Below are positions 1 to 64,000 of a stretch of DNA of 64,000 nt, piece after piece; position 1 is the first letter of the stretch, and every line of letters starts with the position of its first letter. The stretch covers positions 2,208,001 through 2,272,000 of the forward strand of contig CAVYGB010000008.1 in the NCBI GenBank assembly GCA_963767925.1, given 5' to 3'. The stretch is from an uncultured delta proteobacterium. GTDB taxonomy: Bacteria; Myxococcota_A; Polyangia; Fen-1088. A model generated the notes under the pieces. The model was not told the DNA's origin. It saw nothing but the letters and a program-made list of their open reading frames with translations, and did not search any database. The translations under genes were made by a program, and so were the position numbers.

Positions 1-512
1 CCACGCCGCTGGGGATGCTCGTGTACGGCCGGGACTGGTTCAACCCTGGACCCGAGCTGGTGGCCAGGCTGGCCGCCGCCATCCCTACCCTGGTCGCCTG
101 GAAAGACGGCATCGGCGACCTCCGGCGCTACCAGATGATCCGGCAGCGGGTCGGCGATCGGCTGGCCTGGGTGGGCGGGGCCGGCGACGACATGGTGCCG
201 GGGTATTACGCCATGGGGCTGCGGGCCTACACCTCCAGCATCGCCACCGTCTCGCCCGCGCTGTCGATCGCCCTCGACAAGGTCGCGGCCGCCGGAGACG
301 CGCCCGGGCTGGCCCGGCTCATGAACGACTACGTCATCCCGCTTTATGCCCTGCGGGCCCGCAAGAAGGGCTACGAGGTCTCGGCCATGAAGGTGGCGAT
401 GGACGCGGTTGGGCTGGTGGGAGGCGCCGTCCGGCCGCCGCTGACCGCCGTCAAGCCCGAGGAGGCCGAGGAGATCCGGGCCATGATGACCCGCTGGACA
501 GCCTATCTCTAG
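1..512 (+). CDS. DHDPS-family lyase, 5-dehydro-4-deoxyglucarate dehydratase-like (5' end outside window)
   Basis: Schiff-base motif AWKDGIGD, YTSSIA, and C-terminal RKKGYEVSAMK...GAVRPPL, typical of KdgD-like enzymes. Confidence 0.75.
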   Translation, partial: TPLGMLVYGRDWFNPGPELVARLAAAIPTLVAWKDGIGDLRRYQMIRQRVGDRLAWVGGAGDDMVPGYYAMGLRAYTSSIATVSPALSIALDKVAAAGDAPGLARLMNDYVIPLYALRARKKGYEVSAMKVAMDAVGLVGGAVRPPLTAVKPEEAEEIRAMMTRWTAYL

Positions 513-521
513 GCGGTCCGG

Positions 522-2144
522 TCAGAGGGACAGGCGGGGCTGGGCCCCCTCGGAGAGGGCGCGGATCTCGGTCGTGTCGAGCTTGCGGTTGTAGACGACG
601 AGCTCGTCGATCACGCCCTGGAACAGCTCGTTGACGACGCTCGGGTCCGAGCCATTGACGCCCCCTCCGATGATGAGCGGGTTGGTGCCGCCGCCCAGCG
701 GGGCCTGGCCGTCGCGGCGCCGCTGCATCACCTCCTCGCCGTCGATGAACAGGCGGGTCCGACCGCTGGCGTCGAGGGTGGCGGCCAGGTGGTGCCAGGC
801 CCCCCGCTGGCGGGGAAAGGCAGCCAGGGTGGCCTGCCCCCGGAACCGGGTGCGCATCCAGAGCTCGTCGTTGCGGAAGCCGAGGTGGAAGTTGTCGAGC
901 TCGCCCGAGCCGTATTGTTGCGACACCACCGCCCGCACGTGTTGCTGGTTGCCCACCCGCCGCAGCCACAGGCTGATCGATAGATCGCTGCCGAGGCCGG
1001 AGAGGGCCTCCACCTTGGGGCACTCCAGCCAGCCCTTTCCGTTGAGCGACACCGCGCCCCCCAGCCGTCCATCGGTCCAGGCGCCCTGGGGATCGAGGCC
1101 CCGCAGGAGGCAGTCGTTGCCGTGGCCCGACAGGTCACGGGCCGAGCCGCTCCCGGTCGCTTCGTCGAAGCGCCAGTAGCCGACCAGCCCCCGTCCCAGC
1201 GCGGATCTTCCGGGTGCCGGCGGCGGGGCCGAGGCGAGCCGGACCGGCGAGATCGCGACGAAGCTGGGGGCCAGGTTGCGCAGCGCCGGCGCGGGCACGG
1301 GTGGCGCCGCCTGGGCGCTGGCGACCGACATCGTGGAGGGCTGCGGGAACCCGCGCGAGAGCGAGCGGGCGTCGCCGCAGATCAGAACCAGGAGCAGCCC
1401 GGCTGCGCCGACGAACGCCGCCCCACCGACCGGGAGCCAGCTCGCCCCCGAGGCAACTGGAGGTCGGGAGGCGGGCCGGGGGGAGAGCCCGAAGCCGGGG
1501 ACCAGGGCCAGGCGGCGGGCCCGCGAGACCGCTCGGCGGCGCCGCTCCGCCTTGGCGTCGGCAACCGCTGGCTCCGGCGCCTCCACAGGCGCGCTGGCGG
1601 CCAGGTAAGGCGCGAGCTGGGCCCGCGTCGACCGCACCGTCTGGAGCTGCTTGAGCGCCTTGCCGAAGGCCTTGCGAGCCGCGCGCAGGCGGGTGTGGGC
1701 GGTCGGGACCGGGACCGCCAGCGTGTCGGCGATCTCGCGCACCGAGACGCCGTCTACGTCGTGGCTCAGGACGAGAAAGCGGTGCTTCTCGGGCAGCGCG
1801 TCCAGCACCCGCCACACGAGGGACCGGGCGCTGTCGGCGGCCAGCGCCTGCTCCGGGTCGGGGCGCGCGTCCTCGAGATCCAGGAAGCCACCCGGGACCT
1901 CGCGCGCGGCCCGCTGGCGGTGGTTGTAGGCCACGCGGAAGGCGATCCCGGCCAGCCAGGGGCGGATGGGCCGGGCCGGGTCGTACTGGCGCCAGCGCCG
2001 CCACATGACCAGGAAGACCTCCTGCGCCAGATCCTCGACGTCGGAGACCGTGGCCCCGTAACGCCGGAGGACGTGGTGTACGTAATCGAACTCGGCTTCG
2101 AAGACACCGACGCAGGCGGTGAAGTCGGCGGCCGTGGGGTGCAT
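522..2144 (-). CDS. ECF sigma-70 factor fused through a TM helix to a C-terminal LamG/concanavalin-like domain
   Basis: Region 2 DVEDLAQEVFLVMWRR...IRPWLAGIA; region 4 SVREIADTLAVPVPTAHTRLRAAR; hydrophobic AAFVGAAGLLLVLIC; LamG motifs GLVGYWRFDE, WHHLAAT, FQGVIDELVVYNRKL; ATG at 2144 chosen as start. Confidence 0.85.
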   Translation of the reverse strand: MHPTAADFTACVGVFEAEFDYVHHVLRRYGATVSDVEDLAQEVFLVMWRRWRQYDPARPIRPWLAGIAFRVAYNHRQRAAREVPGGFLDLEDARPDPEQALAADSARSLVWRVLDALPEKHRFLVLSHDVDGVSVREIADTLAVPVPTAHTRLRAARKAFGKALKQLQTVRSTRAQLAPYLAASAPVEAPEPAVADAKAERRRRAVSRARRLALVPGFGLSPRPASRPPVASGASWLPVGGAAFVGAAGLLLVLICGDARSLSRGFPQPSTMSVASAQAAPPVPAPALRNLAPSFVAISPVRLASAPPPAPGRSALGRGLVGYWRFDEATGSGSARDLSGHGNDCLLRGLDPQGAWTDGRLGGAVSLNGKGWLECPKVEALSGLGSDLSISLWLRRVGNQQHVRAVVSQQYGSGELDNFHLGFRNDELWMRTRFRGQATLAAFPRQRGAWHHLAATLDASGRTRLFIDGEEVMQRRRDGQAPLGGGTNPLIIGGGVNGSDPSVVNELFQGVIDELVVYNRKLDTTEIRALSEGAQPRLSL

Positions 2145-2220
2145 CGGTCGGGATCCTACACCGGCGGGGCCGAAACGGGGCCTTGACGGTGGGCGGCTCG
2201 AACGGTATCCCGCCACCCTG

Positions 2221-4869
2221 ATGGCCGCCGCCAAGCTCGCCGCGCTCCTGGTCTGCCTCGCGTGGCAGGGGCCGGCGCACGCGCAGCCGCCGGCGGCCTC
2301 ACCAGCGGCCGCGCTGCGCGTGGTGTCAGGCGCGAACGGCGCGCTCGAGCTGCGGGCCGGCGAACGCCGGCTCGCCGAGATAAAGGTCGTGACGCCGGTC
2401 GCAAAGCGCGGCGAGCCGCGGGTCAGAGAGGCCCATGTCGAGGGCCGGCGGGTTGTCGAGGTGCAGGTCCCGATCCGGGACGAAGACGCCGCCGAGGCCT
2501 GGGTCGGGGCGATCGGATCGGGCGGCGCCAGCCCGATCTGGACCGGACGGCTGGGCGCGGTCGACCCCGACGGGGAGGTGGCCCGGCACCTCGCGCTCGA
2601 AGCGGGCGGCCTTTCGCTCTACCAGGCGGCCGGTCGGATCGCGGGCTGCGATGGGCAGCGGGTGCGGCTGTTCGAGCGTCGCTACGACTTCGCCAGCCGC
2701 CGCTTCAAGGCGGTCGCGACGCTGCCGCCGCCCGGGCCGGGCCCGGTGATCGTGGTCCGGCGGGGTGGCGGCGAGGTGCCGGCGGGACGACCCCGGATCT
2801 CCTTCCCCTTCACGACGACCTCGGCGCCGCCGGTCGACGCGGGCGAGCCAGGCGACGTCGGTCACCTGGTGGCGCCGCTGGCGCTCAACGACGGTGACCC
2901 GGAGACGGTCTGGGCGGAGGGGGACGCCGGCGATGGCCGCGGCGAGGTCCTGACGGCGCGATCGGGGACGGCCGGGCACGCGGTTGTCGGGTTGCGGGTG
3001 TTGCCCGGCGACACCCGCTCGGCCGAGCTGCTCGCCCGCCGGGCCCGCCCCCGGGCGCTGTCGCTGATCCTCGGGCCGGCCCCCGAGCAGCGCTTCGAGG
3101 TGGTGCTCGAGGAGCGCGAGCCGCCGGGGCCGGAGCGCTACCGCAAGCCGTTCTGGATCCCCCTGCCCCGCCCGGTCGTCTCGTCCTGCGTGACGATCGT
3201 GGTGCGGGAGGTGACGCCGGGGACCGGGGCCCGGGATCGGACCACCTCCGCCTGGGGGGACATCGACGTGTTCACCGACCTCGACGGCGAAAAGGGGGTC
3301 GAGCGGCTGGTGGCGGCGATCGAAGGTCCCGACTGCGAGCCGCGCGTCGCCGACGTGGTAGCGGTGGGGGCCCAGGCCCTGCCCGGCCTGGCCCAGTCGC
3401 TGGGGCGGGTCCAGGGCGGCGCCCTCGACTGCGTGCTCGAGGCGCTGGGGCGGCTCGCCCAGGCCCAGCCGCTGCCCGACGAGCAGGGCCGGCTGACCGA
3501 GAGCCTGCTCGCGGCGCTGGGGGCCGCCACCCCCGAGCAGGAACGCCCGATCTTGACCTTGCTGGCGCGCCTGCGCGAGCCGCCGGTCGAGCGCCTGGCC
3601 GCGCGGCTGCGCGACGGCGCGGCCAGCGGCGAGGAGCGGGCCCGCGCCGCCCGCGGGCTGGCTGCCCTCGACCGCACCGACGCCTGGCCGGTCCTGCTGG
3701 GGCACCTCGGCGAGGGTCCCCCGGAGCTGCGGGCCATCCTGCGCGGGCTGTGCGGGGCGGCGCCGGATTCCCTGGTGGCACCGATCCAGTCGGCCATCCG
3801 CTCGGCCCCGCGCGACGAGATCGGCCGGCGCGCGGATCTGGTCTGGGTCCTGGGCGCGCTGGCGGGCCGCGCCGGCCGGCCGCCCAGGCCCGAGGTGGGC
3901 GCGCTGCTCGCAACCCTGGCCGGCGAACGGGACGAGGCGTTCGAGGTTCGAGCCCGGGCGCTCGCGGTGCTCGGCCACTGGCCCGACGAGGGCGCGGTCG
4001 GCGCCCTGGAGAAGGTGCGGGCCGCGTCGCCCGATGCGGCCCTCCGCCTGGTGGCGGTCCGCGCCCTGGCTGCCCGGCCCGAGGCGGCCGCCACGACGGC
4101 CCTGCGGGCGGCGATCGCGGACGCCGATCCGGGCGTGCGGCAGGTCGCCGCCGAGCGGCTGGGCGCTCGCCGCGATCGGGAGGCGACGCCGCTGCTGATC
4201 GGGGCGGCCAAGCAGGAGCCCTGGCCGGCCGTGCGGCGGGCGGAGATCGCCGCACTCGGTGAGCTGTGTGGCCCCGGCGCGAGCGACCTGATCGTGCGGG
4301 CCATCGAGCGCGACGTCGACGACGTCCGCCGGGCGGCCCTGCGGGGCCTCGTCTCCTGCAAGGACGGCCGGGCCCCGGCCCGCCTCCTGTCGGTGCTGTC
4401 GCAGCCGCGCGAGAAGAGCGCCCTGCGGAACCAGGCCGCCCTCCTGCTGTTCGATCTGAAGGACCGCAGCACGGCCCCCGGCCTGGCGGGCGCCCTGGAG
4501 CGGCTGCTCGTCGAGGCGCAGGCCGACCTGGCGCTGGAGGCGACCGCCACCGCTACCTTGCGGGCGCTGGCCGAGGTGGGCGGCCCGGTGGCCCTGCAAG
4601 CGGCCCTCAAGCTCCGCTCGGATCCCCGCCCGGTGGTGCGACGAAGCGCCAGCGAGGCGCTCGGCCGGCTGTGCGACCCGGGCGCCGGCGCCCAGGCCCT
4701 GCGCGCCGCCACCCGCGACCCCGACGCGGCGGTGGCAGCCGCCGCCGCCGCGGCCCTGCGCCGCTGTGGCGCGGCCCAGGGGCGAAATTCTGGTAACGGT
4801 GGTCAATTCTCGCCAGGTGCGGGACTTCGCCAAGGCCACGGGTGTGCTGGCCAAGACCGACAGGATTGA
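2221..4869 (+). CDS. Secreted HEAT/PBS-lyase repeat protein
   Basis: Signal peptide MAAAKLAALLVCLAWQGPAHA; many DPxVRxxAAxALG-type helical repeats in the C-terminal half; the last ~30 codons run into IS110 DNA. Confidence 0.75.
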   Translation: MAAAKLAALLVCLAWQGPAHAQPPAASPAAALRVVSGANGALELRAGERRLAEIKVVTPVAKRGEPRVREAHVEGRRVVEVQVPIRDEDAAEAWVGAIGSGGASPIWTGRLGAVDPDGEVARHLALEAGGLSLYQAAGRIAGCDGQRVRLFERRYDFASRRFKAVATLPPPGPGPVIVVRRGGGEVPAGRPRISFPFTTTSAPPVDAGEPGDVGHLVAPLALNDGDPETVWAEGDAGDGRGEVLTARSGTAGHAVVGLRVLPGDTRSAELLARRARPRALSLILGPAPEQRFEVVLEEREPPGPERYRKPFWIPLPRPVVSSCVTIVVREVTPGTGARDRTTSAWGDIDVFTDLDGEKGVERLVAAIEGPDCEPRVADVVAVGAQALPGLAQSLGRVQGGALDCVLEALGRLAQAQPLPDEQGRLTESLLAALGAATPEQERPILTLLARLREPPVERLAARLRDGAASGEERARAARGLAALDRTDAWPVLLGHLGEGPPELRAILRGLCGAAPDSLVAPIQSAIRSAPRDEIGRRADLVWVLGALAGRAGRPPRPEVGALLATLAGERDEAFEVRARALAVLGHWPDEGAVGALEKVRAASPDAALRLVAVRALAARPEAAATTALRAAIADADPGVRQVAAERLGARRDREATPLLIGAAKQEPWPAVRRAEIAALGELCGPGASDLIVRAIERDVDDVRRAALRGLVSCKDGRAPARLLSVLSQPREKSALRNQAALLLFDLKDRSTAPGLAGALERLLVEAQADLALEATATATLRALAEVGGPVALQAALKLRSDPRPVVRRSASEALGRLCDPGAGAQALRAATRDPDAAVAAAAAAALRRCGAAQGRNSGNGGQFSPGAGLRQGHGCAGQDRQD

Positions 4870-4945
4870 CGGACGAATCCTGGCCAGATTCGCGGGAGCC
4901 ATCCGCCCAGAGCCCCGGCACCTGCCGACGCCGGAGGCCAAGGAC
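4790..4945 (+). mobile_element. IS110-family transposase fragment
   Basis: VVNSRQVRDFAKATGVLAKTDRIDGRILARFA carries the IS110 N-terminal KTDxxDA-like motif. Confidence 0.8.
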
Positions 4946-5118
4946 CTCGGGGATGGTTTTGGTGCCGGTGGACCCGACACCATTGCGCCAGCCGTCTGAG
5001 CGCCTGCTGTGAAACGCCCTGAGGCGGTCTTACATCCGGCAGCCCGCCGTCCCCTCAGCGTGCCTGTCCGCAAGTGCCTGTGGCCAGGAAGTCGAAGACC
5101 TCCGGCGAACCTCCCACC

Positions 5119-5390
5119 GTAGCCGTCCGGCCGGCGACGGCGTGACGGCTCCGCGGGCCCGGGTTACTCAGGTAACGTGAGGCGGAGGTCGCCGTCAGCC
5201 CGACTGGCGCCACTTGTGGGGCAGCAAGTCGTTGAGGGCGGCAGCGGGGTGGGAGCCGATGCGGCCGAGGACGTCGGTCAGATAGGCGATGGGTTCGACG
5301 CCGTTCGCGTCGCAGGTGGCGGTGAGGGAGTAGAGACCGGCGATGTTGTCGCCCGCCTCCTCGTGCCCGACGAACAAGAAGTTCTTCCTC
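5119..5390 (-). mobile_element. IS66 tnpC 3' fragment with right-end-like terminus
   Basis: RKNFLFVGHEEAGDNIAGLYSLTATCDANGVEPIAYLTDVL...LLPHKW; GTAGCCGTCCGG at 5119 resembles an IS66 terminus. Confidence 0.8.
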
Positions 5391-5420
5391 TTATGCAGAG
5401 CTCCGCATAAGAGGAAGAAC
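5381..5420. repeat. 40-bp near-perfect palindrome joining two IS66 fragments
   Basis: GTTCTTCCTCTTATGC-AGAGCTCC-GCATAAGAGGAAGAAC: perfect 16-bp arms around an almost palindromic 8-bp core. Confidence 0.95.
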
Positions 5421-5720
5421 TACCTCTTCGCGGGATCGGACACCGGTGGCGAGCGCGCAGCGATCGCGCACACGATCCTCGGCTCCTGCCGCCTGGTCGG
5501 CGTGAATCCCGTCGCGTACCTGACGGACGTCCTCCCGCGCCTCGGCCGCCGCGTGCGGCTACGTGATCTCCCGGCGCTCATGCCCGCCAAGTGGAGGGCG
5601 GAGCGATCCGCGGGCGCCGCGGGGGACGCCGCCGCCGTCCCGGCCGGCTGACCCAAGGTCACCTCAGGGATCAAGAAGGAAACCGCTGGGGCGGCGGGGT
5701 GCGTTTCAGCGGACGGACAC
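5411..5720 (+). mobile_element. Second, different IS66 tnpC 3' fragment with right-end-like terminus
   Basis: RKNYLFAGSDTGGERAAIAHTILGSCRLVGVNPVAYLTDVL...LMPAKW; ends ...CGGACGGACAC at 5720. Confidence 0.8.
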
Positions 5721-6150
5721 CCACGCTCTGCTGTCCCGGGCCAGCTTCGCGCCGGACAAGGCGCTGCATCTTCCACAGGATCTGACGGCCCAGGAGGAGC
5801 TGGCCATCCTTCACGACCTCCGGCTCCTCCCGGGTGACGAGCGGGGCCGGGTCCTCTCCATCGTCGCCGCCTTGGGCGTTGACCCCGATCGCCTGCTTGC
5901 CTCGCGGCGGCTGTCGCCCGGGGAGGCGCGCAAGGTGCTACTGGCTCTCGGCCTCGGGCGGAACGTGTGGGCGCTCGTCCTCGACGAGCCGACAAATCAT
6001 CAGGACCTATCCTCTATCGAGCGGATCGAAGAGGCGGTGGAACGTTTCCCGGGCGCCCTGCTTCTCGTGACCCACGACGACCATTTCGCCTCCGCCGCCG
6101 GCACCTCTGTTCGCTGGCGAATCGCGGAGGGACCGGTCTCCGTCGAATGA
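5721..6150 (+). pseudogene. ABC-F ATPase C-terminal fragment, truncated by IS66
   Basis: LSPGEARK signature variant, Walker B LVLDEPTNH, LLLVTHD; no Walker A or start codon. Confidence 0.7.
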
Positions 6151-6155
6151 GAGGC

Positions 6156-7590
6156 TCAAGCCGGTTCGCTCGGTGCCGGGCTCGAGCTGGACTCGGTGCG
6201 ACCGCTTCGCGGGGCGTTCTGGAGGTCCGTGAGCCGGGCATAGACTGCGTGGTTCTGCAGCAGATCGTCGTGGCTCCCCGTCTCGATGATCTTGCCCTTC
6301 TCCAGCACGACGATCAGGTCCGCGTTCCGCACCGTGCTCAGGCGGTGGGCGATCACCAGGGTGGTCCGTCCCACCCGCAGGCGATCCAGCGTGCACGTAT
6401 TGTTCGCTCTCGCTGTCCAGGGCGCTGGTGGCCTCATCGAGCACAAGGACGCGCGGCTGCCGCAGAATGGCCCGGGCGATCGCGATCCGCTGCCGCTGAC
6501 CACCGCTCAGAGTCACCCCCCGTTCGCCAACGAGCGTATCGAAGCCGGCGGGCAGCTCCCGGATGAACTTGTCGGCGTGGGCCTGCGCCGCGGCCTCCTC
6601 GACCGCCGCGTCGCTGGCATCCGGGACGGCGTACCGGATGTTGTCCCGGACCGTTCCCGTGAACAGGACGGGATCCTGGGACACCAAAGCTAGCTGCCGC
6701 CGCAGGTCGGCCAGGGGAAATTCCCGGATATCGGTGCCGTCGATCAGCAGCCGTCCCTCCGTGGGATCGAAGAAGCGGAAGACCAACCTACCGAGGGTTG
6801 TCTTGCCCGAGCCACTGGCGCCGACCAGCCCGCAGACCTGCCGGCGGGGATCGACAGGCTGACGCGGCTGAGAACAGCTTCGCTATCCGAGCCGTAGCGA
6901 AAGCCGACGTTCTCGAATTCTATCTGGCCGGTCGTGACGCGGACCTTCCCACCCGTCTCGGCCGGCCCCCGCTCGGGCACCTCGTCCAGCAGGTGGAACA
7001 CCTGGCGACTGGCGCCGAGCGCCGCCTGGAGGTCGGCCCAGAGCTGGATCAGCATCCCAGATGCACCCTGGACGTACATCGCATATCCCAGGAGGGCTAT
7101 CAGCTCGCCGGTGCTCGTCGTCCCGGCAATGACCATCCGTCCACCCATCCAGAAGAGCCCGACGATGGCGCCGAATACCAGGAAGGTGGTGACGCTGGCC
7201 AGGGCGGCCTCCTGGGCCGCTTTGCGCTGGTACAGGAGGTACGCCCCCTCCAGCAGGGCTCCAAAGCGCGAGCCCTCTCGCTTCTCCCCGCCGAAGGTCT
7301 TGACGGTCTCGATGCCCGCCACGCCCTCCTGGAACGCGCCCATGGCGCCGGCAAGCTCGCCCTGGGCTCTTTCGCTGGTGTTCTGAATCTGCTTGCCCAG
7401 GGCATGCGCCGCCATCAGCAGGGGGGGAATGGCGGCGAGCATGGCCAGGGTAAGGGTGGGACTGATCACAGTCATCATGATGATCCCCCCGATGAGACCG
7501 AACGGCCCGCGCACCAGGTAAGCCGGCGCCGTGGTCAGGCTCGCCCGCAGCTGGGCGATGTCGTTGGACACCGCGGACTGCAGCTCCCCC
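6156..7590 (-). pseudogene. MsbA-like ABC exporter (TMD+NBD), 5'-truncated and frameshifted
   Basis: TM segments, [37 protein letters not shown] and [12 protein letters not shown] spread over three frames; N-terminal helices missing. Confidence 0.8.
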
Positions 7591-7951
7591 GTGAGCGGCG
7601 GTTTTGGGAGCCGAAGGCAAGGCCAACCACCGAGGCGGCCGCCGCGATGGCCGCCCGGTGAAGTCCACCATTTGTGCGGCGGCGAGCACTGAGTTCGGCG
7701 CTCGACGACAACGTCTCGAGGACGCGGACCAGCGCCTTTACGAGCTCGCCTTTGGCCACAGCCTCGACCTCCGAGCCCGTCCGGGGTGGCGCGCAGACGA
7801 GCCAGCTCGGCGACGGGCCGGCGTCCCGAGAACTGTTGCTGGGAAAGGAGGACGGGAGTCGTTTCTCAGCAGCGCCGCGCTCTGAGACGTCGGCCAGCGG
7901 AGGCTGAGCGGGGCCTATGGGCACTAAGAGTGAGCCGCTGAAACCTGTGAA

Positions 7952-8753
7952 TTACGCACGAGAGGCAGCGTTGAAGGCAATCAGCGCACAGGCGAGCCGA
8001 ACGAAGGCTAAGTAATTCTCGGCTTTGCGTTCCCAGCGGATGAGAAGACCTCGATATCGGTTGTGCCAGCTGTTGGTGCGCTCTACCACCCAGCGTCGCG
8101 GCCTACCGTGAACACAGCCGACCAGTGGTGGTTCGCCTCGCCGGCGGATGTGAGGAACGATTCGACGGCGGCGAACCTCCTGCTCACAGTCGGCGTAGTC
8201 GTAGCCTTTGTCGAGGCACAAGTTCTTGGGGCGACGTGGACCACGAGGGCCCCGCAGGACCATGGCATCCAGGGTCTGGCCCACCATCCACTTGTCGTGC
8301 ACGTTCGCCCCTGTGATGGTGACGGCCAGGGGCACGCCGTCGGCGTCGGTCAGGATGTGGCGCTTGGTCCCGAGTTTGGCCCGATCGGTCGGACTGGGGC
8401 CGGTGAGGTCCCCCCTTTTGGTGCCTTGACAGTGGCGCTGTCGAGCGAGCACCAGCTCAGGTCGACGCCAACATGCTGGTCGTAGTAGAGGACCATCTCC
8501 ACGTGCATCATGTGGAACACGCCCGCCGCTCGCCACTGCTGGAACCGGTGGTAGCACACGCTGCCGCTGCCGAACTCGCGGGGGATGGCATCCCATTGGG
8601 CACCCGGTCTTGAGCTTGTAGACGATTCCGGACATGACCTTGCGGTTGTCGTTCGGCGGTCGGCCGCCTTTGGGACTGCGTGCTCGCTTGGGAATCCCAA
8701 ACGCGCGTGCACTCCCAAACCTCTTCGGGGATGTCTTCGAATTGTGCCGTCAT
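7952..8753 (-). mobile_element. IS5-family transposase (orfA/orfB, frameshifted)
   Basis: GTKRHILTDADGVPLAV, LCLDKGYD, RWVVERTNSW DDE motifs; AAAAGGGGGG slippery site near 8410-8420; extra indels in orfA. Confidence 0.9.
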
Positions 8754-8898
8754 GGACAGTAGAGATCACGACCTGACGGGCTCGGCAAATTTTCGCTTGA
8801 ATTGGCACTCGCGCACCGTCGGTTGCAGCCACTGCGATGTCCCGGTCGCTGGTCTGGTCGGGCGCAACCAAGCCCCAACCGCCGCCGATAACCTGGTC

Positions 8899-9268
8899 AT
8901 GTCGCCGGGGCCCCGCACCTTTGACCATCATCGGCTCGACGCTTTCTGCGTGGCCCGCGATGCTCTACGCTTGGGCGACGCTCTTGCGCGGAGAATGCCA
9001 CGCGGGTATGCGACGTTGCAGGACCAGCTTCGGCGCGCTGTTGTCGGCATACCTGGGCATCGCCGAGGCATCCAGCCGAACGGGCGCCGACAGGATCTCA
9101 CGGTTCCGCACCGCCAGAGGCGAAGCGTCCGAGGCGGCAGCCGCCTTGGAGGCGGTTGCAATCCTGGGACTTGCTCCCGATACCGAGATCGAAGCGGTGA
9201 TGTCTCTGCTCGACCGGCTGTGCGCGATGCTCACTCGGCTCGCCGGCATGCACCGCCACCAACCCTGA
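8899..9268 (+). CDS. Four-helix-bundle protein (23S rRNA IVS/Avd-like family), one frameshift near 9040
   Basis: FDHHRLDAF...LQDQLRRA / SAYLGIAEASSR...RFRTARGEASEAAAALE...CAMLTRL. Confidence 0.8.
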
Positions 9269-9282
9269 TGACTGCCGCGGCT

Positions 9283-9461
9283 GTCGTGGTCGTGCTCGTG
9301 TGCGAGCCCGTGTTCGAGTTCGTGTCCGTGTGTGGTGAGCGTGTTCGGCCCGCGGGCCTCGGCTCGCGTGATTTACGCGCACCGAGAGCCGCCTGGCCGC
9401 TCAACGCTCGCCCCACACGAACTCGAACACGAACACGCGCTCGAACACGCCCACGAGCACG
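9283..9461. repeat. Long imperfect hairpin with NNCGWG hexamer arms
   Basis: GTCGTG/CTCGTG/TTCGAG/TTCGTG array mirrored by a CACGAA/CTCGAA/CACGAG array; inner arms also pair (TGAGCGT/ACGCTCG, CTCGG/CCGAG, CGCGT/ACGCG). Confidence 0.8.
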
Positions 9462-9527
9462 CGTCCCGCCCTCGATACCTCGTTTCGCCCATCGGCGCAA
9501 ATTCTCCACAGGTTTCAGCGGCTGGCT

Positions 9528-12500
9528 CTAAGTCCGGGGCAAGCTGGCCAGCGCCTGGCGCAGGTCCGCGTTTTTGGGGTCGGTCTCCAGGCCCCGCTCG
9601 AAGAGGTTGCGGGCCTTGGGGACCTCGTTGGCCGCCAGGTGCAGGCGTCCGAGGGACAGGTAGACCTCGGCCTTGGTGATGCCTGCCGCCTTCTCGTCGA
9701 AGCTCTGCAGCAGCAGGGCCCGGAAGTAGCGGCGCGCCTTCTCGCTGTTGCCCTCGGCCAGGGCCAGCCGCCCCAGCGAGGCCACCACGGCCGGCTGGGC
9801 CGGGTCGAGCTGGTAGGCCGCCTCGAACCGCTGCAGGGCCGCCGCGTTGTCGCCCCGGCGCTCGGCCAGGCCGCCGAGCGCACGTTGCACGCGGGCCAGC
9901 GCCCGGTTCTGCTTGGCCTTGCCGAGCTTCTGGGCCAGCTCGAGCAGGATCTTCTCGGCCTCCTCGGTGCGGCCGGCGGCCGCCATGGCCGCCGCCAGAT
10001 CCTCCTGGACCTGGGGGTCGCCCCCGTCCTGGGCGGCCAGCTCCGAGAGGGCCGTCACCGCGCGGTCGGGCGCCGCCAGCGGCCCCCGATAGAGGGCGGC
10101 GATCTCGCTCAGGAGCGCCTTGCGATCGCTCGCCGGCGTGTGCTTGAGCCGCTGCTCGAGCAGCTTGACCAGCCGGGCCGAGTCGCCCTGCTTGCGCGCC
10201 CGCTCCTCCGCGGCCCGGGCCCCTTCGGGGTGGTCGGGATCGGCGTCGAGGGCCGCCCGCAGCGCGGTCTCCACCTCCGTGTCGGAGGCACCCTGCGCGG
10301 CGAGCACCCGGCTGCGCCGGAAGTGCACCTCCGCCCGATCACGGTTGGTCCCGGTGGCCCGGGCGGCCCGCTCGAGCACCGAGGCGGCCTCACCCCACTG
10401 CTCGTCCTGCTCGTGCAGGGCGGCCAGCGCCAGCAAGGCGCCGGCGTGGTCCTCCTTGCGGGCCAGGATCTTGTCCACCGACTCGCGGGCGCTCTGCTTG
10501 TCGCCCAGCCGCCGGCTCCAGATGTCGGCGATGGCCAGCCGGCTGGCCAGCTCGGCCTCCACGTCCTTGGCCCCCTCCAGGTTGGCCCGCCGCTCGTGCA
10601 GCTCGATCAGGTCGTACCAGCGCTCGTGCTGCTCGAGCAGGCGGGTGAGCCGGTCGGTGGCCCCCCGGTTGACCGGGTCGATGTCCAGGATCTGGTGCAG
10701 GTAGCTGGTGGCCCGCTCCACGTCCGTCAGGCGCTCCTCGGCGTTGCGAGCGAGCGCGAGCAGGGCGTCCACCTTCTCCCCACCCTCCGCGACGGACAGC
10801 CGGCGCAGCAGGACCTCCTCGAGCGCCGAGTAGTCCCCCCGCCCCTCCTCGAGCGCGGCCAGGGCGGCCAGCGCCGACCGATCGGCCGGCGAGATGTCGA
10901 GCACCTCACGGAAGGCCGCCGCGGCGCCGTCGTTGTCCTGCAGGGGGCCCCGCCGCAGCTCTCCGATCCGGAAGAACAGGGAGGCCCGCTCCTCCTTCAC
11001 CTCGCTCACCCGGGCCCGGTCCTCGAGGACCGCGACGAGCTGGGCGGTGTTGCCCTGCTGCTCGAGCAGCCGGGCCAGCTCGTCGAGCGCCTCGGTGTTG
11101 CCCTGATCGTCGTCCCGGATGGCCTGCCAGGCCGCGGTGGCGGAGGCCGCCTCCCCCAGGCCCTCGAACAGGCGCGCCGCCTCGGCGTAAAACGTCCGCC
11201 GGCGCTCCGACTCCATCTCGACCGCCCCCCGCTGCTCGAGCACCTTGGCCAGCTTCTCGTTCTCGTTGCGGCTGCGGTAGAGGTTCTCCAGGGCCTCCAG
11301 GGCCCGGCCGTTCTCCGCCTCCTCGACGAGGACCCGCCGGTACAGGCGCTCGGCCTCCGCGTGATAGGCGTTCTTGGGGGTGGCCGCCCGCTCGTACAGG
11401 GCGGCGGCGCGCAGGCTCAGCTCGACGAGCCCCCCACCTCCGGCCTGCTGATCGAGGGCCGCCTCCATGGCCCGGGCCGCGGCGATGGGCTGGTTCTGGG
11501 CCAGGGCCACCCGCTCGAGGGCCTCGGCCGTGTCGGGCACCGAGGGGTCCTCCTTGAGCGAATGCCCGAGCGCCTCGAGGGCCCGGGTGTGATCGCTCAG
11601 CTTGGTCTCGGCGATCTCGGCCACCCGCTTCCACCACATCCCCCGCTCGGGCCCCCCGCTCTCGAGCGCCACCCGCACCTGGTAAAGCGAGGCCAGCTCG
11701 GCGTAGTCGCCCCGGCTCTCGGCCAGCGGCTCGAGGATGTCGACCACCTCCCGGCGCAGCTCGACGTCGGACAGCAGGTCCCGCAGGGCGGAGAGCGCCT
11801 TGGGGTGGGTGGGCAGCCGCTCGAGGGCGTCCCGGAAGGCGGTGACCGACCCTTCGCGGTCGGCCAGCTTGCCCAGGCGCAGCTCACCGAGCGAGGCCAG
11901 CAAGGTGGCCTGCTGGGTGGCATCGTGGGTCACCTCCACCTCGCGCTCGAGCACCTCTTCGAGGTCCTTCCAGCGCCCCAGCTTCGTGAGCAGCACCTCC
12001 AGCCGGGCCAGCGCCGCGACCTCCTGGCCGGGCACGCTGGCAATCCGCCGCAGGAAATCTGCCGCCCGGCTCGAGTTGTCGAGCCGCTCCTCGTACAGGC
12101 CGGCGACCTGCCAGGCCAGGCTCTGCTCCAGCTCGGGGTCGATGCTCTGGGAGAGCTGGGCCTCGTACACCTCGGCCAGGCGGGCGTATTCGCCGCTGGC
12201 CGCCGCCAGGCGGTCGAGCGCCTCGCGGGGGACCGCCTCCCGGGGATCCTCGGCGAAGGCGGCGCTCCAGGCCTCGAAGGCCAGCCGGCTATCGCCCTGC
12301 TCCTTCTCCCGGATGCGCGCGATCTCGGTGAGGATCTCGATGCGCACGCCGGGCGTCTCCTCCACCTGGAGCCGGAGCTCGAGCAGCTCGACGAGCTGAG
12401 CCCACTCGCGCTGAGCCCGCAGCACCGGCTCGAGGGCGGCGACCGCCTGCAGCCGGAAGGCCTCGGCGCCGGCGATCCGCCAGAGGGCCTCCCGGGCGGT

Positions 12501-15500
12501 CTCGTGCCCCGGGCTGCGGGTGAGGATGTCCCGGTAGCGGGCGATGGCGCCGCTGGTGTCCCCCAGGCTCTCGACCAGGTCGGCGGCCCGGAAGGCGAGG
12601 ATGTCCTGCTCGGGGCCCTTGGCCCCCGCCACCCTCAGATCGAGGACCTCGAGCAGCTCGATGTGGAGCTGCTCGCGGGTGAAGATCCGGTCGAGCATGG
12701 CCAGGGCGTCCGGATCGCCGGGGTTGGCGTCGAGCACCGCCCGGAGCTGGCTGGCCGCCTCGTGGGGCTCTTCCAGCTTCTCCTCGTAGACCCGGGCGCT
12801 GAGGAAGCGCAGGTAGCGCAGCGACTGGCCGTCCCGGGCCAGCTCGATCTTGCGCTGGTAGATCTCGACGAGGTTGCGCCACTGGCTGGAGGCCACGTAA
12901 AGCCGGGCCAGGGCATCGAGCGCCTCCTCGTCGGAGTCGTCGATGTCGAGCACCCCCCGCCAGCCGTCGATGGCCTTGGCCGGGTTCTTGAGGGCGTCCT
13001 CGAACAGGACCGCCATGCGCTTGGTGAGGGCCTTGCGGCGCTCGGTGTCGCTGACGATCTCGAGGTGCTGCTCGAGCACCTCGGCCAGCTCGGTCTGCCG
13101 GCCGGCCTGGGCCAGCAAACGCTCCAGGGCGACGAACGACTCCTCGTCGTCGGGGCGGGCGGCGATGGCCGAGCGCCAGGCCTCGATGGCCCCCGGCGCG
13201 TCACCCAGCCGGGCCTCCCGGACCGAGGCGATCATCGACCAGAGCGCCGAGCAGAGGGCGGTGTCGGCGGCCCGTTCGGTGCCGCTGGTCAGGATCTCGA
13301 CCAGGGGCTGGTACAGGCGCCCGCTCGCCGCCAGCGGCTCCAGGGCGGCCAGGTTGCGGGTCGAGGAGACGTCCTCCAGCCAGGCTCGCCCCCGGGCGGC
13401 CAGCGCCCGGTCCAGCCGGCCGAGCCGCTCTTCCAGGCCCGCGATCTCGATTAGGACCTCGGCCCGCCGGTCCGAGTCGTCCTGGGTCTCCAGCGAGACC
13501 TCGAGCACGTCGGCCAGCCGGCGCCACTCCTGGGTGCGCCGGAAGTGGGGCTCGAGGATGCGCGCGGCCCGCACCCGCTGCTCGGGGTTCGAGAGCAGGC
13601 GCTCGAGAGCCCCCAGGGCCCCCGCGTGGCGGGGCATGCGCCCCAGGATCTCGCCGTAGCGCTCGACAGCCGCGTCGACGTCCTCGAGCTTTTGCTCCTC
13701 GACCTCGGCCAGCCGGAAGGCGATGCCGTTGAGGTCGCCGCCCATCTCGCTGACCTGCTCCAGCATCCACAGGAGGTGCTCGCGCAGGTCGGGCCAGCGC
13801 TCGTCGGCCCGCAGCAACGCCTCCAGGTCGGTGGCGGTGCGGGCGTCGCTGGCGTCGATGTCGAGCAGGCTGCGCAGGGTCGAGGCGGCCCGGCCCCGAT
13901 CGCCGAGGCTCTCGGCCGAGAGGGCCGCGCTCCGCCGCAGGTAGGGGATGCGGTCACCCGGCGAGGGGATGCGGGCGGCGTGCTCCTCCAGCAGATCGCG
14001 CAGCTCCTGCCAGGCCTCCCAGCGCTCGAGCGCCGTCTCGTAGAGGCGACAGGCCACGGCGTCGCCGGGCTGAGCCTCCACGTAGCGCCGGTAGTGCTTG
14101 CGGGCCGCCTCCCGGTCGCCCAGCCGCTCGTCGGCCACGATGGCGCACAGGCGCACCAGGGCCAGGACCTCGTCGCTGTTCGACGACTCCTGCTCGAGGT
14201 AGCGGGCGAACCAGTCGGCCACGTCGCGCCAGCGGTCCAGCTTCGGCGCCAGGCGCAGGAGCTGCTCCTGGGCGGTGCGGTCGAGCGGGGTCTCCCGGAA
14301 CAGGCGGCCGTACCAGCGAAAAGCCGCCTCCAGATCCTCGATCTGCTCCTCGTAGACCCGGGCGATCCGCTGGGTCAGGGCCAGGCGGCGCTGGGGATCT
14401 TCGCTGCGCTCGAGGCGCAGCTCATCGATGGCCACCAGCCGGCTCCAGGCGCTGCGGCGCACGTAGACCGGCTCGAGCAGATCGGCGGCGGCCACCTGGG
14501 TGTCGGGGTCGCTCACGAGCTGCTCGAGCTTCTGGATCGAGGGCTCGTGGTCCTGGTCGATCTGCAGGGCCGCGCTGATGTGCACGATGGCCTGCTGGCG
14601 GTCGCCCAGCTCGCCGAGGTGGATCTCGGCCAGGCGGTGGTGCAGCTCCACCGCGTCCTTGCTGGGCAGCCCCCGGGCGAGCTGCCGATCGAGCAGACCA
14701 ACCAGATCCCGCCACTGGCGGGACTCGCCGTACAGGCGATCGAGGGCGGTGTAGGCCTCCTCGTCGCCCGGCTTCAGGGCGAGGACCCGCTCGTAGGCCG
14801 CGACGGCGTCCTCGCGGTTGCCCAGGGTCACGGCCAGGGCCCCGATCTGCAGGCGCAGGGGGGCCTCGCTGGCCGGGCTCTCGCGCAGCAGCTCCGAGCG
14901 CCGCTGCAAGACATCGAGCAGGGCCGGCTTGTCGTCGGCCTTGCGGTACAGCCGGTCGAGGGCCATCAGCGTGTCGCCGTCCTCGGGCGCGCGCTCGTGA
15001 ACCTTGCGGTGCCACTCGGTGGCCAGCGCGTCGTCGCCGACCTCCTCGGCCCGCCGGGCCAGGGTGCGGGCCAGGCGCAGGCGGACGCCGTCGTCGAAGA
15101 TGTCCCCTTCGATCAACCGGTAGAGGTCGATCACCCGCCGGGCGCTGTCGCCGGCCGCGTCGCTGAGCCGCTCGTAGGCGTCGAGCAGCTCGCCGAGCTG
15201 GGGCTCGCCGAGCCCATCGAGGATGGCCGAGCCGTACGACTCCAGGGCCGCCGGGGAATCTCCCAGCCGCTCTTCCTGCAGGCGGGCCAGGCGGACCCGA
15301 TGGTTCATGCGGGCCCGGGGGTCCTCGTCGGTGGCGATGTAGAGCTCGACCAGCCCGGCCAGCTTGGCCCACTGGCTGGCCCGCTCGTAGAGCGGCTCGA
15401 GCACCTGGGCCGCCACCAGGCTGAGGGGATCGTCGGGGCGGGCGAGGTGGGCCTCCATCCGCTCGAGGGCCAGGGCGTCGGTGGGCTGGAGGTTGAGCAC

Positions 15501-18500
15501 CTCGTGCCAGCGATCGAGGGCGTCCTGCGGGCGGGCCAGGGGGCCTTCGAGGAGCTGGGCCATCCCCTGCAGGATGTCCACCCGCGCCTCCGCCCCGGTG
15601 GCGAGCTGCAGCCGGCGCTCGAGCACCTCCAGCCGCTCGGGGACGGCGCCCTTGCGCTCGTAGAGCGAGGCCAGCATCTCGAGGGCGGGCACGTTGTCCG
15701 GGTTCTCGTCGAGGATCGCCAGCGCGGTGGAGATGGCCTCGTCGACGTCCTCGAGATCGCGCTCGAGGATGACGGCCATGCGGAAGCGCAGCGCGCGGCG
15801 GCTGTCGGCGTCGCTCGACAGCTCCAGCCGGCGGCGCATGATGTCGATGCGCTCGCGCTGCTGCCCCAGCCGTTCGTAGAGGCGCTCGAGCTCGGCCAGG
15901 GTGGCCAGATCCTCGTCGTTGGCCTCGAGCAGCGAGCGGTAGGTGGTCACCGCGGCCGGCAGATCACCGAGGGACTTCTCCTCGATCTCGGCCACCCGGC
16001 GCAGGATCTCCATGCGCTCGCGGTCGTCGCTGGCCCAGTCGGCCTTCATCCGCAGGATGTCGACGAACCCCCGGAACTCGGCGATCTGGGCGTAGAGGAT
16101 CTCCAGGGCGTCGGCCGCCGGGCGCACGGTGTCGGCGTTCGACGAGTCGAGCTCGAGGATGCGCCGCCAGGTGCGGATGGCCGCCTCCCGATCTCCCAGC
16201 AGCGAGACCTGCAGCTTGGCGGCGCGGGTGAGCAGCTCGACCGCCGCCCCCAGGTGGGTGCCGGCGTTCTTGGCCGCCAGCTCCTCGTAGAGCGGGATGA
16301 GCTCGGCCTGCTTGCGGAGCTTGCCGGCGAGGCGCTCGACCTCGGCCAGGGCCGACAGGTTGTCGGGCTCGATGGCCAGGACGCGCCGCCAGGTCTTCGA
16401 GGCGGCCGTGTCGTCGCCGAGGCGGGTCTCCTCGAGGGCGGCGATCCGCCCCAGCAGCGCGGTGGCGGACATGCCCTCCCGCGACTCGATCTGGGCCTCC
16501 AGCACGCCCACCAGCTTGGTCCAGTCGCCGTTGCGCTCGTAGAGCGGCTCCAGGATGGCGGCGGTCCGCTGCCGGTGCTCGGGCAGGGGCAAGATGCGCC
16601 TCGAGCAACACGCGGGCCTCGCGCGTGCCCGGGCGCTGCGAGACCACCTCCTCGAGCAGGTCGAGGGCGCTCGAGGTCCGGCCGAGCTTCTCGTGGGCCA
16701 GCTCGGCCCGCCGGTACATCATCACGGCGGCGTCTTCGGGCGAGACCAGGGCCTGCTCCCGCTCGAGCAGGGTCTCCAGCTCCTTCCAGCCCTGGGCCGC
16801 GGCGTAGTGCTTCTCGAGGGCGCGGTAGGCCTTGAGGTCGTGCCGATCGACCTCGGTGATCTGCTGCAGGGTCGCGATGGCGTGGTGCCGATCTTCGACC
16901 AGGGCCTCGTCGATCTCGGCGATCTGCCAGAGCAGGGTGAGCCGCTCCTTGGGCTCGGGCAGGTTCTCCTGGCGCACCTCCAGCAGGTGGCGCAGATCGA
17001 TCCAGCGCTCGGCGTCGCGGTACAGGCGGGTCAGCGAGCGGTAGGCCCCGAAGTGCAGGGGGTCGAGGGCCAGGATCTCCAGATACACCCGCTCGGCCTC
17101 GGCCCCGCCGCCCGGCCGCTTCTCGTCGATCTCGGCCTGGTAGGCCAGCAGCTCACGCCGGAAGCCGCTCTCGTCGACCCGCTCGAGCACGCGGCGCACG
17201 GCCCCCAGCAGGTCCTCGAGCCCCTGGGCCTCGGGGGCCATGGCGAGCAGCCGCTCGCGGATCGAGGGGTCGTGGGGCTCGAGCTCGAAGATGCGGATGG
17301 CGGTGAGGAAGGCCGCCCTCGTGTCGTTGAGGGGGCCGGAGTGGAGGTCGACGAGGGTGCGCAGGTGGCCGAGGCGGTCGGCGGCCGACATCCGCTCGAC
17401 CAGCATCTCGAGGGCCTGGGCCCACTTCTTGTACTCCTCCTTGAGCTCGAAGTACGGGATGAGCCGGGTGACCACGTCGGACACCGCCGCCTCGTCGATG
17501 ACCTTGGACTCGAGCAGGCGCTCGAGCCCCGCCACCGCCTCCGGACAAACGGGGTCCATGTCGAGCGCCTCGATGTAGGCGGCCCGGGCCCGGTCGGGAT
17601 CGACGAGGGCGGTCTCGTGGAGCTGGGCGAGCCGGAGGATCGCCGACAGGGGATCGTTGGTCAGGCGATCGTCGATCTGCTTGCGGACGATCTCGGCCAC
17701 CGTACGCATGTCCCCGGTGGTCTCGGAGACGCGGGCCAGGGCGGTCAGCGCCTTGGCGTTGCGGGAGTCCTGCTCGAGGATGGTGCGCAGGGTGCGGCTG
17801 GCGGCCGGGAGATCCTTGAGCTCCTCCTCCTCGGCCTTGGCGATGCGGAACCTCAGCTCGGTCTTCTTGCTCCGGTCCTCGTAACGGGCCTCCCGCCGCC
17901 GCCAGATCTCGACCAGGCCGCCCCACTCCTTGCGCTCCTCGAGGATGCGGGCCAGCGCCCGCTCGGCCTCCTCGTCATCGGACAAGATGGCCAGGATCTG
18001 CTCGGAGCAGCGGCGGGCCTCCTCGACCCGGCCCAGGCGGGTGACGTAAACCCGCAGCAGCCGGCGCAGCACATCGACCCGTTCCTGCTCGCCCTCGATG
18101 CCGGCCGACAGGCGCCGGGTCAACAGCTCGGCGTAGGCCGCCCACTCGTCGGCGTCGCGGGCCAGCCGCTCGAGATCGGAGGCCACCCCCACGTCGATCG
18201 GCGCCAGGACGTAGGCCCGCGCGCACCACTGGAAGGCCACCGTGCGCGAGCCCAGCTTGTCCTCGCAGACCAGGCGGGCGTCGGCCAGCAGGCTGAGCCG
18301 CTCGGGCAAGGTCAAGGGCGCCTCGTCGGGATCGGTCACGTCGGGATCGGCGGGCGCGTCGAGCATCGACTCGTAGAGCGCCAGCAGCCGCCCCCAGCGC
18401 TCGGTCTCGCGGTAGAGCCGCATCAACATCCAGGCGGTGGCCCGGCTGCGGGGCCGCAGCGAGAGGATCCGCTCGTAGGCCTTGGTGGCCCGTTCGGGTT

Positions 18501-20765
18501 GCCCCAGGTCGTGCTCCGCCACCTCGGCGGCCCGGGTCAGCAGCTTGATCTGGGTGGGGACGTCGGTGGCCCGCTCCGCCACCACCGAGAGCGCCTCGTA
18601 GAGCTCCTCCCAGGATCCCCGGTCGGCGTAGAGCGCCTCCAGGGCGGCGAAGTTTCCGGTGAGGGCGTGGATCTCGCGCAGCGCGCGCAGCACCCGGGGG
18701 TTGTCCGGCTCGGCGGCGTGGACCTTGCGCAAGGTGGCCTCCGCCGCGGCGGTGGCCCCCAGCTTCTCCATGAGGACGATGCCCCGCCGCTCGAGCAGCT
18801 CGCTGCCGTTGGGGGTGTCCTCGCCCGCCACCACCGCCTGGCGGCCCAGGATCTCGGCGAGGGCCGCCCAGCGCCCCTCCTTGTCGTAGAGCTTCGCCAG
18901 GGCGGCCAGGGCTACCGGGTCGCGGGGCAAGATCTCGAGGACCTCGTTCTGCAGGCCGATCGCCTCGCGGGGGCTGCCCAGGCGGTCGGCGGCGATCTCG
19001 GCCATCGCCGCGAGCTGGGCGGCGTGCTGGGCCCGGGGCAGCAGCTTGAGCTCCCGCCGCAGCAGATCGAGCAGGGGCCGCCAGGAGCGGCCCCGGGTGT
19101 AGATCTCCCGCAGGCGCCGGCGGGCGGTCTCCTCGCCCGGCTCGATCTCGAGGATCTTCTCGAGCGCGCCCACCGCGTTCTGCTGCTTGGCCAGCTTGTC
19201 GGTCCAGAGCACGGCGATGCGGTGGTAGAGGCGAGTCCGCTCCGCCTTGTCGGTGGTGACGGTGGCCTGCCGTTGCAGGACGTCGATCAGGTCGGCCCAG
19301 CGACCATGGACCTCGTGGCGCTCGGCCAGGGCCTTCAGGGCCTCGGGGTGATCCGGGCGCAGCGACAGGATGGCGGCGAAGGTGTTGGTCACCATCACGT
19401 CGAGGCGGAGCCGATCCCGATAGATGGGGATCATCTCGAGGTAGCGGGCGATCTTCTCGTCGACCGCCTCCTTGGGCAGCGCCTCGAGGTCGTCCTTGAG
19501 CATCTCGAGCAGCGCGTTCCACTTCTCGGTCTTCGTGTAGAGCCGCCGCAGGGCCGCCACCGCTTCTGGCAGACCGGGCTGCAGGCGCAGCAGGCTCTTC
19601 CAGACGTCGATGGCCTTCTCTGCCGACTGGGGCCGCTGCTCGGCGAGCAGGGCCATCTCGATGCCGATACGCACCCGTTTGTCCGGGTCGGTCTCGGCCC
19701 GCTGGGACTGGGCCAGCAGGGCCAGGAGCTGGGGCGTCTCCCCCCGGCGGGTGTGGTAGTCCCGGTAGAACTCCATCAGCACCGGATGGGTGGGCTCGGC
19801 CTTTCGGATCCGGCGAAAGTACAGCTCCGCCTGATCCAGGGTGTCGAGCTTGCGCCAGGTGACGGTGGCGAGCGGCACCAGGATGGCCAGCTCGCCCTGG
19901 CCCGCGTTTTGTCACCCGCAGGGCGCTCTCGTAGACCTTGGCCAGCTCGCTCCAGTTCTCCTCCTGGGCCAGCGCCGCCACCACCCGGTGCAGGGCCCGT
20001 GGCTCGGCGGGGCTGGCGGTGAGGGCGCGCTTGAAGTGATCGAGCGCCTCCTCCTCCCGGCCCCGCTCGAGGGCCACCTCACCCGCGAGCACCTCGGCCA
20101 GCGCGCGTTCTTCGTTGTTCACCGCGGTGGCGATGCGCCGCAGGTAGAGCGCGGCCAGGTCCTCGGTCCGGCCGGCGTTCCGGTAGTGCCGCTCGAGGAG
20201 CTGCTCGGCGCGCTTCTGGCGGGGGTCGATCTCGAGGGCGCGCGCCAGGAGGGTCTCGCCCTCCTTGGATTCGGGGCGGTACTTAAGATAGAGCTCACCC
20301 GCCACCGCGTAAGTGGGGCGCCGCCGCCGGGCGACCGCCGCCGTCCTTGCCGTTTTTCACCCGGGTCTGGGCGGTCTTCTCCCACTCCGCCGACTCGTCC
20401 TGCAGCCGGCGCAGCAGCTCGCCGGCGGCGACGTGGCCATGGGCCAGATCGAGGGCCTCGCGCAGACATTCGATGGCCTGATCGGCCCGGGCAAATTCGT
20501 GGAACAGGAGGCGGGCTTTTTCCACCAGCAGGTCGGCGCGCACCCGCTTGTCGGTGGTGACGGCCAGCTCCCGGTCGACCAGCTCCAGGCACAGGTCGAC
20601 GTTGCCCCGCTCGGCGTGGAAGGTCCGGGCCGCGGCCAGGGCCGCCGCGAGCTTCACCTTGTCGACGTCGCCCGTCTCGGTGTGACGGGAGATGGCGGCT
20701 CGCGCGTCCTTGTTCTGCGGATCGAGCTCAAGCGTGGATAAGGCGGAAGAAACCTCGGTGTCCAT
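9528..20765 (-). CDS. Giant tetratricopeptide-repeat protein (~3,700 aa), AgmK-like; frameshifts near 16595, 19900 and 20305
   Basis: Continuous TPR-like helical repeats (AxxxYxxVLxxxP...ALxALERLY...WxxLxxxL) across ORFs 20295-20807, 17975-20305, 15964-19878 and 9528-16592. Confidence 0.85.
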
Positions 20766-21020
20766 AGTCTGCGGGTCCACTCCCTCGGGCTGGCCACAGC
20801 TAGCCACCGGGCCAAGCAGCCAAAAATGCTCATCGACTATAGACCTTCCGATAGTCGATTCAAATCGGGAATCAGGTGTCAGACCGGGACTTTGCAGCGG
20901 AGGCCTCGCCTGCTATGAGTCGGTGGGTGCGGGTCGGGCGACGTCCTTCCGGTTCGTCCTCGTCCCGTCCCCTGGGCCCCTGTCACTCGCTCCATCCCGC
21001 CCCGACCTGGAGGTTGCACC

Positions 21021-22018
21021 ATGGAATCGTGTCGCTTCGGTAGCGTCGGCCTGACCTGCGTCATGGCGGCGGGTTTCGCGCTCGGGGCCTGCGCGACCGA
21101 CAAGCCTGCCGCGCCTTCTCCCTGCTGCCAGCAGCCCGAGATCCCGGCCGGGGTGCCACCGTTCAAGATCGTCGCCGACGAGGCCAGCGGCTCGTCCGAC
21201 GGGCAGAAAGTGATCCTGCGCGCAGCCCTGCTTGCAGCCGGTGAAGCGGGAGGCGGTGTACCCGGTGCTCCACACCCTGTACCGCCACGCCATGAAGCGG
21301 GGGCCCTTCGAGCCGATCCATTTCATCGCCGACGTCTACCCGGCCGAGGCCGCGGCCGCGGCGGGCAGCGACTCCCAGGTGATCGCCCGGATATCGCGCG
21401 AGCAGTCGCAGATCGCGCCTCGCTGTGACAACCGGGTCCCCTACGACTTCGGCGAGCAGGTCGACCGCGCCTTCGCCGCCAGCCTCGCACGGGCCCCGGA
21501 AGAGAACCTCGACGACACCTGCCGCCTGGACCCGCCCAAGGCCCTCGCCCGCTTCGACGACACCTTCACCCACAAGCCGGCCTACAAGATAGACGCGTCG
21601 CGCCAGGCGGTGGAGGTGACCTTCCCCTACCTCGAGATGGGCAAGGACGAATACGTCGAGACCCTAAAGCTGACCTCGGCCCTCACTTACTGGATCGAGT
21701 TCGTCACCAGCCTGTTTCGACGGGTGCCGGACCTCAAGGAGGTAGGCTACGTCGGCCTGCATGGCGACGAGCCCGTCGTGCAAGATCACCGTGACCCGCG
21801 AGCAGTTCGAGCGAGAGCTTCGCCCGGCTGCAAGAAGACATCGCCGCCCACGCGGCGGTCACCTTCCAGGCGGTCGGCAGTGGCCGTTCCAGCGACAAGG
21901 CGGCCGAGCGGGAACAGGAGACGTTCCGGCTGAAGACCTACAGGAGGCGCTCGCCCTCCTGCCGAAGGCCCAGGTCAGCATCGCGCCCCGGCTCGCCCAG
22001 GGTCAGATTGGCAAGTGA
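21021..22018 (+). CDS. Hypothetical lipoprotein (frameshifted)
   Basis: Lipobox FALGAC; coding-like segments continue over several frames to TGA at 22018. Confidence 0.6.
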
Positions 22019-22072
22019 CCGCTCGTCGTCGCAGCAAGCCCGCGCCAGCGAGCCGATCCGATCAACCGCAGC

Positions 22073-22994
22073 ATGACAGGTAAGCCCGTGAGTCAGAACC
22101 GGTCCCAGAGCTATCGAATCGGCCTCGTTCAGATGCGGATGATCGGCCGATCCGCACGACAACCTCACCCGCGCCGTGGCGAAGGTGGAAGAGGCCGGAC
22201 GCAAGGGAGCCCAGGTGGTCTGTCTGCCCGAGCTGTACCGGTCACCCTACTTCTGCCAGCGCGAGGACCCCGATCTGTTCGACCTGGCCGAGTCGATCCC
22301 CGGTCCCAGCAGCGAGGCCATGTCGGCCGTCGCCCGGCGCGCGGGCGTGTCGGTGCTGGTGCCGGTGTTCGAGCGACGGGCGCCGGGCCTCTACCACAAC
22401 AGCGTGGTGGTGGTGGACCAGGACGGTGAGATGCGCGGGACCTACCGGAAGATGCACATCCCGGACGATCCCGCCTTCTACGAGAAGTATTACTTCACCC
22501 CCGGCGACCTCGGCTTTCGCGCCTTCGACGTCGCCGCCGGGCGCATCGGCACGCTCATCTGCTGGGACCAGTGGTACCCCGAGGGGGCCCGCCTGACCGC
22601 CCTGCAGGGGGCCGGCGTCCTGTTTTACCCGACCGCGATCGGCTGGCACCCCCACGAGAAAGCAGCAATACGGGGCGCGCCCAGCGCGACGCCTGGAAGA
22701 CCATCCAGCGCAGCCACGCCATCGCCAACGGGGTGTACGTGGCGGCGGTCAACCGGGTGGGGCACGAGCCGGGGACGGCCGGCTCGGCCGGGCTCGAGTT
22801 CTGGGGAACGCAGCTTCCTGTGCGACCCCTTCGGCATCGTGCTGGCGGAGGCCTCGGTCGACCAGGAGGAGATCCTGATCGGCGAGGTCGACCTCGCCCG
22901 CATCGAGGAGGTCCGGCGCAACTGGCCCTTCCTGCGCGACCGCCGCATCGACGCCTACCAGGGCATCGATCAGCGCTTCCTCGACCGCCGCTGA
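22073..22994 (+). CDS. aguB: N-carbamoylputrescine amidohydrolase (carbon-nitrogen hydrolase), frameshifted
   Basis: CLPELY, YRKMHIPDDPAFYEKYYFTPGD, LICWDQWYPE, WPFLRDRRIDAY; adjacent to agmatine deiminase. Confidence 0.88.
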
Positions 22995-23008
22995 AACAGG
23001 CTGACGGG

Positions 23009-24090
23009 ATGGACGAGCTCGCGGCGAAGCCGCGCCGGCGGATGCCGGCGGAGTGGACGCCCCACGCGGCGACCTGGCTGGCCTTCCCCCACAACGTCTC
23101 CGACTGGCCGGGCCGCTTCGGCCCCATCCCCTGGGTCTACGCCGACATCATCAAGAAGGTCACCGCCGGCGAGCGGGTCGAGCTGCTGGTCAACGACGCC
23201 GCCCACGAGCGCAAGGCCCGGGGCGTGCTGGCCCGGGTGAAGGTCGACCTGACACGCGGGTGACCTTCCGGCGCTTCCCCACCAACCGGGTCTGGACCCG
23301 CGACTTCGGCCCCCTCTTCGTCTTCGAGCGGGAGGGCGAGCGCGAACGGCTGGCCATCGCCCGGTTTCGTTTCAACGCCTGGGCCAAGTACCCCGACTGG
23401 AAGCGGGACGTCCGCATCCCCGAACGGGCGGCGGCCGCGCTGAAGCTGCCCCTGCTGCCCGTCCGCGCAGGGCGAGCGGGAGGTCGTCCTCGAGGGCGGA
23501 TCGATCGACGTCAACGGGGCGGGGACCATCCTGACCACCGAGGAGTGCCTGCTCGACCCGGAGGTGCAGGTGCGCAACCCCGGCCTCGACCGGGGTGGAT
23601 ACGAGGCGGTGTTCGCCGAGCAGCTCGGGGCCACCCGGACGATCTGGCTGGGCAAGGGCATCGCCGGCGACGACACCCACGGCCACGTGGACGACCTGGC
23701 CCGCTTCGTGAACGAACGCACCATCGTGCTCTGCGCGGAGGCGCGCGCCGGCGACGCCAACCACGCCTGCTGGCGGAGAACCGCGAGCGGCTCCAGGCGG
23801 CCCGCCTGGCCGACGGGAGCAAGCCGGAGGTGGTGGCCTTGCCCATGCCCGACCCGGTGGTGTTCGCCGGCCAGCGCCTGCCGGCCAGCTACGCCAACTT
23901 CTACTTCACGAACGGGGCCCTGCTGGTCCCGACCTTCAACGATCCCCGGGACCGGGTGGCGCTGGGGATCCTCGCCGAGCTGGTCCGCGATCGTCCGGTC
24001 GTCGGCATCCACGCCCTCGACCTGGTCTGGGGGCTCGGCACGCTCCATTGCCTGAGCCAGCAGCAGCCGGCCGCGCCGGCGGGCGCCTGA
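23009..24090 (+). CDS. aguA: Agmatine deiminase (PAD_porph family), frameshifted
   Basis: MPAEW, WTRDFGP, LEGGSID, DDTHGHVDD, ASYANFY, GLGTLHCLSQQQP. Confidence 0.9.
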
Positions 24091-24149
24091 ACGGGCTCAG
24101 CGCCCGGCGGGGGCGGCCAGCAACCGCTCGACCGTGACGAAGCGGGCTC

Positions 24150-24677
24150 GATGTCGACCGGGAAGGCCTCGTCGCGGAGCGTGACGAAGGCCTCGAACGC
24201 CGCCTTGGCGTTGAACCAGCCGTCCTCGTAGACCTCGTAAGGACCGATGGTCGGCTCGATGCTGGCGTCGAGCTTCATCCAGACGACGTCGCTCTCGTAG
24301 TAGTCGTTGCTGAGGAAGGCGGCCGCCCGCGTCTCGAGGTACAGGCGCACTCTGGGCTGGCTGGTCAGCGCGGCCGCCTCGCGCAGGAGCTGGGCGGCCC
24401 GCTCCAGCTCCGGCTGGTACGCGAGGCTGCAGGGCACCGCCAGCAGCTTGCCCTTCGCCTCGACGATCTTCGCCAGGGCGGCGCGTTCGCTGGCCGCCAG
24501 GGGGCCGAGGTCGACGACGAGATCGACGGGCGCCAGCCGGGCCGACAGGCGCTTCAACGCGGCGGCATCGGGGATGGGGACCGCGGGGCCGGGCTCCGCC
24601 GCGGTGAACGCGGCCGGCGCACCAGTCAGGAGCGCGGTGACCAGCGCCAGCGGCGCCGCTCGTCGTTCCATCGACAT
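24150..24677 (-). pseudogene. Peptidase M49 (DPP III/NUDT3-like) remnant with internal deletions
   Basis: RAAAFLSNDYYESDVVWM...IEPTIGPYEVYEDGWFNAKAAFEAFV; catalytic C-terminal part absent. Confidence 0.7.
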
Positions 24678-24764
24678 GGTGCCATTGTGCCACGTTCCCC
24701 TCGATCCACACCGGCGGCGCCGGTTGGCCTTGCAACCGCCGCCGCAGGACGCGAGGATCTTCCC

Positions 24765-25610
24765 ATGGACCCCAAGGCAGAATCCGGGCGCCCGCTCGCG
24801 GGCGTGCGGGTGGCTCTGGCAGAGACCCGGGAGCTCGATCGGCTCGCCTCCATGCTGGAGGCCGAAGGCGCCGAGCCCGTGCGTTGCCCCCTCGTCGCGA
24901 TCCTCGACACGCCCGACACCGGGCCGGTCGACGCCTGGCTGGCCGAGCTCGCCGGGGGACGGTTCGACGACCTGATCTTCCTCACGGGCGAGGGGCTGCG
25001 CCGCCTGCTGGCCCGGGCCACCCGGATCGACCTCCACGAACCGGCGCTGGCCGCCCTCGCCCGCGCGCGCAAGATCACCCGGGGGCCCAAGCCGGCGCGG
25101 GCCCTGCACGAGGTCGGGCTGTCCACCGACCTGCCGGCGGCGATCCCCACCTCGCAGGGGGTGATGGAGGCCCTCTCGGGCGAGGATCTCACCGGCCACC
25201 GCATCGGCCTGCAGCTCTACGGCAGCCAGCCCAACGAGCCGCTCGTGCGCTTCCTGCGGGGGGCGGGCGCGGCCGTGCACACCGTGTCCCCTTACATCTA
25301 TGCTCCCGCCTCCGACACCCAGCGGGTGGCCGACCTGGTCGGCGACCTGGTGGCCGGGAAGGTGGACGTCATCGCCTTCACCAGCGCCTCCCAGGTCGAT
25401 CGCCTCTGGGACGTCGCCCAGGAGCGCGGCATCGAGCCGGATCTGCGCCAGGGGCTCAAGCGCGGGAAGGTGGCGGCCATCGGGCCCGTGGTGCGAGAGA
25501 CCCTGGAGGATCGGGGCATCCGCATCGACATCATTCCCGAGGAGCCCTTCATCATGCGCCGCCTGAGCGCCGCCATCGCCGCCGCCCTGGCCCCGGCCAG
25601 CAAGGGTTGA
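24765..25610 (+). CDS. hemD: Uroporphyrinogen-III synthase-like protein
   Basis: LIFLTGEG, ITRGPKP, IAFTSASQV, AAIGPV; lies beside a siroheme-dependent nitrite reductase cluster. Confidence 0.8.
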   Translation: MDPKAESGRPLAGVRVALAETRELDRLASMLEAEGAEPVRCPLVAILDTPDTGPVDAWLAELAGGRFDDLIFLTGEGLRRLLARATRIDLHEPALAALARARKITRGPKPARALHEVGLSTDLPAAIPTSQGVMEALSGEDLTGHRIGLQLYGSQPNEPLVRFLRGAGAAVHTVSPYIYAPASDTQRVADLVGDLVAGKVDVIAFTSASQVDRLWDVAQERGIEPDLRQGLKRGKVAAIGPVVRETLEDRGIRIDIIPEEPFIMRRLSAAIAAALAPASKG

Positions 25611-25637
25611 CCGCCCGAGGGCGGCGAGAGCGCCCGA

Positions 25638-27874
25638 CTATTGCTCTGCGACCGCCTCCCAGCCGCAGGAGACGCGGACGGCGCAATGTTTGTAGCTGGG
25701 CTGGCGGGAGTGGGGGTCGAAGGCCGGGAAGGTCAGGCTGTTCACCGCAGCGGCGTGCATGGGTAGGAACACCTGGCCGAGCTTGACCCCTTCGCTGACG
25801 AAGGCGCGGGCCCGGAGGCTGCCCCGAGCCGAGCTCACCGTCACGCAGGCCCGGGGCGCGATGCCGAGCGCCTCGGCGTCGGCGGGGTTGATCTCGAGGT
25901 ACAGCTCCGCCGGGGACAGCCCGCGCAGGACCCCGGACTTGTCGGTGCGGGTCCCCGTGTGCCACTGGCTGGAGCTGCCCCGCCCGGTGAGCAAGGTGAA
26001 GGGGTAGGCCGGTGAGGGGCGCTCGGGCGGCGGGCGGGGCGCATCGAACAGCAGCCGCGCCCGCCCGTCGGGGTGGAAGAACAGGCCGTCCTCGAACAGC
26101 CGCCGCTGCCCGTCGGCCGGGTCGGCCCCCGCGGGGAAGGGCCACTGGATGCCGCCGGCCTCGTCGAGCGCCTGGTAGTCGCCGGATGCCGGTGATGTCG
26201 CAGGGCCGACCCCGTGACAGCGCCTTGATGATCTGGAAGACGGCCTCGGGGCTGCTCCAGGCGCCGGAACAGCTCGCCGCAGCCCCAGGCGTCCGCCACC
26301 AGGCGAAAGATGTGGAAGTCGGCCAGCGCCTCGCCGGGGGCGTGGGCCACCTTCTTGGTCAGGCCGATCCGCCGCTCGGAGTTGATGAAGGTCCCCTCCT
26401 TCTCCCCCCACCCGGCCGCCGGCAGGACGAGGTCGGCCAGCTCGGCGGTCTCGGTGCTCGTGTACATGTCCTGCACCACCAGGAAGTCGAGCCGGGCGAG
26501 CACCTCCCGGGCGTGGCGCCTGGTTGATCCAGGAGTGGGCGGGGTTGGTGGCGACGATCCAGAGGCCTCGGATCTGGCCGGCGGCGATCCGCTCGAGGAT
26601 CTGGTCGTAGGCCAGGCTGCCCTGGCGGGGGATGCGCCCCTCGTCGATGGCCAGGACCTCGGCCACCGCCCGGCGGTGTTCGGGGTTGGCGAAGTCGCGC
26701 CCCCCGAGCAGGCCGGTCGTGTTGCTGAAGAGGCGCGAGCCCATGGCGTTGCATTGCCCGGTGATCGAGTTGGCGCCGGTGCCCGGGCGGCCGATGTTGC
26801 CGGTCATCAGGGCGAGGTTGATGATCGCCTGGGCGGTGCGGGTGGCCTCGTGGCCCTGGTTCACCCCCATGGTCCACCAGAACGAGACCCGCTTGCCCGC
26901 GTGGATCAGCTCGGCCAGGGCCTGGATCCGAGCCTGCGGCAGATCGCAGGCCGACGCCGCCCGCTCCAGGGTGAAGGCGGCGAGCTGGGCGCGCAGCTCG
27001 GCGAAGCCCGCCGGTGTGGGCCTCGACGAAGGCGCCGGTCGACCCAGCCCCGCTCGATCAGCACCCGGGCCAGAGCCGTGAAGCAGGACCAGGTCGGACT
27101 TCGGGGCCAGGGGCGAGATGGTGGCTCGCGGCCATGGCGGTCTCGGTCTTGCGCGGGTCGACGACGACGATGGCGGGCTGGTCGGGGTTGCGGCAGATCC
27201 GCTCCCACATGATGGGGTGGGCGATGCAGAGGTTCGAGCCGACGAGCACGATGACGTCGGACTGCCTCGAAGTCGGCGTAGGTGAACGGAGGCGCGTCGA
27301 AGCCGAACGATTGCTTGTAGGCGACCGCCGAGGTGGCCATGCACTGGCGGGTGTTGCCGTCGCCGTGGATCATGCCCATGCCGAACTTGGCCAGGGCGCC
27401 CAGCAAGGCCAGCTCCTCGGTGACGATCTGGCCGGTGCCCAGCCAGGCGACGGCGTCGGCACCGCAGCGGTCCTGGATCGCCTTCCAGCGGCGGACCAGC
27501 GTCTCGAGCGCCACCGCCCAGGAGACGGGCTCCTGCTGGCCCCGGCGGTTGCGCAGCAGCGGCACGGTGGCCCGATCGGCGGCGGCGCAGCGGGGCCAGC
27601 GCCTCCCAGCCCTTGGGGCAGGCCATCCCGAGGTTCACCGGGTAGTCGCGTGCTGGGGCTGAGGTTGACGGCCGCCCCCGCCCGCAGGTGCACGTCGAGG
27701 CCACAGCCGGTCGAGCAGAAGCCGCAGACCGAGGTCGTCACCTGGTCGGGGGCCAGCCGGTCGGGCACCATGCCCAGGCCGAAGCGGCCGGGGGCCAGCA
27801 GGAGATCGCGGGTGAGCGGGCCCGTTGTCGGCGCGCAGCAGGCGCCGCACCCGCTCCGGCAGCGAGCGGATCAC
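25638..27874 (-). CDS. nasA: Assimilatory nitrate reductase catalytic subunit (Mo-bis-MGD), several frameshifts
   Basis: CGFCSTGCG...CPKG Fe-S motif, [55 protein letters not shown]. Confidence 0.88.
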
Positions 27875-29599
27875 CGCAGGGCCCCGGGCATCCGCGAGGC
27901 GGGGGCGGCCTGGAAGAACAGGCGTCGCTCGAGCAGCTCTCCCGCCAGCAAGGCGGCGAGCGCGACGAGGGCGGCCAGCGGGCTGGCCCCGGGCCGCGTG
28001 TCCCCCTCCGCGAGCAGCAGGGCCGGCAGCAGCAGGCCGCCGAGGACCCCGCAGGCGAGCCGGGAGAGGGCCAGCGGCCGGAGCTCACCCACCAGCAGGC
28101 GGGCGACCCGCCGGGGACCGCCGGGCCGACCGCCGCGCAGGTGGCGCAACACCGCAGCCTCGACGGCGAGCTTGCTGGCGCCCACCGCGATCACCGCCCA
28201 CAGCAACCCGCGCAGGAGCGCGGGGTCGCTCGCCGCCGGCGCCATCGCGAGGGCGGCGCCCAGCTCGAGGTTGCCGTGGGTGGCGGCCAGCCCCAGCAGC
28301 ACCGTGGTGGCGAAGAAGCGAAACCCGGTGATGGGCCCGGCCCAGCTGGCGCGGCGGGTGACGACGTAGACCATGACCGAGCAGAACACGCTGGCCAGGC
28401 CGAGCAGGACCGCGACCGCCTCGAGCCAGCCAGCCGCGGGGAGGCCGGGCAGCCGCGCCCGGACGCCCGGGAGGGACGCCGCCGCGAAGGCCGCCGCGGC
28501 CCCCGCGAAGAGCCCGAAGCCGAGGGCCTCCCGGCTCAACCAGGAGGTGCGCAGGCCGATCACGGCCCGGAAGGCGTAGGCCGGGCGGCCCAGGTGAAAC
28601 AGGCTGGCGCCGAGGGCGACGAACGCCACCAGCGCGCTCGCGACCGCCTGCACCGACCGCCACCCGCCCTCGGGCGGCAGGTCGAGCAGCCGACCCACCA
28701 CCGCCTCGGCCGCTAGCGCCCCGACCGCGAGCTGGGTGAGCACCAGCATGACCACCAGGGGAGGATGGGCGGGCTGGGGCGCCACCAGGTCGTGGTCAGC
28801 GGCCCGCAGGTTCGCCGGGGTCTCCCGCTCCGTCCGGTAGACGGTGGTGGGCAGGGTGTGGCCGGGCGCCGGCGCCCCCGGCAGGAACCGACCCGCCTCG
28901 CCGGCCTGGCGCGCCTCCGCCCGCTCCACGACGCGGATGCGGATGGCCTGGTTGGGGCAGCCCTGCACGCAGGCCGGCGCCTCGTCGGCCGCCAGGCGAT
29001 CGCGAGCACATGTCGCACTTGCGCACGATGCCCCGGGCGGCGCTGTACTTGGGGGCATCGTAGGGACACATCAGGGTGCAGTACTGGCACCCGATGCACT
29101 GGTCATCGAGGTGGCGCACGATCCCGGTATCGGGATCCTTCTCGTAGGCCTTCACCGGGCAGCCCGCCAGGCAGGCCGGATCGAGGCAGTGGTGGCAGGA
29201 GGTGGTGACGGTCTGCTGGGTGGGCTGACCGGGCGCCCCGCCGTGGAGCAGGCCCACCGTCCGCCAGACCTCGGGCCCGTCCAGGCCGTTCAGGCTGTGG
29301 CAGGCGGCCACGCAGGCCTTGCACCCGGTGCAGGCGTCGAGGTCGACCTCGAAGGCGTATTGCTGGCCGGGGGCCGGGCGCTCGAGCGGGATGAGGTCGC
29401 GGTAGTACCGGGCCTGGGCCGGGGGGGCCGGCTCTGCTTGCCGGCGGGCGAAGCGGGACACGGCGGTCAGATCCTGCTGCTCGCGCAGCAGCGCCTGCAG
29501 CAGGTCGGGCCCCGAGGCGCGGGTCGGCGGCGCGACCTTCAGGCGCGGGCTGCGGAGGATGGGCGCCGCGCTCGCGCCGCCGGCCACGACGTCTCCCAT
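27871..29599 (-). CDS. 4Fe-4S ferredoxin domain fused to a DmsC/YnfH-type membrane anchor (frameshift near 29005)
   Basis: [16 protein letters not shown]...CP, CIGCQYC...CP, KCDMC...CVQGCP, followed by TM helices with ASLFHLGRP...TSWLSRE. Confidence 0.85.
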
Positions 29600-29607
29600 C
29601 GCCGCCC

Positions 29608-29958
29608 TCAGCGCCCCGGCTCGCTCCCGCGAGCCTCGAGCGAGACCTCGACCCGGCCGCTGCGCAGCCGGACCGGATAGACCCGCACGGCGACCTCCGG
29701 ATCGTCGAGGCAACGCCCGCTGCGCAGGTCGAAGCTGTGCTTGAAGAGCGGCGAGGCCACCTTCGGCGCGCCGGCCCGGTCGCCCACGATCCCCCGCGAC
29801 AGCACGAAGGCCTTGGCGAAGGGGTCGAAGTTCGCGAGGGCGTGGAGCTCGTCGGCGCCCACCCGGAAGATCGCCACCTGCTTGCCGCCCAGCAGGGCGC
29901 AGACGCCCGTGTCGGGCAAGATGTCGTCGACCGCGCAGACGTCGAGCCAGGGCCCCAT
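29608..29958 (-). CDS. nirD: Nitrite reductase [NAD(P)H] small subunit
   Basis: [20 protein letters not shown]...[24 protein letters not shown]. Confidence 0.92.
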
Positions 29959-32511
29959 CAGATCGCCTCCTTCACCAGGGGGGCCTTCTCGCTCCAGCCC
30001 GCCGTCCGGTGCTGGCGGCGCAGGGGCACCGTGACGATGCTGGGATCGACGGCCTCGCTGTTGACGAACGGCCGGAAGCGCTTGAGCTTCTCCGGATCGT
30101 TGATGGTTGTCGTCCACTCGCACTGGTAGCTGTCGACAACCTGCTGCATGTCCCGCTCGAGCTCGGCCCCGATCCCCAGGGCGTCCTCGACGATCACCCG
30201 GCGCAGGTATTCGATGCCCCCCTCCAGCTTGTTCAACCAGGTGGCGGTGCGCTCGAGCCGGTCGGCGGTGCGCACGTAGAACATCAGGAAGCGATCGAGA
30301 TACCGCCGCACACGTCGGCTCGTCGACGTCCGAGGCCAGCAGCTGCCCGTGCTGGGGCTTCATGCCCCCGTTGCCGCAGACGTAGAGGTTGTAGCCCCGC
30401 TCGGTGGCGATGACCCCGAAGTCCTTGCTCTGGGCCTCGGCGCACTCGCGGGCGCAGCCGGAGGCGGCGCCCTTGAGCTTGTGGGGGCTGCGCAGGCCCT
30501 TGTAGCGGTTCTCCAGATCGACCGCCAGGCTGACCGAGTCCTGCACGCCGTAGCGGCACCAGGTGCTGCCCACGCAGGACTTCACCGTGCGCAGGGCCTT
30601 GCCGTAGGCGTGGCCCGATTCGAACCCGGCGGCGATGAGCGCGCTCCAGATGGGCGGGAGCTGGTCCACCCGAGCGCCGAACAGGTCGACCCGCTGAGCG
30701 CCGGTGATCTTCGTGTACAGCCCGAAGCGCTTGGCCACCTCCCCGAGGGCGATGAGCTGGTCGGGTGTGATCTCCCCGCCCGGGACCCGCGGCACCACCG
30801 AGTAGCTGCCGTCCCGCTGCATGTTGGCCAGGAAGCGGTCGTTCGTGTCCTGCAGGCCGACGTGTTCGTCCTTGCCGATGTATTCGTTGAAGGTGGAGGC
30901 CAGGATGGAGGCCACCACCGGCTTGCACATCTCGCAGCCCCGGCCCGCTCCCTGCCGGGCGATGACCTCGTCGAAGGTGCGCAGGTGCTGGACCTTGACG
31001 ATGTGAAACAGCTCCTGCCGGGAGAGGGCAAAGTGCTCGCACAGCCGGTTCGAGACCGCCACCCCCGCCCGCTTCAGCTCCGCCTTGAGGAGGTCGTTCA
31101 GCAGCGGGAGACAGGAGCCACAGCCCGGTGCCAGCGCGGGTGCAGGCCTTGACGTCTCCCAGGGCGCTGAGGCCCTGGCCGGCGATCGCCGCGCAGATGG
31201 CGCCCTTGGCCAGACGTTGTGGCAGCTACAGATGAGGGCGGTCTCCGGCAGCGCATCGACCCCCAACCCGACCGCCCTCCCCCCCTCGCGGCCCGGCGGC
31301 AGGATAAGGTCTTCGGGGCAGGGCGGCAGGGCCACCTTGTTGCGATAGACCCCGTGGAGCTGGCCGTAGCTGCTGGCGTCGCCGACCAGGATGCCACCCA
31401 GCAGGATGCGCTTGTCGGCGCTGACCACCAGCTTCTTGTAGACCCCCGCCGCCGTGTCGGCGACGCTCAGGGTGTGGGCCCCTGGCTCGAGGGCGAAGGC
31501 GTCGCCGAAGCTGGCGACGTCCACCCCGAGCAGCTTGAGCTTGCTGCTCATGTCGAAGGCCGGGGGCAGCCGGGCCCCCTTGCCCAGCAGATCGGCGGCC
31601 GCCACCTCGGCCATCTGGTAGCCGGGGGCCACCAGGCCGTAGGTCCGCCCGTCGTAGGAGGCGCACTCGCCGATGGCGTGGATGTCGGGCCGGGAGGTGC
31701 GGCAGCGGTCGTCGACCGCGAACCCGCCCCGGGGACCGATCTCCAGGCCGCAGGCGCGACCGAGCTCGTCGCGGGGGCGGATGCCCGCCGAGAAGACCAG
31801 CAGGTCGGTCCGCAGCTCGCCGCCGTCGGCGAACAGCAGCGCCCGCACCCGCCCGTCCTCGCTAACGACCTCCTTGCTCGTCATGCCGGTGTGCACCGCC
31901 ACCCCGAGCCCCTCGATGCGCCGGCGCAAGATGGCGCCACCGAGGTCGTCCACCTGCAGCGGCATGAGCCGGGGAGCCTGCTCGACGATGTGGGTCTCGA
32001 GCCCCAGGTTGCGGAGCGCGTTGGCCGCCTCGAGGCCCAGCAACCCACCCCCGATCACCGTCCCCACGTCGCTGCCGGCTGCGTGGGCCGCGATGGCCGC
32101 CAGGTCCTCGATGGTGCGGTAGACGAAGCAGCCGGTCGCCCCCGCCCCCTTGATGGGGGGCACGAAGGGATGAGAGCCGGTCGCCAGGACCAGCTCGTCG
32201 TAGGCGAGCTCCTCGCCGCGGGCGGTGCGGACGATCTTGCGGACCGGATCGATGGCCTCGGCCGCTTCGCCGAGGCGCACCTGCACCCCGGCCGCCCGGT
32301 AACGGTCGGGGGTGGCCAGCGCCAGATCGGCCGCGGCTTTTCCCTCGAACAGCCCCGACAGGTTGACCCGGTCGTAGGCCAGGCGGGGCTCCTCGGCCAG
32401 CACGGTGATGTCGTGGGCCAGCTCGCCGTCCCCGAGGGCGAGGAGGCGCTCGACGAAGTGGTGGCCCACCATTCCGTTCCCGACCACCAGCAGGCTGGAT
32501 CTGCGCGACAT
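29958..32511 (-). CDS. nirB: Nitrite reductase [NAD(P)H] large subunit (frameshifts)
   Basis: [50 protein letters not shown]. Confidence 0.93.
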
Positions 32512-32627
32512 GGCTTCTGTTTCCATCTGTAAGGCGGTGGCTGTTTCCGCCTGGTTGCCCGTCGGTAAAAAACCGGGAAGCGCCCCGTGTCTTGCTGGCA
32601 CTTTTCCCCCGGGCTAAGGTTGCCCAC

Positions 32628-34188
32628 ATGCGACGCGGCAGATCGCTGGAGACAGGGGGCCGCGGGCGGGCCGGCCGGCGGGTTGCGACCGTGCTGCTCG
32701 TGGCGCTCGCCAGCGCGCCGGCCCCCGCCCGGGCCGAGCGCGGCCGTTCCGGCGGCGATCCGGGGAGCCGGATCGCCTGCGCCCTCGCGAGCGTGGCCGA
32801 TCGCTCCGTCCCCGGCGGGAACCGGGGACCCTGCAACACCCCCGACGCCGTCGACTACTTCGCGACCGGGTCGGCCGGACGGGGCGTCGTCGTCACGAAC
32901 TTCGGGATCCTCCTGCCGGGTGGGCGGGCCTCCTCCTGGCAGGTCGTGTGCGACGACAACTTCGGGCTCGCCCCCGCTCCCCAGGTGCGCTTGCATCCCG
33001 ACGGCCGGGTGTTCGCCGCGAGCAACGAGGGGCTCTACCAGACCACCGACGGGTGCGACTGGTCGCGGGCCACCGTCGACAACGGCGAGGTGGTCACCAG
33101 CATGCGGATCTTCTTCGACGTGGCCTTCGACCGGCAGACACCCGGCCAGATCTTCGGCCTGGGGGAGGTCCCGCGCGAGCTCTGGCGCTCTGGCGATGGC
33201 GGCCGGACCTTCACCCGCCTGCGCACCTTCGAGCCGACGCTGGCCTACCATCGCCTCGTTGTGGCGCCCTCCGACGGGCGCCGCCTTTACCTGTTCGGCC
33301 GCGGCCGGCTGGCCTCCACCCCCTTCGCCCGCTCGGAGGACGGCGGGCAGAGCTTCGAGCTGGGCGATCTGACAGCGGGCCTCGAGCCACCTCCGGCCAC
33401 CGCCTTCGAGTTCGCCGCGGTGGCGCCCGACGACCCGGCGGTTCTGTATTTCTCGGTCATCAACCCCACCGAAGGGGACGAGATTCTGGCGGACCACCGA
33501 CGGCGGCCGGACGGTGTCGAAGTTCCTCCAGCTCGGCGCGGGGGAGGCCTTCGCCGGCTTCGCCTTCGGCGCCAACCCCCAGACCGTGTACGTGGCGGGG
33601 ACCGACCCCTTTCCCCTCTCGAGCGCCGAGCCGCCCGCCCACCTCTATCGCACCCGGGACGGGGGCAAGACCTGGCTGGATCCGGCCCCCTCGGACCCCA
33701 GCAACGGCCCCCGCTACCGCTGCCTGAGCTGGTCGGACAACACGCTCTACGCCTGCGCTGCCGGCGAGCCGGGGGGAGACCTCTTCCTTGTCGGCGCGTC
33801 CTCCGACGACGGCCGGACCTGGGCGCCCGCGGTGCGGCTGGCGGATCTGTCCGGCGCCAAGAGCTGCGTGGCAGCCCAGTGCCTGCAGACCGAGGAGTGG
33901 CTCTGCGAGAACTACTGCTTCTGCGCCCCCGGGGTCGAGCCCAGCACCGGGAGCTGCGTCGACCCGGGCGACGGCGGCGCGCCCGCCGACGCCGCCACCC
34001 GGGACGCGCGCCCGGACGGGGCGGCGGGAGACGCCTGCCTGGGGACCGCTTGCCTCGAGGAGCAGGGCTGCACCTGCCACCTCGGCGACGCCCCCGCGGC
34101 CCCCCCGGCGGCGGCCCCTCTGCTGGTCGTGGGCCTGCTGGCGACGCTCTCGATCATGGGCCGGCGCCGCCGCCATGCCCGACGTTGA
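32628..34188 (+). CDS. Secreted BNR/Asp-box beta-propeller protein with MYXO-CTERM-like tail (frameshift near 33490)
   Basis: Repeated SxDGGxTW/F boxes; C-terminal GCTC...hydrophobic stretch...RRRR. Confidence 0.75.
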
Positions 34189-35770
34189 CCGCAGCCACGA
34201 CGCCGACTTTCTCGTGATCGGCAGCGGCTTCGGCGGGGCCGTCAGCGCCCTCCGCCTGGCCGAGAAGGGCTACCGGGTGGTGGTGCTGGAGGCGGGCAAA
34301 CGCTGGCGCGCGGAGGAGTTCCCCCGCACCAACTGGCGGCTCGACAAGTTCCTCTGGCTACCGGCGCTCGGCTGGTACGGCATCCAGCGCATCGCCTGGT
34401 TGCGCGACGTCGTGGTGCTGGCGGGCGCGGGCGTGGGGGGCGGCTCGCTCGTGTACGCCAACACCTTGCTGCGACCGCCCCCCGCGTTCTTCGCCGACCC
34501 GGCCTGGGCCGAGCTCGACGACTGGGCCACCCGGCTCGCGCCCCACTACGACGAGGCGCTGCGCATGCTGGGCGCCACCCCCAGCCGGTTCCTGGGGCCC
34601 GCGGACGAGCACCTGCGCGCCGTCGCCGAGGCGATGGGCCGGGGCGAGACCTTTCACCAGCCCACGGTGGCGGTCTACTTCGGCGAGCCGGGCAAGACGG
34701 TGCCCGATCCGTTCTTCGGCGGCGCCGGCCCCGATCGCACCGGCTGCACCCTGTGCGGCGGCTGCATGGTGGGCTGCCGGCACGGGGCCAAGAACACGCT
34801 CGACCGGAACTACCTGCACCTGGCCGAACGCCTGGGCGCGGTCATCCACCCGCTGACGACCGTCGAGCGCATCGAGCCCCTGCCCGGCCCGGCTCCAGCG
34901 GGCTACCTCGTCACGAGCCGGCGCACCGACCGCCTCCTGCGCCGCGCGGGGCGCCGGCAGTGGCGGGCCCGTCAGGTGGTGCTGGCGGGCGGCGTGCTGG
35001 GGACCGTGCCCCTCCTGCTGCGGGCCCGTGCGCAGGGCTGGCTGCCGGGGCTGTCCTCCCGCCTGGGCGAGGCGGTGCGCACCAACTCCGAGGCGCTGGT
35101 GGGGGCCCTCGCCCGGGGGGGGAGCGCCGACAACAGCCAGGGCATCGCCATCACCTCGGGGTTCTGGCCCGACGCCCACACCCACGTCGAGGTCGTCCGC
35201 TACGGCGCCGGCCAGGACGCGATGGGGCGGCTGGGCACGCTGCTGGCTCCCGGCGGGGGCGGCGCCTGGCGGCGGCGGGCGCGCTGGCTGGCCCGCATCG
35301 TCCGCCACCCCCTGGACTTCCTGCGGACGCTCTGGCCCTGGGGCTGGGCCCGCAAGAGCATCGTGCTCCTCGTCATGCAGTCCCTCGAGAACCGGATGCG
35401 CCTCGCCTTGCGCCGGGGCGGCGCGCTCACCACCCGCAGCGAGGGCCCGGCGCCGCCGCCCTCGTACATCCCCGCCGCCCACCTGGTGGCGCAGCGGATG
35501 GCCGACCGGACCGGCGGCGTCGCCATCGGATCGCTGAACGAGTCGCTGCTCGACATCCCCCTGACCGCCCACATCCTGGGCGGCTGCCCCATGGGCCGCG
35601 ACGCCGGCCAGGGGGTCATCGACCGCGACCACCAGGTCTTCGGGTATCCCGGGCTCTACGTGTGCGACGGCTCGGCGGTGTCCGCCAACCTGGGGGTGAA
35701 TCCGGCGCTCACGATCTGCGCGCTCACCGAACACGCCATGAGCAAGATCCCCCCCGCTGGCCGGCGCTGA
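34175..35770 (+). CDS. GMC oxidoreductase, cholesterol oxidase (ChoD)-like
   Basis: VIGSGFGG, GVGGGSLVYANTL, CTLCGGCMVGC, TAHILGGC, ANLGVNPALTI. Confidence 0.88.
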   Translation: MPDVDRSHDADFLVIGSGFGGAVSALRLAEKGYRVVVLEAGKRWRAEEFPRTNWRLDKFLWLPALGWYGIQRIAWLRDVVVLAGAGVGGGSLVYANTLLRPPPAFFADPAWAELDDWATRLAPHYDEALRMLGATPSRFLGPADEHLRAVAEAMGRGETFHQPTVAVYFGEPGKTVPDPFFGGAGPDRTGCTLCGGCMVGCRHGAKNTLDRNYLHLAERLGAVIHPLTTVERIEPLPGPAPAGYLVTSRRTDRLLRRAGRRQWRARQVVLAGGVLGTVPLLLRARAQGWLPGLSSRLGEAVRTNSEALVGALARGGSADNSQGIAITSGFWPDAHTHVEVVRYGAGQDAMGRLGTLLAPGGGGAWRRRARWLARIVRHPLDFLRTLWPWGWARKSIVLLVMQSLENRMRLALRRGGALTTRSEGPAPPPSYIPAAHLVAQRMADRTGGVAIGSLNESLLDIPLTAHILGGCPMGRDAGQGVIDRDHQVFGYPGLYVCDGSAVSANLGVNPALTICALTEHAMSKIPPAGRR

Positions 35771-35774
35771 CTGG

Positions 35775-38219
35775 CTACTGGACCACCGTACAGGTGGGCA
35801 TACAGAACCCCGTGAAGTTCTCGGCCGACACGTCGTAGGCCGGGGTGCTGTTCTTGAGGGCGTCGGTGTACCAGGGGGCCAAGGTGATGGGCCCCCCGCA
35901 CAGCGACTGCGCTCCACAGTCTGGCAGCACCATGGTCGAGCAGGGCCCGTATTGCTGGCCGAAGGCGAAAGGGTCGGGGGGGATCGCGAAGCCCTTCCAG
36001 TCGGGCGACCCGCAGGCAAACTCGCCGGTGGCGGTGCCGTCCTGGTTGTAGGTGTCGACGCACACCTGCTGGCGGTTGAACAGCCGGGGACAGACCTCGC
36101 GCGCCCCGCTGCCGAAGTCGCTCAGATCGGCGCTGCAGGCCTTGGCGTTGGGCGACCCGCTCTGATTCTTGTCCTGGGTCCGCGGGTCGAGGTCGTTGCC
36201 GTCGTACGGCGGGGGGTTGGCGAATACGCCCGCGGCTGGCACCAGCTTGCCGTCGCCATCGAGATCCTCGAGGACGCCGTTGCAGTTCCGGTCGGCCTGG
36301 AAGAGGAGGTAGTTCAACTTCTGGTTGGGCCGGCCCTGGGCGTCGAAGAGGCTGCAGAACTCCGCGTTGCGGGTGCCTCCCTCGTAGAACTCGGCCAGCA
36401 CCGGCAGGTCCTGGACCGCGCTGCCCGGATGGGCTTCGGGATCGATGTCGTTGCAATCCACCCCGGTGGTGGTCAGGGACTGTCCGGCCAGGGCCAGCTC
36501 CCGGGCCGACGGGAACCCGTCGTTGTCCTTGTCGGCCGCCACGCCGTCGCAGTCCTCGTCGATCAGGTTGCCCTTGACCTCGGTGCCCCCCGGCTTGGAC
36601 TTGCTGTCGTTGTCGTTGCAATCGGGCGCCTTGCCCGAGGCGGCGAACCCGGGGTCGCTGCGGGTGAGGAAGCCGTCGCCGTCGGCGTCGGAGGCCACCC
36701 CGTCGCAGTTCTCGTCCCGGCCATTGCCCGACACCTCGGCCCCCAGGACGGCGGAGCAGGTCATCTTCGTCTGCGGGCAGAACAGGTTCCAGGCCAGATC
36801 GGGCAGCGCGCTCAGGCTGGCCGCCACCTTGGCCACGTCCGGCTGGCCGTCGCAATCGTGGTCCTTGCCCGTACAGATCACCGGCCGGGCGCCCGGATGG
36901 ATGTCCTTGTCGTTGTCGTCGCAGTCTTCACCGGGCTCCAGGGTCGCGCCGGCCTTGGCGTAATAACCGTCTCCGTCCATGTCGACCGGCGGGTCCCGAT
37001 CGGGCGGCGGGTCGGTGATGGACAGCCTGCGGGTGAGGGGGTTGTACTGCAGGATGGTCTCTGGGCAGGTCCCGTCGTAAGAGCCCGGGACGTTCATCGC
37101 GAAATACTGGCGGAAGCGCCTGAACGCGCGGCTGCCGATGACCGACCGGATGCGAACCTCATCGGGGCGACCGGACAGCGCCGCCCGCAGGGTGCAGGTC
37201 CCGAGCGGAGTGCCCGCGCTGGGGCGGGCCATCCGGCAGGAGAACGACCGGCCCGGGACCTCGACCCGCCAGCTCAGCAGGGAGCCGCCCTGGGGGAAGC
37301 CCTTGCTGAGCTTGAGGGTGAACTTCCGGCAGAACCTGCCGATGTTGCGCCGGTTTCCCGTCGCCACCTTGGAGAAGTGCTCGACCTCCCCGACGCAGGC
37401 GAGCTTGCGGGCGCCGCCGGCCGGGGTGGCGTCCGCCACCTTGCAACTCGAGTTCTCCAGCCAGAGGCCGCTCGCCTCGTCGAAGGTGTACATCGCCAGG
37501 ACGTCGCCCACCTGGTGGCTCACGTCGGTGGGCAGATCGAAGGAGACAACCGCCCGCTCACCCGCCGAGAACTGCAAGGGCTTGCCGTCGGCGCCCAGGA
37601 GCTCGACGTGGATCGCCCCGTAGAGCACGAGCGGCTCGGGGCCGTCCGCGCCCACCCCGAAGCCGTCGTCCGAGGTGGTCTCCACCGCCGAGAGGGGATC
37701 GAGCAGGTTCACCACCCGCACGGTCACCGGCCCGTCGTAGGGGCTCCCGTCCTCCTTGAGGAAACCGCGGCCGGGCAAGCGCACCTGCGCCACCGCCAGA
37801 TCGACGTTGCCACCGGTCTCGCTGTCGACGACGACCGAGACCAGCTTGCTGAGCTCGATCGTGAGCGGGGTATAGGAGTTGGAGATCGAGAGGGTCTTGG
37901 TGACCGGGGCGTAGCCCTCGGCCGAGACGGTGGCCACCGTGCTGGCCTCGGTGGATTGCTCGGGCAGCGCCGCCGTACCGTCGGCCAGGGACCGCACGGA
38001 GGACGATCCGAACACGATGCTGGCGTTGGCGATGGGCGCCCCCGCCTGATCGACGACCGCGAGCTGGGGGTTGAAGGCCGTCTTCCCGAACACCTCGGGC
38101 GGGATCTCGGTGCCCTCCCCGCCCTCCGATCCCGGCGGTTTCTGGCTCTTCTGACAGGAGAGAACGAGGCTGCTCGAAGCGAGCAGACCGAGCAGCAACA
38201 CCCGACCAATCACCGACAT
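35775..38219 (-). CDS. Lipoprotein with carboxypeptidase-regulatory-like domain and Cys/Asp-rich MopE-type metal-binding repeats
   Basis: Lipobox LVLSC; three to four repeats of DxDGDG...DCxDxD..xxPG....DxxCDG. Confidence 0.78.
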   Translation of the reverse strand: MSVIGRVLLLGLLASSSLVLSCQKSQKPPGSEGGEGTEIPPEVFGKTAFNPQLAVVDQAGAPIANASIVFGSSSVRSLADGTAALPEQSTEASTVATVSAEGYAPVTKTLSISNSYTPLTIELSKLVSVVVDSETGGNVDLAVAQVRLPGRGFLKEDGSPYDGPVTVRVVNLLDPLSAVETTSDDGFGVGADGPEPLVLYGAIHVELLGADGKPLQFSAGERAVVSFDLPTDVSHQVGDVLAMYTFDEASGLWLENSSCKVADATPAGGARKLACVGEVEHFSKVATGNRRNIGRFCRKFTLKLSKGFPQGGSLLSWRVEVPGRSFSCRMARPSAGTPLGTCTLRAALSGRPDEVRIRSVIGSRAFRRFRQYFAMNVPGSYDGTCPETILQYNPLTRRLSITDPPPDRDPPVDMDGDGYYAKAGATLEPGEDCDDNDKDIHPGARPVICTGKDHDCDGQPDVAKVAASLSALPDLAWNLFCPQTKMTCSAVLGAEVSGNGRDENCDGVASDADGDGFLTRSDPGFAASGKAPDCNDNDSKSKPGGTEVKGNLIDEDCDGVAADKDNDGFPSARELALAGQSLTTTGVDCNDIDPEAHPGSAVQDLPVLAEFYEGGTRNAEFCSLFDAQGRPNQKLNYLLFQADRNCNGVLEDLDGDGKLVPAAGVFANPPPYDGNDLDPRTQDKNQSGSPNAKACSADLSDFGSGAREVCPRLFNRQQVCVDTYNQDGTATGEFACGSPDWKGFAIPPDPFAFGQQYGPCSTMVLPDCGAQSLCGGPITLAPWYTDALKNSTPAYDVSAENFTGFCMPTCTVVQ

Positions 38220-38367
38220 GAGACCTCCTCACCGACGCCGCCCACACGTGAAAAGCGGTCTTCTATTTTTTGCCGGCGGATCGCCGAAGTCAATTTCACA
38301 ATCGTGGTGATCGCGTGTACGCCATTGCGTACTTTCACGCGGCCGCCCCGCCGGCGTCGGCGACGGA

Positions 38368-39099
38368 TCAATCGTGGCGCTGGGAAAAGTTGGGCGCGCC
38401 CGCCAGGCGCGCGGCGAGCTCGAGGAGGCCGATCTCCCCCTGCACGAAGGCGTTGTGGCCTCGCCGCCGACACAGCTCTGGGTCTGCCCCGATAGGTACT
38501 GGGCGAGGGTCCCGGCCACACATGCCGCCACCTCGGGCCGGCCCGCCAGCAAGGTGGCGAGCTCCTCCTGTCCGCTCTCGATCGGAAACAACATCTGCCC
38601 GTCCCCACCGACGGGGTATCCCGAGGCGTCGATCGGCGCCCCGTTTTCCCGATCCCGGTAGCGGCCCCCCTCGTCGAAGTGCTCGAAGGGGAAGCCCATC
38701 GGATCGAAGAAGCGGTGACAGGCGCCGCAGGCCCCCTGGGCATGGGCCGCCTCGAAGCGCTCGCGGGTGGTCCTCCAGCCGGTGCCGGGCGGGGGCAGGT
38801 CGGGCACGACCGGGGGCTGCTGTGGGATCTCCGGGATTGACGAACCCGTCCTTGCTGTCGAGCGGATCGGCGATGTCGAGGGTGAAGGCGTCCTTGGCCT
38901 CGGGGAAGACGTCCCGCCCGGGTCGAAGTGCTCGGCGGGCATTCCGTGGGGGACGAAAAACAGGAGCAGCCGGCGGGGCCGCTCGGCGGGCGCCTGGGCC
39001 AGCGCGCGCCGGGACAGCTCGAGCGCCAGCGGCGCGGGGAGCCCGAGGCCGAGAGCCCGGAGGAAGGTTCCGCTGCAGCGGGCGCGAGCCCCGGCTCAT
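38368..39099 (-). pseudogene. Chimeric remnant: DUF1552-like N-terminus joined to a DUF1588/DUF1585-like C-terminus
   Basis: Tat-like R.TFLRALG...RLLLFFVPHGMP, then TTRERFEAAH...CGACH..FDPMGFPFEHFDEGGRYR..ENGAPIDASG; several frame changes. Confidence 0.65.
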
Positions 39100-39150
39100 G
39101 CCCCCAAGCTTGCACCATCACCGCCGGCGCGGGGAGGCGCGTCCGGTCAA

Positions 39151-40485
39151 TCAGGGCGCCGTGACGGACGGCCGACTGCCCACCGCCAGGGTGGGCACCG
39201 GCGCCGCCGCCGGGAGCTTCAGGCTCAACACGAGCAGCGCCTCGACAACGAGGCCCGCCGCCAGGAAGAGCAGCCCCCGCTCGTAGCTCTGGGAGCTGTC
39301 GCGCAGGAGGCCCATCACGTGAGGGCCCGCCCAGCCGCCCAGATTGCCCACCGAGTTGATGAGCGCGATGCCCGCGGCCGCGGCCGCGCCCCCCAGGAAC
39401 ACGGGGGGGATCGACCAGAAGGGTCCCAGGATGGAGCGCTGCCCCACCTGCGAGAGCATGAAGCTCAGCACGATGAGCGGGACGCTCTTCTGGAACGCCG
39501 CCGCCAGGGCCAGGCCGATGGCGGCGGTCATCGCGCAGGCGGCGACGTGTTTCTTGCGCTCGCCGGTGCGGTCGGAGTGCCGGCCGATCAGCACCATGCC
39601 GACCAGCGCCGCCACGAACGGCAGCGCGGTGATGCCCGCCAGCCGGAGCCCGGAGAACCCCGAGGCCTCTCGCAAGATCTTCGGCAAGAAGAGAAACACG
39701 CCGTAGGTGGCCATGTTGTTGAGAAAGTAGATCGCGCACAGGAGGATCACCTTGGGATCCCGCAAGGCCCCGAACCCGCGGTGGGCCTGCCGGGCGGTGC
39801 GCTCGGCGCGATCGCGCTCCATCTCCCGGACCAGCCACTCGCGATCGTCGGCCGGCAGCCAGTGGGCTTGCTCCGGGCGATCGGTCAGGTACTTGAGGGC
39901 GGCGAACCCCAGCACGACCGCCGGGAGGCCCTCGACGAGGAACAGCCACTGCCAGCCGTGCAGGCCGGCGACTCCGTCGAGCTTGAGCAGCCCCTCCGAG
40001 AGGGGAGCCCCCACCAGCATGGCCACCGGGATGGCCATCATGAAGAGGGCGCCGGTCTTGGCCCGCTCGCGGGCCGGGATCCAGTAGGTGAGAAAGAGGA
40101 TCATCCCCGGAAAGAAGCCGGCCTCGGCCAGGCCCAGGAGCACCCGCATGGAGAAGAAGCTCCACTGCCCCACCACGAACATCATCGCCATCGACACCAG
40201 GCCCCAGACGATCATGATCCGCGCGATCCAGATGCGCGCCCCCACCCGTTCCATGATCAGGTTGCTGGGGATCTCGAAGAGGAAGTAGCCGAGGAAGAAC
40301 AGCCCCGCCCCCTGTCCGTAAACGGCATTGCTCATCCCGAGATCTCTCTGCATCGAGTCGGCGGCGAAGCCGATATTGACGCGATCGATGTACGCAATGA
40401 CGTAACAGATGAAGATGAAGGGGACGAGCCGACCCACGACTCGCTGAAAAACTCGGCGCTCGCGCTCTTCGTTCGGCGAAGTCAT
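39151..40485 (-). CDS. MFS transporter, anion:cation symporter (TtuB-like)
   Basis: YIDRVNIGFA, FEIPSNL, LGLAEAGFFPG, GWQWLFLVEGLP; about 12 TM helices. Confidence 0.9.
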   Translation of the reverse strand: MTSPNEERERRVFQRVVGRLVPFIFICYVIAYIDRVNIGFAADSMQRDLGMSNAVYGQGAGLFFLGYFLFEIPSNLIMERVGARIWIARIMIVWGLVSMAMMFVVGQWSFFSMRVLLGLAEAGFFPGMILFLTYWIPARERAKTGALFMMAIPVAMLVGAPLSEGLLKLDGVAGLHGWQWLFLVEGLPAVVLGFAALKYLTDRPEQAHWLPADDREWLVREMERDRAERTARQAHRGFGALRDPKVILLCAIYFLNNMATYGVFLFLPKILREASGFSGLRLAGITALPFVAALVGMVLIGRHSDRTGERKKHVAACAMTAAIGLALAAAFQKSVPLIVLSFMLSQVGQRSILGPFWSIPPVFLGGAAAAAGIALINSVGNLGGWAGPHVMGLLRDSSQSYERGLLFLAAGLVVEALLVLSLKLPAAAPVPTLAVGSRPSVTAP

Positions 40486-40577
40486 ACCTGAATCCTCCTC
40501 GCTCGACAGCAGCGCACCCTACCACGGGCCCGGTCTCGCGAATCGAGAAGACGAAACCTGGGATACCATCCGCGGCC

Positions 40578-41621
40578 ATGCCGGCCTACGTCACCTCGCC
40601 CCGCATGCGTTATCGAGAAGAGGAGCTGTGGTTCGCCGCCTCGCTCTACGTCGGAAGCTGGGAGGAGGACTTCCACGAGCTCATGCTGAACGACGACCTG
40701 CGCATGAACGCCTACGAAAGAGCGATCAAGGCGCGGGTGCGACCGGGCATGGCGGTGGCGGACCTGGGAACGGGCACCGGCATCCTGGCGCAGTGGGCGC
40801 TGGAGGCGGGGGCCCGGGTGGTCTACGGGATCGACGTCAGCGCGCCGATCCTGCAACGGGCGGTCGAACGGATCGGCGCGGCTGGCTTCTCCGATCGCTT
40901 CCAGACGTTCGCCGCCCTCTCCTACGACGTGACCCTGCCCGAGCGGGTGGACGTCCTCCTCTCCGAGATCCTGGGAAACCGGGCGGACAACGAGGGGATG
41001 GTCGCCATCCTCAACGACGCCCGCTGGCGGTTCCTCGCCGAGGGTGGCCACATGTTGCCGAGCCGGGCGCGGTCCTGCCTCGTCCCGGTGGCGGCCGCCC
41101 AGGCCCACGCCCAGGTCTGCAGCCGGCAGTGCCAGGGGCTCTCCGATCGCTACGACCTCGACGAGCTGCTGAAGAGCGTCGGCCTGCACAGCCCCTTCCA
41201 GCTCTCCTTCGACGTCATCCTTCCCTCGGCGACCCACCTGGCCGCGCCCCTGCCCGTCGTCGACTTCGCCTTCGCGGGCGAAGACCCCGAGGACTACCGG
41301 CGGGAGCTGTCGTTCCCGGTCGACCGGGCGGGCCCCTTCACCGGCTTCAAGGGCTACTTCACCGCCGACCTGGCGCCGGGGGTGGTCCTCGACATCTCGG
41401 GAGACGACATTGCAGGACGGAAGACGAGCGACTCCTGGAAGCACAGCTACCTGCCGGTCGAGCGCCCGATCGACGTCCGTCCCGGAGACGTCATCGAGCT
41501 GACCTATGCGCGGGCCCGTCCCGCGCGCGAGGACTCCCCCTTCCGCCAGTATTATTCGTGGACCGGCGTCGTACGGCGGGACGGGCGCCCCCTGGCTCGC
41601 TTCGAGAATCAGATGACGTGA
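40578..41621 (+). CDS. SAM-dependent methyltransferase with protein-arginine-methyltransferase (PRMT) architecture
   Basis: FHELMLNDDLRMNAY, VADLGTGTGIL, VDVLLSEILGNRADNE (double-E loop), FLAEGGHMLP, FTGFKGYF, SDSWKHSYLP. Confidence 0.85.
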   Translation: MPAYVTSPRMRYREEELWFAASLYVGSWEEDFHELMLNDDLRMNAYERAIKARVRPGMAVADLGTGTGILAQWALEAGARVVYGIDVSAPILQRAVERIGAAGFSDRFQTFAALSYDVTLPERVDVLLSEILGNRADNEGMVAILNDARWRFLAEGGHMLPSRARSCLVPVAAAQAHAQVCSRQCQGLSDRYDLDELLKSVGLHSPFQLSFDVILPSATHLAAPLPVVDFAFAGEDPEDYRRELSFPVDRAGPFTGFKGYFTADLAPGVVLDISGDDIAGRKTSDSWKHSYLPVERPIDVRPGDVIELTYARARPAREDSPFRQYYSWTGVVRRDGRPLARFENQMT

Positions 41622-41839
41622 GCGAGCGGCGCCCGGGACGGGCGGTTCGCTCTTCACCGGCAGCGAACGGGCGGGACCGATTCCCGAAATACCGATTGAC
41701 GGAGAGCCCGGTTCGTTGGAAACGTCGAAAGGCCCCAGGTCAAAGCGAAATCCAGCGGCCTGGCAGGCCTTCCCGTGTGTCCGCGCTTTTCAAATGCTAC
41801 ACACGGGACTCACGAGTTGTGGTTTGTTAGGAGCGAGTC

Positions 41840-43411
41840 ATGACCAAACTTACTGGTCTCGCCAAGGCGATGCTCGGGCTGCTGGTTGGCGGCGCCCTGG
41901 TTGCAGCCGCCTTCACCCATGGGGATCGTCTGAAGGCCCTCATCGGGAGCGTGGGCGGCAAGAAGCCAGCGACGACGGCGTCCCCCGCCCGGGAGCGACC
42001 GCCCGGTCAGATCGTCATCGGGCTGTGCGAGTGGCCCGGGCAGATGCCCTTCGTGATCGCGAACGGGGGCCTCACCACCCAGGCCGGATCGGCCGCGGCC
42101 AGCGAAGGCCTCGACATGAAGATCGTCTTCATCGATGACCCGGTGAAGAAGAACCAGGCCCTCCTCGACGGCACCATCGACGTGGTCTGGTCGACGGTCG
42201 ACGAGATGCCGATCACGATGGCCACCTACCGCACGGCCAACGTGGCGGTGAAGGCGTTCATGCACCTCGACTGGTCCCGGGGCGGTGACGCCTGCGTGGC
42301 CAGCGCCGAGATCAAGTCGGTCGAGGATCTGCTCGGCAAGAAGGCAGCCACCCTCCTCTTTTCGCCCGAGCACACCCTGTTCGAGTTCATGATCACGAAC
42401 TCCCGCCTGACCGCCGCCCAGATGGCGCGGGTGCGCGCCGACGTCAGCTTCTCGCCCGACGATCCGCTGCACGCGCGACGCCTGTTCGTCGAGCGGAAGG
42501 TCGACCTGGCCTGCGTGTGGGAGCCGGACGTGAGCCTGGCCATCACCAGCCGTCCAGGGGCCCATCGCCTCTTCTCGACCGCCGACGCCACCGAGCTGCT
42601 CACCGACGTCCTGCTGGTTCGCCAGGAGCTGCTCGACAGCAAGCCGGCGCTCATCGAGAAGGTCGCGCGGATCTGGTTCGCCGGTGTGGCCAAGGCGGAG
42701 GCCGACCGCCCGGCGGCGGCCCGCTTCATCTCCTCGAACGTCCCGCGCTTTCGGGACGAGCTCGGTCGCGAGCAGACCCTGCGTTCGTTCGAGTGGGTCC
42801 GCTGGTCGGATCTCGCCGAGAACGTGAAGTTCTACGGCCTCGACGGGGGCCGGCCGGCCTTCGATCGCGTCTACAACCAGGCCGACGCGATCTGGATGAA
42901 CTATCCGCAGGCCGAGGTGAAGGACCGCTTCGCCCCCGTGACCTTGCGCGACGATCGGATCATTCGCCGGATCTGGGAGACCACTGGCAAGAAGGCGCCG
43001 ATCGCCCGCAACGAGAAGTACCAGGATGGCACCGCCCTCACCGGGGCCGCCATCTTTGCCAAGCCCGTCTCCATCAACTTTCGCGGTGGCAGCTCCGACC
43101 TCGACGCCGAGGCGATGGCCACCTTGAACAGCGAGCTCTTGCCCCAGCTCGAGATCGCCCGCGGCATGTACCTGCGGATCGAGGGGAACACCGACTCGCA
43201 GGGGTCGGCCAGCTCCAACCTCAAGCTCTCGGAACGACGAGCCAAGTCCATCCTGGAATACCTCGTGTCGCGCGGAATCGAGCGCACGCGCATCATCGCC
43301 CGGGGCAACGGCGCCACCCGGCCCATCGCCAGCAACCGGACCCCGGAGGGGCGCGCGCTCAATCGGCGGACCGAGGTCCTCTTCATCCCCTCGAAGCGTT
43401 CCCCGTCCTGA
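41840..43411 (+). CDS. NMT1/SsuA-like substrate-binding domain fused to a C-terminal OmpA domain
   Basis: [32 protein letters not shown]; OmpA motifs IEGNTDSQG...NLKLSERRA...NRRTE. Confidence 0.85.
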
Positions 43412-43438
43412 CCCGGCCCCGCCCCGCCAGCCAGCGCT

Positions 43439-44383
43439 CTAGAAGAGCGACCAGAGCAGGCTCACAACCAGCGCCCCGGCGATGCCTCCCAGCACGAGAG
43501 GCCGCCACCCGCCGGTGAGCCAGCCGACGCTGGCCTTCGTGGCCGTCGCCGCCCGCACCCTCCAGCCGGGTCGGGAGAAGGCCTGCAAGACGGTCGCGTC
43601 GAGCTTGGCGGGACCGTTCGCGGTGGTCTCCCGGGCGAGGTACTGACCGCCGAAGGTCAACCACTTCGGGGTCGGCGCCGTCACCAGCCTGGGGTCGATG
43701 ACGGTCGAGAGCTCGGTCTCCGTGGTGACCTTCGTGCCGGGGGCCCGGGCGACCGGGGCGGGACGTTTCACCTCGATGATGCCCCGGGCGTTGTCGAGCA
43801 GGGCCGTCGAGATGCTCAACCGCAGGTGCGGGATGCCCTCCTCGTCACTCGGCTCGAGCATCACCGAGTCGAGGGTGCCCTCCCGGATCGTGCCCTCCGC
43901 CTGCTGGACGAAGGTGATACGGACCGGCGAGTGCAGCCGCATGAACGGGAGCCGGGTCGCCAGCCGGACCTCCTCGCCCACCACCGAGGCCTGGCAGCGG
44001 ATGGGGGCGGGCATGCCCTCGAACCAGACATCCACAGGCTGGCGCTCGCCCTCCACGGGGTCGACGAGCTTTCGCAGCAGGTCCAGATCCCGCTTCTCCA
44101 TGTCGAGGAACTCGATCCCCGCGCCGGGGCTGCGCAGGGGGGCCTTCTTGGAGACCTCGCGCACCCAGGCCACCCGCCCCCGCACCGTCCGGGACTGGCG
44201 CGCCAGCGAGAACCGGCAGAATACTTCGCTGCCCGGCTTCGGAAGATCGGCCGCCGAGATGGTGACGAAGACCCCCAGCGGGCTGAGATTTTGCACCCGG
44301 GCCACGACATCATCCAGGCGGCCCGCCGTCTTGAGGAAGATCTTGCTCTGGTAAACGATGCGATGCTGTCGCCTCAGCTCCAT
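43439..44383 (-). CDS. PilZ-domain protein with C-terminal TM helix
   Basis: RRQHR and NLSPLG c-di-GMP motifs, GRVAWVR, GAGIEF. Confidence 0.8.
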   Translation of the reverse strand: MELRRQHRIVYQSKIFLKTAGRLDDVVARVQNLSPLGVFVTISAADLPKPGSEVFCRFSLARQSRTVRGRVAWVREVSKKAPLRSPGAGIEFLDMEKRDLDLLRKLVDPVEGERQPVDVWFEGMPAPIRCQASVVGEEVRLATRLPFMRLHSPVRITFVQQAEGTIREGTLDSVMLEPSDEEGIPHLRLSISTALLDNARGIIEVKRPAPVARAPGTKVTTETELSTVIDPRLVTAPTPKWLTFGGQYLARETTANGPAKLDATVLQAFSRPGWRVRAATATKASVGWLTGGWRPLVLGGIAGALVVSLLWSLF

Positions 44384-45017
44384 CCGGCTCTCTCTCCGAC
44401 TCGTCCAGGGGCGAGAAGGCCCCCCATGATGCCGGAAGTCGGTGGGATGGCAAGGAGGGATACCCGCCTGCGTCGCCGCTGCAATCGGTACCGCCGAGGC
44501 AACTCGGGGGCTATGTCCCGACCGCGGGATTTCACTTGCGTGGGCGGGCGGTTGGCCGACGCCGGGGGTGCAGTTGCCCCTTGCCTTTACCCCTGAGACC
44601 GGTTACGGGTGATCCCAAGGGCCCCTCCCTTGGCAGGCTGTCCGCAGGCCTGCAAAATCAGCGCGGTTCATTGCCGAGTACCCAACGCCGGGGCCCACCA
44701 GGGTCCCCGCGCCCGGGCCAAATTGGGGCAGGATTGGGGGCAAAACAGGCCCCAGATCAGGCCGCAAATCGCCTCAAGTCAGGCAATGACAGACCCGGTC
44801 CTCCCACGATTCTTGGCGGCGCCCGCCGTTACTGATTTTTTCCAGGAACGATACTTGGGAGCTACATGAAACGTGTTCTGCTCCAGCGGGGACGCAGCAT
44901 GATCCAGCTCACAAGACATTCCCAGGTCCGCTCTCAGCCACGCTCCAGTTGCACGCTCGCCGCTCTGTCGCGCGGGCCCGGCACGGAACGCAGCTGAGGG
45001 GCCGGCAAAGGAGCCCA

Positions 45018-45839
45018 ATGCGCCACCGAACGGCCCATACCTCACCCTGGAAGGTGGTCCTTTTCAACCAGTACAACCTGCTGTTCCTGGCGGGAGCGGC
45101 GGCCTTTTCCCTCGCCCTGGCCTCTCGCTGGCCGGTGATCATCGGCGCGGCGGGCGAGGGCCTCTGGCTGTTTGCCGCCCTCACCAGCCGGGGCGTGCGG
45201 CGCTGGGCGATTCGCCACGTGCTCGAACAGGATCGGGCCCACCGGTCCGCCGAGGGCGCCGCGGTCGTGCAAACCCTCGAGGGTGAATATGCCGCCCGCT
45301 GCGAGAGGCTCGAGACCATCGGGTCGGACATCCGCCGGCTGGTCTGGGACCGGGGGCTCGAGAGCGCCCTGTTCGCCGGGGACGAGAACCGTCTCGAGTC
45401 GCTCCTGCTCGGGTTCAGCCGGATGGCCGCCCTGCACCAGCGCCTCTCCCGGTTCGTCGGGACCTCCTCGCCGGGCCAGCTCGAGGAGGAGCTTCTGGGG
45501 CTCGGCCAGTCCCTCTCCAGCGAGAAGAATCCCTCGGTACGGTTCCTCCTCCAGCAGGCCTTGACCATCGCCCAGCGCCGCTTCGATCAACAGGAGCAGC
45601 TCGGCAGTCAGCTCCGCTTGCTGGGCGTGCGAATGGGCACCCTCGAGATGTCGCTCGACTACCTCCGCTCCCAGATCTTCAGCGGTCGATCGAGACAGGA
45701 GGTCTCGGCCGAGATCGCCCAGATGGTCACCAGCCTCGGGTTCCTGATGGAGATGGAGGCCGAGGTGAACACCTCGGTCGAGCGCATCCAACCCAAGGTG
45801 GTGCCCGTCAGCCAGCCCCAGATCGTGCGCGGCTCGTAA
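45018..45839 (+). CDS. Hypothetical membrane protein (two N-terminal TMs, helical coiled-coil C-terminus)
   Basis: AAGGAG RBS before ATG 45018; FNQYNLLFLAGAAAFSLAL hydrophobic segment. Confidence 0.7.
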   Translation: MRHRTAHTSPWKVVLFNQYNLLFLAGAAAFSLALASRWPVIIGAAGEGLWLFAALTSRGVRRWAIRHVLEQDRAHRSAEGAAVVQTLEGEYAARCERLETIGSDIRRLVWDRGLESALFAGDENRLESLLLGFSRMAALHQRLSRFVGTSSPGQLEEELLGLGQSLSSEKNPSVRFLLQQALTIAQRRFDQQEQLGSQLRLLGVRMGTLEMSLDYLRSQIFSGRSRQEVSAEIAQMVTSLGFLMEMEAEVNTSVERIQPKVVPVSQPQIVRGS

Positions 45840-45844
45840 GACCG

Positions 45845-46633
45845 TCACGGGCCCGGGACCAGGCGATCGTCGGCGATCACGCCTCGGCGCCGCAGCTCAC
45901 GCTTGAGGCCGGCGTACCAGCGGTCGCCCAGGAGGTCGTGCGCCTCGCATTGTCGCGAGATCTCGGCCTGGAGCGCCTCGCTGGGGGACTGGAACATCGA
46001 GCGACAGAGCTGGGGCTCGAGGTTGGACAGCGGCAGGACGTAGCCCTGGACCCCCGGCGTGGTCGCCAGGCAGAGATGCTCCCAGCCCTGGAAGACCGGA
46101 ACCCCGGTCCCGGCTGACACGAGGGCCCGGGTCAGCTCCACCGAGCCGCTGGAGTCCTTGACCCCCACCACGTCTCCCGACCGGCACAGCTCGACGAGGG
46201 TCTCGAGTCCCAGCGCGGTCCCGGCGAGCTTTGGCTCGTTGTAGAGAAAGAGCGGCAGTCCGCTCTCCCGGGCGATGGACCGGTACTGGGCCCGCAGCTC
46301 AACCTCCGAGAGCCCCCGGCCGAAGAGCGGGGGGACCACCACCGCCTCCACAGCCAGCTCCCGGGCCAGTTTGGCCCGCTCGATCACCTCGGCGATGGTC
46401 GGCAACACGATGCCCGCCAGGACCGGCAAACCCCGGGCGAACCGGCGCGTCCAGGTCACCATGTCCCGCCACTGCGCCGCCGACAAGCGCCAGCCTTCGC
46501 CCGAGCTGAGCGCCGGGATCAAGCCGGACGAGGCTGGCCGGACCGATTCGATCAGGCGCTCCACGCTGGCGGCGCAGACCTCTCCGCCGGCAGCCAGGGG
46601 GGTTATCAAAGGGACGATCACATCCTGGTACAC
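45845..46633 (-). CDS. rohR: DHDPS-family aldolase, RohR-like retro-aldolase
   Basis: VPLITPL, LSSGEG, LFLYNEP, VGVKDSSG; GTG start 1 nt after the upstream stop, GGAGGA RBS; third gene of the operon. Confidence 0.78.
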   Translation of the reverse strand: MYQDVIVPLITPLAAGGEVCAASVERLIESVRPASSGLIPALSSGEGWRLSAAQWRDMVTWTRRFARGLPVLAGIVLPTIAEVIERAKLARELAVEAVVVPPLFGRGLSEVELRAQYRSIARESGLPLFLYNEPKLAGTALGLETLVELCRSGDVVGVKDSSGSVELTRALVSAGTGVPVFQGWEHLCLATTPGVQGYVLPLSNLEPQLCRSMFQSPSEALQAEISRQCEAHDLLGDRWYAGLKRELRRRGVIADDRLVPGP

Positions 46634-46634
46634 G

Positions 46635-47138
46635 TCAGGCTCCTCCGAAGACGAGGGGAACACGAAGCTGGAGGGCGTTCTGGTAGAGCGCCTCCAGCTC
46701 CCGGGGGAAAGCAACCTCGCCCCGGACCTCCGGCGGCGTGCGGATCGGCAAGTCCACCGCCCCCAGGAGGGTGGGATCGAGGGTGTAGACCAGGGCCCCG
46801 CGCTCGAGGGCCCGCGCCACCAACAGCCGGTGCAGCACCGGGAGGCGCTGCAACCGGCTGTCGGAGGTCGCCAGCCGCAAGGTGCTGTCCTCGTACCCCT
46901 CCCGGCTCAGGCAGCGCAGGCTCTGCAGGCTGTCCATGAACGGGTAGTAGAGATCCTGCACCTCGCGGCTGAATGTCCAGATGATGTCGTCGCAGCGGCC
47001 GACGTGATCCCAGGTCATCAGGATCACGGAATCCCGTCGGCTCGCCACGAAGTTCTTGCACCGGAGCCGCTGGGGCTCGGCGGCCGCGTTCATCCCGAGG
47101 AAGACGCTGTAGTCGATATATTCGCGCTCACTGTCCAT
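46635..47138 (-). CDS. rohQ: RohQ-like guanidinoacetaldehyde cyclodehydratase
   Basis: YIDYSVFLGMN, VGRCDDIIW, QDLYYPFMD, FP..LEALY...L.LRV motifs as recalled for RohQ; overlaps the rohP stop. Confidence 0.72.
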   Translation of the reverse strand: MDSEREYIDYSVFLGMNAAAEPQRLRCKNFVASRRDSVILMTWDHVGRCDDIIWTFSREVQDLYYPFMDSLQSLRCLSREGYEDSTLRLATSDSRLQRLPVLHRLLVARALERGALVYTLDPTLLGAVDLPIRTPPEVRGEVAFPRELEALYQNALQLRVPLVFGGA

Positions 47139-48354
47139 ACCGTTGGATCTCCAGCGCGAGCTGCCGCGCGGCCGCCCGGAACATCCTCGGCTCCCGGGCC
47201 AGCGCCACCCGGACGAAGCGGTTGCCCTTGTGGCGCTCGTTCCAGAAGAAGAAGTTCCCCGGCAGGACGTAGACGTCCCGGGCGAGCAGCTTGCGATGGA
47301 AGGTGAGGGCGTCCATGCCGAGCCCCGAGATATCCAGCCAGGCCACGCTGACGTTCACCCGTGGCTTGCAGTCCCGCACCGGCGTGTCGGCCAGGGCCAG
47401 GGCGAGCTCGCTCCGGTTGGTGGTGATGACGTTGCGGACCGAGGCGAACCCGTCGCGCTCCGAGTCACGCAGGTAGCGGGTCAACATGTTCAGAACGAAG
47501 GGCGAGACATTGAGCAGCACGCTGGTGTGGATGTCGTAGATCGCAGGGTACATGTCCCGGCTGCTCATGAGGATGGCGGCCTTGGCGTCCTGGAGCGGCC
47601 AGACCTTGCCGGTGTCCTCGATGACGATGTACGAGACGCCCGACGATTCGAGCAGCTCGTAGACGTCGAACCATTGCGCCGAACCATCCATCAGCGCAAA
47701 CGAGGCGAAGCAACGGTCGATTATCAACAGCTTGCCGTGATCCACGCAAAAACGAACCACCTCCTCGAAGCCGCGACGTCCCTCCGTCAACAGGGTGAAG
47801 CCGGTCGGGTTGTTGGGATCGACGAGGAAGAGCGCGTCGGTCGTCACCTTCTCCCGCAGGTTCTGGTAGATCTTGTCGACGTCGGCGAGGTCGCTCTCCG
47901 GGAGAGAATTCAACGGAATTCGCTGGTTCTTCAACAGATCGTGCAAATTGTCGAAGCAGGGCTCGATCAGCGTGACCGACATCTTCCGTTGCATGAGGTA
48001 CATGGCCGCCACCATGGTCGAGATCGAGGAGGCGTAGGCCAGCAGGGCCCGGCCGGTCTGCAGCGCGGTCGGCTGCCGTTGCAACTCGAAGAACGCGGTA
48101 ATGAAGTCCTGCTCGATGTCCCGCTGCAGGCTACCTTCCGACTCGTACCAGAGGTCGGGGAGGCTCTGGACGATCTGTTGCTGGGTCAGCGATTGCCGCT
48201 GATGGGTGTGGGCGTCGGCGAGGTTGTGGCGCCGGGTGAGAGCGTCGATCTCGTGCTGGGTGATGTCTGCGTGTCGGTCGGCCAGCGGATTGGGAGCAGG
48301 CTTGGAGGGGCGACGGGCAACGGCAGGACGAGAGAAGGAAGAAGATGAGATCAT
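47128..48354 (-). CDS. rohP: PLP/O2-dependent L-arginine oxidase/hydroxylase (RohP/MppP family)
   Basis: TQHEIDAL...NLADAHTHQ, LIEPCFDNL, FLVDPNNPTG, IEDTGKVWPLQDAK (PLP Lys), VLPGNFFFW, RVALARE; GGAGG RBS before ATG 48354. Confidence 0.88.
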   Translation of the reverse strand: MISSSSFSRPAVARRPSKPAPNPLADRHADITQHEIDALTRRHNLADAHTHQRQSLTQQQIVQSLPDLWYESEGSLQRDIEQDFITAFFELQRQPTALQTGRALLAYASSISTMVAAMYLMQRKMSVTLIEPCFDNLHDLLKNQRIPLNSLPESDLADVDKIYQNLREKVTTDALFLVDPNNPTGFTLLTEGRRGFEEVVRFCVDHGKLLIIDRCFASFALMDGSAQWFDVYELLESSGVSYIVIEDTGKVWPLQDAKAAILMSSRDMYPAIYDIHTSVLLNVSPFVLNMLTRYLRDSERDGFASVRNVITTNRSELALALADTPVRDCKPRVNVSVAWLDISGLGMDALTFHRKLLARDVYVLPGNFFFWNERHKGNRFVRVALAREPRMFRAAARQLALEIQRYGQ

Positions 48355-48923
48355 GGAAAGCCTCCTGGGCTGGATGTGAACGGGGGTGCGGCTTTTCCTA
48401 AGCAAGTCTGGGTTATAATGCTTCGTATAATCAATTTATGCCACGGAGCGCCTGGGTGTTGGAAGGTTCCAATCGCTGCGGGCGAGCCTGATTCGAGCGT
48501 AGGTGCCTGTACGTAACGTGTGTGAACCATCTACTGCGGGCATCACACGGGTGCTCATGGCCCCGTCGGGGGACCCTCCAGGTGGACCCAACAGCGCCCG
48601 ACATTCCCGGAGTGGGGCACACAACGGTCGACACCTGGGCCCTTGGATCGTCTACCAGAGTCAGGTCCCCCTGCAAAACCGCCGAGCCAATTGTTACCCC
48701 CTACACGTGCAATCAAAACTGAGTCCCCGTGTGGCGATCGCTCGGCCGCTCTCTGTACGTCAGGCCCCGAAGCTGGGCTTTTTCCCCGCCCTCTCTACCG
48801 TCCTGGCGGGAGGCCAGCGTGACGTCGGCTCACCGAGGAAGACACGGCCCTACATATCGCCTCAACGACAATTGCTGAGGACGCCCGACAGGGGACAGCC
48901 CCGAGACGGCGCTCGGCGCGCGG

Positions 48924-49799
48924 TCAGCGGGTGACGAGGGTGCCGACGCCCCTCTCGGTGAACAGCTCGACCACCACGCTATGAGGGGCTCGGCCGTCCA
49001 CGACGTGTACGGCTTCGACCCCGCCCTCGATCGCACGCAGGATGGCCTGGGCCTTGACGGCCATGCCGCCTTTCACCGCGCGCCCCTCCTGCAAGCGGCC
49101 GCCGAGATCGGTCGCCCGCAGCTGGGTCAAGAGCTGCCCGTTCTCGTCGAGGATGCCGGGCACGTCGGTCAGATAGATGAGCTTCTGCGCCTTGAGGGCC
49201 ACCGCGATCTCGGCCGCGGCCACGTCGGCGTTGATGTTGTAGGTGGTCCCGTCGAGGGCGGCGCCGATGGGAGAGACGACGGGGATGTAGCTCTTGTCGA
49301 TGCACATCTCGAGCACGTCCGGGTGGACGGCCTCGACGTCGCCGACCAGGCCGAGGTCGGGTTTACCCGGGCGAGGGGCCTGCTTGCGGGCCTGCAGGAG
49401 CCGCCCGTCTTTACCCGAGAGGCCCATCGCCGAGCCACCCAGCGCCTGGATGAGACCGACGATCTCGCTGTTCACCCGCCCGGTGAGCACCATCTCGACG
49501 ACCTTCATCTCCTCGGGACCGGTGATCCGCTGGCCGTCGACGAACTCGCTCTTCTGCCCCAGTCGCTCGAGGGTGCGGTTGATCTCCGGTCCTCCGCCGT
49601 GGACCACCACCGGCCGCAGGCCGGCCGCCCGCAGCAGCACCACGTCCTGGGCGAAGGCTCGCTTGAGCTCGGGATCCACCATGGCAGCGCCCCCGTATTT
49701 GATGACCGCCCGGGTGCCGGAGAAGCGCTGGATGTAGCGGAGCGCCGAGACCACCAGCTCGCGCTGATTGGCCAGGCTGTCGTCGGAGGTGTCGTTCAT
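48924..49799 (-). CDS. argB: Acetylglutamate kinase
   Basis: VIKYGGAAM, VVHGGGPEI, YNINAD, LTDVPGI, GGMAVK. Confidence 0.95.
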   Translation of the reverse strand: MNDTSDDSLANQRELVVSALRYIQRFSGTRAVIKYGGAAMVDPELKRAFAQDVVLLRAAGLRPVVVHGGGPEINRTLERLGQKSEFVDGQRITGPEEMKVVEMVLTGRVNSEIVGLIQALGGSAMGLSGKDGRLLQARKQAPRPGKPDLGLVGDVEAVHPDVLEMCIDKSYIPVVSPIGAALDGTTYNINADVAAAEIAVALKAQKLIYLTDVPGILDENGQLLTQLRATDLGGRLQEGRAVKGGMAVKAQAILRAIEGGVEAVHVVDGRAPHSVVVELFTERGVGTLVTR

Positions 49800-50893
49800 G
49801 GCAGATGACCCACGAGATCGAGGAGCCCCGAGGTTTCGGGGAGGCCGAACATCAGATTGGCGTTCTGGACCGCCTGGCCGGCGGCGCCCTTGACCAGGTT
49901 GTCCATCGAGGCGAACACGACGGCGATCCGTCGGTCGGCGTCGGCCCTGGCGCCCATCACGACCCGGTTGGTCCCCACCGTGGCGGCCAGGTTGACCTTC
50001 TCGGCATCGGTCTGGCGCAGGAACGGCTTTCCCTCGACGAAGGTGGCCAGGGCCCGCGTGACCGCTGCGTTGGCATCGCCGGCCGCGGCCGCCGAGGTGA
50101 GGCGGGCATAAGCGGTGGCGAGGATCCCCCGGCGCACCGGCAGCAGGTGGGCGGTGAAGACGACCCGCAGGCCCGGGCTCCCTCCCAGGGCCAGGATGCG
50201 CTCGATCTCCGGCGTGTGCTGATGGCGCAGGACCCGGTAGGCCCGGAAGTCGCCGTCCACTTCGGAGAAGGACAGCTCCTCGGTGGCCTTGCGCCCCGCC
50301 CCCGTGGTCCCGCTCTTGGCGTCGATGATGATCGAGCCCGGGTCGACCAGCCCGGCCCGGAGCAAGGGCAACACCGCCAGGGCCGAGACCGTGGGGTAGC
50401 AGCCGGGATTGGAGACGAGGCGGGCGGCGGGCAGCCGCTCGGCCGTCCCGGTCGCCTCGGGCAAGGAGTAGACCGCCTCGCCGAGCAGGCCCGGCTGGCC
50501 ATGGGCGAACCCATACCAGGCCGGGTACTCGGCCGCCGACAACCGGAAGCCGCCCGACAGATCGACGACCCGCGTGCCCGCTGCCAGCGCCCGCGGGGCC
50601 AGCTCGATCGAGGCTTCGGGCGGGGTGCAGAGGAACAGCACCTCGACCTCGCCGAACGCGTTTTTCCCGTCGGCTTGCGAGAGGCAGGTGACCTCGGCGG
50701 CCGGGCCAGGCAAGGCCAGGCGGTCCCCCAGGCTGGCGCCGGCCCACTTGTCCGAGGTCGCCATCACCGGCGCAAACACCGGGTGTCGCGCCAGGATGCG
50801 CACCAGCTCCATCCCGGAGTAGCCAGAGACACCGACGATGCCGGCGCGGATTCGACGCTCACCCACGGACGCCGCGTTCGGCCCTTTGATCAT
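49796..50893 (-). CDS. argC: N-acetyl-gamma-glutamyl-phosphate reductase
   Basis: GVSGYSG, VDLSGGFR, SNPGCYPT, SGTTGAGR, HQHTPEI, DNLVKGAAGQAVQN; ATGA overlap with argB. Confidence 0.95.
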   Translation of the reverse strand: MIKGPNAASVGERRIRAGIVGVSGYSGMELVRILARHPVFAPVMATSDKWAGASLGDRLALPGPAAEVTCLSQADGKNAFGEVEVLFLCTPPEASIELAPRALAAGTRVVDLSGGFRLSAAEYPAWYGFAHGQPGLLGEAVYSLPEATGTAERLPAARLVSNPGCYPTVSALAVLPLLRAGLVDPGSIIIDAKSGTTGAGRKATEELSFSEVDGDFRAYRVLRHQHTPEIERILALGGSPGLRVVFTAHLLPVRRGILATAYARLTSAAAAGDANAAVTRALATFVEGKPFLRQTDAEKVNLAATVGTNRVVMGARADADRRIAVVFASMDNLVKGAAGQAVQNANLMFGLPETSGLLDLVGHLP

Positions 50894-50904
50894 GGCGGGC
50901 AACT

Positions 50905-52125
50905 ATGGCGGCCTTCGCCCGGCCAGACAAGGGGCGACGCCGTCGTGCGACGTCGTGCGCAAGCCCGGACGCTCGCGCCACCATCGCCCGTGTCGCCCGG
51001 CAGTGGGCCTCTCCCCGGCCCGACCCGGGTTATCCTCCACGCGCCTTGCCCCCGGCCTTCCTCGCACTCCTGCTGCTTGGCCAGCAGCCCGTCCTCGCCG
51101 ACGCGCCCTCGCCCGGTTCGCCTGCCGTGCCGGCGCCGGGGCCGGCCCGGGGGATCCTGCCCACCGCGGCGGCGATCGTACCGGGCCTCCTGCTTCACGG
51201 CAGCGGCCACTTCGTAGCAGGAGACCGCCGGACCGCGCTCCGGCTCCTGGCGGCCCAGGGCATAGGGCTGGGCGGCATGGTGGCGGGTCTGGCTGGCCTG
51301 GCGGTGACCGGGGCCTCGCCCCGCTTCGTTTCCCCCATCATCCTGCTCACGGCCGCCGGCGCGGCCCTCTTCACCACCTCCGCCCTCGCCGACCTCTACG
51401 GCGTGCTCGCCCCGCCCGGTGGCACCGGAGCGGCCCCCGCCGATCTCCCCGCCCTGGAAGCAGGCGGAGGCGCCCTGCTGGTGCGGAACCCGGTCTTCCC
51501 CTACCGCTGGCTGGCCGCCGTCACGCTGGACGCCCGCGCCGGCCGCTGGCGCCTGTGGCCGCGGCTGTACGGAACCGCAAACGGCCAGACGGTGCGGGCG
51601 GAGCTGCGGGGCAGTTACCGCCTCACCGGCCTCCGCCCCAGCTCCGTCGACCTCTCGGGCGCCCTGGTGCACCACCGGGAGGGCGGGGACGTGATCCCGT
51701 TCGGCACCACCCTGGCGGAGCTGAGCCTCGACGGGCGCACCCGGCTCGACGCCCTGGCGCCGTCCCTGGCCGGCTCGTTCCTGGACTGGAGCGGCGGACT
51801 GGCCTTCGGCGGCATGTACTTCGGCGGCGCCGTCGACGCGCTCGAGGCCACCGACCTGCTGCTGGCCCGCTTCGGCTTCGGGTTCTTCCTCGGCCGTTCG
51901 AGCGACCCCCGGGGCGAGGTGGTGTTCGGCTACGACCACCGGCACGACGACTTTGCCGGTGGCCTCAAGATGCCCGGTCTCGGCAGCGGCCCCGCGGGGA
52001 GCTTTGGCCTCGAGGCTTCGATCTACGTCCGGCCCCGCTGGGGCCTGCGGGCGGTGGCCCGGGCCGGGTCGGCCCACGTGGTCGGGCTGTCGCTCCTGTA
52101 TCGGCGTCCGCCGGAGGGACGATGA
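50905..52125 (+). CDS. Hypothetical membrane protein (helical TMs followed by a beta-strand-rich domain); start uncertain
   Basis: VPGLLLHGSGHF motif plus hydrophobic helices and alternating aromatic strands; ATGA overlap with the next gene. Confidence 0.6.
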   Translation: MAAFARPDKGRRRRATSCASPDARATIARVARQWASPRPDPGYPPRALPPAFLALLLLGQQPVLADAPSPGSPAVPAPGPARGILPTAAAIVPGLLLHGSGHFVAGDRRTALRLLAAQGIGLGGMVAGLAGLAVTGASPRFVSPIILLTAAGAALFTTSALADLYGVLAPPGGTGAAPADLPALEAGGGALLVRNPVFPYRWLAAVTLDARAGRWRLWPRLYGTANGQTVRAELRGSYRLTGLRPSSVDLSGALVHHREGGDVIPFGTTLAELSLDGRTRLDALAPSLAGSFLDWSGGLAFGGMYFGGAVDALEATDLLLARFGFGFFLGRSSDPRGEVVFGYDHRHDDFAGGLKMPGLGSGPAGSFGLEASIYVRPRWGLRAVARAGSAHVVGLSLLYRRPPEGR

Positions 52126-53231
52126 GGGCAAGGCGCAGGCTCACGCTCGTCCTCCAGCTCGGGCTGGCGCTGACCCCCACCGGCTGCCTCGACGTCGCCG
52201 AGGGGCGCGCCCGCCGCGACGAGGCGGTCGGTCGGGCCCGGGCGGGCGGGACCGCGGTCCGGGTGGAAGCGGGCCTGGCCGCGGTCCACGCCATCGGGAC
52301 GCAGGAGCTGCGGCTCTGGGCGCAGGCTCCGGCGCTGGTGTTCGAGCTGACCCGGGCCGACCCCGCCGCACCCCTGACGATCACCGTCCAGAACGCGCTC
52401 CCCGACGCCGCCCTCACCTCCGCCGAGGGACAGGCGCTCCCCCTGCTCCCCGCCGACCCGTCGGAACCGGCCACGGTCCGGAGCTGGCGGCTCGATCAAG
52501 CCGCCGGGCCGAGCCTGCGGCTGCTGCTGGCCGCACCGGACCAGGAGCGCCCGGCGCCCTTCCGCTTCGCCCTCTACGCCGACGTGCAGGAGCGCATCGA
52601 CGACGTGCAGGACCTCTACCGCCGCATGAACGCCGATCCCAGCATCCGCTTCGCGCTCATGAGCGGCGATCTGACCGACATGGGCGCCCGCGATCAGCTG
52701 CTCCGCTTCCAGCGCGAGATGCGCACCCTCGCCTTCCCGGTCTACGCCACCCTCGGCAACCACGAGCTCGGCGCGGCCGGCCCCCCCTTTCACGACCTGT
52801 TCGGCCGGGGCAGCTTCAGCTTCACCTTCCGGGGCGCCCGTTTCACCCTGCTCGACTCGGGCAGCGCCACCCTGGCCCCCCAGGTGTACGACTGGCTGGA
52901 CGGCTGGCTGGCGGCGGGGGCCCGGTCCTTCCACCTCGTCGCCACCCACATCGCGCCGCTCGATCCAGCGGGGACCCGCAACGGCGCCTTCGCCAGCCGC
53001 CTCGAGGCCGGGCTGCTGCTGGGCCGCCTGGCGGCCGGGGGCGTGGACGCGACCATCTACGGGCACGTCCATTCCTATTACGCCTTCGCCAACGCCGGCA
53101 TCCCCGCGTACATCAGCGGCGGCGGCGGCGGCATCCCCGAGCGCCTCGACGGGATCGGCCGCCACTACCTCACGATCGACGTCCATCCGACGACCCAGCA
53201 GCACCAGGTCGCGGTGGTGCGGGTCGACTAG
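52122..53231 (+). CDS. Calcineurin-like metallophosphoesterase lipoprotein
   Basis: ADVQ, SGDLTD, LGNHE, ATHIAP, YGHVH motifs; lipobox-like PTGC. Confidence 0.88.
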   Translation: MRARRRLTLVLQLGLALTPTGCLDVAEGRARRDEAVGRARAGGTAVRVEAGLAAVHAIGTQELRLWAQAPALVFELTRADPAAPLTITVQNALPDAALTSAEGQALPLLPADPSEPATVRSWRLDQAAGPSLRLLLAAPDQERPAPFRFALYADVQERIDDVQDLYRRMNADPSIRFALMSGDLTDMGARDQLLRFQREMRTLAFPVYATLGNHELGAAGPPFHDLFGRGSFSFTFRGARFTLLDSGSATLAPQVYDWLDGWLAAGARSFHLVATHIAPLDPAGTRNGAFASRLEAGLLLGRLAAGGVDATIYGHVHSYYAFANAGIPAYISGGGGGIPERLDGIGRHYLTIDVHPTTQQHQVAVVRVD

Positions 53232-53389
53232 CGCCTCGCGGCAGAAGATCGGTCATGGTTTCGGCGTCGAGGTGCCCCGCCAGCAAGGCGACGACGAGTG
53301 ATACTGGACGTATTTCGAGGAGGAGCAACGCAGCTGGCGGGGATGCATGGCGGCGAAACCATGGCCGAGATTCTGCCGTGAGGCACCAG
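53228..53389. repeat. Palindromic MITE/REP-like element with ~55-bp imperfect inverted arms
   Basis: CTAGCGCCTCGCGGCAGAAGATCGGTCATGGTTTCG...CCCCGCCAGC pairs with GCTGGCGGGG...CGAAACCATGGCCGAGATTCTGCCGTGAGGCACCAG. Confidence 0.8.
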
Positions 53390-53404
53390 GGACTGTTTTC
53401 GAAG

Positions 53405-53439
53405 TAGTCGGGTTCCCTCGCTTCGCTCGGGCCCGACTA
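53405..53439. repeat. Short REP-like hairpin
   Basis: TAGTCGGG...CCCGACTA arms enclosing CCCTCGCTTCGCTCGG. Confidence 0.6.
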
Positions 53440-53442
53440 GCG

Positions 53443-53874
53443 CTATCCGGTGTGGCCGAAGCCGCCGGCGCCCCGGGTGGTGTCGGACAGCTCCTCGGCC
53501 TCGACAATCTCGGCCCGGGTCACGGGGGCGATCACGAGCTGGGCGATGCGATCGCCGGGAGCAATGGTGTGTGGGGCCTGCCCCAGGTTCACGAGCAGGA
53601 CCACCAGCTCGCCCCGGTAGTCCGCGTCGATGGTCCCGGGAGCGTTCACCACCGTGACACCGTGGCGGCTGGCCAGCCCGGAACGCGGCCGCACCTGCCC
53701 CTCGTGACCGGCAGGCAGCTCCATGGCCAGGCCGGTAGGCACCCCCAGCCGCTCGCCCGGCAGCAGGGTCAGCGGCCCCTCGGCCGCCGACGCCAGATCC
53801 ATCCCCGCCGCCCCCGCCGTCATGTAGCGGGGCAACAGGGCGGCGGGGCGGAGCTTTCGAAACCGGACCGTCAT
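53443..53874 (-). CDS. dut: dUTP diphosphatase
   Basis: [42 protein letters not shown]. Confidence 0.97.
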
Positions 53875-53903
53875 GACGATCGGGTCGGGCGGGGCCCGGT
53901 CGA

Positions 53904-56031
53904 TCAGACCGTCGCGGGGGCGCTGCGGAAGTTGTGGACCACGTCCGGCGTCTTGCCCATCGCCTCGCGCCGGGACAGCCGGATCTTGCCGGTGGCCCGG
54001 TCGATGCCGATCACCTTGACCATCATCTCGTCGCCTTCTTTGCAGACGTCCTGGACCTGGCGCACGCGCTTCTCGTCGAGCTCGCTGATGTGCACGAGTC
54101 CGTCGGTGCCCGGCAGGATCTCCACGAAGGCGCCGAACTCGGCGATGCGTCGGACCACCCCCATGTAGAACTCGCCCACCTCGGGTTCGGTGGTGAGGCC
54201 CTTGATGATGTCGATGGCCTTCTGGGCCATGATGCCGTCGGGCGAGGCTATGTGGACCGTGCCGTCGTCCTCGACGTCGATGGCCACACCGGTCTGGGCG
54301 GTGATGCCCCGGATGGTCTTGCCTCCCGGACCGATGATCTCCCGGATCTGGTCGGGCTTGACCTGGATGGTGAAGATCCGCGGGGCGTACTTGTTCAGCT
54401 CCTCGCGGGAGGTGGTCAGCGCCTCGGCCATCTTGCCGAGGATGTGGACCCGACCTTCGCGGGCCTGGTTGAGCGCCTGCTCAAGGATCTGGCGGGTCAG
54501 CCCCTGGATCTTGATGTCCATCTGGACGGCGCTGATCCCCTTCTTGGTGCCACAGACCTTGAAGTCCATGTCGCCGAGGTGGTCCTCGTCGCCGAGGATG
54601 TCGGAGAGCACCGCGAGGCGATCGCCTTCCTTGATGAGGCCCATGGCGATGCCGGCCACGGGGGTCGTGAGCGGGACCCCGGCGTCCATCAGGGCCAGCG
54701 AGCCGCCGCAGACCGAGGCCATCGACGAGCTGCCGTTGGACTCCAGGATCTCGGACACGACCCGGATCGTGTAGGGGAAGTCGGCCTCCGAGGGTAACAC
54801 CCGGGTCAGGGCGCGCTCGGCGAGGTGGCCGTGGCCGGTCTCGCGCCGGCTGGCCCCGCGCAGCGGCTTGACCTCGCCCGTCGAGAAGGGCGGAAAGTTG
54901 TAGTGGAGCATGAAGCGCTTCTCGATCTCGGCGGTGAGGCCTTCGATGTGTTGCGCGTCCTGCTTGGTCCCCAGGGTGGCGGTGACGAGGGCCTGGGTCT
55001 CGCCCCGGGTGAACAGCGAGGAGCCGTGGGTCCGGGGCAGCACCCCGACCTCACAGCTGATGGCCCGGATGTCGGTGGTGGCCCGGCCGTCGATGCGGCG
55101 CCCGGTGTTGAGCACCAGCTCGCGCAGGTGCTTCTTCTTGGCCGAGTCGAAGGCCTCCTTCAGCTCGGGATCGCGCTCGGGAAACTCGGCCTTGAGGCTC
55201 TCGAGGATCTCGCTGCCCACCGCATCGAGCGCGGCGTAGCGCTCCTGCTTGTCCCGGATCGCCATGGCGGCCTGGATCTTGGGGCCCGCGCTGCCCGACA
55301 CCCGCTCGACGATGATGGGATCTTTGGCCGGCGGCACGAACTCGCGCTTTGGCTTGCCCACCGCGGCCCGCAGCTTCTCCTGCAGATCGATAATAGGCTG
55401 GGCCGCCTTGTGGGCGAACATCAGCGCGTCGATGAGCACGTCTTCGGTGACCTCGGCGGCCCCGCCCTCCACCATGACGATGGCGTCGCGGCTGGCAGCG
55501 ACGACGAGATCGAGCTCCGATTCCTCCCGCTGCTTGAAGGTCGGATTGACCACGTATTGGCCGGCGATCCGCCCGACCCGGACCGCGGCGAAGGGTCCCG
55601 CCCAGGGGATGTCCGAGAGGTGCAAGCGCCATCGAGGCCCCGGTCATGGCGAGGACGTCGGTGGGGTTGTCCTTGTCGGCCGACAGGACGGTGGCGATGA
55701 CCTGGCTGTCGAAGCGCCACCCCTTGGGGAACAGCGGCCGGCAGGGGCGGTCGATGAGGCGGGCGGTGAGCACTTCCTGCTCGGTCAGCCGGCCTTCGCG
55801 CTTGAAGTAGCCGCCCGGGATCTTACCGGCGGCCGACGTCTTCTCGAGGTAGTCGCAGGTCAGCGGCATGAAATCGATGCCGGGACGCACGTTCGACGAA
55901 GCCACGGCGGTGACGAGGACCATCGAGTCGCCGTAGCGGATGACCACCGAGCCGTCGGCCTGCTTGGCCATTCGACCGGTCTCGATCGTGAGCTCTCGGT
56001 CGCCGAAGCCCACTCCTTCGCGTACAAACAT
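53904..56031 (-). CDS. pnp: Polyribonucleotide nucleotidyltransferase (frameshift near 55625)
   Basis: [41 protein letters not shown] and S1 domains. Confidence 0.97.
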
Positions 56032-56217
56032 TACAGCACGTCTCCTTGTGCGAAGGCCCCGATACCCCTTCGTCCCTCATCTCGAGGGTCCGCGCGGCAC
56101 CCGCGGCGACCGAACCATCGGGAAAAAGGATGAACGCGGCACCAGGACCGTTGTGGAAAAAGGCGTGCCGGGCACCACGCCCAGCACGCATATCGAAACG
56201 GTATGACGGCTCGGACG

Positions 56218-56487
56218 CTACTTGCGGATGCCGAGCTCCTGGATGAGCGCGCGGTAGCGCTCGACGTTCGTGCCTTTGAGGTAATCGAGGAGTCGTCGGC
56301 GCTGCCCGACGAGCATCAGGAGACCACGACGCGAGTGGTGGTCTTTGGCGTGCACCCGGAAGTGCTCGGTGAGGTAGTTGATCCTCTCGGAGAGGAGCGC
56401 TATCTGAACCTCGGGCGAGCCCGTATCGCCGGGCCCGCGCGCAAACTTTCTGACCACTTCTGCTTTTCGTACTGCGGCGAGAGCCAT
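56218..56487 (-). CDS. rpsO: 30S ribosomal protein S15
   Basis: [22 protein letters not shown]. Confidence 0.98.
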
Positions 56488-56601
56488 GAACTCACACTCT
56501 TTCTCGTCTTTTCTGTCGTGCTTTCAGCGCTTTAGATTGGGCTACACTTTCCTACAAGAAGGCCATCGAAGTCAACCCACCCGTCGGGAATCCGACCAAC
56601 C

Positions 56602-57531
56602 TCAGAGCTGATCCCGAGCAAAAACCCGCACGGGTTGGGCCCCCTCGGCTGTGACCTCCGCCACGGCCAGCAAGGTCTCGTCGTCCCGCACGACCCGGAC
56701 CCGACCCCGGGTCCCCTCCGGGAGCCCGACGGAGGTAGCCGCCACGCGTTTGCCCTGGACCAGAGCCGCCGCGGCGCTGGCCTCCGCCCGGGCCAGCGGC
56801 AGGTGCGCCAGGGCGAGGTGCAGGGACACCATGGGCAGCGGCTCCCGGCGGTCGATGCGTGCCTCGAGCTCGGGCAGCGTGAGGGCGTCGGCCAGCCGGA
56901 ACGGACCCGAAGCGACGCGACGCAAAGCGGTCAGGTGCGCCAGGGTGCCGACCCCGCGCCCCAGGTCGGCCGCCAGCACACGGACGTAGGTTCCCTTCGA
57001 GCAGCGCAGCCGGAAGCGGGCCGAATCGGGCGGCAGCCAGGCCAGGAGCTCCAGCTCGTGGATCTGGACCTTCCGCGACGAACGTTCGATCTCGATGCCC
57101 TCGCGGGCATAGCTATAAAGAGGCCGGCCCTGGTGCTTGAGCGCCGAGTGCATGGGCGGCACCTGCTCGATCTCGCCCCGCAGCCCCGCGAGGGCCTGGC
57201 CCAGAAGCTCGGCAGACAGGTGATCGGTGGGGGCCGTGCCGACCACGTTCCCGGTGGCGTCGTGGCTGTCGGTGGCCACCCCGAAACGCACGGTGGCCTC
57301 GTATTCCTTGTCGGCGTCGAGGAGGAAGGCAGCCAGCTTCGTGGCTTCGCCCACGCACACGGGAAGAACGCCCGAAGCGAAGGGATCCAGGGTCCCGCCG
57401 TGTCCGCACTTCAGCTTGCGCAGGGAGAGGCCGCTGGCCGCCGGAAGGCCCCGGCACACGAGAGCCGCCACCCGCCTCAAGACGGCAAACGAGGACGGGC
57501 CCTCGGGCTTGTCGACGATCAGCACGCCCAT
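56602..57531 (-). CDS. truB: tRNA pseudouridine(55) synthase
   Basis: VDKPEG, GHGGTLDPFASGVL, QVPPMHSALK, CSKGTYVR. Confidence 0.96.
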   Translation of the reverse strand: MGVLIVDKPEGPSSFAVLRRVAALVCRGLPAASGLSLRKLKCGHGGTLDPFASGVLPVCVGEATKLAAFLLDADKEYEATVRFGVATDSHDATGNVVGTAPTDHLSAELLGQALAGLRGEIEQVPPMHSALKHQGRPLYSYAREGIEIERSSRKVQIHELELLAWLPPDSARFRLRCSKGTYVRVLAADLGRGVGTLAHLTALRRVASGPFRLADALTLPELEARIDRREPLPMVSLHLALAHLPLARAEASAAAALVQGKRVAATSVGLPEGTRGRVRVVRDDETLLAVAEVTAEGAQPVRVFARDQL

Positions 57532-57539
57532 CGCCTGGC

Positions 57540-57971
57540 TCAGCCCTCTGGCTCCCCCTTCCCGGGCGGGAGCTCGCCGGCGGGCGGATCGCCCTCGGGC
57601 GCCGCCGTGGCGGGTGTCTCCCGGGCAACCTCACGCAAGAGGGCGTCCACCTTCTCCTCCTGCTCGAAGACCCGGTCGATCTCGAAGCTCACCGTGGGGA
57701 TGGTGCGCACCGAGAGCTCCTGACCGAGCCGGCGGCGGAGGTAGCCGCTCGCGTGGTCCAGGCCTTTGCGCACCCGCTCGAGCGCGGCGGCGTCGGCGGC
57801 GTGCACGGTGAAGAGCGCGGTGGCCTGGCGCAGGTCCCCGGTGAGCCGCACGTGGGTGATCGTGATGAGGCCCGCGTCCTGCACCCGAGGATCCTTGATC
57901 TCCTGGCGGGTCACGATCTCCCCCAGGATCTCCCGGATCTCCATCGCGAGCCGAGGTACGCGCTCTTTCAT
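57540..57971 (-). CDS. rbfA: Ribosome-binding factor A
   Basis: IKDPRV, ITITHVRLTGDL, ASGYLRRRLG...RTIP. Confidence 0.93.
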   Translation of the reverse strand: MKERVPRLAMEIREILGEIVTRQEIKDPRVQDAGLITITHVRLTGDLRQATALFTVHAADAAALERVRKGLDHASGYLRRRLGQELSVRTIPTVSFEIDRVFEQEEKVDALLREVARETPATAAPEGDPPAGELPPGKGEPEG

Positions 57972-57975
57972 TCGC

Positions 57976-58296
57976 CTATCTTGAAGCCGAGATCGTTCTC
58001 GCGCCAAGGCGTCGTTGAAGGTCTGGATCTCCCGCTCGGAGTTCGTCACCTCGGCCTGGGATCGCACGAAGCGGATGATCTCGTCGAGCGCAGACTCGAC
58101 GAAACGCCGCTCGTTGCCCACCACTGCCAGGCCCAGCACGGCGCGCTGCCAGAGGTCGTTGTCCTCGACCTCGGCCGCGGCCACGTTGAACTTCTGGCGC
58201 AGCCGGTCCTTCACCCGGCGCAGGACCATCCGCTTGTCCTTCAGCGAATGGCTGTCGCGGCAAGAACAAGGTGAGGCGCGCGATCCCGACCGTCAC
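57976..58296 (-). CDS. DUF503 (YlxP-like) protein, frameshifted
   Basis: VGIARLTLFLP / HSLKDKRMVLRRVKDRLRQKFNVAAAEV; canonical position between infB and rbfA. Confidence 0.85.
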   Translation of the reverse strand: MTVGIARLTLFLPRQPFAEGQADGPAPGEGPAAPEVQRGRGRGRGQRPLAARRAGPGSGGQRAAFRRVCARRDHPLRAIPGRGDELRAGDPDLQRRLGARTISASR

Positions 58297-61221
58297 GTCG
58301 ACACTCCCGGGCGCGCTCGGGGCGCTTCGGGCCGCTGACTGCGCGGCCTACCGCCGCGGGTCGGCGGCGCCTTGATCGGGGCGTCCAGGGTGGCGGCGAC
58401 GCGTCTCGACCTCGAAGGCCTCGATGATGTCACCCACCTTGATGTCCTGGTATCCCTCGATCGCGAGACCGCACTCGTACCCCTGCGCCACCTCGCTGAC
58501 GTCTTCCTTGAACCGCTTGAGCGAGCCGAAGCTGCCCGTGAAGACGACCACCGAGTCGCGCACCAGGCGAACCTGGGCCTTGCGGCTCATCTTGCCCTCG
58601 GTGACGAAGGAGCCGGCGATGGTGCCGACCTTCGTGATGTTGAAGACCTGGCGGACCTCGACCTTGCCCAGCAGCTTCTCCCGGCTGACCGGGGCCAGCA
58701 TGCCGACCATGGCCTTCTTGACGTCGTCGATGGCGTCGTAGATGACCTGGTAGAGCTTGATCTCGACCCCCTCCTGCTCGCGTCATCTGCTGCGACTTGC
58801 CGGCCGGGCGCACGTTGAAGCCGATGACGATGGCCGCCGAGGCCTTGGCCAGCTGGACGTCGGACTCGGTGATGCCGCCGACGCCGGACTGGATGACGTT
58901 GACCCCCACCGCTGGGCGTGGACAGCGCGCGCAGCGCGGCCGCGATCGCCTCGACCGACCCCTGCACGTCGGCCTTGAGGACGATCTTGACCTCCTTGAC
59001 CTCGCCTTCCCGGATCTTGTCGAGGATGTTCTCGAGCGAGACCCGTCCGGTCGTGGTGGCGGTGGCTTCCTTGCGTGCGGCGCTGATCGCGACGGTGCTC
59101 GACCAGCGACTTGACCGCCTGCTCGTCGGTCACGACGTGGAACAGCTCGCCCGCGTCGGGCACGCCGTCGAGGCCCAGGACCTCGACCGGCGTCGAGGGC
59201 CCTGCCTCGGTGATCTGCTGGCCCTTGTCGCCCAGCATGGCGCGAATCTTGCCCGACACCTCGCCGGCGACCACCAGGTCGCCCACCCGCAAGGTCCCCT
59301 CCTCGACCAGCACGGTCGAGATGGCGCCGCGGGCGCGATCGAGACGCGCCTCGACCACGTGACCGCTGGCTGCCTTCTTGGGGTTGGCCCGCAACTCGAG
59401 GACCTCGGCCTGCAGGGCCAGCATCTCGAGCAGCTTGTCGATGCCCTGCTTGGTCTTGGCCGAGACGTCGACGAAGATGATGTCGCCGCCGAACTCCTCG
59501 GGGACCAGGTTGTGCTCCATCAGCTTGGTGCGGATGGCCTGAGGGTTGGCGCCGGGCTTGTCGACCTTGTTGACCGCCACCACGATCGGCACCTCGGCGG
59601 CGCGGGCGTGGTTGATGGCCTCGATGGTCTGGGGCATCGGCCCGTCGTCGGCCGCCACCACCAGCACGACGATGTCGGTCATCCTGGCGCCGCGGGCACG
59701 CATGGCGGTGAAGGCCTCGTGGCCGGGGGTATCGAGGAAGACGACGTCGCCGCCCGGGGTGTGCACCTTGTAGGCGCCGATGTGCTGGGTGATGCCGCCC
59801 GCCTCGCCGCCCGCCACGTTGGCCTTGCGGATGGCGTCGAGCAGCGAGGTCTTGCCGTGGTCGACGTGGCCCATGACGGTGACCACCGGCGCGCGCGGCA
59901 TCAGATCCTCGGGGTTGTCCGCCGCTTCCTGGGAGATGACCTCTTCCTCGCGGAAGGCGGTCGATTCGATCTGGTAGCCGAAGTCGGTGGCGATGAGGGT
60001 CGCGGTGTCGAGGTCGATGTTCTGGTTGATGGTCACGCCCATCATGCCCAGACCCCAGAGCTTCTTGATGATCTCGTTGCCCTTGACGCCCATGCGCTGG
60101 GCCAGCTCGGACACCGCGATGGCCTCGCCCATCTGGATGACCCGCTTGTGCTCGGCGGGCGTCGTGATCTGGGTCTGCTTGACCTTCTTGCCGGCGGCGA
60201 CGACCTTCTTGCGCGGTGGTCCGCCCGGACGCTGGCCGGGTTGCTGCGGCCCGCGGCCGAAGCGATCCCCGCTGGTGGTGCCCCGGTTCAGCAGACCGGC
60301 GCGCCCCAGGCGACGCAGCTCCTCGTCGCGATCCTTGATCTCGATGCGGGGGACGTTCGGCTGCCCGCGTGGCCCCAGGCCAGGGAGCTGGATGAAGGCG
60401 CCGGTGGCGGCCGAGCCGGTGATGACCGGCTGGGCGATGGTCCGGATGACCGTGCCGGGCTTGTCCCCCTCGGCACTCGCGGCCCGGACGTAGGGGCCGC
60501 CGGGAAGGCTGGCCCGTCCGGCCGACGGTGGGGCCGACGATGGTGACCCGATGGGAGGCCGCGCCGTCGCCGCCGGGGGCGACGTGAGCGGCCGGTTGAC
60601 GACCGGGGGCTGGGTCCGGACCGGCTCGGGCGCCGCGGGCCGTGGCGGTGGCGCCGGAGGTGCAGGTGCAGCCGCCGCCGCGGGCGGGGGCGCCGGCTCG
60701 GTCACGACGGGCTTGCTGGGAGCGGGCGCGGGAGGCGGCGCCGCCACGGGCGGGGGAGCCGGCTCGGGCGGGCGAGCTGCCACCGGGGGCGCTGCCGGCT
60801 CCGGGGCGGGCACCGGCGCGGGTGCCGGAGGAGGGGGCGGCGGCGCCGGAGGCGGCGCCACGGGCGCAGGGGGAGGCGGCGCCGGAGGACGGGCCGCCAC
60901 CTCGGGCTCCCGGACGGGCGGACGAGGCGCCGCCTTGGGAGCGGCCGGGGCCGCCGAGGGAGGGGGTTGTGCGGCAGCGGGAGGCGCCGCGGCCGGGGCC
61001 GGGACAACCGCGCGGGAGCGCCGTCGAATCACGGTGTCGGACAGCCGCTGCTCGATCAGCGTCTCGTGCCGCTCGCGTTCGAGGGCGCGCCGGACGCGTT
61101 CGACGTCGCTGCCTTCCAGGTGTGACATGTGGTTGGCAATGTCGATGCCCATGGACTTGATCTTGTTGACCAGGTCCTTGTTGGAGACGCCAAGGTCCTT
61201 GGCAAGCTCGTAGACGCGCAT
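58293..61221 (-). CDS. infB: Translation initiation factor IF-2 (frameshifts in the 3' third; exact stop uncertain, 58293-58348)
   Basis: [54 protein letters not shown]. Confidence 0.97.
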
Positions 61222-61316
61222 GCGCACGCCCCCGCCGCCGCCACCATCGGAGGCCGGAATCTCGACGCTCGTAGCCGCTTCCTATCATGAACGCCCCCTT
61301 CTTCCTGGGGTTGGAG

Positions 61317-61601
61317 TTAGCGCGAGGCGAGGACCGCAGCCGTCAGGGCTGCGACGTCGATCGGCGGGATCGAGGTTCGGAACGCCCTGCCGAAGGCACC
61401 GGTCTTGACCGCCGCGCTCACACACAGATCGCTGGGATGCACCCAGGCCCCCCGCCCTCCCGACCAGCCCCGGGCCGGAACCACCAGGAGCGACGCGTCC
61501 GCCCGGGACCGCAGCCCCAGGCGAACCAGCTCCCCCGCCGGACATACCCGGCGGCAACCGACGCAGGTACGCGCCGGGATGTGCGATGGATGCTCCTTCA
61601 A
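61317..61601 (-). CDS. ylxR: YlxR/DUF448 RNA-binding protein
   Basis: [22 protein letters not shown]...C. Confidence 0.88.
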
Positions 61602-63018
<1,417 letters not shown>

Positions 63019-63026
<8 letters not shown>

Positions 63027-63675
63027 GATGCGCTCCTTGAGGACGACTGTTTGAGCCACCTGGGCGTCGTGGGCCCGGCTCGCCGCCGCCTCCGCCAGCA
63101 CCGCTCGGGCCGGCACCCATGATGGGCTCGGCTTGCTGGCTCCGCCGGAACTCGGCGGCCCAGTCGGGAACCAGGTTGGCCTTGACCACGAGGTCGATGG
63201 GGACGCGGTAGGTGCGCCCATCGGCCTCAATCTCGGCAACTCCGGCCTGGGCCCCGACCAGCGTTCCGGAAAAATTTCGTCGCCCCTCGACCGGCTCGCT
63301 CGTGCGGGCCTTCACCTGCTGGCCAGCGAAGCGGCGGAAGTCCTGCTCGCGCCGCAGGGGGCGGTCCAGACCGGGAGAGCTCACCTCCAGCGCGTAGGTG
63401 TGTGGAATCACGTCGGCAACATCGAGCGCCGCCGAGACGTCCCGGCTCACCCGCTCGCAGTCCTCGAACCCGACCGCGGGGAGCGCAAACAGGGGATCGG
63501 GCGTGCCCGCTCCCGGTAGACGGGGGCCGTCCCCCGGCGTAAAAGGCCGATCGATGTAAACGCGCAGGGACCAACCTCCGCCCTCTCGACCCCACTGCAG
63601 CTCGACCAGATCGAGGCCCGCCCCCGTGATATAGGGTTCGATCAGGTTCCAGAGCTCAGTGATTTCCTTACGCAT
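63019..63675 (-). CDS. rimP: Ribosome maturation factor RimP
   Basis: [28 protein letters not shown]. Confidence 0.95.
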
Positions 63676-63726
63676 TTTGGTGAGCGGTGCTTTTCTTGTG
63701 ATCTTCTTCCGGGAGGCGTGCTGGGC

Positions 63727-63754
63727 AAAAAAAAGGCGGGCTCGGTGGCCCGCC
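63727..63754 (-). terminator. Terminator-like hairpin in the rimP leader
   Basis: On the minus strand GGCGGGC-CACCGA-GCCCGCC followed by eight T, about 50 nt upstream of rimP. Confidence 0.8.
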
Positions 63755-63952
63755 CGCTCGTTCGGGGTGTGCCTTTAGGGAACGGGATTTTTACCACGCT
63801 CCGTCGATTGAGGCAAACCAATCCCGGTCGGACGGACCCGAAAAACACTGAGATTGGGCGAGCTTCGGAGGGTGCGGAGAGCGATCGAGAGAGCCCTGCC
63901 GACAGGCCGACGGAAGCGGGCGACGGTTGATTTGCGTGTTAGCTTGCGGGGC

Positions 63953-64000
63953 ATGTTCTTGCGCGTTGCCGCGGTGCAGATGTGCTCTACGGAGGATGTC
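63953..64000 (+). CDS. Probable carbon-nitrogen hydrolase N-terminus (runs out of window)
   Basis: MFLRVAAVQMCSTEDV matches the first strand of the nitrilase family; only 16 codons visible. Confidence 0.5.
   Translation, partial: MFLRVAAVQMCSTEDV

Follow-up and report, generated by a model that had tools for sequence, protein, structure and literature searches.

A rohPQR operon without rohS and rohT in a Myxococcota-like genome: a predicted route from L-arginine to 2-aminoimidazole

INTRODUCTION

What would be made by a bacterium that carries the first three genes of an azomycin-type cluster and not the last two? The question is raised by a locus in a 64-kb window, the whole stretch of DNA analyzed here, for which a preliminary description had proposed a rohP-rohQ-rohR operon yielding 2-aminoimidazole or a differently tailored derivative. 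The steps considered here are taken from the chemistry of the Streptomyces Roh enzymes as given in passages of PMC10724926. RohP, with PLP and O2, would convert L-arginine to 4-hydroxy-2-ketoarginine; the DHDPS-family aldolase RohR, acting through a Schiff base, would cleave the latter to pyruvate and guanidinoacetaldehyde; and RohQ would speed up ring closure of this aldehyde by cyclodehydration, giving 2-aminoimidazole. The nitro group of azomycin is formed by RohS, a heme-oxygenase-like di-iron N-oxygenase, together with the Rieske ferredoxin RohT (passages of PMC10724926, PMC12713392, and PMC13133933). With no RohS/RohT step, no nitro group would be expected, and the amine or a derivative of it would be the end product.

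RESULTS

A translationally coupled three-gene operon

The minus strand from 48354 to 45845 holds three tightly coupled genes in the order rohP-rohQ-rohR (Table 1). The first starts with an ATG preceded by AGGAGG 8 nt upstream, and its product carries the motifs HNLADAHTHQ and IEDTGKVWP. The rohQ-like gene overlaps it by 11 nt and encodes VGRCDDIIW and YYPFMD, while the rohR-like gene starts with a GTG 1 nt past the rohQ stop. With this overlap and this gap, the three genes are translationally coupled. The coupling, the sizes of the overlap and the gap, the motifs, and the convergent neighbor had all been described before and were borne out on the sequence. The A/T richness claimed for rohP and its upstream DNA turned out to be real but modest: the GC content is 63.1% in rohP, 62.0% in the 569-bp spacer upstream of it, 67.1% in rohQ, and 70.6% in rohR, against 70.8% for the window. 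Since the third-position GC of rohP (0.87) is close to that of its neighbors (0.89 to 0.92), the dip lies mainly in codon positions 1 and 2.

Table 1. Features of the roh locus and its boundaries (positions in the window)
Feature	Position	Strand	Basis or size
rohP orthologue, O2- and PLP-dependent L-arginine oxidase/hydroxylase (predicted)	47128..48354	-	PDB 6c3a; 408 aa
rohQ orthologue, DUF6190 cyclodehydratase (predicted)	46635..47138	-	PF19689, fold; 167 aa
rohR orthologue, DHDPS-family retro-aldolase (predicted)	45845..46633	-	PF00701; 262 aa
roh-cluster-type PRMT-like SAM methyltransferase	40578..41621	+	347 aa; 53% identical to S. eurocidicus gene
Spacer upstream of rohP, presumed promoter region	48355..48923	.	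569 bp, 62.0% GC
Boundary, outside the system: argC (50902..49796) and argB (49799..48924)	48924..50902	-	TIGR01850, TIGR00761
Boundary, outside the system: convergent ORF, family unassigned	44949..45839	+	296 aa; no Pfam/NCBIfam match

The spacer had no Rfam match at an E value of ≤1 and no sigma-70-like or terminator-like site, and it is not similar to the 2.2 kb found at this place in a second genome of the same genus (G401). A search of positions 38000 to 52000 for a riboswitch or other RNA element, a promoter, a terminator, or flanking repeats found none. Likewise, no RNA run containing the stretch was found.

Assignment of the three proteins

We then compared the three products with known proteins. 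The PLP enzyme matched PDB 6c3a, which we take to be S. cattleya RohP (the entry is titled "Uncharacterized protein"), at an E value of 6e-143 and 479.6 bits, compared with 181.7 bits (E 1.9e-52) for MppP (PDB 5dj1), 189.1 bits for PDB 7n79, and 37 bits or less for aminotransferases. With the MppP equivalog model TIGR04462 it scored 168.9 bits, the cut-off being 450. It is 59.6% identical to RohP of the Streptomyces eurocidicus reference locus and has the PLP-binding lysine K250 (DTGK). Of the 122 columns with a conservation of at least 97% among 66 RohP proteins from complete clusters, it keeps 116, the changed positions being Q92, S109, W228, V251, V326, and F352. In the RohP tree its branch is long (stem 0.68) and stands outside the actinobacterial clade. 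By these sequence comparisons the enzyme groups with RohP, not with MppP or ordinary transaminases, and the earlier assignment holds.

The 167-aa protein matched Pfam family PF19689 (DUF6190) over positions 1 to 161 of 165 (E 1.4e-50, 172.1 bits, cut-off 25); the genome encodes a single protein of this family. It also matched RohQ in PDB (9c5w, E 2e-22) and is 41.9% identical to S. eurocidicus RohQ. Its AlphaFold model (pLDDT 92.1) superposed on the RohQ crystal structures 9c5w and 9oq8 with a TM score of 0.84 to 0.86 and an rmsd of 2.1 to 2.6 Å, the next-best folds being of the PIN/VapC type with a TM score of about 0.6 or less. The protein is thus of the RohQ family by sequence and by predicted fold, as had been proposed. 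It keeps 26 of 28 near-invariant columns, a Ser being replaced by A155 and a His by Gln72; this His is present in at least 97% of the 66 RohQ proteins from complete clusters and also in the protein of the same-genus genome.

The third protein matched PF00701 at an E value of 3.3e-29. The dapA model TIGR00674 gave 95 bits against a cut-off of 206, which places it in the DHDPS family but not with DapA itself. It is 44.8% identical to S. eurocidicus RohR and keeps 24 of 27 near-invariant columns, including K159 (in GVKDSS) and Y131. In an alignment with PDB 3na8, K159 stands opposite the lysine of VKEST; the family match and this lysine at the Schiff-base position bear out the DHDPS-fold aldolase recognized earlier.

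Neighboring genes

The operon lies downstream of argC-argB, identified with TIGR01850 (317.5 bits) and TIGR00761 (245.3 bits), both above the cut-offs; this pair was absent from the preliminary description. Across the family argB is 64 to 88% identical, and genomes there that have no roh genes share the gene order pnp-ORF-argC-argB. In G401 an opposite-strand gene of the PSD/DUF1592 family separates argB from rohP. We considered the pair as a dedicated arginine supply and rejected it, since these are conserved, vertically inherited housekeeping genes of the family and G401 has the intervening gene. From this gene order, their adjacency to the operon looks incidental.

The adjacency bears on the idea that the operon serves arginine catabolism, with pyruvate as the gain and 2-aminoimidazole as the waste. 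The pathway would indeed release pyruvate, and the operon does adjoin arginine biosynthesis genes. However, the conserved pnp-argC-argB order without roh genes and the gene between argB and rohP in G401 weaken the second point, and such a route would recover only 3 of the 6 carbons of arginine, with 3 of its 4 nitrogens going into 2-aminoimidazole. Moreover, the operon is limited to one genus of the family, and a dedicated cyclase under selection (dN/dS 0.30) suggests that the heterocycle is the intended product. We therefore regard a catabolic role as very unlikely.

The convergent 296-aa ORF gave no match in Pfam or NCBIfam; it was dismissed as a pathway member, since genomes of the family that lack roh genes carry homologues of it (31 to 40% identity). 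NRPS, PKS, and ligase genes were not found within the window.

Absence of rohS and rohT

A profile built from 13 RohS sequences was used to search the six-frame translation of the genome (9.34-Mb assembly, 83.8% complete). There was no match at an E value of ≤10, while 8 of 8 control loci were found at ≤1e-100, and three single RohS queries gave nothing below 0.87. The profile was equally negative in G401 (assembly 86% complete). No member of the AurF family was present in the genome. Its one PF14518 protein was rejected as a RohS substitute: it resembles CADD/4-aminobenzoate synthase, and its BLASTP E value against RohS was 0.89. For RohT, only generic Rieske domains were found (E about 1e-5), at C8:611517 and C13:205923, in open frames of ~540 and ~1060 codons; these belong to large proteins encoded far from the window. 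Within the 64 kb there is no N-oxygenase gene and no small Rieske ferredoxin, the only Rieske-type domain being that of a NirB-like nitrite reductase (29608..32601). The N-oxygenase and Fe-S partner reported missing from the surroundings of the operon are thus missing from the window, the genome-wide search for RohS was also negative, and neither the rest of the assembly nor the genome of the second genus member yielded a rohST pair.

RohS is absent from the assembly, but this is 83.8% complete, and an unlinked oxygenase could be encoded in the missing part. Azomycin might then still be made, by an N-oxygenase encoded in unassembled DNA or by one from a family that was not searched or is not yet recognized, since N-oxygenases occur in several unrelated families, such as the AurF, CmlI, and PrnD types (passages of PMC13133933). 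This we hold to be improbable. RohS was found in neither of two independent assemblies of the genus, the AurF family is absent, and in 66 of 66 complete loci rohS directly follows rohR, whereas the junction here is fully assembled and occupied by a convergent gene ending 5 nt from the rohR stop. Judged by gene content, the lack of the RohS/RohT pair means that azomycin is probably not made and that the end product would be the free amine or a derivative.

A PRMT-like methyltransferase of the roh-cluster type

The preliminary description had overlooked a methyltransferase gene on the other strand, located 4.2 kb past rohR and separated from it by three unrelated genes. Its product is 53% identical (2e-113) to that of an S. 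eurocidicus gene that overlaps the stop of rohT. Among 66 complete rohPQRST loci, 42 (S. eurocidicus and 41 others) have a homologue no more than 10 kb away. The best PDB matches were the protein arginine methyltransferases PRMT6 and PRMT2 (E 2e-20). In the stretch SEILGNRADNE, two glutamates stand nine residues apart, an arrangement resembling the PRMT "double-E loop." In the tree, the protein falls inside the clade of roh-linked methyltransferases (support 100), a branch of 4.5 away from 33%-identical paralogues in this genome and G401, and like RohP it has a basal position near Paraburkholderia. In a sample of 401 genomes from the phylum, one was found to have a gene at the orthologue level.

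In every surveyed locus the methyltransferase co-occurs with RohQ, including loci without P and R (Nostoc) or without S and T (the window), which may point to a substrate or product of RohQ as its target. Three metagenomic RohQ relatives (58 to 66% identity) and three methyltransferase relatives (60 to 68%) have longest contigs of equal size (10871, 9939, and 22019), and this agreement, which is one of lengths only, suggests that they share contigs. A metagenome scan for RohQ relatives of 58 to 70% identity found only one close locus, of 1.8 kb. The methyltransferase is missing from G401, apart from a stretch of 29 residues that may be a remnant (E 3e-4, obtained in a very small search space). 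Since G401 keeps rohPQR, the enzyme is not required for the task of the operon.

The "differently tailored derivative" proposed earlier thereby gains a concrete candidate, this methyltransferase being the best candidate tailoring enzyme. 2-Aminoimidazole could be only an intermediate, N-methylated by the PRMT-like enzyme or passed to enzymes encoded elsewhere, so that the product would be a tailored derivative. Such a view draws on the place of the enzyme in the roh-linked clade 4.2 kb from rohR, on its arginine methyltransferase relatives, on the rarity that it shares with the operon (each found in a single one of the 401 phylum genomes sampled), on the RohP-like basal position, and on the suggested sharing of contigs. 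We nonetheless consider it unlikely. G401 maintains rohPQR under selection without the enzyme, and the azomycin for which S. eurocidicus is known is unmethylated although the gene is there. The window also lacks NRPS, PKS, and ligase genes, and the contig argument is one of lengths.

A broader proposal, which we put forward tentatively from sequence relationships, is that the methyltransferase is an unrecognized sixth member of the roh system, acting on the guanidine of arginine, guanidinoacetaldehyde, or 2-aminoimidazole, and that rohPQR with the methyltransferase might give rise to secreted N-methyl-2-aminoimidazole or the free amine. A search of the open-access literature brought up no mention of a roh-linked methyltransferase or of a rohPQR-only cluster.

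Distribution, acquisition, and selection

Of 18 genera searched in the family only one has the operon, and the sample of 401 genomes from the phylum contained it once. Horizontal acquisition, which had been suggested from the A/T richness of rohP and its upstream DNA, is thus supported chiefly by the distribution across genomes, and hardly at all by composition. We set base composition aside as evidence, rohP being close to its neighbors in third-position GC.

All three reading frames are intact in both members of the genus. Between them, dN/dS was 0.15 for rohP, 0.30 for rohQ, and 0.24 for rohR at a dS of 0.65 to 0.90, and for six flanking genes it was 0.13 to 0.33 at a dS of 0.61 to 0.78. 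Operon values like those of the flanking genes indicate that the operon is maintained and not decaying. This weighs against seeing in it the remains of an azomycin cluster, in decay and by now without function, a notion that could appeal to the missing rohS and rohT, to the His-to-Gln72 change in RohQ, and to a Kitasatospora locus with only P, Q, and R that is nested among complete clusters and shows that such losses occur. With the frames intact at that divergence, and the catalytic lysines and most invariant columns kept, we consider a remnant extremely unlikely.

DISCUSSION

Our preferred reading is that of a functional, horizontally acquired three-gene operon that would convert L-arginine to 2-aminoimidazole and stop there; we put its probability at roughly 0.7. 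We infer the enzyme chemistry from the Streptomyces enzymes, and expression and the final product likewise; the likely product is 2-aminoimidazole, possibly N-methylated. The preliminary reading of 2-aminoimidazole or a differently tailored derivative is supported, nothing in the RohP and RohQ assignments or in the search for rohST having spoken against it.

2-Aminoimidazole has so far been treated as a precursor of azomycin, so a selected operon that stops there would mean that the amine, methylated or not, is an end product in nature. It would extend the 2-aminoimidazole pathway into the Myxococcota, and RohP, RohQ, and RohR would offer a ready enzymatic route from arginine to this compound. 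If the tentative proposal for the methyltransferase were true, a predatory soil bacterium would be producing a small cyclic-guanidine metabolite that stands on its own rather than serving as the precursor to an antibiotic. As the PRMT-like methyltransferase accompanies most roh clusters, its role also matters for azomycin producers.

A precedent for methylating a free guanidino group beside an HDO-type N-oxygenase is found in streptozotocin biosynthesis, where SznE/StzE is an arginine-guanidino N-methyltransferase that acts together with the di-iron oxygenase SznF (a passage of PMC11705231); the roh-linked enzyme, for its part, has PRMT-type best matches. Other loci also depart from the full gene set. 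A locus of a cyanobacterial metagenome-assembled genome (L007) has P-Q-R without S and T, like the window. So does the Kitasatospora locus (L038), but its nesting among complete clusters points to a recent loss. Four Woesearchaeota loci have Q-R without S and T, RohP being replaced by a Glu/Leu/Phe/Val-type dehydrogenase and an unknown 326-aa protein.

The closest known system is the azomycin cluster rohPQRST of Streptomyces eurocidicus, S. cattleya, and Pseudomonas. S. eurocidicus ATCC 27428 is an azomycin producer whose cluster (named in passages of PMC12713392) corresponds to our locus L042, with the gene order P-Q-R-S-T. The rohP, rohQ, and rohR genes of the window are orthologous to those of this cluster and alike in order and coupling, and the same chemistry, from L-arginine to 2-aminoimidazole, is expected (passages of PMC10724926, PMC12713392, and PMC13133933). 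The window differs in lacking rohS and rohT, in having the methyltransferase outside the operon, in its Myxococcota-like host, and in a RohP outside the actinobacterial clade. In the enduracididine pathway (MppP/MppQ/MppR), the first enzyme is homologous, an O2- and PLP-dependent arginine oxidase (5dj1, E 1.9e-52), and it is followed by MppR, an acetoacetate-decarboxylase-like enzyme, and a transaminase. The enzyme of the window, in contrast, stays under the MppP cut-off (168.9 versus 450 bits), and its partners are a DHDPS-family aldolase and a DUF6190 protein.

RESULTS

The preliminary description had placed three coupled genes abutting a convergent gene; this layout was found exactly as claimed, on the minus strand, and all the motifs quoted there were present in the proteins (see the table). 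In a PDB search the PLP enzyme matched 6c3a (E = 6e-143, 479.6 bits) far ahead of 7n79 (1.1e-54), the arginine hydroxylase MppP (1.9e-52), and ordinary aminotransferases (1.4e-8 at best), which sets it apart from the latter as a RohP-type enzyme. The entry 6c3a, titled "Uncharacterized protein," is presumably RohP of S. cattleya. The 167-aa protein turned out to be a full-length DUF6190 protein (PF19689, E = 1.4e-50) matching the RohQ crystal structure (E = 2e-22); its AlphaFold model (pLDDT 92.1) aligned to RohQ with a TM of 0.84 to 0.86, the next-best folds being PIN/VapC (about 0.6 or less). The aldolase scored below the DapA cutoff and retains the Schiff-base lysine K159.

The reference roh locus of S. 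eurocidicus ATCC 27428 (L042) has the order P-Q-R, PF14518 oxygenase, Rieske ferredoxin, and its five genes, rohPQRST, are named as the azomycin cluster in PMC12713392. Identity to its proteins was 59.6% for RohP, 41.9% for RohQ, and 44.8% for the DHDPS-fold RohR. All three initial assignments thus held, with matches to the roh proteins and a weaker one to MppP. With the 66 loci carrying complete P-Q-R-S-T as reference, the window proteins retain 116/122 (RohP), 26/28 (RohQ), and 24/27 (RohR) of the columns that are at least 97% conserved. Position 72 of RohQ is Gln in the window protein and a near-invariant His in the 66 loci; the protein of a same-genus genome (G401) has His.

Features of the window
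Feature	Length (aa)	Position	Strand	Remark
RohP-like PLP enzyme	408	48354..47128	-	ATG preceded by AGGAGG at 8 nt
RohQ-like protein	167	47138..46635	-	11-nt overlap with PLP enzyme gene
RohR-like DHDPS-family protein	262	46633..45845	-	GTG start 1 nt past rohQ stop
Convergent ORF, no known family	296			3' end 5 nt from rohR stop
PRMT-like SAM methyltransferase (MT)	347	40578..41621	+	
Molybdopterin oxidoreductase, DmsC-like anchor, 4Fe-4S protein, NirB-type nitrite reductase	997 (reductase)	25638-32601		looks like a nitrate/nitrite reduction block; reductase carries a fused Rieske-like domain
Two TPR-repeat ORFs	2354, 1304	9528-19878	-	longest frames overlap by about 630 nt

We then examined the distribution and origin of the operon. 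RohP was present in 2 of 31 relatives, the assembly holding the window (G000, with the window at C8:2208001-2272000) and G401 (85% identity), and was not detected in any of the 17 genomes representing 17 further genera of the family; DUF6190 occurred in 1 of the 401 genomes of a phylum sample, namely, G000. In a tree of 69 RohP sequences, the window protein and that of the G401 locus (L003) formed a pair (support 100) on a long stem (0.68), outside the actinobacterial clade and near Paraburkholderia and Sorangium, the exact position being weakly supported. An A/T-rich rohP had been taken as a sign of acquisition: its GC content is indeed lower (63.1% versus 70.8% for the window), but its third-position GC (0.87) is near that of neighboring genes (0.89 to 0.92), and composition says little about the origin of the operon. 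The upstream argC and argB score above equivalog cutoffs, and argB is 64 to 88% identical across the family. Since pnp-ORF-argC-argB is also the gene order seen in family genomes without downstream roh genes, and since G401 has an intervening gene, argC-argB is a housekeeping pair whose adjacency to roh is incidental. The G401 gene is of the PSD/DUF1592 family and lies on the opposite strand between argB and rohP (L121:12376-14109); it encodes 577 aa with the PSD/PSCyt domains DUF1587, DUF1595, DUF1592, DUF1588, and DUF1585, where the window has just a 569-bp spacer.

Between G000 and G401, dN/dS was 0.15 for rohP, 0.30 for rohQ, and 0.24 for rohR (dS, 0.65 to 0.90), similar to the values for six flanking genes (dN/dS, 0.13 to 0.33; dS, 0.61 to 0.78); the operon therefore predates the divergence of G000 and G401. 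It is retained without rohS and rohT, the nitro-forming pair, under purifying selection, which argues against a decaying remnant.

The initial claim that rohS and rohT are missing was extended to the genome, with the same outcome. A profile built from 13 RohS sequences of fetched loci gave no match at E ≤ 10 in the six-frame translation of the whole G000 assembly (9.34 Mb, 13 contigs, 83.8% complete) and detected RohS in 8 of 8 control loci outside the profile (E ≤ 1e-100). Searches with the alignment behind this profile found no RohS in G000 or G401, and the RohS proteins of Streptomyces, Sorangium, and Paraburkholderia, used as individual queries, gave nothing better than E = 0.87 against the genome. 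The search for RohT returned generic Rieske domains only, all within long open frames distant from the window (E about 1e-5), and no AurF-family protein was found in the genome. The sole PF14518 protein of G000 (C1:75714-76232) was rejected as RohS, as it gave no significant alignment with it; this 254-aa protein (L002:1474-2238, minus strand) resembles CADD (CT610), 4-aminobenzoate synthase, and BesC (E about 1e-8). Every one of the 66 complete loci has rohS immediately after rohR; in the window the 3' junction of rohR is fully assembled, with the convergent gene there. The absence of rohS is qualified by the 83.8% completeness, and an oxygenase of an unrecognized family is a possibility.

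The preliminary description missed the MT gene, which lies 4.2 kb from rohR, beyond the 296-aa ORF, a PilZ gene, and an OmpA/NMT1-like gene. Among solved structures MT is closest to protein arginine methyltransferases (PRMT6, E = 2e-20), and it shares 53% identity (2e-113) with the product of an S. eurocidicus gene (L042:12433-13506) that overlaps the rohT stop by 4 nt. In the MT tree the window enzyme falls inside a roh-linked clade (support 100), basal there like the window RohP, and a branch of 4.5 separates this clade from 33%-identical paralogues elsewhere in G000 and G401. An MT orthologue occurs in 1 of the 401 phylum-sample genomes, the next-best match being 39% identical. Because two features this rare stand so close together, it is unlikely that MT and the operon are neighbors by chance. 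No MT gene was found at the corresponding G401 site, which holds a possible remnant of 29 residues (48% identity, E = 3e-4 in an 850-nt search); G401 keeps the operon, and MT is therefore dispensable for it. Three metagenomic relatives of RohQ (58 to 66%) and three of MT (60 to 68%) share the longest-contig sizes 10871, 9939, and 22019, a hint that RohQ and MT are often paired in their environmental clade.

Among the best 80 of 241 RohQ-containing genome loci, 68 encode a full-length RohP. Of the 66 complete loci in this group, 42 have an MT homologue within 10 kb, usually directly after rohT or before rohP (Sorangium, Paraburkholderia), and 24, forming one clade (support 99), have none, a number that is an upper bound since some loci stop soon after rohT (e.g., L022). 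P-Q-R alone is found in the other two: L003, and a locus from Kitasatospora that sits within a group of complete clusters. RohP is cut by the contig end in two cyanobacterial P-Q-R fragments, and 10 of the 80 loci have no RohP. The latter include four Nostoc-type loci with MT, RohQ, and a fused RohS-RohT, without RohP or RohR; L004:7419-15044 (also L005, L006, L014, and L084) encodes a GST, MT, RohQ, the RohS-Rieske fusion as a single protein (PF14518 plus PF00355), a class-V aminotransferase, and DUF6014. Archaeal loci of Woesearchaeota type make up another four (L018:9021-12267, L019, L036, and L044); these have RohQ and RohR alongside an unknown 326-aa protein and a dehydrogenase of Glu/Leu/Phe/Val type, without RohP, RohS, or RohT. 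RohQ-centered systems without the nitro step therefore exist in several lineages. A metagenomic protein (P0034) with DUF6190 and DHDPS domains is a RohQ-RohR fusion, and on a metagenome contig (L086:181-2741) the genes run P-R-Q rather than P-Q-R.

DISCUSSION

The pathway intermediates are 4-hydroxy-2-ketoarginine, pyruvate, and guanidinoacetaldehyde. In the reconstituted route, as given in PMC10724926, L-arginine is converted stepwise to 2-aminoimidazole by RohP (an O2- and PLP-dependent oxidase), RohR (a retro-aldolase), and RohQ (a cyclodehydratase), and oxidation of the amine by RohS then gives the nitro compound. The orthologues encoded in the window would carry L-arginine to 2-aminoimidazole and then stop. 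Since the first three enzymes have orthologues and RohS was not found in the 83.8%-complete assembly, we consider it probable (roughly 70%), judging from the sequence, that the operon ends at 2-aminoimidazole, in agreement with the product first proposed, 2-aminoimidazole or a derivative with no nitro step.

In the surveyed loci MT always accompanies RohQ, whether RohP and RohR (Nostoc-type) or RohS and RohT (the window) are missing, which points to the substrate or product of RohQ as its target; in the window it may methylate 2-aminoimidazole after RohPQR. The roh papers in the open-access literature searched, in their accessible parts, describe the five-gene cluster and do not mention MT, which is apparently a conserved accessory gene of roh clusters undescribed there. 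A chemical precedent is SznE/StzE of streptozotocin biosynthesis, described in PMC11705231 as an arginine-guanidino methyltransferase partnering a di-iron oxygenase. The enzymology of the pathway is already known and truncated roh clusters are common; what the window would add is a variant of the known pathway without the nitro step, in a new host lineage, plus an apparently undescribed accessory methyltransferase.
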